Source of the DNA: Haliotis rubra
Taxonomy: Eukaryota
Length of the DNA stretch: 64,000 nucleotides
Reading direction: 5' to 3'
NCBI RefSeq assembly: GCF_003918875.1
Contig: NW_025766903.1
Span: 372,001-436,000, forward strand
The stretch's first letter is position 1. Each line of letters opens with the position of its first letter. Positions 1 through 64,000 of this stretch are shown in pieces. The notes beneath the pieces are model-generated. The model saw only the letters and a list, made by a program, of their open reading frames with translations, was not told the origin of the DNA and did no database searches. A program made the position numbers and the translations under genes.

Positions 1-1124
1 ACGAAGAGAAAATATGTACATCTTCAAGGAGCATCCTCCTGAAAGTCACTGCATAAACCCTCAGCACCTTCTGTATCCCAGATGTGTTACATCCAATGCG
101 GAGTGTTGGAAGTGTTTTCATTGCGCAGCGATCACTGCCAAATACTCTTGTAGTCCAAGTGTGATTTGAATGAAAATTACAATACAATGGTGCCTTAGCT
201 GACGAAAATGTGCCCATCTTAGAATGTACAGTTTATTAACCTTTGCATGAAACGGTGTGCAGATACACATCTCCTGTCATCTTCCTACGAAGATGTCACT
301 GTTACACGCATTCCTTCTACGTGAGGCTTGTAATTCTCACTCTACCTTTGAGTGTAGCCATGGAGAAGAGAGAACAACTACATCGAGGAAGAAATACAAT
401 TTGCTTACTTTATTGACCGCTTACATTTATACGATGTACATTTGGATCTCTGTGCACAGTGAAGCAGGTTCCCCACTGTACACTCGATACATGCATTGCC
501 AGTCGCTGAGAAAGTACTTCAACAACACATACATGTTTTCTAACTGTATTATGCATCAACAAACATGCCCTGTACAGCGTCAACAGAGTAGCAATGGTTA
601 AGACAATAAAGTCAGTGATGATAATATTGACCAAGCAACAATGGGAGGCTTCCAAAAGAGGCCTAAGTTCCATAGTGTGGCGTGAGCCAAGTACTTGACA
701 CTAAGTATACTGGAGGCAGAAATAGCTTAACTCGTCACAGATAGACATCATCTTGGCATCTTCTGCAGGTAGGTTAGAGGTGATGGGAAAGTCCACCATC
801 AGCACCAACAGGTAGTTATGCCAGCAGTGTACCGCCAGTTACTTCATCTCCTTATATTTAACATTGACTGATCGAACATGAGACGTGATTCTTACCTTCA
901 TTCAGCGGACATTTGTAGATATTGATAGAGTGTGGCCGGAAACCAGGGACAGAGGCTCTCGCGAGGCTCTCACTCCCGCCGGCCATGTAGTATGTTCGGT
1001 CACATAATATTATATATACATGTGACAAATTAGATTTCAATAATCTCAGAATACGGTGTAAGCGACTGACTAGATTTGATAGGCTTTCCAATATAGGGAG
1101 TGTTTGTCTCAAATACGCCTCACA

Positions 1125-1522
1125 TCAATGTTTATAATGTGGAAGTCAGTAAAACATCGATGTTTATAATGTGGAAGTCAGTAAAACATCGATGTTTATA
1201 ATGTCTGACTGACTGAGTTTGGTTTTACGCCGCTTTTAGTGTTTATAATGTGGAAGTCAGTAAAACATAAATGTTTATAATGTGGAAGTCAGTAAAACAT
1301 CGATGTTTATAATGTGGAAGTCAGTAAAACATCGATGTTTATAATGTTGAAGTCAGTAAAACATCAATGTTTATAATGTGGAAGTCAGTAAAACATCAAT
1401 GTTTATAATGTGGAAGTCAGTAAAAACCAATGTTTATAATGTGGAAGTCAGTAAAACATCAGTGTTTATAATGTGGAAGTCAGTAAAACATCAGTGTTTA
1501 TAATGTGGAAGTCAGTAAAACA
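1125..1522. repeat. 32-bp minisatellite (ATCAATGTTTATAATGTGGAAGTCAGTAAAAC) with a SINE 3' fragment at about 1204-1239
   Basis: GGAAGTCAGT recurs at 1141 and 1173 (period 32); the inserted fragment matches the tail of the SINE at 14592. Confidence 0.95.
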
Positions 1523-2096
1523 TGTGTAAAGCAAATTCAACACTGAACTCATCACGTCAAGAATGAGACGCAGTCTCACCATAAAGGTGCTGTGTTTATG
1601 TAGATAGATGGACGGACGGACGGATGGATGGATGCACGTCGTGAAGTTTGCTTTACATTTTCTCCCTGAGCTGCGGGTGTACTGACGTTTAACCTCCATA
1701 TTTTCCAGCGGAACTGAATGTATTAGGGGACTTTATATAAATGTTTTAAGAAATTATTTCAAGGAAATAATTTTGAACATCTGTTTTTGCATGTTGTATG
1801 TGGCATCAGCTGTCACCTATAAACGATGAACACACTCCAACTCTCACTCGTTTGAGGCCATACACCAACAGTTCCATTCCTGGAGCTTCATCACGTCTGT
1901 TTCTACAACGGTCTTTTCTTAATACTTATCAGTGCCATTTCGGAATATAAAAGCAAACTAAACATATATAGCTATTATTTGTACATGCACGTCATCGGTA
2001 ACTGAGTGCGGCGTTAAATAACAAATAAACAAACATTGTTAAATCATGAACAGTGGATGTCGCCGATGCTTCAGTATTCTGTTCAGGCAAGATAAG

Positions 2097-2262
2097 AGTG
2101 AGTGAGTGAGTTTAGTTTTACGCCGCTTTTAGCAATATTCCAGCAATATCACGGCGGGGGACACCAGAAATGGGCTTCACACATAGTACCCATGTGGGGA
2201 ATCGAACCCGGGTTTTCAGCATGACGAGCCAACGCTTTAACCTTGGCTACCCCGCAGCCCCG
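2097..2262 (-). mobile_element. tRNA-derived SINE (family A), full length
   Basis: Minus strand: tRNA-like head with A box and B box (GGTTCGATTCC), body, (ACTC)n tail; 11-bp TSD GGCAAGATAAG at 2086-2096 and 2263-2273. Confidence 0.9.
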
Positions 2263-3269
2263 GGCAAGATAAGTAGAGTGAGTGACAGGGAGAAGCTAAT
2301 AACGGATTGAGAACTTTTTCCCGCGACGACAACGACAAAGCCCAGGGTTTACACTGTACAAATACAATTCCCGACTAATTACTGCTGAAGTTCCGGGTTT
2401 ACGTATGAGTAACCTTAGGTGACCTTGTCTGTTAGCCATTGGTTGAAAACCGTGACGTCACGGTAACCATGGGCGAATCACAAGACATGGACGGCCATTG
2501 ACATTCTTCCCACATATCAACAGATGACGACAGCCGGACGTAACGGTGGGGTGGTGGGGGACGTGCTACACAATTGTTCACCTGGAACAACTGGGGTATA
2601 TGGGATCAGTCAGGAAAGGGACTTGCACCGGAATAATTCATATGTATAAAGAAACAGGGATGCCTACCTCTTTTTTGAATGGTTTACCGCCATCCAAAAC
2701 ATGTCATGTTGCAATCAGACATCGCCAAGTTTGGTATATGGATGAAGTATTGAGAGGCAAATTAGACGCAATCAGCTATCAGTTTACAAACAGCTGGACT
2801 CAACACAAAGTGATGCTGTGAATTTCTATCAGTGTTCGATATTCGCGTCCACGGTCTGTATTGCAGTTTTATAGTGGCGTTTTGACGTGAACGACTTGTG
2901 CCCAATACATTAGACCGTTTATGTCAACAAAATATGCTTCAAAACTTTATAAACAAAACAGTGGGTTCACTGGAACGGAAGCATCTGTACAGAGACCGGG
3001 ACATCCTGGAAGGAGGCAGGAGAGGCACCTCGTTAACCTCGATCTGTTCAAGCTCTAGGACGTGACCTTTATAGCATCCAGTGTACACTGTAGTGAAAGC
3101 GAAGCAATACGAACCTTACTGCGGTCTGCTGGCCCCAGACGAGCAGATTCAGTCTTTTATTCCATCTTTCATGGCCGTAGACGTGTTCCGGAAGGCAAAC
3201 TGAAGGTTTTAAAGATGCCACTGCGGTTGCTCATAGTGGAGGTTCCATTCTGATGTCAGGCGGCAGATT

Positions 3270-3342
3270 AGCGACGGACGGATGGTCAGCGACGGACGGA
3301 TGGTCAGCGACGGACGGATGGTCAGCGACGGACGGATCGTCA
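3270..3342. repeat. 18-bp tandem repeat x4 (AGCGACGGACGGATGGTC)
   Basis: Direct inspection. Confidence 0.9.
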
Positions 3343-3479
3343 GTGCACAATCTAACAAGATTTTAACCCCATTGTGGTGAGATAGGACGCAGTGAACGTG
3401 AGGGGTTCGACCTCCCCCACCCCCTCTCCCCAAGACGGCATTGAAATTAATGCTGCCGTATTGCCGGAGCGCACCAGCC

Positions 3480-3860
3480 CACCAGTGCTATCATGAAACT
3501 GCTCCCAACTACCTCAATGAGTTGGTGACCAAAGAGAGCCTTACGATCAGCTGATCAACATATATTGGTCGTCCCAAGACGTAAACTAAACGCCTTTGGT
3601 TTCCGCTCCTTTAGTTGCCAGCTGCCACGCGAACTCAGACAAACAACATCCATTGATTCCTTCCAATGTGCCTTAAAAACACTTCTCTGTAGAAAATACT
3701 ACACTGACTAACAAACATACAAACCTCAAAAGATTCAACTATTTTATGTACAAATGTTTTATGTCTTGTAGCCCTCCAATCACCTTTATATGTAGCGCTT
3801 TGAGCATACATTTTTGTATGGAATCCAGCGCGGTATATATACACATAATTATTATTATTA
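3480..3860 (+). mobile_element. Decayed 3' end of an L2/CR1-group LINE
   Basis: Broken frames give APNYLNEL..SLRSADQ..FGFRSFS..ELRQTTSIDSFQCALKTLL; 3' AGCGC stem-loop and (TTA)n tail. Confidence 0.6.
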
Positions 3861-4266
3861 CTTTCTGTACTGTTGCCTTTTCCTAACCTCACCGTTATCA
3901 TTGCGCTATTTACTGATTACTGACAGCTTGCAGCAGTTTGTAGTAAGCCTCTGTTGTCAACAAGCCGCGGAAACGAGCGCAAACCGATGAATAGAAATAC
4001 CACCTTCAATGTCAATCAATGAAGTTTGAAGATAACGTCGATATCTTGCAATTTATTCCCATGTCACATCACGACATATTTCAGAAGGAAACAAAAGTCT
4101 TTCGAACTTAGAAGACAAACTAAATCAAGATCTATCTCGGAAAAGCAAAATAATTGAAGAAAAAAATAAACATATTCAGGACTTAAATCAGCGCTTACAA
4201 GATTCAGAAGCTAGAAGGGCTGAATTAAGAGCGGAAATCAAGCTGAGTTCCCAAGACAACAAGATA

Positions 4267-5205
4267 TTGAAAGATAAAGTCCATGACCTTGAAGACAAAA
4301 TCATTCGCCTTAACTATCAGGTGGACAATAAACTCAAATCGATCAGTAGTAAGCTGGATAACGTTGGTAAGCAGAAGTCAACGTATGCGAGTATTGTTAA
4401 ATCACCAGTATCATCGTACAATTCTGGCAAACAGAACACTGACACTCCAGCTTCACCTGTAACCATCACTGACTCATCCAGTAACACTCGTACCTGTGCT
4501 GTGAACAGTACTGAACAGAACTGTAATAATGGTACAACCGATACCGTGTCTACTCAAACCACCAACAGCTGTAAGGAGACTGTGTCAAATAAGAGCGTTA
4601 ACAGTGCCAGTGACAGAAACAATATTCTCACAAACAAACAGTCTAACATGGTTGATCTCTCCGACAGGGATAAACTGAGGAAGTACTATGCAGATAATGA
4701 CCACGGTCTTGTGTTTCAAGGGGACATGGATATGACCCAAGAAGTACAGCCTCATCATCCTGTACAACATACAGCACAAGCTCACCACACTCTCCAGGAT
4801 CAACGCGCAGACAAACCACAGACAACTACAACATACCAGATAAAATCCCTGGCGAAAACCTACTCTACGCTGGAAGGTGTACCAAGGATAAAGACTAAAC
4901 GTGTAGTCTTATCTAACATCAAGGCCGATAAACCGTTTGACAGTGTGAAACAGCTCATTCACGACTATGCACATGCTCGCTATGTGCGTGTGACGTACAC
5001 AAGACTGCTACTCAAGCGCTCATACTATGACGGAACAGATACCTACACAGTGCCGGTCAATATGGCGTGTGACGACTACACTGGTGATATGAACGATAAC
5101 TTCTGGCCAGCTGACATCACATGTCGTGACTATGAACAACGACAGAGGAAACGGGATAATTATGGGCAATATAGTGATAATGGATATTCATATCAAAATG
5201 AGTAA
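4267..5205 (+). CDS. LINE ORF1 (coiled-coil region, Ser/Thr-rich linker, C-terminal RRM-like region); 5' part disrupted
   Basis: Long ORF directly upstream of and overlapping ORF2; heptad-like LEDKLNQ..LKDKVHDLEDKI in the same frame. Confidence 0.7.
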   Translation: MKDKVHDLEDKIIRLNYQVDNKLKSISSKLDNVGKQKSTYASIVKSPVSSYNSGKQNTDTPASPVTITDSSSNTRTCAVNSTEQNCNNGTTDTVSTQTTNSCKETVSNKSVNSASDRNNILTNKQSNMVDLSDRDKLRKYYADNDHGLVFQGDMDMTQEVQPHHPVQHTAQAHHTLQDQRADKPQTTTTYQIKSLAKTYSTLEGVPRIKTKRVVLSNIKADKPFDSVKQLIHDYAHARYVRVTYTRLLLKRSYYDGTDTYTVPVNMACDDYTGDMNDNFWPADITCRDYEQRQRKRDNYGQYSDNGYSYQNE

Positions 5206-8200
5206 GTTTCTCCTTGTTTCCCTATATATCATGGCTTTAAGCTTAATATCATGGAATATTCGTGGCTTAACACATGATTGTCAAGATATTGTCAATAATA
5301 TTCCAGATGATGTTGATATTGTTGCTGTGCAAGAACATTGGCTCAATCCAGATAATGTCCGCAGTCTCAATGATATTAATGGTTTTTCATTCATTTCATC
5401 TATATGTAACAAAACAACTTCTTCTCGAGGTGCTGGCGGTGTTGCCATACTGCGTAACAATAAGTCCACCTGGAGGCTGCGCAGAATTGCAACCAAGACA
5501 GAACTTTTTGTTGCTGTAGTTGTATATGCACATGGATATCCTGATATGTATGTAATATCTTCCCGACTACCTTCTACTAATGTTCTGCTCTCTGTGTATG
5601 TAGATGCAGTTGAACAACTCTTTGATATGTATGATATCCTTAGTCAAAAGGGTGATACTTTTATACTGGGTGACCTCAATGCAGATATCTGTAAAAACAT
5701 ATTATCCCCACGTGATAGTGTGCTTTATAACTATATCACAGAACGGCATCTTATACATGCTGTTAGTACATTACGCAACCATGGGCCTGACCATACATTT
5801 AGAAGTAAGGACAGCAGATTTAAATCGCTCATTGATTACATACTCCTCCCGTCACACCTGGCCGATCAGCTTGCCTATTGTTGTGTAAGGGATGATTGTA
5901 GCTACGCTGTATCTGACCATTACCCATGTCTTGTTACTGTATCTAGACAACAGGAACATGTACGCAAATCTGATAGCCTCTATTTTCCAAAATGGCATAA
6001 AGCTGACCAATGTGACATTAACGTATACAGCGAGGAGAGTTCCTGACTTCTCTCAGAAATTACTATCCCCCCTCATCCCCTTCCTCCCCATGAAATTGAA
6101 TCATACACATGTAATGTTATAAATGCTTTACAATCGGCCAGTTCCCGGTGTATTCCTTCGGGTGTTTTTAAAGCACATTTAAAGCCATACTGGAAATCAG
6201 ACGGACTAAACGATTTGCATTACAATATGCGTGTAGCTAGACGCGAGTGGTTGGTTGATGGTAAACCAAGGACAGGTAACTCGCCTTTGTATATTAATTA
6301 CAAATCAGCTAAGCGGGAATTTAGACGATTACATCGTAAGTCTAAACGGAAACAGCGGTCAGACTTAAGTAGCGAATTAGAAAGGTGTTCCGTTGCTGAT
6401 ATAGGTACTTTCTTTAAATCAGTTCGCAAAATGAGGCGACAGAGTCCAGTTGTTAAAGAGCTAGTATTTAGTGATAAATGTGCAAACACAGCAGAAGATA
6501 TTTGTGAACTATGGGGTGATTACTTTGCAGATCTCGCCAAACCTCATTACTCTCCATTATTTGATAGCAACTTTCTAATAACAGTTGACAGGAAGGTTAG
6601 AAATATAAGCCAGAAACAATCCTCATGCAAAAAAGATACTTTATGTAAACATATTGAAAGTGATGAAGTAAAGGAACATATCAGTAATCTCCACAAAAAT
6701 AAATCCCCTGGCCCGGACTGTATTCACAATGAACATCTTATTTATGCTGGTGATGACATCGTAAATACATTAACGGCACTTTTTAACTCTTTTTTAGGAT
6801 CTGCATATGTCCCTAGCACTTTCAGAAGCGGTGTAATTATCCCAATATATAAAGGTAAAAAGGCGAAAAATGATCCAAAAAATTATAGAGGAATAACTCT
6901 AACTTCTTGTATTGGTTAACCTTTTAAAAATTCTTATTGGCTAGACTAGAAATCTGGGTACAAGAATACATACCCTCATTTCCAGACAAGCTCCAATTTG
7001 GGTTTAGAAAGGAACATGGAGCAACCACTTCAGTCTTTACTCTAAACGAAAGCTTATCATATTATCTAAGCAGAGGTTCTCCAGTTTATACAGCCTTTAT
7101 GGACAATGAGAAGGCGTTTGATCGCATATGGCATAATGGACTCTTTTTAAAGCTACATCAAATGGGTATAAAGGGCAAAATGTGGCAGCTCCTATATCAA
7201 AGTTATACATCAAGCTCTGCTTTTGTGCAATATTGTGGTCTGAGATCAAATGAATATGTTATCAAGCAAGGTGTTGGGCAAGGTAGAGTCTTGTCTTCCT
7301 GGTTTTTCCTTGTTTTTATTAATGATTTGATATGTGAACTTAGAGATTTGAACAATGGCATTTGTGTAAGTGGCATTAATATCCCATGTATTCTACTGGC
7401 TGACGACACAACACTTGCTTCCACCTCTCCAAAAGGTCTTCAATCATCACTTGATACTATTTATAGCTATGCTTGTAAGTGGCGTCTAACGTATAACGGT
7501 TCTAAAAGCAAATATAAGAAACGTCTGGGTAATTATTCTTTCAAATTTGGTGATTCAGAAATACCAATAAGTGATTGTGTTAAGTATGGAGGCATTTTAC
7601 TTTCGTCTGATCTATCCCCAAAATCTAGAGTATATTCATACTGCCAGAAAGCACGACAATCTGTAAATTCTCTAAAAAGTCTTGGTTTAAATGGTAAAGA
7701 TCTCCACCCTACTTCTTCTGTTAAAATATGGAAAAGAATGATACTTCCAACGAGCTTTTACGGTTGTGAACTTTTACCCATTCTTCGAGGTAAAGATTAT
7801 GACTTGGTAGAAAGTACACAGAGATATTTTGCCAGATGCATTCAGGGTTTCGGTAAGCGCTTTTCCTCTGCTTCAGTGCTAGGTAACCTTGGATTGTGGA
7901 GCATGGATGGTTATATAGATAAATGTAGACTATTATTTCTCGGCAAGCTGTGCAACAGCAAGTGTAACTCTTCATTTAAGGATATTTTCTGTGTACATTT
8001 AGCCACCTTTCAAAACAGAACAGCTGTCTTAGACAGTATATGTGACACACTTATTCAAACCAGTTTAAAATACAATCTCTTCAATTATCTTAGTGACTAT
8101 CTCGATTTTGGAAGGTTTCCATGTAAATCGTCATGGCGAAGAATAACTATTAATTGCATAAATAGATCTGAAACTGAACGATGGATTTCTCACGTTTGTG

Positions 8201-8635
8201 TAAGGCACGATATGAATAGATATCGCTTGACCCACAATTTCTTTGGTGTACATAGATTGTATTGTTTGATGTATTTTTTACCCACAGTTTAAAGATTTAT
8301 TACAGTTTTGTGTACAAATCAGCTCAAGGGGAAAATTCTCAAAACATTGTGAACTCTGCAAAAGATATTGTAATGATTATGACGGCCATATAATTTTACA
8401 CTGTGAACACTATATGTACAGCAGAAATAATTTCTTTTCAAAACTTATAGATCTCTTTGATGTGGATGTTTATGTACAAATAGAATTATTATCTGAAGAT
8501 GAAATGTTATCACTATTTTCTGGGGGTGAACTACTAGTTACTAACGATATTGATGAAATGTCATGGAGATGTATGATTGTCCTCTTCTGTAAATACCTAT
8601 ATTCCTTGCTTCCCTCACTAAACTGTGCATTCTAG
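5198..8635 (+). pseudogene. LINE ORF2 (APE endonuclease + reverse transcriptase), disrupted
   Basis: EN motifs WNIRG, QEHW, GDLNAD, IDY, SDH; RT motifs QFGFR, DNEKAFD, QG..LS, LADD; in-frame TGA at 6044, frameshifts near 6920 and 8290. Confidence 0.9.
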
Positions 8636-9020
8636 ACCTTTCATCTTTTCTTTGTACATATATATGACTATATGAATGTGTTGTGAATATATTGCTGTGA
8701 TTATGTTGCTGTAAATATTTCATGTACATGTTTATAATGATCTTCGGAATATAATCTGGAGGAAATAAAGAGATTCATTCATTCATTCATTCATTCATTC
8801 ATTCATTCATTCATTCATTCATTCATTCATTCATTCATTCATTCATTCATTCATTCATAACTCGAATACTGATCAAAGATGCGTTCGACTCGACTGGCTC
8901 ACTCAATTACTTGTGTGACAAACAAATATATGTTTATGGCGCATGTAAAAGGGAATGATAAGTGTCAGTATTTGTGATTTTACGAATGTTTCAAGAACAT
9001 AGCATGACGGATCGACGGAT

Positions 9021-9698
9021 CTGACCATGTATCTTCATTAATAAGGTGAAAGTGATGTGCTGAATGTAACTGCCCAGTCCCTTCAGTTACCAATAAGACA
9101 TTATGTTGATCAAACTGACCATGTATCTTCATTAATAAGGTGAAAGTGATGTGCTGAATGTAACTGCCCAGTCCCTTCAGTTACCAATAAGACATTATGT
9201 TGATCAAACTGACCATGTATCTTCATTAATAAGGTGAAAGTGATGTGCTGAATGTAACTGCCCAGTCCCTTCAGTTACCAATAAGACATTATGTTGATCA
9301 AACTGACCATGTATCTTCATTAATAAGGTGAAAGTGATGTGCTGAATGTAACTGCCCAGTCCCTTCAGTTACCAATAAGACATTATGTTGATCAAACTGA
9401 CCATGTATATTCATTAATAAGGTGAAAGTGATGTGCTGAATGTAACTGCCCAGTCCCTTCAGTTACCAATAAGACATTATGTTGATCAAACTGACCATGT
9501 ATCTTCATTAATAAGGTGAAAGTGATGTGCTGAATGTAACTGCCCAGTCCCTTCAGTTACCAATAAGACATTATGTTGATCAAACTGACCATGTATCTTC
9601 ATTAATAAGGTGAAAGTGATGTGCTGAATGTAACTGCCCAGTCCCTTCAGTTACCAATAAGACATTATGTTGATCAAACTGACCATGTATCTTCATTA
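9021..9698. repeat. 94-bp tandem repeat, about 7 near-identical copies
   Basis: CTGACCATGT at 9021 and 9115, continuing with the same period. Confidence 0.95.
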
Positions 9699-9869
9699 AA
9701 AACGTGAACAAGCAAACAAATCTTTGTTTATATTTTATTCTTGATCAGATCATAATTTCAGTGAATATGTATAATGAATCAGTGTAGATTTCAGCAAATA
9801 TTCATAATCCCCGACGGAATCACTAAATATGCATAAATTATGGCAAAATCTGTAAATATACATATATAT

Positions 9870-10225
9870 TTATTTACTGATCATACATATTTACTGATTA
9901 TGCAGATTTACTGATCATACATATTTACTGATTATGCAGATTTACTGATCATACAGATTTACTGATCATATAGATTTCCTGATTATACTGATTTACTGAT
10001 CATACAGATTTACTGATCATACAGATTTCCTGATCATACAGATTTACTGATTATACAGATTTACTGATTATGCAGATTTACTGATTATACTGATTTACTG
10101 ATTATGCAGATTTACTGATTATACAGATTTACTGATTATACAGATTTACGGATTATACTGATTTACTGATTATACAGATTTACGGATTATACAGATTTCC
10201 TGATTATACAGATTTACTGATCATA
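9870..10225. repeat. 17-bp minisatellite (ATTTACTGATTATACAG)
   Basis: Direct inspection. Confidence 0.9.
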
Positions 10226-11589
10226 CATAACATATACACCTAGAAATAACATCGCACAAAACATCTCCCCTTAGAAACAGTCATATCATTCTTTTCGAAA
10301 TTTTCGTAGTTAAGCATTCCAGAGTATCATAGATTGTCCCCTACATGAAATGATCACACCAAAGAACGGAGCAGCTGGCTGTTGGAAACTGGAAATCCGG
10401 CCTCCTGACATACTGTGATGTGGGGAGTTTTTGTCACTCTTAATCTGTATGCATGGATCCAAATACATGTATGAGACATTGTTTGTCTCCTTATTTCCAG
10501 GACAGGTGGGTAACTCAGTGGGAGGGAATTGACTCCTCCGAAATGGACTTACCGCCTTAGTCATTTAAATACACTATCATGTGACTCGAGCTAAGGTCCA
10601 AACCATCACAGTGTAATGAGACAAGTCGAGGCGAGTAAGACCCTCAAAACGTGTATTTGGTACGTCTGGAGACCCGCTGTATCAAACACATATCCAAGTT
10701 ATTTTTGTTGTCAAAGTTATGGGTCATCCGGTGTAAGGAATGCAGTAGAAAGTGTTTAGATTTGTTATTATTCTCTTTTGCTATGAACAAGGTCATTAAC
10801 ATTGGTCATGACCCTGAGATCTTCAGATCCACGAATTACACGATCAGTATGAAGACTTAAGCGAAGTAATAGGGACCTCAAACCGAAATGTTGCCCTTTT
10901 CACACCTGGTCATGATCAGTTCCCTGACAACCGCTAACCAAATACCGCTGGTGTTGACGTCACTATACCAAAATGTTTTAATGTCACAATATGCAGCTTC
11001 ACAATTAGTTGGAGTTTTATTTTCTTCTTATGGACAACTTCAAAAACAAAACGTTATGTTGGAAAGTAAATTTATCGAAAACAGCTACATGAATTGTTTT
11101 GTTAAATATAGCACACCTAACTAACATAACGAGGATGACTGTGGTGGCAACATGGGCCCCGTGTCAGTGTAATTAGAAGATCTACCCCTTCTGGTATCGA
11201 ATATAATACAGCGTGAGATAGGCAACATCTGGGCTATAAATCATTGCGTGGTATTTCCCAGTGTTTTCAGTGGTGATTTCCTCACCTTTTGTCCAGTAGA
11301 ACATGTCTGAAAAGGTATTTTCTCGTGCAATGACGCTGTATATTTATTTGAACGTGGTCGATGTTTATGCATGTCCGGATTAAACTGATTGCAAAGCTGT
11401 TATTGAGAACTTTAGCGGCGTTATTTCAACCGAATTATTCAATTTAGTGTGACCTAAGCAATGACGATAAATGAATATAATAGCCGACCCGCTGTGAATA
11501 TGCCACGAATATACCGTGGGACGCGCGAGATTGGACCAACTAGGAATATAAACAATATTAAACATAGCCGTAAATACTGGACCTGCCGG

Positions 11590-12225
11590 TTTAGCTCTAT
11601 CTGACCAGTACAATAAGACATACTAGTCTTGGCTTGTGTCCGATGCTTGTTATTAGGTCTAATATAGGTAGGTCCAGTAAATAAGATACTAGTTAACTCT
11701 ATCTGACCAGTACAATATAGTTAACTCTACTGATACAATAAGACATACTAGTCTTGGCTTGTGTCCGATGCTTGTTATCAGGTAGGTCTAATATAGTTAA
11801 CTCTATCTGACCAGTACAATAAGACATACTAGTCTTGGCTTGTGTCCGATGCTTGTTATCAGGTAGGTCTAATATAGTTAACTCTATCTGGCCAGTACAA
11901 TAAGACATACTAGTCTTGGCTTGTGTCCGATGCTTGTTATAAGGTAGGTCTACTATAGTTAACTCTATCTGACCAGTACAATAAGACATACTAGTCTTGG
12001 CTTATCTGTGTCCTTGATGCTTGTTATCAGGTAGGTCTACTATAGTTAACTCTATCTGACCAGTACAATAAGACATACTAGTCTTGGCTTGTGTCCGATG
12101 CTTGTTATCAGGTAGGTCTACTATAGTTAACTCTATCTGGCCACCAGTCTTGGCTTGTGTCAATAAGACATACTAGTCTTGGCTTGTGTCCGATGCTTGT
12201 TATCAGGTAGGTCTACTATAGTTAA
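11590..12225. repeat. 81-bp tandem repeat
   Basis: 27-aa periodicity in ORF 11699-11989; unit ATAGTTAACTCTATCTGACCAGTACAAT... Confidence 0.9.
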
Positions 12226-13119
12226 ATGCGGTCGGTTAGTCTGTAATGTTTACAATTTCCAAATCACCTATAACGTCAAACATATTTCTAAAACTTTGTT
12301 CAGTCTTTTGAAACTCTGCTTTTATACACGTGTACATACTTCAAAATGTACACAAAATTTTCATTCGAATCATTTCAATGTACTCTGTAGAAGCACATGC
12401 CTGTAGTTTTTATTCACTGATCATTGTGTCCGTTTACAATGCATGAGTAGTAAGTACTTACCTTTCTATGCAAATTACGTCCTTGATATGTTGTCGCGAA
12501 CACTTGTTGTCATCACTGACTTTCAGTGGTCTATGTATATAGGTTTCAGAGACAAACAGCCACAGATCCGTCTGAAGACTGGTTATTATCTGAAATGTTT
12601 TCATTTCGCCTGTCGTGCAATCACTGAACAGGCTGCTCTGTTGTTGAAATGTACGTAGACAGAAAATCTCACGACTTGATAAAATCTTGACCTCGAGCTC
12701 GTGCTCGATAGCAAGTCCTGGGTTTCCTTTCAGACGTGAGGACCAGCGGTTCCGTGAATGACATATTTTCTACCTGGATGTCCAGCCTAGGCTTATTTTG
12801 GACGTTTGTCCATTATTGCTGATATCAGAAATATTGCAAATGTTGTTTGATTTTGTGCTGTCATTATATTTACACTGCCGCAGAATTTTAAACGGCTTCT
12901 CTTTTGTGTCCGCCGTTTGTAATTATTTTGCAGTGAGTTGTATAGATTTGTAAACTTTGGTAATTTATGATATAAGTGTACATTGTATGTTATTTCTTTG
13001 ATGATTATTTGTTTCTCATTGGATTACTTTGAGATTACATTTCAGGATTAACATATTGTTTCAGTTTGGAAATCAATGCATAACATAGCAGCACGGCCAC
13101 ACAGCAGTCATGCCTCAGA

Positions 13120-13355
13120 ACCTATGCAGTCCGGGTTAGAACCAACCAAGTCATGCTTGTCGTAAGAGGAGACTAACGGGATCGGGTGGTCAGGCTCGCT
13201 GACTTAGTTGACACATGTCATCGGTTCCCAATTGCGTAGATCGACGTTCATGCTGTTGATCACTGGATTGTCTGGTCCAGACTCGATTATTTACAGACCG
13301 CCGCCATATAGCTGGAATATTGCTGAGTGCGGCGTAAAACAAGAAACAAATCATC
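13120..13355 (+). mobile_element. SINE-like element family B (no tRNA head), diverged copy
   Basis: Homologous to 47670-47911 and 56417-56667; flanking CCTCAGA direct repeat. Confidence 0.8.
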
Positions 13356-13899
13356 CCTCAGACCTGATACACGCGACACGTGCAGTGACGGCCGGCGGGT
13401 GGACTTGGTGCGACTGGCTAACTGAACAGCATGTGATCCCCAGCTCGTAGAACGACGTGACTGTTCGGTTCGTCACCTCTCTTGTCTATTGAACAAGCAC
13501 CGAACAACATGCCCCAAGCTGCAAACAACCGGTCATAAACTGGGACTTCAAAGGGCAATGTAAAGGTACAGAGAGAAGGTTGCAACAAAATACCACATAC
13601 CTCGTGGCTGAGGTGTTGCAGGAAAGAACAACTTGATGTATTGTCTGATGTATGGTGCTGTAATTAAAACACCGTGCGTGACACATAATGTATCAGATAT
13701 AGAAATAAAGGATAGGCTCAGTGTCAGGGTTCTGAGGAAACTGTTAACATGTCGTTACTCAACCTAGTTTAGAACAGTTCCCTATAGCATTCATCCCGGA
13801 ATCAAGGTTACGCGTCCTCCAATAAGATGGAGAGGACGATGAATGATTCCACTACAGCATAGAATGTGTGTCACTTGTCACTGGCATACAGGGGGCCGG

Positions 13900-15180
13900 T
13901 CACTTGCCCGCTAAAGTGTAGAGGCGTGTCACTTGTACACTAAGGCGTAGAGGCGTGTATCTTGTCCACTAAGGTTTCGAAGGCGTGTCACTTGTACACT
14001 AAAGTGTAGAGGCGTGTCACTTGTACACTAAAGTGTAGAGGAGTGTCACTTGTACACTAAAGTGTAGAGGCGTGTCACTTGTCCACTAAGGTGTAGAGGC
14101 GTGTATCTTGTCCACTAAGGTTCCGAAGGCGTGTCACTTGTACACTAAAGTGTAGAGGCGTGTCACTTGTACACTAAAGTGTAGAGGCGTGTCACTTGTA
14201 CACTAAAGTGTAGAGGCGTGTCACTTGTCCACTGAGGTGTAGAGGCGAGTCACTTGTCCACTAAGGTTCCGAAGACGTGTCACTTGTACACTAAAGTGTA
14301 GAGGCGTGTCACTTGTTCACGAAAGTGTAGAAGCGTGTCACTTGTCCTCTAAGGTGTAGAGGCGTGTCACTTGTCCACAATGGTGTAGAGGCGTGTCACT
14401 TGTCCACTAAGGTGTAGAGGCGTGTCACTTGTCCACTAAGGTTTAGAAAGCGTGTCACTTGTCCAGTAAGGTGTAGAGGCGTGTCACTTGTCCTCTGAGG
14501 TGTAGAGGCGTGTCACTTGTCCAATAAAGTGTAGAGGCGTGTCACTTGCCCACTAAGGTGTAGAGGCGTGTCACTTGTCCACTAAGGTTTAGACTGACTG
14601 ACTGACTGAGTTTTGTTTTACGCCGCTTTTAGCAATATTCAAGCAATATCACGGCGGGGGACACCAGAAATGGGCTTCACTCATTGTACTCATGTGGGGA
14701 TTCGAACCCGGGTCTTCGGCGTGATGAGCCAACGCTTTAACCATTAGGCTACCCCACCGCCCCTCTAAGGTTTAAAAGGCGTGCTACTTGTGCGCTATGG
14801 TTCACAAGGCGTGTCACTTATGCGCTATGGTTGACAAACGTGTCACTTTCCCACTAAGGTGTAGAGGCATGATACTTGTCCACTAAGTTGCAAGAGACGT
14901 GTCTCTTGTCCACTAAGGTTTAGAAGGCGTATCACTTGCCACATTGGTGTAGAGGCGTGTCTCTTGTCCACCAAGGTTTAGAAGGCGTGCTACTTGCCCA
15001 CTAAGGTTTAGAAGGCGTGTCACTTTTTCATTAAGGTGTAAAGGCGTGTCACTTGTCCACCAAGGTTTGGAAGGCGTGTTACGTGTACACTAAGGTGTAG
15101 AGGCGTGTCACTTGTTCACAAAGGCATAGAAGGCATGTCACTTGTTTACTAAGGTTTACTTGTCCACTAAGGTGAAGAAG
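13900..15180. repeat. 29-bp minisatellite (GTGTAGAGGCGTGTCACTTGTACACTAAA), interrupted by a SINE
   Basis: Direct inspection. Confidence 0.95.
14592..14764 (-). mobile_element. tRNA-derived SINE (family A), full length
   Basis: A box TAGCCTAATGG, B box GGTTCGAATCC on the minus strand; (AGTC)n tail; TSD CTAAGGTTTA. Confidence 0.9.
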
Positions 15181-15854
15181 TGTGTCGCTTATATTCAGCA
15201 CGCGTTTTCCCCCTTACATACAGGACGTACGCGTGTTACTTGTACAAGCAAACAATGCACCTGTCTGACCTTCACCTTCATATCAAAAATGACATGCACA
15301 TGTGCAAGGCCGTCTTAGGTAACCGTGATACACCATGCCAAACTGAAGACGTTACACGATGCCAAACTGAGGACGTTCCATTCACGGGAAGGACTTATTT
15401 TCAAGACTTAGCATAGTAAGTGTATACTTTCTGTCATTTCTTTATGAAAAATGTGTACCTTGTTGAGATTCAAGGGAAGGGTCGCTGGCAATATGCATGT
15501 TAAGTCGGGGTCAGTTCTATCTTTGGTTGGAAGTATTGTTCTGACTGGCTGCTTGTTTCTGGGGATGGTCGAGGTGTTTCCCGCATCACATGCAGCTTGC
15601 TTTGTCAACACGCTGATGTCAGATGTTGATGTCAGTTGCGACATTGCCTGTATTATTTGATTCAAGGCAATTCTGGCAACTACATGTGTTGTCCCTGACC
15701 GCCATACCACGTGGTACAGCGGACATGCCTACAGGCATGACACATACATTGGTAATGTCAACCAGAGAATGGGACAGTTTCAGAGCTAAATGTTAGACAC
15801 AGCAATAGGGTACATGTACAGTTATATGTTCGTCATGTTCGGCAGCATCGAGGA

Positions 15855-17050
15855 GGTTAAAACGTGTATTCTACATGTACCTCTAGCATTAAGGAGGTTA
15901 AGACGTGTGTTCTACATGTACTTATAGCAACGAAGGCGTTAAGACGTGTGTTCTACATGTTCTTATTAAGGCAAAGAGGTTAAGACGTGTGTTCTACATG
16001 TTCTTATAAAGGCAAAGAGGTTAAGACGTGTGCTCTACGTGTACCTCTAGCATTAAGGTTAAGACGTTTGTTCTACATGTAGTTATAGCAACGAAGGCGT
16101 TAAGACATGCATTGTACATGTACCTCTATCATTAAGGTTAAGACTTGTGTTCTACATGTACCTCTATCATTAAGGTTAAGACTTGTGTTCTACATGTACC
16201 TCTATCATTAAGGTTAAGTCGTGTGTTCTACATGTACTTATAGCAACGAAGGGGTTAAGACGTGTACTGTACATGTACCTCTATCATTAAGGTTAAGACG
16301 TGTGTTCTACATGTACTTATAGCAACGAAGGGGTTAAGACGTGTATTGTACATGTACCTCTATCATTAAGGTTAAGACGTGTACTGTACATGTACCTCTA
16401 TCATTAAGGTTAAGTCGTGTGTTCTACATGTACTTATAGCAACGAAGGGGTTAAGACGTGTATTGTACATGTACCTCTAGCATTAAGGAGGTTAAGACGT
16501 GTGTTCTACATGTACTTATAGCAACGAAGGGGTTAAGACGTGTACTGTACATGTACCTCTATCATTAAGGTTAAGACGTGTGTTCTACATGTACTTATAG
16601 CAACGAAGGGGTTAAGACGTGTATTGTACATGTACCTCTAGCATTAAGGAGGTTAAGACGTGTGTTCTACATGTACTTATAGCAGCGAAGGGGTTAAGAC
16701 GTGTACTGTACATGTACCTCTATCATTAAGGTTAAGTCGTGTGTTCTACATGTACTTATAGCAACGAAGGGGTTAAGACGTGTATTGTACATGTACCTCT
16801 AGCATTAAGGAGGTTAAGACGTGTGTTCTACATGTACTTATAGCAACGAAGGGGTTAAGACGTGTACTGTACATGTACCTCTATCATTAAGGTTAAGACG
16901 TGTACTGTACATGTACCTCTATCATTAAGGTTAAGACGTGTACTGTACATGTACCTCTATCATTAAGGTTAAGACGTGTGTTCTTCATTTTCTTATAAAG
17001 GCAAAGAGGTTAAGTCGTGTGTTCTTCGTGTACATCTAGCGTTAAGGTTA
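15855..17050. repeat. 38-41-bp minisatellite with two alternating unit types
   Basis: GGTTAAGACGTGT..TACATGTAC followed alternately by TTATAGCAACGAAG or CTCTATCATTAA. Confidence 0.9.
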
Positions 17051-17879
17051 AGAAAAAAAATTTGAATGCCATACAGGCGCCAACGGTGTGACGTAATGTG
17101 TTCTATGTTTACTGGAGGCATAATTCGGTCAATTGAAATGGGCTGAAAGGACACAGGGAGACAGGAGGAACATACTCCGCGCACCGCGCTGTCGAACATT
17201 CCCTGGATGGAGCTGTCAACCCGAATATCTCATAACAAATGTCTGAATACAACTACAGTCATAGAATGCACATTATACGCCGTGTTTTCTGGGTCTATTG
17301 TGCTTCCAACGTTCGCACGTTACGCGTGTGGCCATATATATGTTTCTGCAGCTGTGCGAGTCCACTGGCGGTTTGACAAGCCCTACAGGTATTTGCCGTC
17401 GTCTTCAGTACAGCGACCCCGACACGGGGCACACTGATCCACGGTAGACATCGTTGTGCCGGTATTAGGTCCGATACACCAAGTACATGGCGTGCGATAC
17501 TGATCAAAATGGGATGAAAATAACATATGAGATCACTTGTCCATGTTGGAATGCATGTTGATTGAATGTGAGTGTATTTATAGTGTACGTGTGTTGCTTG
17601 CCTGACACACGTGCCCGCATCCCTACTCGGTGGTACTTCTCACAGTGCGCGTGAACGAGAAAACCTACATTCACAGACATTTTACACACGGGATACTGAG
17701 TCGCAGATCGTCGTCAAGGATTATTAAAGCTTACAGTTTCATACTAACTTTGACCATTCAAATCTGTAGCCGTTTGTGACCAGCTGGGGTCATCACTAAT
17801 TTTCACAGATCCAATTAAACTACAATTAGTACATATATCGTGTTTTGTCCCTATTGGGAAACACGGACTGGTTATTCTC

Positions 17880-18120
17880 CAGTATTGATGTGTTATATAC
17901 TGACTGACTCTAAGTATTGATGTGTTATATACTGACTGACTATAAGTAATATAAATGACTGACATTGATGTTATATAATGACTTACTATAAGTATTGATG
18001 TGTTATATAATGACTGACTATAAGTATTGATGTGTTATATATATAATGACTGACTATAAGTATTGATGTGTTATATAATGACTGACTATAATGTGTTATA
18101 TAATGGCTTAAGTATTGATG
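17880..18120. repeat. About 32-bp degenerate minisatellite (TAAGTATTGATGTGTTATATA..GACTGAC)
   Basis: Direct inspection. Confidence 0.85.
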
Positions 18121-19647
18121 GCATCTCTCAGTAACAAGTAAGTCAAAGTGTGGTATAAAACGATTGGTACAGGAAGCAGTCATATTCGATAACCCATACA
18201 GGGCCACAGTTTCATAAATAAATTGGACCGAGACATACAGATAATACACGATGTGCACCAGGAAGTTTAACCCTGTGTTTGGATGCATCGTGTCAGAATC
18301 GTTGCACACCAATAAATATAAAACAATTTATAATGTTATAGGTTTTTTAGCAGCGTATTTGTTGTACGACTTGTGACTTACATATCAGCGTACGATAAAA
18401 TCTGTTCCGTTATCATAAGTGATTTAAGCAATAACATTGTCCATTGTAGGATTATATTTGTTAAAATGTTACATCGGTTTAATGCAATACGTCGATAACG
18501 TCTGGGTTAAAATTTCCTGAGCCAAACAGGAAACTTCCGTCTTGGGTAAAGCGGATCCCTTCTCCATAATGTGTTCATGTGTGTTGGTGTGCAAGTCACT
18601 CTAAGCAAAAACTGTGTTTACTGACGCTTGCTTACAAATCCAGTTTGTGCATTTTAAGCAGATATCCAACCGTCTGAAGGTCTGGAGAAGTATGAATACA
18701 TTACATGTTGTACAGAGACCTACTCTCCTTTCTGTTTCCACTGCCCCATTGGTTAATTGAAGAATTTAATCCTAAAAAGACATGGACATACATGGACATA
18801 TACTGACGTTTTATGGTAGCCTTTGCACATTACATGTAGTTTTGATCAGCATACAGTGCAAACAGTATAAAACAAATAACCTTAGATAATGAAGGATCAA
18901 AGGCGTATGTACGTCTTTGTGAAGGATCTATCAATACGATAACATGTTTCAAAATAACGGGACGCCCATCTTTACCTCACTCAGTAAAATATGCAAATAT
19001 GATTCTGGGGAACAAAAGTCGCCACCTGCGGCGTTACACAATGATCACTTAGTCACTATTAAGATATGGTTATGTTGAATTTTTACAATGCGAGCATGAA
19101 AGGAAAGCGACATACGGTTGGTGACGTTCTAATGCCCGTTGCAGCTTTGCAGTTCCTTAGTCCTGTCAAAATAACAAGAACGTGCATTAGAATACATTTT
19201 GTTCAAATGTGGGTTTGGAAACCCGATGACCCCCAAGTTGACAAGTGGGTTCAACAATTGTACACCTTCTTGTTCTGCATTTACTGGGACACATTTTATG
19301 TATTGTCCACTTGTCCAAGAAAAAATGAGTGACGCATGGTAGGCAAAGACACCAAAGTTGTTTTGTACTGACAGTTCATGAAGCTACAAGAGGTCCAAAG
19401 TGTTAGCTTACAATAACACAGTCATCTGAATGATTTTGCTGTGACGACCAGTTGTATAATTCAGCCTACAAGACAACACCATGCTGACGCTCACAACACA
19501 CAACACATGTGTTTACCTAAGAATACAGTGGCACACATTTTCAAATCAGCGTTTTGTTTGGTTTAAATGGTCAAGCATTGGAAAGCAAACGGAAATGGAA
19601 AAGTAGAACGGGGAAATATGTTATAACTTTGTGGACGTGTAGACATG

Positions 19648-22482
19648 TTTCTAGTGCAGTAAACGGTTTTACCTTCGTAAACGGTTCTAGTGTAGTAAAC
19701 GGTAGTAGTGCAGTAAACGGTTCTAGTGTAGTAAACGGTTCTAGTGCAGTAAACTGTTCTAGTGCAGTAAACGGTGGTAGTGCAGTAAACGGTGCTAGTG
19801 TAGTAAACGGTAGTAGTGCAGTAAACGGTTCTAGTGCAGTCAGCGGTTCTAGTGCAGTAAACGGTTCTAGTGCAGTAAAAGCAGTTTCTGTTGTAAACGG
19901 TAGTAAACGGTAGTAGTGCAGTAAACGGTTCTAGTGCAGTAAACGGTAGTAGTGCAGTAAACGGTTCTAGTGCAGTAAGCGGTTCTAGTGCAGTAAACGG
20001 TTCTAGTGCAGTAAACGGTAGTAGTGCAGTAAACGGTTCTAGTGTAGTAAACGGTTCTAGTGCAGTAAGCGGTTCTAGTGTAGTAAACGGTAGTAGTGCA
20101 GTAAACGGTTCTACTGTAGTGCAGTAAACGGTAGTAGTGCAGTAAACGGTTCTAGTGCAGTAAACGGTTCTAGTGCAGTAAACGGTTCTAGTGCAGTAAA
20201 CGGTAGTAGTGCAGTAAACGGTTCTAGTGCAGTAAACGGTTCTAGTGCAGTAAACGGTGGTAGTGCAGTAAACGGTGGTAGTGCAGTAAACGGTTCTAGT
20301 GTAAACAGTAAACGGTTCTAGTGCATTAAACGGTAGTAGTGCAGTAAACGGTTCTAGTGCAGTAAACGGTTGTAGTGCAGTAAATGGCAGTAGTGTAGTA
20401 AACGGTCCTAGTGCAGTAAACGGTTCTAGTGCAGTAAACTGTTCCAGTGCATTAAACGGTGGTAGTGCAGTAAACTGTTCTAGTGCAGTAAACGGTTCTA
20501 GTGCACTAAACGTTGCTAGTGCAGTAAACGGTGCTAGTGCAGTAAACGGTTCTAGTGCAGTAAACGGTTCTAGTGCAGTAAACGGTTCTAGTGCAGTAAA
20601 CGGTAGTAGTGCAGTAAACGGTTCTAGTGCAGTAAACGGTTCTAGTGCAGTAAACGGTTCTAGTGCAGTAAACGGTTCTAGTGCAGTAAATGGCAGTAGT
20701 GTAGTAAACGGTCCTAGTGCAGTAAACGGTTCTAGTGCAGTAAACGGTTCCAGTGCATTAAACGGTTCTAGTGCAGTAAACTGTTCTAGTGCATTAAACG
20801 GTGCTAGTGCAGTAAACGGTTCTAGTGCAGTAAACGTTTGTAGTGCAGTAAACGGTCCTAGTGCAGCAAACGGTTGTAGTGCAGTAAACGGTTCTAGTGC
20901 AGTAAACGGTTCTACCTTAGTAAACGGTTCTAATGCAGTAAACGGTTCTAGTGCAGTAAATGGCAGTAGTGCAGTAAACGGTCCTAGTGCAGTAAACGGT
21001 TCTAGTGCAGTAAACAGTTCCAGTGCATTAAACGGTGGTAGTGCAGTAAACTGTTCTAGTGCAATAAACGGTGGTAGTGCAGTAAACGGTTCTACCTTAG
21101 TAAAACGGTTCTAGTGTAGTAAACGGTAGTAGTGCAGTAAACGGTTCTAGTGCAGGAAACGGTCCTAGTGCAGTAAACGGTTCTAGTGCAGTAAACTGTT
21201 CTAGTGCAGTAAACGGTGGTAGTGCAGTAAACGGTTCTAGTGAAGTAAACGGTTCTAGTGTAGTAAACGGTTCTAGTGCAGTAAACAGTAGTAGTGCAGT
21301 AAACGGTTCTAGTGTAGTAAACGGTTCTAGTGCAGTAAACGGTTCTAGTGTAGTAAACGGTAGTAGTGCAGTAAACGGTTCTACTGGAGTAAGCGGTTCT
21401 AGTGCAGTAAACGGTTCTAGTGTAGTAAACGGTAGTAGTGCAGTAAACGGTTCTAGTGTAGTAAACGGTTCTAGTGCAGTAAGCGGTTCTAGTGTAGTAA
21501 ACGGTAGTAGTGCAGTAAACTGTTCTACTGTAGTAAACGGTAGTAGTGCAGTAAACGGTTCTAGTGCAGTAAGCGGTTCTAGTGCAGTAAACGGTAGTAG
21601 TGTAGTAAACGGTTCTAGTGCAGTAAACGGTTCTAGTGCAGTAAACGGTGGTAGTGCAGTAAACGGTAGTAGTGCAGTAAACGGTTCTAGTGCATTAAAC
21701 GGTAGTAGTGCAGTAAACGGTTCTAGTGTAGTAAACGGTAGTAGTGCAGTAAACGGTAGTAGTGCAGTAAACGGTTCTAGTGCAGTAAACGGTTCTAGTG
21801 CAGTAAACGGTAGTAGTGCAGTAAACGGTTCTAGTGCAGTATACGGTTCTAGTGCAGTAAACGGTTCTACCTTAGTAAACGGTTCTAGTGCTGTAAACGG
21901 TAGTAGTGCAGTAAACGGTTCTAGTGTAGTAAACGGTCCTAGTGCAGTAAACGGTTCTAGTGCAGTAAACTGTTCTAGTGTAGTAAACGGTGGTAGTGTA
22001 GTAAACTGTTCTAGTGCAGTAAACTGTTCCAGTGCAGTAAACGGTTCTAGTGCAGTTAACTGTTCCAGTGCAGTAAACGGTGCTAGTGCAGTAAACGGTT
22101 CTAGTACAGTAAACGGTAGTAGTGCAGTAAACTGTTCCAGTGCACTAAACGGTTCTAGTGCAGTAAACGATCCTAGTGCAGTAAACGGTCCTAGTGCAGT
22201 AAACGGTGCTAATGCAGTAAACAGTAATAGTACAGTAGACCCTGTTAGTGCAGTAAACCCTGTTAGTGCAGTAAACTGTTCCAGTGCATTAAACGGTGCT
22301 TGTGCAAAGAACGGTGGTAGTGCAGTAAACGGTTCTAGTGCAGTAAACGGTGGTATTGCAGTAAACGGTTTTAGTGCAGTAAACGGTGGTAGTGCAGTAA
22401 ACAGTAATAGTGCAGTAAACGTTTCTAGGGCAAAAAACAGTCGTAGTGCAGAAAACGGTTCTAGAACAGTAAACGGTACTAG
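19648..22482. repeat. 18-bp satellite (GTTCTAGTGCAGTAAACG), about 2.8 kb
   Basis: Direct inspection. Confidence 0.97.
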
Positions 22483-23199
22483 TTTAGTTTTGTGAAAGTG
22501 CTGTTTTATTATTCAGAGAAATTAGGCGTTAAAATTAGACGACCCAAAGTAAGCAAAGTATCCGGTTTTCTTGACATACAAATATCATCAAACTATATAT
22601 AAACAAATTGAAATATTCCAGTACAGACTCAGACGCAAACACAGACACATATACAAGCGCAGACACATACAATAGTGGTTTATGAGACAAGCATTATTTC
22701 ACCACCAGCACCATATGTCTATTACGTAAGGAGGCCGCTGAGTCATTAACATAGTCTAAACAGGTATGAAGGGGTGAACGAAAATAGGTAACAATTTCTC
22801 AAAATGCATAGCATCTACCTGTCTACCTTCACAGATTATTTTACACCACCAATAGAATATATTTCAAACATAATAATAATTATATATGTATAACTGGATT
22901 GTCTTTACAATTTTGATACTGATTCTCTAGTTTTCTGGACTTTACTCTCATTTCTCGTGCATAATAGATAAAACGAGCTAGATTGGTAATGTCTTCACTT
23001 TTCTTCTTTGATTGGCATTCTTTGCTTGGCATTCTAGAAGTTGAGGAGATGAAGAATGAGGACTATTTTTATGAATATACAACTTCTTTATTCTGCATAG
23101 GCGACGTTTCGACGTCGATTCTACTGTCGTATTCAAGCAAGTGGTACATGAGAAGTAATAGATGAAGGATGAGGCGAAAATGAGTTGTTTATACAGTAG

Positions 23200-24490
23200 A
23201 AGAGTTGATAACAAAAGGGATCATGTACAATGGTTGAGTTGGGTTACATGAAATTAATTCAGCTAGTCTTCAGTTTTGTTTTGTTTAAGGATATTGCTAA
23301 AAGATGTCAGATCAACTGGCAAATTGCTATTCATAAATTTATCCGAAGTTCTTCATAAGCGGACATTTCAACAAATAGTGATATTCATCTTCTAAATCTA
23401 CTTTACATACAGGACGATTTGCCACCTTCCTACGTTATTCTTTAATAAGAATGGAATTTATATTCTAAATTGGAGGACAGATACACCCTTGGCTCAAGGA
23501 GACTCTTATATTCTATATATAGCTTATAACGTGAACTGTTTTCAATAGTTGATGTCTAATTGTGGTACAATATGCTAATCAAGCCGTCTTTAAATATGAG
23601 GATAAAAAGCACACTGATCTCGACAGCTTGTGGAAGCCAGACAAATCCAAAGCCGTGTGAGCAAAGTATATGACGGATCTCAGACGCCCATGTGTGGTAC
23701 CCAGCGGCGTCTAGTTAATACAACATATTATATGCCTTTTTCGGAATGGTCGAGAACTAGAACCAATGTTTCATCGTAAGAACATTGGAGAATATATAAA
23801 CTGGAAATCCACCACATTCTTCATAGAGGATCGCATTTGGTGTTTGCGGACCGACATTTAAGAATATTTTACATGCTGGTAAGTGATTTTCTTTCATTGC
23901 AATCATATCTTTTAACACACACACACACGCCAGTTTTCCTTGGCAGCTACTTTTCCACCTCTCCTAATACCTAGAACTTTATTTTTTAGAGTTGTTTAAA
24001 TTTACAGTTAATCTCCACTTATCTCCATACGATTCTAAAGTGTCCAGCTGGCACTGAAGACCACCAGTAGTATCGGACAGAGGAATTACGTCATCCGCAG
24101 ATAACAACATTAACATTTCAACTACCTCTGGAAACAATTGGATTCCACGTTTACCATAATTTTATTTTATATCAATAAAAACAAGGTATGACTTTTCCCT
24201 TTTTCTTCACAGATTTTTCCCGATGATAGCATACAATGTGAAGATATGGTCAACAAGTGAATAGCCCTGCCGAAATCCAGCTTGATATTTAAAAACTTTC
24301 TTCCATAACATTTGCCCATTTGTTAGTCCTTCATTTAAAGAATAAATCCTTCGATAATTATCGGGGTTATGTACATCGCCCTTTTCGTGCAAATCAACTG
24401 TAATTGCTTTCTCCACATTACAGTATGTCACGTCAAAATGACCAGAATTATTAATGAACCTGTGGCAAGTACAATAGAGACTCATCATTT
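23200..24490 (-). mobile_element. Highly decayed LINE RT fragment
   Basis: YQAGFRQGYSLVDHIFTL and LLSADDV on the minus strand. Confidence 0.75.
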
Positions 24491-24762
24491 GTCAAATGGC
24501 CCATCATTGAAAGGTGCTTATAACGATACCCCTGTTTCAAGAATAGATACTTCTGGAAAACGTATTAACGACAAGGCACGTCATTAGTACAGTTATGAAA
24601 ACACGATGACACACGTTGTATTTTTCCATGTCGTATGGGTCGTCGTTACAACGTGTTCACAATAATAACCAGCTACAGAGCATGAACTTGTTTCTGTATG
24701 CAGGTTAAACTAATGTTATAAACCGAACTAACTGATTTTGTATGGTTTGTTCAGGAACCATC

Positions 24763-25128
24763 ATGGCGACACCGTACAGCATCCAGACCGGGGAGGCCAA
24801 GACTCTCGGTGTGTCGGACTTCCTCGTGTGTGGAGCCTCCCTCGCCTTCACCCTGGGTATAGGGCTGGCATTTGCCATAAAGAGCAGGAAAAGCCAGGAC
24901 CCGTCAGAATTCCTCGTGGCCGGAAGGAGTATGGGCGTACTTCCGGTAACCTTGTCCTTGGTTGTCACGTTCATTTCAGCGTTGACCTTATTAGGATTAC
25001 CCACTGAGACGTACATCCACAGCACCATGTTCTGGTGGTTGGCCCTGGCTATGCTGGTCGCAGTGGCAGGTTCAGCTCACATCTTCAACCCGGTCCTGCA
25101 TAATCTCGGCATAACAAGCGCTTACGAG
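24763..25128 (+). CDS. SLC5 sodium-coupled monocarboxylate transporter-like gene 1, coding exon 1
   Basis: ATG 24763; EFLVAGRSM..PVTLSLVVTFISALTLLGLP.E SSF motifs; ends SAYE|gt; acceptor TTCAG at 24754 implies an upstream UTR exon. Confidence 0.95.
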
Positions 25129-25379
25129 GTAAAAACACATGCAGTATTTTGATACAAAAAGTGGATATATTAAATTATGCAAAATATGTATCATGATACA
25201 TGTAGTGTCGAAATGGCATGTTTATTTAAAATATTTAAACGATATTTCACTTCAAACTGAAATGGCATCATAAAATATCAGTTCATGCCGTGAGTACGTT
25301 CTGGGCGCGTCTATGACATATTTCAGACTGAATATTGAGAAGCTATACATACCATTGTACCGTCTATGCTAATCACTGC

Positions 25380-25461
25380 GCCATTTCTGGTGTCCCCCGC
25401 CGTGATGTTGCTGGAATATTGCTAAAAACGGCGTAAAACCAAACTCAGTCAGTCAGTCAGT
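25380..25461 (+). mobile_element. 5'-truncated SINE family A
   Basis: Body and tail match 14592 copy; TSD CTAATCACTGC. Confidence 0.85.
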
Positions 25462-25635
25462 CTAATCACTGCACACGTCGTCGCAAATAGTTGCACATTG
25501 CTGATGCAAAAGCCACTCACTCACTCCACTGTAACAAATGAAGTCGGTCCATACCCGAAGATGAACATAAGATCTATGATACGTTAACATGTTGTAGATT
25601 TTCTCGACGTTAAAAGTTAAACGTTTCCATTTCAG

Positions 25636-25701
25636 TATATGGAACTGCGATTTGGGGCGACTGTGAGACTGATCGTGTCCTTCTGCTGGTTGTTTCAAAC
25701 T
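25636..25701 (+). CDS. SLC5 gene 1 exon 2
   Basis: ag|YMELRFGATVRLIVSFCWLFQT|gtaagt, 66 bp. Confidence 0.92.
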
Positions 25702-25721
25702 GTAAGTTGTGACGATTGAAC

Positions 25722-25900
25722 GTGGCGTGGTGTGGTGGTGTGGTGGTGTGGTGGTGTGTGGCGTGGCGTGGCGTGGCGTGGCGTGGCGTGGCGTGGCGTG
25801 GCGTGGCGTGGCGTGGCGTGGCGTGGCGTGGCGTGGCGTAGTGGTATGTGGTGTGGTGTGGTGTGGTGTGGTGTGGTGTGGTGTTTGTGGTTGTGTGGTT
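25722..25900. repeat. (GTGGC)n/(GTGGT)n microsatellite
   Basis: Direct inspection. Confidence 0.95.
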
Positions 25901-26048
25901 GTGTGTTTATAGATTTTTGGAGGATAAATAATGTTTCAATCAAATGTAATGCATTTTCTTCTAGGAAATGTTTCTATTTCGGGCTGATACTAGAACCGAG
26001 GCTAACGTTGAGAAATGACAATGGAAATATGTTCCACTTGATTTTCAG

Positions 26049-26100
26049 ATGTTCTATTTAGGCAGTGTGCTGTACGCCCCATCGCTTGCATTGAAAACAT
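26049..26100 (+). CDS. SLC5 gene 1 exon 3
   Basis: ag|MFYLGSVLYAPSLALKT|gtaagt, 52 bp. Confidence 0.92.
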
Positions 26101-26371
26101 GTAAGTAACTGTGGTTACCTTTGTATCCTAATGCAGCATACAGGTAAGTCGATACCTCTAAACGGATTCATTATACGTACAGTCTTAATGAGGATACCTT
26201 GTGCTATAGGTTGCAAACACACGCACGCACACGTATACGTACGTGCAGACGCAGACGCACACAAGAAGTGAAGTGAGAGAAATGCGGTTACTAGAGTCAC
26301 CTGTGAGGTCTCAGTTCTGGGCTGTCAGCAATGGTATGCACGTGTTTACATTCCTTCTGTAACTGTTTCAG

Positions 26372-26439
26372 TTTCTGGTCTGGACATGTGGGTGTCTATA
26401 CTGTCGGTGGGCTGCCTGGTCACTCTCTACACGTCAGTG
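26372..26439 (+). CDS. SLC5 gene 1 exon 4
   Basis: SGLDMWVSILSVGCLVTLYTSV|gtaag, 68 bp, phase-compatible. Confidence 0.92.
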
Positions 26440-26663
26440 GTAAGATACGCCTCATGTACGTATGTGTTAATGGACATACGTGTTTACGTAAAAGCGTAAT
26501 GTTATGACTGAAGTTGCGCCTGTAAGTGTGAAAGTTACTGCCTGTGTATGTCTGTGTGAGTGTTCCAATTATCAGATGTTGACGAAATTGTTGAAACACA
26601 CGAGCCCCTTTGGTGTTGACAAACCTAGCAATATTCCGGATTAGCCAGTTTCTCTGCGCAGGG

Positions 26664-26815
26664 NNNNNNNNNNNNNNNNNNNNNNNNNNNNNNNNNNNNN
26701 NNNNNNNNNNNNNNNNNNNNNNNNNNNNNNNNNNNNNNNNNNNNNNNNNNNNNNNNNNNNNNNNNNNNNNNNNNNNNNNNNNNNNNNNNNNNNNNNNNNN
26801 NNNNNNNNNNNNNNN
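26664..26815. other. Assembly gap (N run) in intron 4
   Basis: Ns in sequence. Confidence 1.
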
Positions 26816-26997
26816 TGTCTCTGTGGATCGCAGGCAATGGTGTCGATGACATTTGTCAATCCGGTTTCGCCATTCGATGTAGGGGTAGGGTTTTATATAT
26901 ATATATGCAGACGCCATGTTTACATGCTTTTCTTCACTACTGAACCAATGTGAAGTTCTTTGTTCTTTCCATCCGTCTTGTGTATATATTTTGTCAG

Positions 26998-27152
26998 GGA
27001 GGAATGAAGGCTGTTCTGTGGACCGACAGTTTCCAGGCTGTCATCATATTGGTTGGCCTCCTGTCTGTGGTGATCCAAGGATCAATCGTGGTGGGAGGGT
27101 TCGGAAGGGCGTGGGAGGTTGCCAGCCAACACTCCAGGATAAACTTCCAAGA
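26998..27152 (+). CDS. SLC5 gene 1 exon 5
   Basis: GGMKAVLWTDSFQ signature, 155 bp, AG/GT. Confidence 0.95.
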
Positions 27153-29217
27153 GTAAATACACTAGTGATTTCTACTTGATCAGAAGGCGGTAGATGCAGC
27201 AGCAGAACACCTGCCTCAGACGTGCATAATGGCGTGGGATTGGATATGGAGACTAGAGATTTTTACAATTTCAAATTTTCAAATTTTCTTAAACTTTAGT
27301 ATAAGGTAAAATTAAGGTCGGAATTCAAAATTAACAACTGCATTTCCCGGTTCATCGATAACTTGACTGTGTGGTTGGTTTACAAGTCACTGTCACATGG
27401 CAGGAGTATTGCTGTGTGACGTCGGAGTGTGTATAATATTATTTACTCTTTCCAGCAAATTGTGCCTATGGCGGGTTTTACCAGTAAGGCAGGAGAACAT
27501 GCTTACTCTGGATGTCATCACTAATGTCCACTGATCCCCGTCATTTTACAGCTAGTTGCCCCTACCTTTATTTTAAATAATTAACTGGACAATATATGCA
27601 GATGGGTGTTTTGTTTCTATATTTTCGGGGAGGAGTGAAGGGATTCTCGTGTGATGATAATTTGTAGATATTCAGGAAGACATGACGATATTGGCCACTG
27701 CAAATGACATGTAAATAATAGCGACTAAACACTTTTCATATTCATAGGAAATGCCTACTAAAGCAGTGTGGTATGTACAATTCCGGCTGTATCAGGATCA
27801 TGTGTTCGTGAATCACTATCAGATAGTAATGATATAGGGTGTTTGTGCATCCTGCTCACCGGTAGTTCAAAATGCAAAATGTCGTCAACTGTTCATCTAA
27901 AAAAACACGGGACCGAAAGAATATAATACATATAACATTCAACAAAAGTGGCAATTTGTAATCAATCGGGAATAAAACCGGAGGCTGTTTGGAAGGACTC
28001 CACCTCAAAAAGTAGTACATAACTGTAATTCCACTAAATTATTACCTGAAGACACTGACAGATTATTGGGTCTCCAGTCTGCTTAACTAGTTCAAATCCC
28101 AACATTCCATTATACTGTTTCCATTCTGTCCAATACTACTTGTATTAAAGGTGTTCTTTCATGAGCACTTCAACACTCCATTGCAATATTAAACGTCCGT
28201 TTCTATAAGACATCCCTCTAAAACGTGTATGTTTATGACAGTTATATATGTCATCCACCTCTTGGCCGTACGCCTGTCTGATTTATCCTTCCCAGTTTAT
28301 CCTCTGATCGTTATCTATTTACATATGGAAGGAAGACATGAGCCGGTTCTCGCCTCTGGATAGGGTTACATTATGTCTGCCTGTCAGTACACGGTGCCAT
28401 CCAGCATGCATTCTGTAACGAGTAGTTGGTACTGAGGTTTTATATTGGTTGAAACTGTCATTACCTGGGTACACCGAGGAATACAAACATGGTGCTGGTT
28501 GTAGCAGAGTATTCTGTTCGGAGATTACAGCAATGATGACGTCACTATGTCGTTGGGCAGTAAACCTATCTAATGAGTAAATACATTCACAGACGATTTG
28601 ACCTAGTTTTTAAAAAGCGGAGAAGGAAGGTAAGCCCGACTCAGATGTCGATTCTATATCAATGTCTTCTTGACAGTGTTATGTAAAAACGTCCACATCC
28701 TGTCGCGATACCTCCCTGGCAGTGACAGCCTGACACCGTACATCATTTAGAAAACAACACTCTCTGTTGCTACGTGAAGAAACACATCTATTCACTTTTC
28801 TCTTTTTCAGTTGTGCATTCCGCCAATGACAACATCGCGCACTGACTTAACCCTGTCAGACCGACATTAAACAGGTTTATCTTCTTTTGCCCATTTCGTG
28901 GCACACACTTCGAGAGCATCCTAAGATCTTAAGGGTGTGACACCTACTGGAAGCAGGTTGTTCGCTGTAAGGGCGGAACTGACCAAAGTTGTTGTCAAAC
29001 TTAGAGAGGTCAGCTGTGATTGTATGACAACCAGTTGCATAAAGCAATGTAGTGCCCTTAGCAGCCACAGGTACCTAAATCACCATCCACACATTCCAAA
29101 ACTTGAACAAATTCAAACTTGCAAAGTTCAATTTCAACTCGTGTCAGAATTCATGTTTCTTGATCGATTCTTCCACGAACCTACACACAGTCTGATGCTC
29201 ACTCGGTGATGTTACAG

Positions 29218-29358
29218 ATTCAGCGTTGACCCCCGCACCCGCCTCTCCTTCTGGTCAGTGGTGGTGGGTGGCGGCACCACGTGGATGGCCTACTACTCCG
29301 TCAACCAATGCCAGATACAGCGGGTGTTCGCCTGCCCATCACTGAAGGAAGCACAAAT
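29218..29358 (+). CDS. SLC5 gene 1 exon 6
   Basis: DPRTRLSFWSVVVGG..YSVNQCQIQR, 141 bp. Confidence 0.95.
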
Positions 29359-29454
29359 GTAGGATATCAACCAGGGTATTGTACGTGTGTCTTATTAGCC
29401 CAGTTGGGAATATGTGTGGGCGTCAAACGAGGCAGTGATTGATATTGTTTGGTA

Positions 29455-32400
29455 CAGACAGACAGACAGACATATTGTTTATAATAAGTCTCACCTCATT
29501 TACAGAAATTAAAACAATATAAAATAAAAACATAAGATGAGCCACCATTAAAAGGATTATGAGAGACTATTTACACATAAAATTATACAGAATATAAATA
29601 TAATGATATATGATATAATAAAATTTACATATGTTAACAGACTAATGTTAAAGTTGGCGGCGTCGTTCCTTTAAAACATCAGAGCAGGTCTTGGCTGTTA
29701 ATTTACTTAAAATGGACTAGACATTATAAACAAAAACTTTTCCACATCTGTAAAATTGATAAAGTTATTGTCTAGAAATTGGCACTTATCCAGCAAACAT
29801 TTTGTAATAGACTATAGGACACAATACAAGTACATGTATTTCATCTTCAACAACATTCAAACAATTACAACACACCCTCTCATCCACAGGCATATTACTA
29901 AAACGTCCAGTTTCTATTGGTAAGGGGCAACACCGCATCTGAACATAGCTAAAGCCCTTCTGTGTCCTCGTGGTATGTGTTCTGTAACATAATGCTCTGC
30001 TCCATAGTCTATCTTAAAGGCTCTGTATAATCGAAGTTTATTACCTCCCTTGCCATCTCGACCAGTCGGACAATCTATTTTCTTTTTCTATTCATTAAAA
30101 CATTTTTCGTGTACTGCTTCCTGGACTGTGTGCACAATTTCCTTCCTCCGTAATCCATTATCAACTTCTGTCAAATCAGTCAAGTCTAGTGATGACAGTT
30201 GCAGGTGTAAGCGCTTTATCCAGTTTGTTTTCTTTCTTGAAGCCATCTGTTTTGTCCAGTTAAACATCTTATAAGTCAGTCTGTCTGTGTTTAAGCAATG
30301 AAGTCAAGTGTACATTCTCATGAGAGAGCCCCAGAGTTTCACTGGTGTAGGTGTCCATCCCATGTCTCCTGTCACTGCAGCGTTGGGGATAGATTTCCGC
30401 ACTCCCGTATATAATTTCATAGCTCTGTTTTGTACAGTCGTTGCGTATGTACAGTTTGAGGTCCCCCAAATCGCTGCTTCGTAGTCAACTGTCGACCAGA
30501 CCATGGCGTCAAAGAGTTTCCTGTATGTGGGGTAGTGCATACCGCCCATGGACTTGAATTTAGAAATCAGTAGACCCAGCGCTCGACCTGCTGAACTAGC
30601 TACAACCTTGGCCAACCTTGCGTAGTCTAAGTGTTCTGTTATCAATATGCCTAAATAACAGTAACTGTCTATTGACGTAGGACCACACTGAAAAGCACAA
30701 GTCGTTCTTGGCATATTTACAGGTCTACAGTGTAGAACTTTTGATTTATCCGAGTTTACAGTCATGAAATTGTCATCACACCAGTTATGTAAAATGGTTA
30801 AAAGTACTTTTAGGTCCTCTTCATCTTCAGCTAACAGGACCAGATCGTCTGCATAAGCTAGCACAGTCAGTGTTTCGTCAATAAACTTCACACCAATATT
30901 GAAACTGTTTATGGTAGTTATCAAATCATTGATGTAAACGTTGAATAACAGAGGGGAGAGAAGGCATCCTTGTTTAAGCCCACACTTGACGTTAAACCAT
31001 TCAGTCATATTTCCATTTATTCTGACACAACTCTTCACACTCTTGTAAAGGGAGATAATAGCTTCATACATCTTTACAAAGATTCCAAGATCAGACAGTT
31101 TTTTCCACAATATAGACCTATCAATATTATCATAAGCCTTTGTAAAATCTATGAATGCTAAAAACTTCGATTTCTTTAAAGATTTACGAGTTTCCACTAT
31201 GGATATGAGTGATGATATATGTTCTACTGTGGACCTGCCCCTCCCTGGTTTCTGTATACTTGTACAGTCTTGTATTCAGCACCGAACAGTACAGTTTATA
31301 GCTTGAATTTGTCAAGGAGATACCTCTGTATGATAAAGGGTCATATTTATCAGCACATGATGACTTCGGGATAGGATTGATGATACTCATAGCCCATTCA
31401 CTCGGTTTTTTCCCACTAGCAAAACACGTGTTAAAATGTTTATGTAAAAACTTTATACTGGTATTATTTTTCAAAATCTCAACAGGTATGTTGTCACATC
31501 CTGGTGATTTCCCTTTCCTCGCTGATAGCACAACTTCATTCACTTCATCCAACGTGAAGGGGTTATTGAGCCGAGATGTATAGTCGTCTGCGTCGGTTAC
31601 CTCCCTTGGCTCCTGTGCAGAAATGAAAACCACATCAGAGTTACCGTTATTTAACAGATTACTGTAACTGTCTTTCCATGTATTCAACACGGTTTCCTGG
31701 TCCCCAGACAAAGTACCATCAGGAAGTCTCACCTCAGTTGGAATAATGTGAATTCTGTTAAAACCAACTCCAACTTTTCTTATCTTTTTCCAAAACTCAT
31801 TTTTATTTTCCTCACAGAGATTTTCCAATCCTTATAAACTATCTTTGTTGTAGCGTCGTTTACATCGTTTAGTTTCTTTATCAAAAACAGTCCTCTTCTT
31901 GGCATACAACTCTCTTAACTTCCGTTTGCGAACGTTATTACATCTGCACCATTCACTTTCAGCTCTACACAGTTTCAGTCCACCAAGCTTTCTTCCACAA
32001 CTACTTTCTCTTATTTGGTCCCCAGATGAATGTCACATGTTTTTGTGGCAGCGTTGACTCGATTTCCTGCTCAACTGTAGTTAGGAAGTTAGTATAGGCT
32101 ACATCCACATCCGATTGTTCACAGAGTGACAACTCCAACTTGGATATAGTGTCATTAAGAATCTGTACACACAATGTAGAGTCTAAAAAGGATTCAGGCA
32201 CACATGTGACGTCATATCTCACACATGACACACTGGGCTGAGTACTGTTACCTATGTCATCCAGGTTCCAACGATGAAGTTCGGGGGGAATTTCCATGTT
32301 CCATGTCAGTTCGGAATGGTCTAATTTAGTAATAGCCTGTGCACTCACAAATCCCACACAGTTAGCTGACTCAACTAAATCACATACCGGTGTAACACCA

Positions 32401-32845
32401 GAATTAGAAATACGATTAAAATCTTCATATGCACATAAACAATAGTCAACGACAGAGTCCCCATTGCCTGAAATACAAGTAAAATCATTTTTTTCATTTT
32501 TTCTCCCATTTACCATACAAAAATTTGAATTTATCAAAAATCAGCTAAAAGATGTCCATAACGGTTTTTCGTCGCATCAATAACTTCTCTGCTTGGAAGC
32601 GAGTCCACACCCTCAATGTGATCTAGGACGTCGCCACATCTGCTGTTTAGATCACCACATATATAACCAATATTATACACATGGTACTCAGATATCTGAG
32701 TGAGGAGATTGTCATAAAAATCAGATGCATCAATATTTCTTGTAGAATACTCTGGGGTTAAATAACACACACAGATGCAAAATAAACATGTACTGTCAGA
32801 ACATTCGATGGATGGGAGATAAATATATCCTACGTCACACAATGG
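29455..32845 (-). mobile_element. 5'-truncated, frameshifted APE-RT LINE in SLC5 intron 6
   Basis: Minus-strand ORFs: GDLNSR, VVDY (EN); FIDFTKAYD, GLKQGCLLSP, AYADD (RT); (TGTC)n 3' tail near 29455. Confidence 0.9.
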
Positions 32846-32959
32846 AGATTCGGGTCGACGTGGTCAATCATCGGCCCATAGTGCGGTTAGATGGCCCGAT
32901 GTCGCCAATCACTGCATATCCGCCACATGCCCAAAACAAGCATTTTAGCTGAAAAAATG

Positions 32960-33339
32960 AACGACCTTTGGTCAGCTGTTGTACAGTGTTCTATGTTGTA
33001 CAGTGCAATGTGTCTGAACTACCTTTGGTTGGCTGCTGTCGTAAGTCTGCGTTGTATGTTGTACAGTGTAGTGTTGCTGAACGGCGTTTGGTTGGTTGTT
33101 ATAGTCAACCTGTGTGATATGTTGTACAGGGCAATGTGGCGGACGGCCTGAGCCTAGCAGTTGTACTCAATCTGTGTTGCATGTTGTACTGTCGCACTCA
33201 ATGGGTGTTGTATGTTGTACTGTTGCAGTGAATGTTTGTTGTATGGTGTACTGTTGTACTCAATGTGTGTTGTACTGTTGTACTCAATGTGTGTTGTATG
33301 TTGTACTGTTGTACTCAATGTGTGTTGTATGTTGTACAG
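32960..33339 (+). repeat. Degenerate 63-bp tandem copies of the exon 7 acceptor and start, plus a derived TGTTGTAC-rich repeat
   Basis: GTTGTACAG at 33003, 33066, 33129 followed by exon-7-like sequence. Confidence 0.75.
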
Positions 33340-33469
33340 GGCAATGTGGCTGAACGGCCTGGGCCTTGCGGTTGTAGTGAGTCTGTGTTGTATGATCGGC
33401 GTGCTGCTGTTCGCCTTCTACGAGGAATGTGATCCACTACAGTTTAACCTGGTCGGAAGAACAGACGAG
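33340..33469 (+). CDS. SLC5 gene 1 exon 7
   Basis: AMWLNGLG..FAFYEECDP..RTDE|gtgag, 130 bp. Confidence 0.93.
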
Positions 33470-33932
33470 GTGAGGACATGCCACACTTCTATACATCCCC
33501 ATACGCTGGTGTAAATGGTGTTACGAATGTTCAGAAGTGTTGGGCATTAGCATCAGTCTGTGTCGCTGTTTGTTGTTGGATTTGTTGTGACTATTCGACT
33601 TGGCATTTGTTACCATGAACTTATCCTAAGTGAATTAGAGAATGTAAGTAATGGATACACTGAGATTGTTATTCTGTTGTGTTTCCGTATTACAAATATC
33701 ATATTGCAGAATGCCAATATGTAAATATGAAACGTGTATATATGTATTCATGATATGCGATACTTACAATGCGCAACTATCTGATGATTGCATTACGTTG
33801 TCATATATTATGGTTCCTAAAGCAGTCAGTGTTAAAGACGTATTCTTCACTAAATCAACATTGGATCATGATTGGTTAAAATAATATAATTCGTCTGGTA
33901 ATTTGAGAAAAGATTTTGGTCAGAGCTTGTGT

Positions 33933-33995
33933 ACAGTAGAAGCTGTATAATCCGACACTCACTGGGGCATGTCGGATTATACAGCGTGTCGGATT
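33933..33995. mobile_element. Probable pogo/Tc1-type MITE end with 16-bp palindrome
   Basis: TA-CAGTAGAA start; GCTGTATAATCCGACA / TGTCGGATTATACAGC; other end not found. Confidence 0.4.
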
Positions 33996-34784
33996 AATTC
34001 ATTGTCTCCTTGCTTGAATACTTTTCAAACACGTACATACATTGTAACTCGCTTATATCATGCCGGGACTTAACGTCAGCAACACATTCAGTGTCTACTG
34101 AAGCACTCTCACCGCTAACTTTAAACTGCTTTTATCGAGTTATTAGTTCTAGAAAGAGCTGAACTCTCTTTGTGTATCAACAAGTACAACGCATTCAAAA
34201 TGTACAACTCCTTGTCTTTTTTTTAATGTCGTTACTGACAGTCAATGACAGTTTGAATTCTTCAACCTTGATACGTAAAACCATTGGTGCTAGGAGCCTC
34301 AGATTTAACCTCCCTTTACAAAATATAAGTTTAATGCGATGATGAGTTTCCGCATGGAAACAACAAGGTGAGTCAAAGTGTTGTGCCAAGTACTAATACC
34401 AATATACATGCCCTTTACAAATACAATTACATATATTAGTACAACAGCCAATACACTGGTCTACATGTCTGATACCAAACCTATAGTACGGTAATATGAC
34501 GGTATCATGACGTGTTTGTTTAGTCCATAAACCGATGTTATGATGCGCTTATATGTCGGTTTATAAACCGATGTCATGAGGTGGTGAAGCAGGGTGTTTA
34601 TAAACCAGAGTCACGATATGCTTGCGTCGTGTGTTGAGGTACCATTGTGGTGGCATGCCACCTATCTCAGAACATTGTTTGAATATTCATATTTCTGTTT
34701 TAGGCGGGCCTGTTGTGGTCAAAAGATTGATGGAAAAACGTAATCTTTAGCAAACACTTTACACGGATGGTTCATGCATTTCAG

Positions 34785-34873
34785 TTGGTTCCTCTGTTTG
34801 TGATGGACATCTTGGGACATCTGCCAGGTCTACCTGGAATCTTCCTATCCTGCGTCTTCAGTGGCTGCCTCAG
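34785..34873 (+). CDS. SLC5 gene 1 exon 8
   Basis: LVPLFVMDILGHLPGLPGIFLSCVFSGCL, 89 bp. Confidence 0.95.
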
Positions 34874-34983
34874 GTATGACATTACCACTCCATCAGTTTG
34901 CCAGTATTCAGTGTGGCCTCTATCAACATCCATAGCTGTTACACATCCGTGTAGACTGACCCCCACTTGTATTGTTACTGTAG

Positions 34984-35099
34984 CACCCTGTCCTCCGGCA
35001 TCAACGCCCTGTCCGGGGTCCTCCTCCAGGACTTCATCAGACCTCACTGCGCCCGTAACATCAGCAGCATCACAGCGACCGTCATCACCAAGCTGTCAG
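34984..35099 (+). CDS. SLC5 gene 1 exon 9
   Basis: (S)TLSSGINAL Na2-site motif, 116 bp. Confidence 0.95.
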
Positions 35100-35675
35100 G
35101 TGAGTGGCACATGTCAGAGTACCACGTTGGGCGGACGTCCACGACGTCCCGATCCAGGTCTTGTATGTTGGAGAACACAATATTACCGTAGGCCATATGC
35201 TGTGTATGTTCTCGCTAACTTCAGTGATGCATGGCATCATATGCCAATCACCGTGTCGATGCTCCTGCCATCAATCTTGTGATTGTCTCGATTGTTTACA
35301 GATATTTCATAGATTGTATAATGCAGTAATAAACAACAAACAAACAAATTTAAAAAGTGTCAACTGCAGTAGATTCCGATGTAAACAAGAGTAATGAATA
35401 TCCATGACAGCAGAAACAAAGACGCATATCCATTTTACGCAAGAGCAACTAGCCTCTTTAAAATCAGCAGCAGGCATACAACATTCGTATAAAACAGTAT
35501 GAATCGTCAATCGTCACGAAATAAAATAGTGAGACATAAACTGGCCATGAGCAACATCACTTCATCTCCGCCCACATCACTAGCAAGGATAACAAGCGTC
35601 ATATATGAAGAGCAAGTGGTCGTAGAGTAATTGATGTGCAATGTCTACTGTGTGTCCAACTTTTGTGTGTTTCAG

Positions 35676-35743
35676 CTGCAGTGTGTGGGTTTGCGTGCAT
35701 CGGACTTGCCTTTCTCGCCGGTAACTTTGGCAACATGTTACAG
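35676..35743 (+). CDS. SLC5 gene 1 exon 10
   Basis: AVCGFACIGLAFLAGNFGNMLQ|gtgagt, 68 bp. Confidence 0.92.
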
Positions 35744-36074
35744 GTGAGTATTAGATCATCCCTGGGTCCGTCCCGAAGTTCCCGACAACAGCACAACGTG
35801 TAGTTGGAAGACGAGGTTAGTTTGCGATCAACCTTACTTTATCAGTCGTGTCCAGTTCGTGTTACACAGTATGGACGGGTAGTGTCGGTCTCTTTGACAA
35901 CATTGGTAGTTAGATCCCTCGGTTCCAGATAATGTCACGTGGTGTAGATGAGTAAGGTAACTATGAAATCATATTGCTGAGATCACTCGTTTCTAGTCAG
36001 ACGCACACGGAGTGGCTGTTAAGTGTAGGTCTCTATGAGATTATCCGTACTTAGATCGGCGTCATACCTTGTGT

Positions 36075-36830
36075 TGACCAAGTACAGGTTCCTATTGGTA
36101 TCACCTGGTGTAGACCGGAAGTATAGGTTCCTGTTAGCGTCACCTGGTGTAGAACGGAAGTACAGGTTCCTGGTAGCGACACCTTGTGTAGACCGGAAGT
36201 ACAGGTTCCTGTTAGTTTCACCTGGTATAGACCGGAAGTATAGGTTCCTGTTAGCGTAACCTGGTGTAGACCGGAAGTACAGGTTCCTGTTAGTGTCACC
36301 TGGTGTAGATCGGAAGAACAGGTTCCTGTTAGTGTCACCTGGTATAGACCGGAAGTATAGGTTCCTGTAGCGTCACCTGTTCCTGTACAGGTTCGTCACC
36401 TGGTGTAGACCGGAAGTACAGGTTCCTGTTAGTGTCACCTGGTGTAGACCGGAAGTACAGGTTCCTGTTAGTGTCACCTGGTGTAGACCGGAAGTACAGG
36501 TTCCTGTTAGTGTCACCTGGTGTAGACCGGAAGTACAGGTTCCTGTTAGTGTCACCTGGTGTAGACCGGAAGTACAGGTTCCTGGTAGCGTCACCTGGTG
36601 TAGACCGGAAGTACAGGTTCCTGTTAGTGTCACCTGGTGTAGACCGGAAGTACAGGTTCCTGTGTAGCGTCACCTGTTAGCGTCACCTGGTGTAGACCGG
36701 AAGTACAGGTTCCTGGTAGCGTCACCTGGTGTAGACCGGAAGTACAGGTTCCTGGTAGCGTCACCTGGTGTAGACCGGAAGTACAGGTTCCTGTTAGCGT
36801 CACATGGTGTATAGTGAAGTACAGGTTTGT
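36075..36830. repeat. 39-bp minisatellite (GTCACCTGGTGTAGACCGGAAGTACAGGTTCCTGTTAGT)
   Basis: 13-aa periodicity in overlapping ORFs. Confidence 0.95.
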
Positions 36831-37012
36831 GAGATGATCTGTAGTGAGATCGCTCGGTTCAGATTCGTGTTATATTGTGTAGAGGGCAAGTACAGGAAAC
36901 TGTGAGATCATCCTGCTGATTGGAGAATGTAACAGTGTCTTTCAGTGAATCATTGGGTTTAATATGAATGGTGATTGTGGAACAATGTTCCACTAACCTG
37001 TGTGTGTTTCAG

Positions 37013-37099
37013 CTTTCCTACATAATCATGAGTGTATTCGACGGACCTGTGTTTGGAGTCTTCATCCTGGGAATGTTCTTCCCGAGAGCCAATAAATGG
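37013..37099 (+). CDS. SLC5 gene 1 exon 11
   Basis: LSYIIMSVFDGPVFGVFILGMFFPRANKW|gtgagt, 87 bp. Confidence 0.93.
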
Positions 37100-37607
37100 G
37101 TGAGTTCAACTTCAAAGGGTATCATCAGATTCAATGCGTTGTTTTCCACCAAGGTAAAGAATTACATGTGGATTACATACCTTGAACATATTGACAGTAC
37201 AAATGTTGCAGTGGATTGTAGTGCTATGAAAAGTGTAACACTGAATCAAAAGCATGGCCTGTCCAGTACAACAATAGGTATGTAGTGTGCCACGTGTTGA
37301 TTCCCAAGTTAAAGCAAATACAGCATTTTACTGGAAATAACAGTAAAAGGTTAAAAAAAGTATTTGGGTGTGAGACCAACACATGTTTTCTTAGATTAAA
37401 TAAGTTCACAAATCAAGCCACAACAAAGGGATTTATATTTGCAGGACTAATGCAACAGCAGTGATTAGAGCAATAAAGACAGAGATGGTAATGTATACCT
37501 CACTGCAACAATAGAAAGTCTTAACTTCAAAATATACTAAGCTGAGTATCCACACGATGATCTCCACACGATGCTGCTCCCTGCGTCACTGGACTGTCTA
37601 AATATCT

Positions 37608-37800
37608 ATCTAAATATAGCACAAATCTAAATATAGCACAAGTCTAAATACAGAACAAGTCTAAATATAGCACGTCTAAATGTAGCACAAGTCTAAATAT
37701 AGCACAAGTCTAAATATAGCATAAGACTAAATATAGCACAAGTCTAAATACAGCACAAGCCTAAATATAGCACGTTTAAATGTAGCACAAGTCTAAATAC
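37608..37800. repeat. 17-bp minisatellite (TCTAAATATAGCACAAG)
   Basis: Direct inspection. Confidence 0.9.
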
Positions 37801-37875
37801 TGACATGTCTTGACTATCATGTTTTTGGAATATCGGCTATATCACTCTGTTATGACATGGGTGTTTGTGTCACAG

Positions 37876-38051
37876 GGGGCTATCTGTGGCTATATGGCCA
37901 GCCTTGCCTTCACGACGTGGATCTCTGTCGGAGCATATGTCAATGGCGTCACAGGCCCAAGATTACCCTTGTCTGTTCATGGCTGCAACTGGAACGTTAC
38001 CAACACCACGATGCCAACTACCACCTTGCCCCACACAGCGTCTCCTGAAGA
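37876..38051 (+). CDS. SLC5 gene 1 exon 12
   Basis: GAICG..WISVGA..LPLSVHGC with NVT and NTT sequons; GA|gtaggt, 176 bp. Confidence 0.92.
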
Positions 38052-38080
38052 GTAGGTGTACTTCATCTTTGATTCATTAC

Positions 38081-39649
38081 TTAGAGAATAACCAACGAGG
38101 TACGAGTGATTACGGGAAATATGCCCGAGCTGAAGTAATGTTCACAGTGCCGAGCCTTGGCGAGTTGAAGTAATGTTCACAGTGCCGAGCCTTGGCGAGT
38201 TGAAGTAATCTTCACAGTGTCGAGCCTTGGCGAGTTGAAGTAACCTTCACAGTGTCGAGCCTTGGCGAGTTGAAGTAATGTTCAGTGTCGAGCCTTGGCG
38301 AGTTGAAGGAATGGTCACACTGTCGAGCCTTGGCGAGGAGGCACTGAACATTATTTTAACGAGGGCATATTTCCCGTAATGACTCGTACCGAGTTGGTTA
38401 TTCTATTTATTACACATAATGTAATTTAAAAAGAAGAACCACGAAATAAAAAAACACCTGGAGACAGACTTGTGGCCTCAAACAGCTGATTCGTATTCCT
38501 GCGCGTATTAAATTCCAGCGGTAATAACATTACTACGCTATGGAAAATAGTACCATGTAATATCGCTTTAAAATACAACAAAATATTTTTTAGGGAATAA
38601 TTTATTAACATTTGTTAATATGATAAAATCGATCTTTTAAGTGCAACATCACTGAACGTAATAACAGCTAAAACGTTATTTGATAAAGTCAGTGCGCCGG
38701 AACATCGTTCATTCACGACTGACGTGTGTCTAGTGACGGGCTGACGGTGTAGTGTTGAAACACACTTTGGCAAAAACCTGTCAGCTTGGAGGAAAGTCAA
38801 CGGTTAAAAGTTAGGAAATCTTAAAGACAACCATTCCACGAATTCATCTAGAAAAGGTTTTCTGTCAACAAACCCAACAGGTTTAAAGATTAAACAACAT
38901 ATTGTTCTGTGGAAGGCGTGTTACAGTCACGCCATTGGTCCCAGTACAGTACAGCAGTTCCAAGAAGGATAACTCTAGTCGGAATCCAAGTCAATGTCAG
39001 TTTCTGCATCGGAGACTGGGACAAACCTCTCGGATTGATTACGAATGCGTGGATAAAAAAATCCTTTAGCACTGATTCCAATAGGAAAGAAGCTGTTTTC
39101 TGGTTCGATAGCATGGACGCCGTGGCAGATCGACTCACTTGTCACACTTGAGGTAACGCCTTTACTCAGTATCTTGCTAATTCTATTTCCCCGAATTCAG
39201 TTTTAACAGTGTTAACAAACAGGTTGTACGAATTCAAGGGCTGTAATATTCTTATCAGTCTTCGTATTAGGGTTAGTGATCGGGGTTAGCCTAATGGCGG
39301 CCATGTTTGTTTACAATGCAAACGATTGTTTTGGTTTTTTCAAGGTTATTTATTTAAAAAAGACTACTATTTATAACGCAATTTTATTGCAAATAATGAT
39401 GTCTAATAAAAAGAGTATTCATATTCTTTAACTTTTATGTCTTCTTTTTTAAATCTCGGAATGTGTGAGTACAGCACGTTCTAATTATCAATGAAACGTT
39501 GTCAATGAACTTGAATCATGAAAAGTAGTTCCGTCAACCAATCATAGTTCTTCCCTGCTTAGCTGACAAATCAACGTTGACAATCACTGAAAAGCACATG
39601 TGCGATTATCACTAAATCACCTGTGTATCCTAGCCCGAATGGGTAATAA
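38081..39649. mobile_element. Probable non-autonomous Crypton-related element (terminal palindrome 38085-38404)
   Basis: Long imperfect palindrome with the same GA-mismatch grammar as the adjacent recombinase element; TTATTACAC (38407) ... GGGTAATAA (39641) inverted pair. Confidence 0.55.
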
Positions 39650-42440
39650 GTATAGGTTAGCGACCCTCTGAGGGGTGATATGGATTTCAACGCTCGAGGC
39701 GCAGCCGAGAGCGTTGAATCCATATCACCCCGCAGAGGTGTGTCGCTAACCGTCATACACTATGTGGACTACACTTTTCACTTGCGTGGTAGATGACTTA
39801 CCTTTTTCCTAATGGTATCGTCCATATATCGCCCCTAGGTAGATATCAAACCAATTAAATGTACTCTGTGTGCTCGTGATTGCGAACATTCGTCAAAACG
39901 TAACCTGTCCATGCCATGATCTCTAACGACCATGTGCACGCTTTTTCCGAGCATATCAATGCAGTTGTGTGTGTACTTAGTGAACCTGGGTGACAGTCGT
40001 TGGCAAACATTACTAGTAGGATCATGCTTTCTGACGAGTCTGATGAAGAATTAGTTCATGCGTCCCAAGTCATAGAGTCCCAGCTTGGTATAGAAAAAAC
40101 TGCAACAGGTGAGCGTTTTGTTGAAGCGAATGATGATGAAGTTTCAAATCGTGCATTGGAGGTTATACCTACAAACACTCAACGCCGAGACAAATTTGCT
40201 GTTAACACTTTTCAAGCATGGCTATAGCTATGAACAATCGCCGAAGTTCACACAGAAAGTTAACCTGCACATTAGAAAGCATGTCAGAACAAGAACTGGG
40301 GAATTTCATGTCTAAATTTGTCGTTGAGGTTCGGAAGCAAAACGGGGAGCCTTACCCACCAAAAACACTGCTGCAATTAGTAATGGGGATCCAGTCTCAA
40401 ATTAAACTACAAATCAAGAGAAATGTGCATTTTCTACAAAAAATGAAGCCTTCGAAGAATTTCACCAGGTTCTTGATGGGGAAATGAAACGATTAACACG
40501 TCGTGGTCTGGGTCAGGAAGTTAAAAAAGCCGAACCATTCACAGAACGGGAGGAAGAGTGTCCGTGGAAGTCAAAACAATCAGGAGATCACAATCCAAGG
40601 GTACTGTTGCATACAATTCTGTATTTGAATGGAAAGAATTTCAGCTTACGTAGTGGTCAGGAGCACAGGCAACTGAAATATGTGAACTCGCAGATTTCTC
40701 TCAGGAAAGATAACACAGGGCGAGAATAGTTGTTTTATCGAGAAGACTATTCCAAAACTGTACAAGGTGGGCTACAACATAGGAAACTCAACCCGAAAGA
40801 AGTCAAACACTACCCGAGTTTGAATCCAGAGAGATGTCACGTAAGGCTCTATAACAAGTACCTCTCCCTCTGCCTTACCGACGGCCATGATGATGCCTTT
40901 TATCTCCAGGTTTTGCAGTCGCCCACAGACAAATGCTGGTAAAAACCTTTCAGCTATATCTAACATATACATGTAAAGATTATCACTTACTGTTATTAAT
41001 TATGATTTAGGAAGTAATGTTGCCCAGTACTATTCTATACTGTTTTGGTTTAAGTACTAGTATTAAATTGTATTACAAAATAGTACTTTCGAATTCGTAC
41101 CTATTAATTTAGTAGTAATTATCTAATTATGATTTGCATATATATAATTTAAGTAACTAATTTAGAGAAAAATATTTTAAATTGACAGTCGAGTGTGTTA
41201 AACATAATTACCAGAGAAAGTAACGTCAGAATCGATCAAGTCATGTGATGTTCCATTGTTAAACTTTCGCCCGAGTTGGTATGTCCTTAATAAATGTCTG
41301 TGATTGGAAACTTCTGTCATTTCTTCCAGTATTTTGCTAATGTTACTAAAATGCGTATTTTCAGGTACAGTAGGCAGCCCTTAGGACATAACACGCTGCA
41401 GAAGATTGTTCCCGAGATGTGTGCCAGGGCGGGTATTCAAGGTTATAAAACCAATCACTCGCTACGTGCTACAACGGCTACAAGACTATACAATGCTGGT
41501 GTAAGTGAACAGCTCATTATGGAGCGTACTGGTCACAGAAGTGTTAGAGGTTATGTTATACTGAATATTCTATAACTCCAAAAGCCGATTTTAAAGTACA
41601 AAAATGAATAATTTACCGTGAAGGTAAAATGCAGTCTTTTTAAATGTTTCAATATAAAATATATATGTAAAATATGTAACAGATGTGTAACAGGTAAGTT
41701 TTAACTTTTATAAATTGTCTCTTTTTTCAAAATAGGGGTCCGTAGTTACACGAGGACGAGCGAGGAGCAGGAGAGTATGGTCAGTGATATTCTTAATACC
41801 GACCCTGTTTCTTCTGATAAGGATTCTGAGCTGACTGCAGTAACCGAGACAGTAACTAAAGAAGCCGCCCAGATGGGTAGGAACACTGCCCCTGAAACAT
41901 CAACTATTGCGGTACCTCGGTCCGCATGTCCAGAGCTTAGATTCGAGAACTGTGTTGTCAATTTAGTTATGAAGTGAACACTGACAATAAATAAAATGTA
42001 ACACATTGTGTTTTCTTTCCTAATTTGTTGTGTGTTGCGGTTAGGACTCTTTCCACAGTATTAAAGTGCTGAATTTTTCTTTATTAGTTTGAACACTTCC
42101 AATACACGTGCCGGGGTTACTATATGGAGATTACTTCTTACGTGCCTTAAGTTTCGAAAATTCCATCCTTCGTCTCCAACGGCTATCTTACAGAGGGAAT
42201 TTTCGAATATTGAGCATTATTCGAAAATTCCCGATGTTCGATATCGAGTGAAGATACCTACGATTCCGAGGCGAAGCCGAGGAAAAGTGAGGTATCTGCA
42301 CGAGAACACATCTTATTTGTATACAGCGGTGAAAACAAATATACCTCCACATAGTAACCTCCGCACGTGAGGTTTTGGTGTAGCTATGGAAAAAATCAAC
42401 CTGTTGAAACAATGGAGATATCATACCCTAGTGGTGTATT
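39650..42440 (+). mobile_element. Crypton-type tyrosine-recombinase DNA transposon in SLC5 intron 12
   Basis: Recombinase gene flanked by palindromes centred on CGAGGCGCAGCCGAG (about 39700) and CGAGGCGAAGCCGAG (about 42270); limits approximate. Confidence 0.8.
40024..41977 (+). pseudogene. Crypton tyrosine recombinase (DUF3504/ZMYM-QRICH1-like), 3 exons: 40024-40938, 41365-41549, 41736-41977
   Basis: EVRKQNGEPYPP, LRSGQEH, SKTVQGGL, W|YSRQPLG, NHSLRAT, TGHRS, VRSY; GT-AG introns in phase; two frameshifts (about 40220, 40440) and TAG at 40727; AATAAA at about 41987. Confidence 0.88.
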
Positions 42441-42597
42441 CGTTGTTATTCACCATTGTGGTGATACGGGGCAGGTGACGCATGCTAATTAAAGTGGTGT
42501 TAACCGTTTGATACATGTTGATTTCATCTGGATCAGCAGCTGCCTCCACCGTACTGAAAGTGTGACCTGTAAATGCTATATGTACTGTTTGTTTCAG

Positions 42598-42698
42598 GGA
42601 CAATTACCTCAGCATCTACCGATTGTCATTTTTGTACTACACGGCGTCTGGGGCCATTGTCAACGTTACCGTAGGCGTGGTCGTGAGTCTAATCACAG
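42598..42698 (+). CDS. SLC5 gene 1 exon 13
   Basis: DNYLSIYRLSFLYYTASGAIVNVTVGVVVSLIT, 101 bp. Confidence 0.93.
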
Positions 42699-43123
42699 GT
42701 ACAACGCCAGTGGTTTGAAAGCCAAGAATGGGTAGCGTTTCAGAAGTCCATTAATAATACTTACAACACATAGAATACTGTCTAAATATATTCACATAGG
42801 AGTCTCACAGAGATCTTTATTTGTAATGACTGACAAACCCAACCGACAGTAACGTCTGATTTGGACAGAACGCTGTTGAGTTTACATCATTGTTACAATA
42901 GGAGCATTATGGTTTGGACAGAACGCTGTTGAGTTTTCGTCATTGTTACAATAGGAGCATTATGGTTTGGAGTGAAAAAATGAAATTATCGGATTATCTT
43001 TCCACGATTAAAAGCTAACAGGCCACGGCTGAAGACTCCACCCTTCAGGACAAAGGCCTATTTGCCAACAGCACTGAATTACCTACAGCATCAGTTACAA
43101 CCCTCTGTTACCTCTCCCTTTAG

Positions 43124-43230
43124 GATATTGGCACCCAGTTTCCACAGACCCTGAACTAATCACCCCGATCGTCAACTACCTGTACAAGTGTCGGCAGAAG
43201 AAACCTGACAATACAGCTGCCGTGAGAGAG
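43124..43230 (+). CDS. SLC5 gene 1 exon 14
   Basis: YWHPVSTDPELITP..AAVRE|gtaggg, phase-compatible. Confidence 0.85.
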
Positions 43231-43520
43231 GTAGGGGACGACTCGGGGGCACTGTGCAACTTGTACCTGATTGGCGTCAAGACTGGCTATATGTAACACT
43301 AGTTAAATACAAGTATCACTTTGACTTCCTGCAGCTGTTACCTGTCAATAAAGGTAAATAAAGAAAACCTGATCAGCTAATTGACAAATAGACACGTCCA
43401 CATAGGCACCATGTTATCTTGGTATAGCTGGACTCCGGGAGAAACCAGGCATATTACTCCATATTAACTTCGTGCTGAACACATGTACAGTCAAACTGAT
43501 TGTATGTTCCTGTTCTATAG

Positions 43521-43550
43521 ATCCACGGAACAAGCACGGAACTGGTTTAG
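43521..43550 (+). CDS. SLC5 gene 1 probable terminal exon (IHGTSTELV*)
   Basis: Polypyrimidine tract plus TAG acceptor, phase 0, then stop. Confidence 0.5.
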   Translation: MHGTSTELV

Positions 43551-45003
43551 TCCAAGACAAATTGTGGAACCAGCGTTGGACTGAAGTAAAGGCGTCAAGA
43601 AAATATGAAAAAGCCCCAAACACACTTTTGTCATTTTTAAAGGCAGTTAGAGTCTGGACCACATATTTCTAATGACTGTAATTGATGACATAGATGAAAT
43701 ACAATGATTGTTGTATCACATTCTCTTCACTGGTTTAAAAAGGAATCGGCCATCGCCTCCACCTCCCGAATATTCAATGTCAGTGTATTCCTGCTCATAA
43801 CACCTGAAACCTGTCCCCGTTACTCTGATCAATATCCAATCAATGACTAATCAATAACTAATCAATGACAATATGTGTGTACATATCAAGGAGAAGCAAC
43901 AAGCACGTGTTATTGTAAATCAACTTTATGGGAATTTTTTAAAATAAAAATGTTAATTTATTGCGTTCACTTGGTTGATAGTTTTCCACGTCAGTCCAGA
44001 GACTCTTTATCCGGCATTATCTTCTGGTCACAAACTAAATCGTAAACATATATATTGATATGTGTGCTACTTTAAACTCCAGTGGGATGTACGTAATAAC
44101 TCAACTGTTGCAAACACAATCAATTGCATTCTTAAAACTTGGAACTGATCACCAATCAAATTCTTTTCCATTTTCATTCCTAGCTGTTTACTACTTGCCA
44201 TACACCCACCAACACCTCCCCCACTCCAAGGCTTGTTACCCTTCTACCGTAAGTGCCTGCCCTCGTACATTTCTTTCATAATTTACTTCAACGACACATG
44301 TATATACTTCGTCTGTAAAAGATAAACCACACACCTATTTTCTGTAGTAGTCATACGGACATGTTCCACATACCGGTTACGTACGCCGAGACTGTGAGAC
44401 CACCCTGAAGACTGACCGCAGACGGGCAGTTGCTATACGTCTAATTCTGTTCAGTTTTGCTCTCGACTGTCCTTGACACTAGTTACAACGCATCCACTGC
44501 AATGAAGCAACAACTATTTATATCATGGCAGATAGAGCAAACAGCCTCACAAAACACCAACTACAATATAACATCCAGATAAAACGAAATATAGTCTACA
44601 GACACAACGTAAAATAACTATATATTCTACAGAGACCAGAGACATGAACTAAAGCCTCTCTACCCACATTGTACTGTTTAGGCATGAATATGTTGTATGG
44701 TGTAGAAGAGTTTCGATCAATACGTGACGTAATGTAAGTGGTAACAGATACATCCAAGCTGTAACAAAACCATGTAATCATGCACATCCTAGGGCTGGTC
44801 CACAGATACAGCATCTCGGGATAAGGTTTCCAGTTATCTTGAAGCTGCTGCTGCAGAGGTAAGACTTACATCCAGTTTTATTCTACATTCGCTAAAAGTT
44901 ATTTGTAGAGATAATAATCTTACCAGCACAGTAATAATGTACTCCATATCATTAAGTCGGGCTTGAATGTTTACAATCCATTCCCATTTCCATTCTATCA
45001 AAA

Positions 45004-46298
45004 TATTTCAACCAGAAATTATTGAGAATTTAAAGATTGTATTTTTTTTTTCCACTCATTACTCACGTATTAAATGTGAATATTAGCAGAACATAACTCC
45101 AGATTCAAAGACAGGTGAACAGTTAGTATTTTGTCAAGTCACCATGGGCAGTTATGCAGGCTTCAATGCGGCGGGCATACTACTGATCAAAGAAGTTAGA
45201 AAGTCGTGGTCCATGCTGTCCCACTATCGGACCATCTCTTCTTTCATTTCAGCAATATTTGTCAGATTTTTCTTATTGACACTTTCCTTCATAAGTCCCG
45301 AAACATTTTCTATTGGATTTAGGTCAGGGCTATAGCTTGGCCAATCTAATAATGTCATATTTTGGGTCCGAAACCAGGCCTGTGAATGCTTTGAACGATG
45401 TTTTGAGTCGTTGTCCTGCTGGAAAATCCAAAAATTTCCCTAGAACACGTGAGCAGATGGAAGTAACTGTCCCTCGAGAATATCTGTGTACCGCTCATTG
45501 TTCATATTTTCCTTCAAATACACAGAGGGGCGTTGCCCCTAACACAGATATGCCACCCCACACGTTAAATTTCGGACTGTACTTTGGGCGCTGATACAAA
45601 GGTTTATCAGTTTGTTTGGTCCAGAATTTCAGTGTCTTAGGAAACAGCCACACAGAACTTTCATCTGAGAAAATCACATTGTCCCAGTTAAAATTTCTAT
45701 GCTGTAAGCACCAGTTTAACCTTCGCTCCTTTTGTTCAGGTTTCATGATCGGTGATGGAATTCCTCGACTTTTCTGCCAAACCATTGCATGCAGATCAGT
45801 TCTTATTGTCTCCTTACAGACAGCCACAGTTCCTCTATCAATCATATCCAACCTTACGTTTTCTAAACTCCTTCGTTTGTTTTTAGAAACAAGAACACCA
45901 AGCCGCCTCCTGTCACCGACAGTCAATTTTCTGGGCCTACCTGCGCCTCCCTTGTGCTCAATGCCATATCCACTTGCAACATTTTTCAAAATACGATAAA
46001 CAGTGGACAAACGGATGCCTGTTCTACTTGAAATCACTTTAGCTGATCTGATGTCCTTGTTATAATACTCTAAAATCAACTTCCTCTTCTCTAAATCATC
46101 CATACTGAGGATCACTGAAAATGTCGTCCGCTAGCAAGTAAACAAAGGGAGATAACTCTTCACAAACTAATGAAAAAGGATTAACGGAGTTGTCTCTCTT
46201 GAAAGAAACCAAGCACTTGATAGCTGGTCAAGGTTGTTTATACTAGAAATCCAATTAAACATATTCCTAAAATTCTCAATAATTTCTGGTCATACTAT
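45004..46298 (-). mobile_element. Tc1-family transposon, frameshifted transposase
   Basis: TIR core ACCAGAAATTATTGAGAATTT at both ends; ORF 45495-46115 with IFSDES, then FQQDNDSKH and WPSYSPDLNPIEN in another frame. Confidence 0.9.
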
Positions 46299-46329
46299 AC
46301 CTCTATCCCACACCTCTATCAGGAACTCG

Positions 46330-47270
46330 GGGAAAGTAATTCCTTGTCACATTTGACATTTGTTAATACCAGTGATGACCAAGGATATCCATATGTCCAT
46401 CTTCCAAGGTTCAAAACGTTTACTAATCAAACAAATGTTTTATTCCCTTATTGGTAGCATCTACGTATCGTCTGGGGTAAGAATATACAGACAAGATGTA
46501 GGCATCCCCATGGCACCAATTGTGCTCCCCTCTATGCGGATCTGTTTCTTTATACAAATACATCAGGTTGTCCCAGGGTGGCAAAGACAAACAACGTACT
46601 TTGGCCATGAAGTTTATCTTAGGCTTCTGGTATATCGGCGATCTAATATCGTTCAATAACCAGCAACGAGCCACTTCACTTCAAATGGTTACCCACTTGA
46701 AGTCAGGGGCGTAGGAACGGTTTTCAGAGCGGGGGAGCTAATCTGTGAAAAGTATTGAAAATCAAAATGAAATGGTAATTATGGTAAGGTAGATATGGTC
46801 CCGTCTTGAAAAAGTAAGCCCCCGCAAGACCCCCTGTTCCTACGCCCCTGTGAATTGGAGATCAACGACACACGTTAGACATTTTGATCTAGGCATGAAG
46901 TTTCTGTCTGACAGCCATCTCACCACAAGGCTGTATGACAAAAGGGATGATCAACTTTCCAATAGTCAACTCTCCCTTCACGTCCAGCAATATTCAAACA
47001 GCTCCAGCCTTAGGTTTTAAAATGGAACTTTGAAGGTACCATCGAGCATGCTCGCTTTACCAAGATTCCATATGACTCTTTCTCAGAAGTTATTCCATCA
47101 TGATTACAACATTCAAGGCCTCAGTCCTTTCAAACACCGCCTTTATGGAATACATGTGACAAACATCATGTCCGATGCAATTCCCTATTTTACCTGGACC
47201 AAACGTTCCCAATGTCTTTGTATGTTTATGACGGGTACCACCAGTAGGGCAGGATACATTCACCTTTACC
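46330..47270 (+). mobile_element. Decayed Penelope-like RT fragment
   Basis: RQDVGIPM(G)TNCAPLYADLFLY, YIGDLIS, TRLYDKRDD, SSNIQTAPA across broken frames. Confidence 0.65.
46704..46850. mobile_element. MITE (hAT-like ends) inserted in the Penelope-like fragment
   Basis: 15-bp perfect TIR CAGGGGCGTAGGAAC / GTTCCTACGCCCCTG. Confidence 0.8.
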
Positions 47271-47669
47271 AGGTTTACGCGAACATGTGGTGTCATCATT
47301 TTCGCACGCTCTGTCATCGTATCGCACTATATCAATCACTGGATTGTCTTGTCCAGGTTCGATTAAAATACAGACTGCCGTCGTACACATACTCTTTTAT
47401 AGTTGGACGTGTACAATGGACTGGTTTTAGAGGAAATGTCTTATAGATATGAAACCGTTTTGTCGCTTTCATGAACTAAATGGTTATGCATGCTTATGAA
47501 CAAAACGCTGTGTCTGAGCACCTGTATTCTAGAAGTATTCCTGAAGCTGCAGTTAGTTCAGATACCTTTCTCATAAACTTATAATCGTTAGTTTCAAAAG
47601 CCAGTATGCCTAAGAAACCGTTAGTAACAGCGTTACTTGTTAGACAACACTGGGGTGAAGACTATGATT

Positions 47670-47911
47670 GAAAGACCCGTAGAGATCCATGTTAGAATTC
47701 AGTTGTCCATGCTAGTCGTAAGAGGCGACTAACGGGATCAAGTGGTCAGGCTCGCTGACTTGGTTGACACATGTCATCGTATCCTAATTACGTAAAACGA
47801 TGCTCATGGTATTGATCACTGGATTGTTTCGTCCAAACTCGATTATTTACAGACCGCTAGGGTATAGCTGGGATATTGCTGAGTGGCGTTAAACAACAAA
47901 CCAAGCAACTA
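47670..47911 (+). mobile_element. SINE-like element family B
   Basis: TSD ACTATGATT; GTCGTAAGAGGCGACTAACGGG motif; GCTGGGATATTGCTGAGTGGCGTTAAAC tail. Confidence 0.85.
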
Positions 47912-48552
47912 ACTATGATTACAGGGTGGTGTAAACTATGATTACAGTGTGGTGTAAACTATGATTACAGGGTGGTGTAAACTATGATTACAGGGTGGTG
48001 TAAACTATGATTACAGGGTGGTGTAAACTATGATTACAGGGTGGTGTAAACTATGATTACAGGGTGGTGTAAACTATGATTACAGGGTGGTGTAAACTAT
48101 GATTACAGGGTGGTGTAAACTATGATTACAGGGTGGTGTAAACTATGATTACAGGGTGGTGTAAACTATGATTACAGGGTGGTGTAAACTAGGATTACAG
48201 GGTGGTGTAAACTAGGATTACAGGGTGGTGTAAACTATGATTACAGGTGGTGTAAACTATGATTACAGGGTGGTGTAAACTATGATTACAGTGTGGTGTA
48301 AACTATGATTACAGGGTGGTGTAAACTATGATTACAAACTAGGATTACAGGGTGGTGTAAACTATGATTACAGTGTGGTGTAAACTATGATTACAGGGTG
48401 GTGTAAACTATGATTACAGGGTGGTGTAAACTATGATTACAGGGTGGTGTAAACTATGATTACAGGGTGGTGTAAACTATGATTACAGGGTGGTGTAAAC
48501 TATGATTACAGGGTGGTGTAAACTATGATTACAGGGTGGTGTAAACTATGAT
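47912..48552. repeat. 23-bp minisatellite (AACTATGATTACAGGGTGGTGTA)
   Basis: Direct inspection. Confidence 0.96.
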
Positions 48553-49893
48553 CAGAAAGGGGTGCTATACTGTGACCACAGGCAAGTTCATCTTTCTGAG
48601 GTGTATAACAGTCTGAACACATGGATAAGAAACAGAAGCAAATACTGAGGCTCGATGAGGATCAGGGTCTGGAATATACCCTGATGGAAGACAACGGCTT
48701 GTGGCCTTGTTGGTCCTTACATAAGTATAACATATAGATGATAAGTGTTTTTTCCATGAAACGGGATACGCATATTAAACGCAATGATATTATTCTCTAT
48801 GTGTTTTTACATGTATCCTATTTCATACATTACCAAGTATATAGGCTGGTGGCTTGGAATACAATAGACGTTAAGGGTACAAGTGGTAGTTGGATGATAA
48901 TGTCAGAGAGGAAATTATCTTGGATGTAATTTACAGCACACATATTTTAAGTGTTGATTCAGATGTTAAATGCGGTCAACTCAGAAACTCTGCAATCAAC
49001 GTACATAACACAGGTTTAACTGTGTCACAGCCTGATATGTTGGCTGATTATATTCATGTATTTGTATGTGTCATTATGTAACGAATGTTATGATGGAGGA
49101 CTTTATTTTTTCATGAAAATAAAAAAAACCAAAAAACAAAACGTACATAACACTATATCTATGACCCAATCCACACGAAACAATGATTACATTCGCGTAA
49201 GGCAATATGCTGACTCAATATATGCGGCAGAAACACAATACACAGTGTACTCACGACTGTCCAGTGTATGTCACAGTCGAATACCGTCAATGTCGAACAT
49301 GTTCCGAGAATCCAGGAAACAGTTAGGTCTACCTTCTTATTATTATCAGTTTTATACAACCACGGAAGGTCACATTGTGTGAGAGCTTCACTCAGTTTGA
49401 AGTTGATCTGAGACAAGGCTACAACACTGGTGCCATACAGCAGCACATCGAGTGAAGGGGAAAGTTACTGTGTATGACTGACTACCATTGGAAGTCATAA
49501 ATACACGCAAACACCACACAATATACTGATGTCAAGTAAGCCTGACTTTATCGTGTCAATGTCAAAACATGTCCTCTGTAAAGGTCATCTCAGTCTAAAA
49601 ATGGCATCTGACTCAATAAGCAGTGATTGACACTTGACCATGTCACTTCATGTTGGACACAAGGTTGTAGAGGAAGGTTTGTGGGCAGTCAGGCCAGTGG
49701 TGTCATGTCATCCTATACATGCTGGAATGACGATAGATTTAGTCGGGTGGCAATGTTCTGCTGACGAATGGAATTTAAAACCACAATGCAACACATGTAA
49801 GTCCAATGTCCAGTTTATCCACGCTATAACATTACCACACCATGGACTTAGTTTTAAGCAAAGGACCAACACAGTCAACGATGACCCTCTTGC

Positions 49894-49987
49894 AATGTGC
49901 TTCAGTGTGCTGGAATGTGCTTCAGTGTGCTGGAATGTGCTTCAGTGTGCTGGAATGTGCTTCAGTGTGCTGGAATGTGCTTCAGTG
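49894..49987. repeat. 20-bp tandem repeat (TGTGCTTCAGTGTGCTGGAA)
   Basis: Direct inspection. Confidence 0.9.
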
Positions 49988-50306
49988 GTGTGCCTCGTAG
50001 TTTCTGATGTGGTTTGCAAACCATTCACCAAGCCAAAATTCAGCTACACCGCGTTGCAAACTTTGCCAAAGGAAAGGGGACAAAATGTTGTCACAAAATT
50101 TTAAAAATCGATCGGAATTGGATGAACCGTCTGATAAAGAAGACATTTATCATCAGTAGGTGCTTATGGTGGTCCCAATCTCACAATCACAACGTTTTTC
50201 TTGAAATAGTAGCAAACTGGAACCTTATCAGATTTTAATTCTTCCGACATTTTCCCTGGTAGTACATGCCAGAACAGTGTCTTAAAATAGACCAAGTACA
50301 AATATA

Positions 50307-50414
50307 GTGAGTGAGTGGGTTTACGCCGCTTTTAGCAATATTCCAGCAATATCACGGCGGGGAATAAGAAATGGGCTTCATACATTGTACCCATGTGGAG
50401 AATTGTTCCCGGGT
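50307..50414 (-). mobile_element. Partial SINE family A
   Basis: Matches tail and body of the 2097 copy. Confidence 0.8.
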
Positions 50415-51530
50415 CTACAAAGCTGCCCTTTACTGAATATCACATTACAATGTATACTGAACCACAAAAGTAACGTCACACCGATAGAGGTTTCTTAATG
50501 CGCAAACATTAATTCGCTCTAATTAACAATCAAAGCGGAGAATTGAGTTCAAACTTGACAGTTATGGCTAACATATTCTCGGGAATCACATTTAGAGTTA
50601 ACACAAACAAAACCACCAAAAATGGTTCTATTAGGCTACCTAACAGTCAGTATCATGTGTGGCCTCCGTGGCCATAGATGAAAGTGTTGCATCGTCTGTA
50701 CATGGAATGAATTCGCTGGTTGATGAAGGCCATAGGAATTTGAGTCCATACTCTGCGAAATGCCTGATCGAGTCCAGCCGCAGCTTTGGTTGGAGGTCAT
50801 TCAGTCTTCCTTGTATCTCGTCCTAAAGGTTTTCTGTTGGACTAAAAACCGAACTGAGTGCAGGCCATTGTAGGGTTTGAATGCCATATTCACTATACTC
50901 TCCCTCTGCCATCGGGTGTCGAAACACAACTTCGGCTCTCGACAGAAAAAGAACACAGTTCTCCATTGTCGATAACGCCAATTTCAATGCTTAGTTGCCC
51001 ATTGCAGTCGGGTTTGTAGGAGGACGAGCGGTGAGGACAGGACCACGATATGGTCTGTGACAGCAGAAGTTTCTTCCGCGCAAATGTCGACACACTGTAT
51101 CAAAACTAATGGGTCTGTTGTGAATCCTATTGGTATGGCGAAGGGTTCCTGCCGATGGTAGCACACAATCTGTCGGTCTTGACGTTGTGATCTTACTTGG
51201 ATGCTGTTAGTGGCCTGATTCTGCTCCTGCAGTAGTTAGATTGTCCTATAATAACATTAAAATGATTGGCTACCCTTTGTGCAGTCTGGCGAAAACTGCA
51301 ATTGTCCCAGAGCTTTGTTCCTCTGATCTCTCGTAAGTCGTGGCATGGCGATTGTGTCAAAACAAGAATGATTTCAGGCAAGTTTGGGACTCACTTTCAT
51401 TGGTAGGGTTGCCACGGTATGCACGTGCAGTTTCATTTTCCCTTTTACCACGTCTGCCGTTTTAGGTGCGTTTGGTCTGTTTGCTTTTTCGTCAGAAAAC
51501 ACACTTATGTTGGTTATAACTGTCAATGTA

Positions 51531-53047
51531 TACTAGGCACATAAAGCAACTGTGCATACAAGAATTTAAAATCTAAATTTATCAAACCTGTGTAGACACA
51601 TAAGGATTTAAACTCAGAGATTGGTGACATGTTTCCAACATGCATGCACGTGCCACGTTCCGTGACGTCAGTGGGTTCGTCCTTGAGACGTGCAATACGT
51701 TGTTACACGTGCATTCCGTTAAAGAGAAACAGAGCAAATGAATGCCACACAATACTGTCACTTTGGAAAGCTCAACCCCTGCCCTGCCCTTGCGATCGTT
51801 CAAAAAATTAAACGGCTATTGAAACGCATAGCATGCCAAGGCTCACGTCTGCACAACGTCATGAAGCCATTTGGATGGTCAGTGGGGGAATGTCTCAACG
51901 ACAAGTGGCTGCACATTTCCACTGCCACCGGAACACCATTTCTGCACTGGTGAGACGCTACCAGAACACAAATGACGTCATCGATCGGCCACGTTCTGGA
52001 CGTCCACGTGTAACAACGCCAAGACAGGACAGATGGATAAGGGTGACCCATCTTCGCCACACGTTTCAGACTGCAGTGATGACTGCCCGAACCATCCTAG
52101 GACTTCGCCGTATCCACCCCAACACAGTCCGACAACGTTTACGTCATCACGGCATCAGACCACGACGTCCCGCCATACGACCTATCCTGACACAACGTCA
52201 TCGACAAGCTCGCCGAATGTGGTGCCGAAATCATGTCGGCAGACCCTTGTTTTGGTCGAGAAATGTTGTTTTCACAGATGAGTCCAGGTTTAACATTTCC
52301 CATAGTGATGGACGTCAACGTGCCTATAGACGCGTGGGAGAACGTTATGCAAAGGCCTGTGTCTTGGAGAGGAATCGCTTTGGTGGTGGTTCCGTGATGA
52401 TTTGGGGTGGAATAACAGCACGCCAAAGAACTCCTTTGGTGATTGCTCAGGGCAACTTAACTGGTGTGGGCTACAGGGATCAGATTCTTCGACCTGTGGC
52501 AATTCCTTTTCTGCAAGGTCATGGCCCTGGGTTAACATTCCAACAGGACAATGCCCGCCCTCATACGGCAAGGGTTGCTATGGATTTCTTGCAACACCAC
52601 AACGTTGACTTACTGCCTTGGCCTGCAAATTCACCGGATCTCTCCCCGATAGAGCATGTTTGGGACAAGATGGATCGACGTCTACGCCGTCTTCCTCATC
52701 CGCCAGATAACGTCCTTGACCTTGCAACAGATCTTGAGAGAATCTGGCGTGACATCCCACAAGCCTTCCTTGCACGTTTGATAGGCTCTATGCGTCGTCG
52801 ATGCACTGCTGTTCTCAATGCCGATGGTGGACATACCCATTATTGAGCTTGTGACATGGTCGTTTGACCCCTGTCCCGCTTGTGGACTCGTGACGTCATT
52901 GTGATTGACTTTTCAATTAAAATTCTCCCGACTTGTTATGGTCTTATGATCCCTCCATTAAAGTTTATATGTACCTTTGACATTGTTATCGTACTTATCA
53001 ACTGGGATAATATTTTGACAATACACAGTTTCTTTATGTGGCTAGTA
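51531..53047 (+). mobile_element. Intact Tc1 (DD34E) transposon
   Basis: 27-bp TIRs (3 mismatches), TA TSD at 51529-30 and 53048-49. Confidence 0.93.
51833..52846 (+). CDS. Tc1 transposase, 337 aa, uninterrupted
   Basis: Paired-like HTH, GRPR, FTDESRF, FQQDNARPH, SPDLSPIEHVW; 34 residues between second D and E. Confidence 0.95.
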   Translation: MPRLTSAQRHEAIWMVSGGMSQRQVAAHFHCHRNTISALVRRYQNTNDVIDRPRSGRPRVTTPRQDRWIRVTHLRHTFQTAVMTARTILGLRRIHPNTVRQRLRHHGIRPRRPAIRPILTQRHRQARRMWCRNHVGRPLFWSRNVVFTDESRFNISHSDGRQRAYRRVGERYAKACVLERNRFGGGSVMIWGGITARQRTPLVIAQGNLTGVGYRDQILRPVAIPFLQGHGPGLTFQQDNARPHTARVAMDFLQHHNVDLLPWPANSPDLSPIEHVWDKMDRRLRRLPHPPDNVLDLATDLERIWRDIPQAFLARLIGSMRRRCTAVLNADGGHTHY

Positions 53048-53949
53048 TAGATTGAAAACATGTTAACAAAAGGGCACAGTCATTTTATAAACACCACCTT
53101 GTAAGAACAAAATTTTGCATTTGGTTTTCAAAGGTGACGCTACTTTTGCGGTTGAGTATATAACACGTGGGATATTGTAACCCATTGACTATCGCTGATA
53201 CATTACAGCTTACAGCCGCATATGTTGCCGTGCACTAACACGAACCGCGAGCATGACATATTCTATCTTCTGTTTTGTTAATGTTTTATTGATTGTCAAG
53301 TTAACGCTCTTCTCCTGATATCTGACACTTCACAAAGTAAAGACCCACACTAAACGTGATGGTAAACCTGGTCAAGGAGAACATCTTGGTATCATCATAG
53401 TGATTCATAAACACATTATCACGTTATAGTCGAACATGTACAATCCACTAATTCTAGCGAGAATGGGGAGGGTTTTGTCACTTTATGTAAGGAACTCGCA
53501 GTGTGCAAATAGTCGAATTACTGCTTCTCATGGAAACTTTCGTTGATCAGTGACCAACAACATATCCTGACGAGGAGAATCTTATCGCTCCCCCGCTCTC
53601 TCACTCACTCACTCACGCACTCACTCCATTCAGCCAGTATTGGGAAGGATGGCTGGATGGCAGATATTTTTTAAATAGACCAGGGATGAATTGTAAACAG
53701 TCGGATGAGTTGTCCGACTTTGTGATTCCTGCTATAATATCAGGTCATGAGGGAGGTTTATTACACTTACTTGTTATAGATCAACTATATCATCGGGATA
53801 TTCTCTCCGCTCAAACCACCTGGACAACCCAATCTGTGTGTATGCCGTGTGATATATTCCTGACACAGTGGGGTGGACACACAAGCAAGTAGACTGAACT
53901 ACGTCTGTGTAGATCTTACCTCCAGGATAGCGAACAGGCACCTGGACAG

Positions 53950-54812
53950 ACAGCACACAGGCAGACGGTTGGGCAGACAGAAAGGTAGATTGGATCTTCC
54001 TTAGCAGACAGCGCACAGGCAGACAATTGGGCAGACAGAAAGGTAGGTGGATCTTCCTTAGCAGACAGCGCACAGGCAGACGGTTGGGCACACAGAAAGG
54101 TAGGTGGATCTTCCTTAGCAGACAGCGCACAGGCAGACGGTTGGGCACACAGAAAGGTAGGTGGATCTTCCTTAGCAGACAGCGCACAGGCAGACGGTTG
54201 GGCACACAGAAAGGTAGGTGGATCTTCCTTAGCAGACAGCGCACAGGCAGACGGTTGGGCACACAGAAAGGTAGGTGGATCTTCCTTAGCAGACAGCGTA
54301 CAGGCAGACGGTTGGGCAGACAGAAAGGTAGGTGGATCTTCCTTAGCAGACAGCGCGTACAGGCAGACGGTTGGGCAGACAGAAAGGTAGGTGGATCTTC
54401 CTTAGCAGACAGCGTACAGGCAGACGGTTGGGCAGACAGAAAGGTAGGTGGATCTTCCTTAGCAGACAGCGCACAGGCAGACGGTTGGGCAGACAGAAAG
54501 GTAGGTGGATCTTCCTTAGCAGACAGCGCACAGGCAGACGGTTGGGCAGACAGAAAGGTAGGTGGATCTTCCTTAGCAGACAGCGCACAGGCAGACGGTT
54601 GGGAACAACAGACAGAAAGGTAGGTGGATCTTCCTTAGCAGACAGCACATAGGCAATAAAATTGGCAGACAGAAAGGTAGGTGGATCTTCCTTAGCAGAC
54701 AGCACACAGGCAGACGGTTGGGCACACAGAAAGGTAGGTGGATCTTCCTTAGCAGACAGCGCACAGGCAGACGGCTTGGCAGACAGAAAGGTAGGTGGAT
54801 CTTCCTTAGCAG
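53950..54812. repeat. 63-bp minisatellite
   Basis: 21-aa periodicity in overlapping ORFs. Confidence 0.95.
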
Positions 54813-56416
54813 GGTCTTAAGCAGTGAGCCTACACACAGACAATTAGGCAGACAGAACGGTAGTTAACGACGGTAAGAAACGTTTTGTAGGTTGATTGTC
54901 ATTATTATTACAGGTTTCATCCTAATTTATGTGCAGCTGATATATTTGCATTTTACGGGACGTGAATAACTATTGCCCCATTCAGTAACCAGGATCTGCC
55001 CTACTTCAGCATGTAGTGAGAACCAATTCCGCCAGTCGTGAATAGTTGTTTCTACACACAAGGCAGTCGACAGGTTAGTATTTGATGATATATCAATATG
55101 ATCACTCATGCACTGTGCATCCGTATTGACGTTTGGAAATATACACCTCCCTGTCAGCAATAGAGAGTCGATGACGTTTCACAGTTTTTTGTAACTCCGC
55201 TTATATTCGTTTGTTGAAACTTTGAGGTGTTATCTCAAAAGAATTTTGTTTCGTCCTATTTTAGAATGCAATAAAGAGATTTGACCGTTATCACTAGTGA
55301 GTCAGTGTAGCCTCACTGGTTTAAGGGAACGATAGATCTATAGCTGCTAAAACATCAGCATTGAACGCCACCTTCCGGCGTTACGTGGCATGTCTACAAG
55401 CGCATTGACCGAGATCATCCGGGTGTTCCTACAGGATTACATGAAAGTTTGGCTGAATGCATCGTCAGCAATACCCCCGCTGGATGTGCTGTTTCTGTTT
55501 CTCGGCTACCCGGATGGGTTTCAGTCTGGCGTAGATGGTTCAGTGGCACACACTACACTTGTGTGGGGATTCCAATCCTCTTCTCTGGTTTACAGGAGTG
55601 CAAAAGCCTAATTCTAACACTTTTGCAGCATAAAATAGTTTTCCAGCGACATTTCTCGTTATGTTGTCGGTGCTTGGGAGTATTTTCTCGATATTTCAAT
55701 TATTTCTCGTTACAATATTATTTTCTTGTTGTTTCAAGTATGTTTTTCGTTACTTTGATTAATTTCTAGTTGCTTCCAGTTTCTTTCACAAAATTGAAAT
55801 TTCGACTATTTACACGTTGCTTTGGATTTTTTTCCGTTACGTCAATTATTTTTTTTACTTCGATTAATTTCTCGTTGCTTCGAGTAGTTTAAAAATACCC
55901 ATTAAAGTTCCAGTATTACAAAGAAACTTGAAGTAACGATAAAATATTTGAAATTAAACAAAATTTAAAGTTATTGAAAGAACGCAAAATATGCCATGCT
56001 ACAAAAGTAGCAGCATTATGTTTGCGTTGAGGAGAGCGCTTTAACCTTCCCTTTATAGGAATTTCTGCTCTGAAGCAGTACATGGTAGGTACAATGTCAC
56101 AAGGTGATGTGTTTGTACTGCACTGATCACAACATGGTTCACCGAGTAGGTTGAGGTTAGTTACACCGAAATACAAATCAGTTGATGGGGGACGCATTCA
56201 TACATCACATTCATCATCGTCATGCACATCACATGAACGGAACGTGACTGGACTAGGGTTAAACCATACAGTATTAGCGGAATGTTCTTCCGTGGTGATC
56301 AAACAACGCAAGCTAATATCTGAAAATATAATGATGTAAACATGCGTTTATGTCTCGAGTAGAAAAGTATTTCAAAGGGGACATCACTGGATATTCCACT
56401 GGAGTTGAATGAAACG

Positions 56417-56667
56417 GTTTGGTTTGGTGGTTGTTTAACTCCGAACTCAGCAATATTCCAGCTACATGTATATGGCCGCAGTCTGTAAATCGAGTCTGGT
56501 CCAGACAATCCAGTGGTCAAGACCATGAGCATCAATCTATGCAAATAGGATACGATGACATGTGTAAGCCCAGTCAGCGAGCCTGAACACCCGATCCCGT
56601 TAGTCGTCTCTTACGGCAAGCATGGGTTACTGAAAACCAATTCTAACCCGGATCTTCACGGGTCTTA
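56417..56667 (-). mobile_element. SINE-like element family B, best-preserved head
   Basis: TSD AATGAAACG; homologous to the 13120 and 47670 copies. Confidence 0.88.
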
Positions 56668-57279
56668 AATGAAACGAAACTACAGACAAACAATATATTC
56701 AGTGTCTTATCCGGCTAAAATTTGAAATCTTAATTGTGCTTGAAAAGTTAGAAAAGTAGGCAGCAAACAGCATAGGCGGAAGCTATTGGGATATTGATTG
56801 TCAGACAAATAGTGCTGACTATTGGAAAGAGCTCATTCTTGTCCTACTATCATCTGTATATAGATGGCTGTTGGATCTCTGGCGTTTTGCGTTGTTTTCA
56901 TATAGAAAAACGAATCTGTCTGAACTTCTTACCATTTTGCATGTTGAGAACATATAGAGAAACTTATCTGTGCCTGGTAATGTTACTTACATTTAAAGCA
57001 TTAATTCCTTTGTGTCCCAAGGTCAAGGAGGTGAACCAGAACCTCAAGAAGCTGATCAGGAGCGGGGCGTGTCCAGCTTACAGCAGATGAGAATAACTCC
57101 GGCCTGAAGTATATGTCACGGTACCCATCTTATAACTGGATATCCTAAACACTTCTACTGACATTGCTGATACGTTGGCGTTTGCTTTTCTGAGGCTTAC
57201 AGTAACTCCAGAATCGCGTGTGTGCTCGTCCAGAACCAGTGACGAACTTGTAGTCAGTGGATAGCCATAGGACGACCAG

Positions 57280-57380
57280 GGTCTCGTTCCACAAAGCGAT
57301 CGTAGCGCTAAGGTGACTCCCATACTTCAACATAGACTTACGACAGTCGTAGCGCTACGATCAGTTTGAAGAACGGGGCC
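57280..57380. mobile_element. About 100-bp palindromic MITE, Harbinger-like
   Basis: Imperfect TIRs GGTCTCGTTCCACAAAGCGATCGTAGCGCTA / TAGCGCTACGATCAGTTTGAAGAACGGGGCC; CAG on both flanks. Confidence 0.7.
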
Positions 57381-57464
57381 CAGGAAGCATTGGCAGTATG
57401 GTACATGCTCACCAATGAATGCATAGATTTGATTTCGGCGTTATTATGCGTGTCAGTAAAAATA

Positions 57465-58751
57465 TACTCTCAAAAAACAGAAACGCATTGGTGTATTTTC
57501 ACGAATTTAATCTGCTAACTTTAAAGGGAGATAACACGAGTAATTCTGGGTCCGGTGCAGCCAGATTTCACAGTATACAAGATGACAATAAGGTCTGTTA
57601 CCATGTACAGCGTAAACAACGTTTAAGAAATGAAGGCGTCCGCTCCCAGTTGGGCCTTGTCTTCAAGCTCTGTTGTGGCCACCATGAACCCCAAAACCTG
57701 CTCTGCACCATCTCAGTATGGACTCAACCTAGTGGAATTCTGGCCCATTCCGCTTGCAATGCCTTCGACCGTTGATCTTATGTCTGGGGCGCCGGTTAAC
57801 GTTCACATAGGTCGCCCCACAAATGCTCGATGGGATTGAGGTCGGGCGATTTGGAAGGCCATGTAATGTTCTCATCCTGAGGATACTGAAGAGAGGTATG
57901 TGCTTTGTGAGTTCTGGTGTTATCTGGCTGAAACAACTCCCTCTGGTGGTCAATCATCGGAAACATGTTAAGATTTCGTCACTGCACCGAATAGCAGTAA
58001 AATTGCCCTGAATGCGCACACAGTTAGGTTTCTGCGTGTATGATATTTCTCCCCACATCATGACACTACCTCAACCATATCGATCAACCCGGGCGACACA
58101 ATTCTTGGCAAAACGTTCATTTCTATGTCGAAAGATTCCAGAATGGAACGTTATTGCACCACTGGAACCATGTAGTCGTCGCAGCACAGGGCCAAAATAG
58201 ATTCTTCTGACTCGAAAACCACATTCCCGCAAACGATTACGAATGGTTTGAGCCAACACTCTCCTCAAACCAGGCACTGCACTTGCAGTTTCAGTTGCTG
58301 TGACAGTTGGATTCCGCAAATGATGTACCCGGATGTACTAATCCTCGGTAATGCGAGGTCTACCACTTCGAGGTCGATCTTGCGTCGAATTGGTTTCTGG
58401 ATATCGGTTCCATAAACGACTAATGGTGCTCTGGTGAACATTGAGATGACGGGAAAAGGTAGACTGAGACGCCCAGTGGGAATGTTTCGATCTACCACGG
58501 CGAGTAGCGGCATAACGATATTCATTTATTATAAAAAGAATTGTAATGACAACTATTTTCCATGAGATTTGACACTATCGAATGTAAACGCGCATTAAAG
58601 TTTCCGAAGATGCATTTTTGCTCTGCGCATTCGTTCCATGTAAACAAACCAGGACTATAATAGCGAAATCATACCAAACAAACACACATTTGGAAAATAG
58701 TTGAAATTCCATATATCAATATTACATATCCGTTTCTTTTTCGGGAGAGTA
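57465..58751 (-). mobile_element. Decayed Tc1-family element
   Basis: TIRs TACTCTCAAAAAACAGAAACG / CGTTTCTTTTTTCGGGAGAGTA, TA flanks; TIRNRLRECG, NERFAKNCV, WPSKSPDLNPIEHLW remnants. Confidence 0.85.
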
Positions 58752-58804
58752 TACCAGGTGCATATCTCTGTGTACCAGTGTGAGTCCTTGGTGGCATTGT
58801 GACT

Positions 58805-59956
58805 TGTGCCTGTGTGTCTCAGTGTGTGTCTGTGTGTCACAGTGCGTTTCAGTGTGTGCCTGTGTGTCTCGGTGTCTGTCTGTGTGTGTCTCAGTGTGTG
58901 CCTGTTTGTCTCAGTGTGTGTCTGCGTGTCTCAGTGTGTTCCTGTGTGTCTCAGTGTGTGTCTGCGTATCTCAGTGTGTGCCTGTGTGTCTCGGTGTGTG
59001 CCTGTGTGTCTCGGTGTGTGTCTGCGTATCTCAGTGTGTGCCTGTGTGTCTCGGTGTGTGCCTGTGTGTCTCAGTGTGTGTCTGCGTGTCTCAGTGTGGG
59101 CCTGTGTGTCTCAGTGTGTACCTGTTTGTCTCAGTGTGTGCCTGTGTGTCTCAGTGTGTTCCTTTGTGTCTCAGTGTGTGTCTCGGTGTGTGTCTGCGTA
59201 TCTCAGTGTGCCTGTGTGTCTCGGTGTGTGCCTGTGTGTCTCAGTGTGTGTCTGCGTGTCTCAGTGTGTTCCTGTGTGTCTCAGTGTGGGCCTGTGTGTC
59301 TCAGTGTGTGCCTGTTTGTCTCAGTGTGTGCCTGTTTGTCTCAGTGTGTGTCTGCGTGTCTCGGTGTGTGCCTGCGTGTCTCAGTGTGTGCCTGTTTGTC
59401 TCTGTGTGTGTCTGTGTGTCTCAGTGTGTGTCTGCGTGTCTCAGTGTGTGCCTGTTTGTCTCAGCGTGTGTCTGCGTATCTCAGTGTGTGCCTGTGTGTC
59501 TCGGTGTGTGCCTGTGTGTCTCGGTGTGTGTCTGCGTATCTCAGTGTGTGCCTGTGTGTCTCGGTGTGTGCCTGTGTGTCTCAGTGTGTGTCTGCGTGTC
59601 TCATTGTGGGCCTGTGTGTCTCAGTGTGTGCCTGTTTGTCTCAGTGTGTGCCTGTGTAACTCAGTGTGTGTCTGCGTGTCTCAGTGTGGGCCTGTGTGTC
59701 TCAGTGTGTGCCTGTTTGTCTCAGTGTGTGCCTGTGTGTCTCAGTGTGTGTCTCAGTGTGGGCCTGTGTGTCTCAGTGTGTGCCTGTTTGTCTCAGTGTG
59801 TTCCTTTGTGTCTCAGTGTGTGTCTCGGTGTGTGCCTGTGTGTCTCGGTGTGTGTCTGCGTGTCTCAGTGTGTTCCTGTGTGTCTCAGTGTGGGCCTGTG
59901 TGTCTCAGTGTGGGCCTGTGTGTCTCAGTGTGGGCCTGTGTGTCTCAGTGTGTGTC
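58805..59956. repeat. 20-bp TG-rich minisatellite (CCTGTGTGTCTCAGTGTGTG)
   Basis: Direct inspection. Confidence 0.96.
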
Positions 59957-61162
59957 TTTGCAAATGCTGATTTATCTTGATACGGTCTGATTACATGTTA
60001 GTTTTAGTCCATAACTCCGCGAAAAAGTCCATAAATTGCACCCATAAAGCACCCTGTTGGAGTGACGGACTGACGAGAGGTATTGGACGTTAAACATAAC
60101 CACTGAAAATGACAGGGATTATATATACATAATCCCTGGTTTTACATATTCATTTTAACATATAAACACTGGATTACAATTCAGAAGCCAGTAATGGCGA
60201 TGTTGTTTCACTGATATTCTTACCAAGCAAGATTTACTGAGTATCGGTATCAGCACTCACACAACGCACGAGTGATTCCTTTAGTCTTGGTTGAGAGGGA
60301 GTTGCAGTGTTGGGCTCTGCAGTTCTAACATCTTCGACATATCCGGATATTGAGGTCTGTGATTAACCTAGATTCATACCTGTTCGTACCAAACACACAG
60401 AGCCTTCAGATTGCTGTCACCCAGACCACACATACCTCAGTAAGACACAATAAGATTCAGGCTGCAGTGAGCTTCGTTTAGCTAATATTTGGGAAATTAG
60501 TCTATTTACATTGCACATCTGGAAAGCACATCTGAGAACTCAGTCACGTTGCATATCACGTACACGTCACATTGATATGGGCATCATTTTGTATGTGTTT
60601 CACGGAGCCACCAAATTCTAATCATGGGTCGGTCGGTCGGGGGAAAAAAAGAAAAAAGAAATTAATAAAGACTGTATTGACTCGTTGACTCATTGACTGT
60701 AATTCGTATTACAATTTTGGACTTGTGGCAGCAACTGATAAGATATACATTTTATATGACGAGACAGTACGTTTAAGGTTCGAGTCGGCGGTGTTGGAAT
60801 GAAGAAGTCTTTTGGGGTCCGGCAATAAAATTAGAAGGGTCGGTCGGTCGATTAGAAACACAAAAAATACGAATGCTGCCCTACATGTGAAACACGTGTG
60901 CCTCATTGTTAGGAGGTTAGATCTGTCCAGCATATCGTCAGAACACTAACTCAGAAAAGGTTGATCGTCTTGTATGCAGTTTAGAGGAAAGCAAATGGTC
61001 ATTCAGACATCACCAGTAATGGCAACATTCTTCTTTACATAATTACTTGAAATATGCATTTTGATATGTAATATAAAAGAGGGAAAACATTTGTTTGAAC
61101 GTGTTACTTATTATGAATTGTGTTTTCATTTTAACATCAAATCGGCGCCATAAAGAAGCAGT

Positions 61163-61528
61163 ATGGAGACGGCGTACAGCACCCAGACTGGAGAGACAAA
61201 GACCCTGGGGGTGGTGGACTTTGTTGTGTTTGCCAGCACACTTTCTGTCATGTTATTTATTGGACTATATTTTGCAATGAAAAGCAAGAAGGATCACGAT
61301 CCAGCTGAATATCTGGTGGCAGGAAGAAGTATGGGGGTACTTCCGGTATCCTTGTCCTTGGCTGTGACGTTCCTCTCGTCCATGACCTTGCTAGGACTTC
61401 CGGCAGAAATCTACAACTACACCACGATGTTCTGGTGGCTGGCTCTGGGGATGGTGCTGGCAGTGGCGGGAGCTGCCCACGTGTTCAACCCTGTGCTGTA
61501 CAACATCGGGATCACCAGCGTGTACGAG
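61163..61528 (+). CDS. SLC5 SMCT-like gene 2 (tandem paralog), coding exon 1
   Basis: 366 bp, same length as gene 1 exon 1; 83/122 identical residues by hand alignment; SVYE|gt. Confidence 0.95.
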
Positions 61529-61634
61529 GTAATGCATGACACATCCCTCCGTCTTTTTGTATATATAAATTGTTTTGCATAAAAAAGAACTAACCAAATA
61601 CGATCTAAATACCATTCTTGCCATTATATTTCAG

Positions 61635-61700
61635 TACATTGAAATGCGATTCGGAAGAACAGTGAGGTCATTTATCACCATCGGCTGGTTATGTCAAACT
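61635..61700 (+). CDS. SLC5 gene 2 exon 2 (gene continues beyond the window)
   Basis: ag|YIEMRFGRTVRSFITIGWLCQT|gtgagt, 66 bp. Confidence 0.92.
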
Positions 61701-62989
61701 GTGAGTTGTTTACGAGCCATAAATAGGACAATTAGAGTGTGTGTTTATTTATGAGCATGCGTGTCAACATGTATTTGTGATATTTAACTTTCAAAAGTTA
61801 CTCGATGATCAAGTATTTCCTGAGGTATGGAAGTTTCAATTCATGCATGAACATGTCTGCAAATACGGTCATAGCATTCATAAAAAAGGTGCTCGTGCAT
61901 ACGGCAATATACCATATGCTTCACAGCTTCATTGGCATGGGCGTCCCAAGTTAAGAAATATCGGGAAACGTACGCCAATCCGGTCATATTTCCTCCTGTA
62001 TTTACGTCTATTTCATTGGTGTACTATCCGGAATTTGGTCCCGTGAATGGACATTGCACTGCACCTGTTCAATCCTGCCCCTGTGAACTAAGGCATTAAA
62101 CACATCTGTGATCCAGTGTACACCCATAATCCTATCGCTGTTGAAATAATTACTCTGGAGAAGGGAAAACTCCAAATGAATGCTAATTGCAAACTATACT
62201 CCAGACACTATTGTCCGAACATGCACATTGGCAAGTGCAGCTGGGTGGTGCTACTCCTTGCACCAGAAGGCAATATGATAATGACCAGGGAATGAGGATA
62301 ACCACAGGTGATGTTGCAAAACCGCATAAAGGTGTTACATAATGAATTGTTGCATAATGTGTGAATAAGGATCCCTGTACAATATTGTACATTTTAGCAT
62401 TGTCACAATGAGTTTTAATGTTTCTGCACAGTATTGCACTATGAACCACAGAGGTTTGAACAAGTTGTCATGAAAACCATAAACATGATGCATTTTTTAT
62501 CTAAACATACTTTAATTCTATAGATGAATCGGGATTGGTGAGCTGTTACAGTTTATGTTATGTTATGTTATGCTTGCATATAACATATTATATATATGGC
62601 AGAAACTCTAAGGTCAGAACATAATACACAGTATTAAACTTGGTAATATACGCATGTTGAACAGAAACACAGAATCATGGTGGCCACCAATCTATCAAAG
62701 GAACACTTATATTAGTAATTGTTCAACTATAGTTTGATGTATCTGAAAAGGTAATGGAACTGAGGATGTAAGACTCTTTGTAATTATTTGAGCATTCCAT
62801 GAAGTAATTGTTCAGTTAGGAAAGACCTGGAATAAGCAGCAGTATACGCATCCAGTATGCAACTGATGAGCTTCACCTTTGAACACCTACATGGCTACAT
62901 AGGTGTGCATATTGCAATGTATGTGGGTAAAAAGCGTTAGGGAGGTAAGATATTGATGGGAGCGATGATGTAAATATCGATATGCGTGA

Positions 62990-64000
62990 ATTTAGTGAAT
63001 GTGACGCATTAGATAATCCAATTAAAGAAAGGGAAATAGTATCATGCTTGATGGTTTAGGGGTTAAAATGATTAAACGTAATATATGCAACAAGTGTTTT
63101 GATATAACTGACAATATGTATCAACAAATTATATGCTAAGCAAGGTAATTCTACTTCACCACTCTTCTACTGTAATACTGGCGTTAGACAGGGAGAAAAT
63201 GTATCCCCTTTCGTATTTGCTCTCTATCTTTATGATCTTGAAGGCTTTTTATGAGAACATATGTAAATGGACTTTATATTGTAAATTGTTTTGTTGAAAA
63301 AACGTTGGCATGTATATAAATGTATTGACACTATTGTATGCAGATGACACTGTTTTGGTTTTAGAAAGTGCTGAATATTTACAGTTAAGCTAGTAAATAT
63401 TGTACATTAGTTAACTAAGACAAAACCCAAATTGTAATCTTTTCAAAAGGCTAATAGTATGTAAAAACAAATATAGGTTGTCCAAGAATATTTATACTTG
63501 GGATTTTTATAACGGAAATGGTAAGTTTGCTGAAGCTATATAGTAAGAGACTGGCAGAAAAAATAACAAGGGCGATGTTTTTTAGAACATTTAGGGAACT
63601 TGAAATCCCAACTGACTGAAAATGTTTGATCAATGCGTTTTACCAATATTATTATGTGGGACAGAAGTTTGGGGATATGAAAATGCAACTTAAGGACACA
63701 TTTGATTTTTTCTTGGTATATACTTAAAGTAAGACGATCTACTCCACATTTATTGGTTTATGGGTAGCTCGGTAGATATCCTATTGAAGTAATGATAACA
63801 TTAATAAGTTACTGGTGTAAAGTCACTACATCAACAAATAAGTTACCTCATATAGTGTATAATGTAATGAATATCGACTTGTTTGGGTATGCAATTGGAT
63901 CTTTTAAATGTAGTGAAAAGTATACTTCAATATTTTGGGCTATCATATATATGGCAGCCCCACAGTTTTCCTTCCACATCCTGGCGGAAGAAAAACATGT
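62990..64000 (+). mobile_element. Decayed LINE RT fragment in gene 2 intron
   Basis: GVRQGENVSP, LLYADD, GTEVWGYE, GRYPIE across broken frames. Confidence 0.8.

Follow-up and report, generated by a model that had tools for sequence, protein, structure and literature searches.

Strand-specific hairpins with tandem G·A loops head two abutting elements in Haliotis rubra, one a decayed CryptonA-type element with a candidate recombination site

The window analyzed here is the whole 64-kb stretch of Haliotis rubra DNA, in which stretches of N were kept unaltered. Within it lie two elements in tandem rather than one, in contact at 39649/39650 (Table 1). The first-pass annotation of this DNA had assigned three hairpins, A, B and C, to a single recombinase transposon. 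That holds for B and C, but hairpin A is the head of a separate, abundant element. The two are distinguished by depth and contig breakpoints, which part the abundant 38082-39649 from the low-copy unit that follows. The summed contig depth of the A-element in four DNA runs (38082-39616) is 20-200 times that of the neighboring Crypton region, which is itself at about 2-4 times the single-copy level (39764-42400). At the 5' edge of the A-element 40-41 contigs diverge just before 38081, and at its 3' edge one contig matches up to 39649 and then runs into unlike sequence. The low-copy unit begins at about 39650, 5 nt ahead of hairpin B.

Table 1. Features of the two elements in the window, and hairpin sites in the loci fetched from other assemblies
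Feature	Position	Strand	Description
A-element	38082-39649	+	about 1.57 kb, non-coding, very abundant, headed by hairpin A
Hairpin A	38085-38404	+	60-nt arms 38085-38144 / 38345-38404, 87% complementary
Apex region of A	38126-38337	+	35-bp tandem repeat expanded to six copies, with CGAGCCTTGGCGAG in each repeated apex
TTATTAC	38407-38413	+	2 nt beyond the base of hairpin A; complement of the 3' terminal GTAATAA
GTAATAA	39643-39649	+	3' terminus of the A-element; read-based breakpoint 39646-39649; complementary to 38407-38413
Decayed CryptonA-type element	39650-42355	+	5' end well supported, 3' end putative
Hairpin B	39655-39751	+	97 nt, base GGTTAG...CTAACC, one CGAG block, apex GGCGCAGCC
ACTATGTGGA	39759-39768	+	post-hairpin segment, pairs with the putative 3' end
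Tyrosine-recombinase pseudogene	40026-41977	+	two introns, approximately 40943-41365 and 41552-41737
Composite 3' structure	42105-42369	+	outer inverted repeat 42105-42129 / 42345-42369 around two inner hairpins
Inner palindrome C1	42184-42243	+	15-bp perfect stem with AGAG/CGAT G·A/G·A loop
Hairpin C	42245-42304	+	two CGAG blocks, apex GGCGAAGCC
TCCACATAGT	42346-42355	+	putative 3' terminal segment, complementary to 39759-39768
L001 hairpin	8615-8759		
L002 hairpins	8515-8649; 19538-19698		
L004 hairpins	10678-10844; 7804-7980		minus-strand genes, TC/TC on the plus strand
L006 hairpin	4789-4922		
L007 hairpin	4719-4818		
L008 hairpins	3699-3855; 8530-8688		
L009 hairpin	4030-4173		
L010 hairpin	3789-3893		
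L011 hairpin	4062-4159		

In-frame stops (40225-40227 and 40727-40729) and frameshifts (near 40220 and near 40485) interrupt the recombinase gene, whose catalytic-region motif HSLRAT...GHRSVRG/VRSY continues across the second intron. Pfam analysis of the ORF pieces gave QRICH1 (1e-10), DUF3504 (3.5e-15 and 5.5e-07) and Phage_integrase (5e-11), and no reverse transcriptase domain in the pieces of this gene between the hairpins. A tyrosine recombinase accompanied by neither reverse transcriptase nor DDE transposase is the coding content of a Crypton, and a low-copy coding form beside a far more abundant non-coding one is the corresponding pattern of copy number. DIRS1-type retrotransposons have a related recombinase and also an internal segment complementary to the joined ends, but the present element has no reverse transcriptase and no inverted terminal repeats, and its size is about 2 kb.

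Crypton DNA transposons were reportedly described by Goodwin in 2003, and their ends and mechanism have posed a problem ever since. To our knowledge, reviews give a direct repeat of a few bases as the only landmark of a Crypton. The element in the window resembles CryptonA (Kojima & Jurka 2011, PMC3212892; Glomhopper 2026, PMC13465315) in having a single tyrosine-recombinase gene with QRICH1, DUF3504 and integrase domains and a low copy number with far more abundant non-autonomous relatives. As delimited by its putative 3' end, it would also lack terminal inverted or long terminal repeats, and AGTA, which occurs at 39649-39652 and 42353-42356, may be a 4-bp direct repeat of its termini. It differs in its long strand-asymmetric 5' hairpin, and in a putative 3' end that is complementary to the segment behind that hairpin. 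Published descriptions find Crypton boundaries hard to define, and animal Cryptons have been described as having no terminal repeats (PMC3212892); we could trace no source for the first-pass statement that palindromic ends had been reported for Crypton-derived repeats.

Hairpins A, B and C are imperfect palindromes in which the mismatches on the + strand are mostly tandem G·A/A·G, i.e. CGAG opposite CGAG. Their positions were as first annotated, and the apexes conform exactly to the proposed grammar c-GA-(3 GC bp)-loop-GA-g with loops TT, GCA and GAA. The numbers of CGAG blocks were right for B and C, but the arms of A hold two (GA at 38097/38391 and 38127/38361) rather than three; the supposed third site, 38102-38105, is ordinary CGAG/CTCG pairing. 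B and C have the apex CGAGGCGNAGCCGAG in common, and its only two occurrences in 64 kb are in these hairpins. Palindrome C1, adjacent to C, was missing from the first-pass list. No further copies of A, B or C were found within the window.

A scan of palindromes across the whole window found GA/GA at 4 of 13 tandem mismatches and TC/TC at none, even though it overlooked the two GA/GA sites of C. Less than 1% is expected by chance for any one mismatch type out of 144, so the excess of GA/GA is not a chance effect. Nor can CpG decay be its source, as conversion of CTCG to CGAG requires T to G and C to A changes. A stricter census of 2 × 2 loops, requiring four exact flanking pairs on each side, was abandoned; it was noisy in low-complexity DNA and lost the loops adjacent to the apexes.

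Folding as DNA gave −45.1 kcal/mol for hairpin B (z = −13.7), with an outer 4-bp stem formed by 39650-39653 and 39755-39758, and −13 kcal/mol for hairpin C (z = −4.2). It had been proposed that only the + strand would fold well. This is not borne out, as long hairpins are predicted for both strands, with −45.1 versus −43.6 kcal/mol for B and −13 versus −11 kcal/mol for C. Under nearest-neighbor parameters the predicted strand asymmetry is therefore local, and not all-or-none.

Using the integrase exon as query we found 123 relatives, and fetched 11 loci from other assemblies. Ten of the 11 have a hairpin of 100-190 nt with G·A/G·A loops directly upstream of the recombinase gene, the sole exception being a Lottia gene fragment. 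A strand rule is followed throughout: in 18/18 hairpins the G·A/G·A loops are on the sense strand of the gene. A census of the 2 × 2 loops in these 18 hairpins gave GA/GA in 25/34 and GA/AA in 3/34, with no sense-strand TC/TC (0/34). The closing pairs around the G·A loops vary (CGAG/CGAG, CGAA/TGAG, GGAG/CGAC and AGAG/TGAT). Nearest-neighbor energies favor the sense strand in 14 of the 18, by a mean of just 2.5 kcal/mol. The base of the hairpin is usually TAG(G)TTA...TAAC, and the apex is usually of GCGNAGC type, intact or degenerate; hairpin apexes account for seven of the ten occurrences of the motif GA-(G)GCGNAGC(C)-GA in 194 kb. Hairpin B and the 5' hairpins of L007, L010 and L011 form one class with the common start TATAGGTTA. 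The recombinase is the only Pfam-recognizable gene between the hairpin and the putative 3' end, in units of about 2 kb. Among all the loci searched, a downstream hairpin is present only in the window and in L002.

The covariation of the arms with retention of GA/GA that the first-pass annotation had proposed to look for is seen among these relatives. In two alignments of hairpins, 32/68 and 19/59 predicted pairs have double compensatory changes, and the G·A loops are retained at most aligned positions, one being normal CGAG/CTCG pairing in one copy. Structure is thus conserved while sequence is free, in a strand-specific manner, as expected for a site of the attC type. Taken with the recurrence upstream of the gene, the covariation bears out the association of the hairpins with a tyrosine-recombinase element.

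Could the hairpins be foldback or MITE debris, in which G·A/G·A loops last only as the one mismatch type of low cost? Sheared tandem G·A pairs come close to Watson-Crick pairs in stability, and some of the G·A positions are Watson-Crick paired in relatives, for example in the second L002 hairpin in comparison A4. But conversion of a paired site into GA/GA takes two adjacent transversions in one arm, and GA/GA makes up 25/34 loops, at aligned positions in hairpins that are about 70% alike. The conserved apex, moreover, is bracketed by these loops, which never switch strand with respect to the gene. We disfavor this explanation and give it very little credence.

The hairpin lies at the 5' end of the element in both families where copies could be compared. 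The similarity of homologous copies at different loci starts exactly at the hairpin base (comparisons A1 and A3), and that between L007 and L010 stops at GTGGTACAA, the complement of the post-hairpin segment. A 3' end complementary to the segment behind the hairpin is found in six or seven families. L001, L008, L010, L011, the Crypton of the window and the A-element all follow this rule, with the end 160-380 nt past the gene end. In the window TCCACATAGT is 368-378 nt past the stop codon, the distance in six other families being 160-380 nt. A complement was searched for and not found in L004, the second L008 hairpin and the first L002 hairpin. This complementarity means that joining the ends lengthens the stem. 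The outer inverted repeat of the composite 3' structure crosses the putative 3' end at 42355. Two other candidates were rejected. A direct repeat of 39759-39792 and 42117-42146 was no better than shuffled controls, and a second 10-nt complement at 43396-43405 is a chance match, lying beyond a host exon (approximately 42598-42700) and failing to extend.

Such ends recall those of Helentrons, HINEs and Helitron2, and the hairpins might be terminal palindromes of rolling-circle elements supplied with Rep/helicase in trans, the recombinase being cargo or a neighbor. Read on the opposite (minus) strand, the topology is that of a Helentron, with subterminal inverted repeats and a 3' palindrome, the terminal segment being the inverted repeat of that beside the terminal hairpin. 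Further similarities are that internal tandem repeats may be present, as they are in A, and that molluscs harbor non-coding members in very large numbers (PMC4067079, PMC8969392); no target-site duplication was seen here either. Yet the gene inside is a tyrosine recombinase and not Rep/helicase, for which neither the window nor the 11 fetched loci (about 130 kb) gave an ORF or Pfam match, and the hairpin is on the 5' side of the recombinase gene. Its place and strand are fixed relative to the recombinase in at least eight diverged families, drawn from several assemblies; were the gene a passenger, this constancy would go unexplained. The present palindromes are ten times longer (100-300 nt, and 100-190 nt in the gene-linked hairpins, versus 5-10 bp in described HINEs) and carry the G·A grammar. 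The 5' ends begin with T (TTAG.. or TATAGG..), but the other end of the A-element, ..GTAATAA/G, does not fit insertion between T and T. On balance we think a rolling-circle origin unlikely.

The A-element is probably a non-autonomous hairpin-headed element. Searches of the protein collection with its ORFs gave no relatives; ORFs spanning hairpin B likewise retrieved no copies. Contigs from other copies of the A-element skip 141-236 nt within hairpin A, and the repeat number therefore differs between copies. Its layout, with a post-hairpin segment complementary to the 3' end, is that of the Crypton families. Since A and B have no sequence in common, the tie of A to a Crypton is one of grammar alone.

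The motifs are of DNA type. The CGAG block is a DNA motif solved by NMR (PMC10085684), and GCGNAGC mini-hairpins melt at 70-76 °C as DNA, the RNA versions being far weaker (PMC13037366). Both occur here in identical form, as C-GA-G opposite C-GA-G and as GCG(A/C/T)AGC apexes. Earlier reports place them in oligonucleotides, in a human promoter and at phage origins, whereas here they are at a transposon end. This favors folded DNA over RNA. If the hairpin worked as RNA, for example as a folded leader at the 5' end of the recombinase mRNA or as a small-RNA precursor, its invariable placement ahead of the gene on the sense strand would be accounted for, and tandem G·A pairs occur in RNA too. Rfam gave microRNA-like matches to B and C1, but these were far below gathering scores and on both strands. 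The hairpin starts 4-5 nt from the end of the element, out of reach of transcription from an internal promoter. The non-coding A-element is headed by one too, and hairpins stand alone at L008 2602-2700 and as the second L004 hairpin. The GNA triloop mini-hairpin is a DNA-specific stabilizer (PMC13037366), and there is no RNA rationale for the complementarity of the 3' end. We consider a role as RNA quite improbable.

Within DNA, the hairpin might be, in place of the recombination site, a single-strand initiation signal that primes complementary-strand synthesis on a circular single-stranded intermediate. GCGNAGC-type mini-hairpins are found at the priming sites of phage G4 and the plasmid ssiA origin (PMC13037366), and strand specificity would be compatible with such a role. 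However, a tyrosine recombinase is not known to make single-stranded circles, and the conserved base motif and the junction within the stem point to a site of cleavage or joining. Priming is in our judgment a long way from probable.

Tyrosine recombinases act on folded single-stranded DNA at integron attC sites and at CTX-phage attP(+). Like these, the present hairpins are imperfect palindromes conserved in structure over sequence, with strand-specific non-Watson-Crick features, a crossover that would lie near the stem base, and units arranged head to tail. They differ in belonging to a eukaryotic element known from its sequence, and their stems are two to three times longer. The strand markers of attC are extrahelical bases, whereas here they are tandem 2 × 2 G·A loops. 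In place of the RYYYAAC...GTTRRRY boxes there is a GTTA...TAAC base with the order of the arms reversed; with the attC box consensus absent, the analogy is a conceptual one.

We therefore favor, with reasonable though far from complete confidence, a reading in which hairpin-headed elements lie head to tail, the second being a decayed CryptonA-type element with B as its 5' cis-acting recombination site. An element of this Crypton lineage starts with a 100-190 nt imperfect palindrome, its conserved base usually TAG(G)TTA...TAAC, whose arms may change provided that pairing holds. It has two to four Y-GA-R/Y-GA-R internal loops, tandem sheared G·A pairs (the CGAG blocks), always on the coding strand, and most apexes form a DNA mini-hairpin of GCGNAGC type, whether intact or degenerate. 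The last 10-14 nt of the element are complementary to the segment just behind the hairpin. An excised circle has long been proposed for Cryptons. Joining of the ends in such a circle would generate a longer stem, with the junction within the helix. The anatomy, strand rule, conservation, covariation and, the putative 3' end of the Crypton aside, element boundaries are observed. We infer that circles form, that the sense strand acts folded or extruded in vivo, and that the recombinase recognizes the long palindrome as its recombination site and works at the stem base. The G·A loops and apex would mark strand and orientation, in the manner of the extrahelical bases of attC. Hairpin A is the same kind of head, on a non-coding element probably mobilized in trans, and C adds another full palindrome of the class within the 3' region of the Crypton. 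The broader proposal is that in a widespread lineage of animal Cryptons the substrate of the recombinase is a folded strand-specific hairpin that combines CGAG blocks with a GCGNAGC apex and whose stem is completed when the ends of the element are joined. We offer this tentatively, as somewhat short of an even chance.

The strand-specific hairpin end is likely to be a cis-acting recombination site of Cryptons. A literature search, with Repbase reports outside its scope, found no description of this end structure in Cryptons. With a conserved terminal structure, Crypton boundaries become exact, non-autonomous partners can be traced, and biochemical work gains a defined substrate. Should the folded form be what the recombinase acts on, single-strand tyrosine recombination would be extended from bacteria to animals, giving attC or CTX-type recombination its first counterpart in eukaryotes, in a compact system of about 2 kb with one recombinase and one structured site. 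Part of the hairpin-ended, duplication-less, non-coding 'Helentron-like' repeats of molluscs would then really be mobilized by Cryptons, which points to a likely origin of repeat misclassification in the genomes of this group.

The three imperfect palindromes A, B and C of the first-pass annotation are upheld by the sequence, a repeat finder and DNA folding. Their mismatch type is also as first described, i.e. CGAG opposite CGAG, giving tandem G.A and A.G mismatches (GA/GA) between C:G and G:C pairs. Of three such sites claimed in the arms of A, however, one is ordinary CGAG/CTCG pairing. B and C have calculated folding energies of -45.1 kcal/mol (z -13.7) and -13 kcal/mol (z -4.2) respectively. 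They share the apex CGAGGCGNAGCCGAG, which has no further occurrence in the 64 kb; the repeated apex of A is CGAGCCTTGGCGAG. A fourth palindrome has a GA/GA loop like those of A, B and C. Palindromes of the entire window contain 13 tandem mismatches, four of them GA/GA and none TC/TC, where the expectation for one mismatch type of 144 is <1%. It had been proposed that only the plus strand folds well, but both strands are predicted to fold, with a nearest-neighbor difference of only 1.5-6 kcal/mol.

Coordinates of features in the window and in loci fetched from other assemblies
Sequence	Feature	Position	Remarks
Window	LINE-like elements	4267-8292; 30304-32537	endonuclease and reverse-transcriptase ORFs
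Window	SLC5-like sodium/solute transporter exons	24742-25152; 37865-38050; ~42598-42700; 61163-61582
Window	39-bp tandem array	36066-36827	~19 units; higher-order periods 117/131/170
Window	17-bp tandem array	37609-37799	11.5 units
Window	A-element	38082-39649	~1.57 kb, non-coding
Window	Palindrome A	38085-38404	60-nt arms 38085-38144 / 38345-38404; between them six 35-bp units, 38126-38337 (repeat finder)
Window	Crypton	39650 to ~42355	3' end probable
Window	Palindrome B	39655-39751
Window	Recombinase pseudogene	40026-41977	two introns
Window	Outer inverted repeat, 25 nt	42105-42129 / 42345-42369	encloses two G.A hairpins; crosses probable Crypton 3' end
Window	Fourth palindrome	42184-42243
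Window	Palindrome C	42245-42304
Window	Tc1/mariner-type transposase ORF, partial	45495-46115	minus strand
Window	Tc1/mariner-type transposase ORF	51833-52846	337 aa, uninterrupted
Window	Long tandem/low-complexity arrays	53774-54623; 58780-59990	repetitive ORFs in several frames
L001	Foldback	4273-4532	MITE-like
L001	Downstream palindrome	10561-10685	weak, low GC
L002	290-bp repeat	2222-2510; 7892-8181	copies 96% alike
L002	Hairpin after unit 1	10611-10763	head-to-tail
L004	Tandem hairpins	7471-7659; 7801-7980	head-to-tail
L004	Palindrome	11131-11317
L007	Foldback	4292-4659	MITE-like; just upstream of L007 Crypton

Contigs from four public DNA runs were aligned to 38000-42400 at 80% likeness. 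Positions 38000-39616 are a very abundant repeat, with a summed depth in run X1 of 5,000-66,000 compared to ~130-250 for single-copy contigs. The depth drops within 39617-39763, and is then ~250-900 over 39764-42400. Just 5' of 38081, 40-41 contigs diverge; one contig matches as far as 39649 and continues into unlike sequence, and another matches only rightwards from 39646. Depth and breakpoints therefore define two elements. A heads an abundant non-coding element (the A-element), and a separate low-copy element begins at ~39650, 5 nt upstream of B. The single recombinase-transposon region described previously is thus correct for B, which heads the recombinase element, but not for A. Inside A, gaps of 141-236 nt in many contigs show that copies differ in their count of 35-bp units. 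A pseudogene of a recombinase lies in the low-copy element, broken by at least two in-frame stops plus two frameshifts, and the domains recognised in its pieces (QRICH1, DUF3504 and Phage_integrase) are those of the CryptonA type. Both elements are inserted in an SLC5-like transporter gene, within a short intron formerly of roughly 270 bp; the next exon is at ~42598-42700, and the two tandem arrays lie just upstream of the elements. Similar first exons occur twice, separated by 36 kb, so the SLC5-like genes may form a tandem pair.

The integrase exon as query gave 123 short relatives with identity ≤73%. Eleven loci, representing at least seven assemblies, were retrieved and examined by palindrome scan with mismatch typing, folding and motif scan. 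In every locus except one Lottia gene fragment a hairpin of 100-190 nt lies directly upstream of the recombinase gene. The G.A/G.A loops are on the sense strand of the gene, so that for minus-strand genes the plus strand reads TC/TC. Among 34 2x2 loops in 18 hairpins, 25 are GA/GA and three GA/AA; TC/TC never occurs on the sense strand. These loops are closed by various pairs (CGAG/CGAG, CGAA/TGAG, GGAG/CGAC and AGAG/TGAT). The apexes are GCGAAGC, GCGCAGC, GCGTAGC or a degenerate version, flanked by GA...GA in most hairpins, and the extended apex motif, with ten occurrences in 194 kb, coincides seven times with a hairpin apex. At the stem base the 5' side is TATAGGTTA or TTAGTTA in 14/16 hairpins, and the 3' side is usually TAAC. 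The remainder of the arms is unrelated between families, yet covaries. In two three-way alignments double compensatory changes occur in 32/68 and 19/59 predicted pairs, with the G.A loops kept at most aligned positions. The loops in L002, L006, L008 and window A are spaced by ~20-31 nt, often ~25 nt, which could reflect a repeated binding unit.

Other palindromes of the fetched loci have no G.A bias, with two exceptions. The one in L004 has a single TC/TC flagged by the scan and unconfirmed by eye, and that downstream in L001 has one GA/GA. A foldback common to L007 and L001 (131-nt arms, 99% alike) lacks G.A loops, showing that ordinary palindromes in these genomes do not have this grammar. 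The 290-bp repeat of L002 contains a free-standing minus-strand mini-hairpin, GGC-GA-GCGCAGC-GA-GCC, with the same apex grammar and no long stem.

In the two families with comparable copies the hairpin is terminal. In L004 likeness between three homologous hairpins begins precisely at the outer stem base. L007 and L010 are different loci of one family, with similarity from 4-5 nt before the hairpin to GTGGTACAA, the reverse complement of a segment 2 nt after the hairpin. At 160-380 nt past the gene end, L001, L007, L008, L010, L011 and the window Crypton contain 10-13 nt that exactly complement the post-hairpin segment, and L006 has a weaker case of 9 nt. Among all loci tested such a complement is absent in L004, L008b and L002-H1. 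The entire palindrome is in one piece in L004 and the window C composite. In the window Crypton TCCACATAGT (42346-42355) is complementary to 39759-39768. If the 5' end is set at 39650, the helix extends via GTAT/ATAC to 14 contiguous pairs across a junction that falls exactly on the read-derived breakpoint. This complementarity, together with a 4-bp AGTA at both ends, places the probable 3' end at 42355. The last bases of the A-element, GTAATAA (39643-39649), pair with TTATTAC 2 nt past hairpin A, and this element thus follows the same rule. Joining the ends would thus lengthen the stem, with the junction inside the helix. The 3' end of the A-element meets the Crypton 5' hairpin with zero gap at 39649|39650; with the head-to-tail contacts in L002 and L004, this would fit integration next to resident hairpins, to which it may be aimed.

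Read on the opposite strand, such units have the plan of a Helentron or HINE, in which a subterminal inverted repeat is combined with a 3' palindrome and tandem repeats may be present (PMC4067079). It is unlikely that they are Helentron-like elements; no Rep/helicase was found in the window or fetched loci, and gene capture would hardly explain a fixed coupling of hairpin and recombinase over many diverged families. The idea keeps more weight for hairpin A taken alone, without a gene. An RNA function, a priming signal and neutral decay of the palindromes are further, also unlikely, alternatives.

CGAG block and GCGNAGC apex are DNA motifs. For the former, NMR has given a structure in DNA hairpins (PMC10085684); GCGNAGC mini-hairpins melt at 70-76 C and are much weaker as RNA, and phage origins carry them where single-strand priming takes place (PMC13037366). 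We argue that the hairpin is a cis-acting DNA site for mobility rather than an RNA leader. Four facts point that way: the hairpin is strictly terminal, a highly amplified element that is non-coding also starts with it, it is found on its own too, and the opposite element end completes it. A 2022 curation guide gives Crypton ends as a short direct repeat only (PMC8969392), and a 2026 CryptonA paper has no mention of a hairpin or palindrome (PMC13465315). Our search, made outside Repbase reports and subscription papers, found no other literature on a Crypton hairpin, palindrome or stem-loop, so that hairpin-headed Crypton ends are provisionally new.

The recombinase is the sole Pfam-recognisable gene in these ~2-kb units, and a circular form has been proposed for Cryptons. 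In the simplest reading the palindrome would be the site of the recombinase, working as a folded or extruded sense strand. The element ends would be joined into a circle, the sense-strand palindrome would fold or extrude in vivo, and the recombinase may bind and cleave at the stem base.
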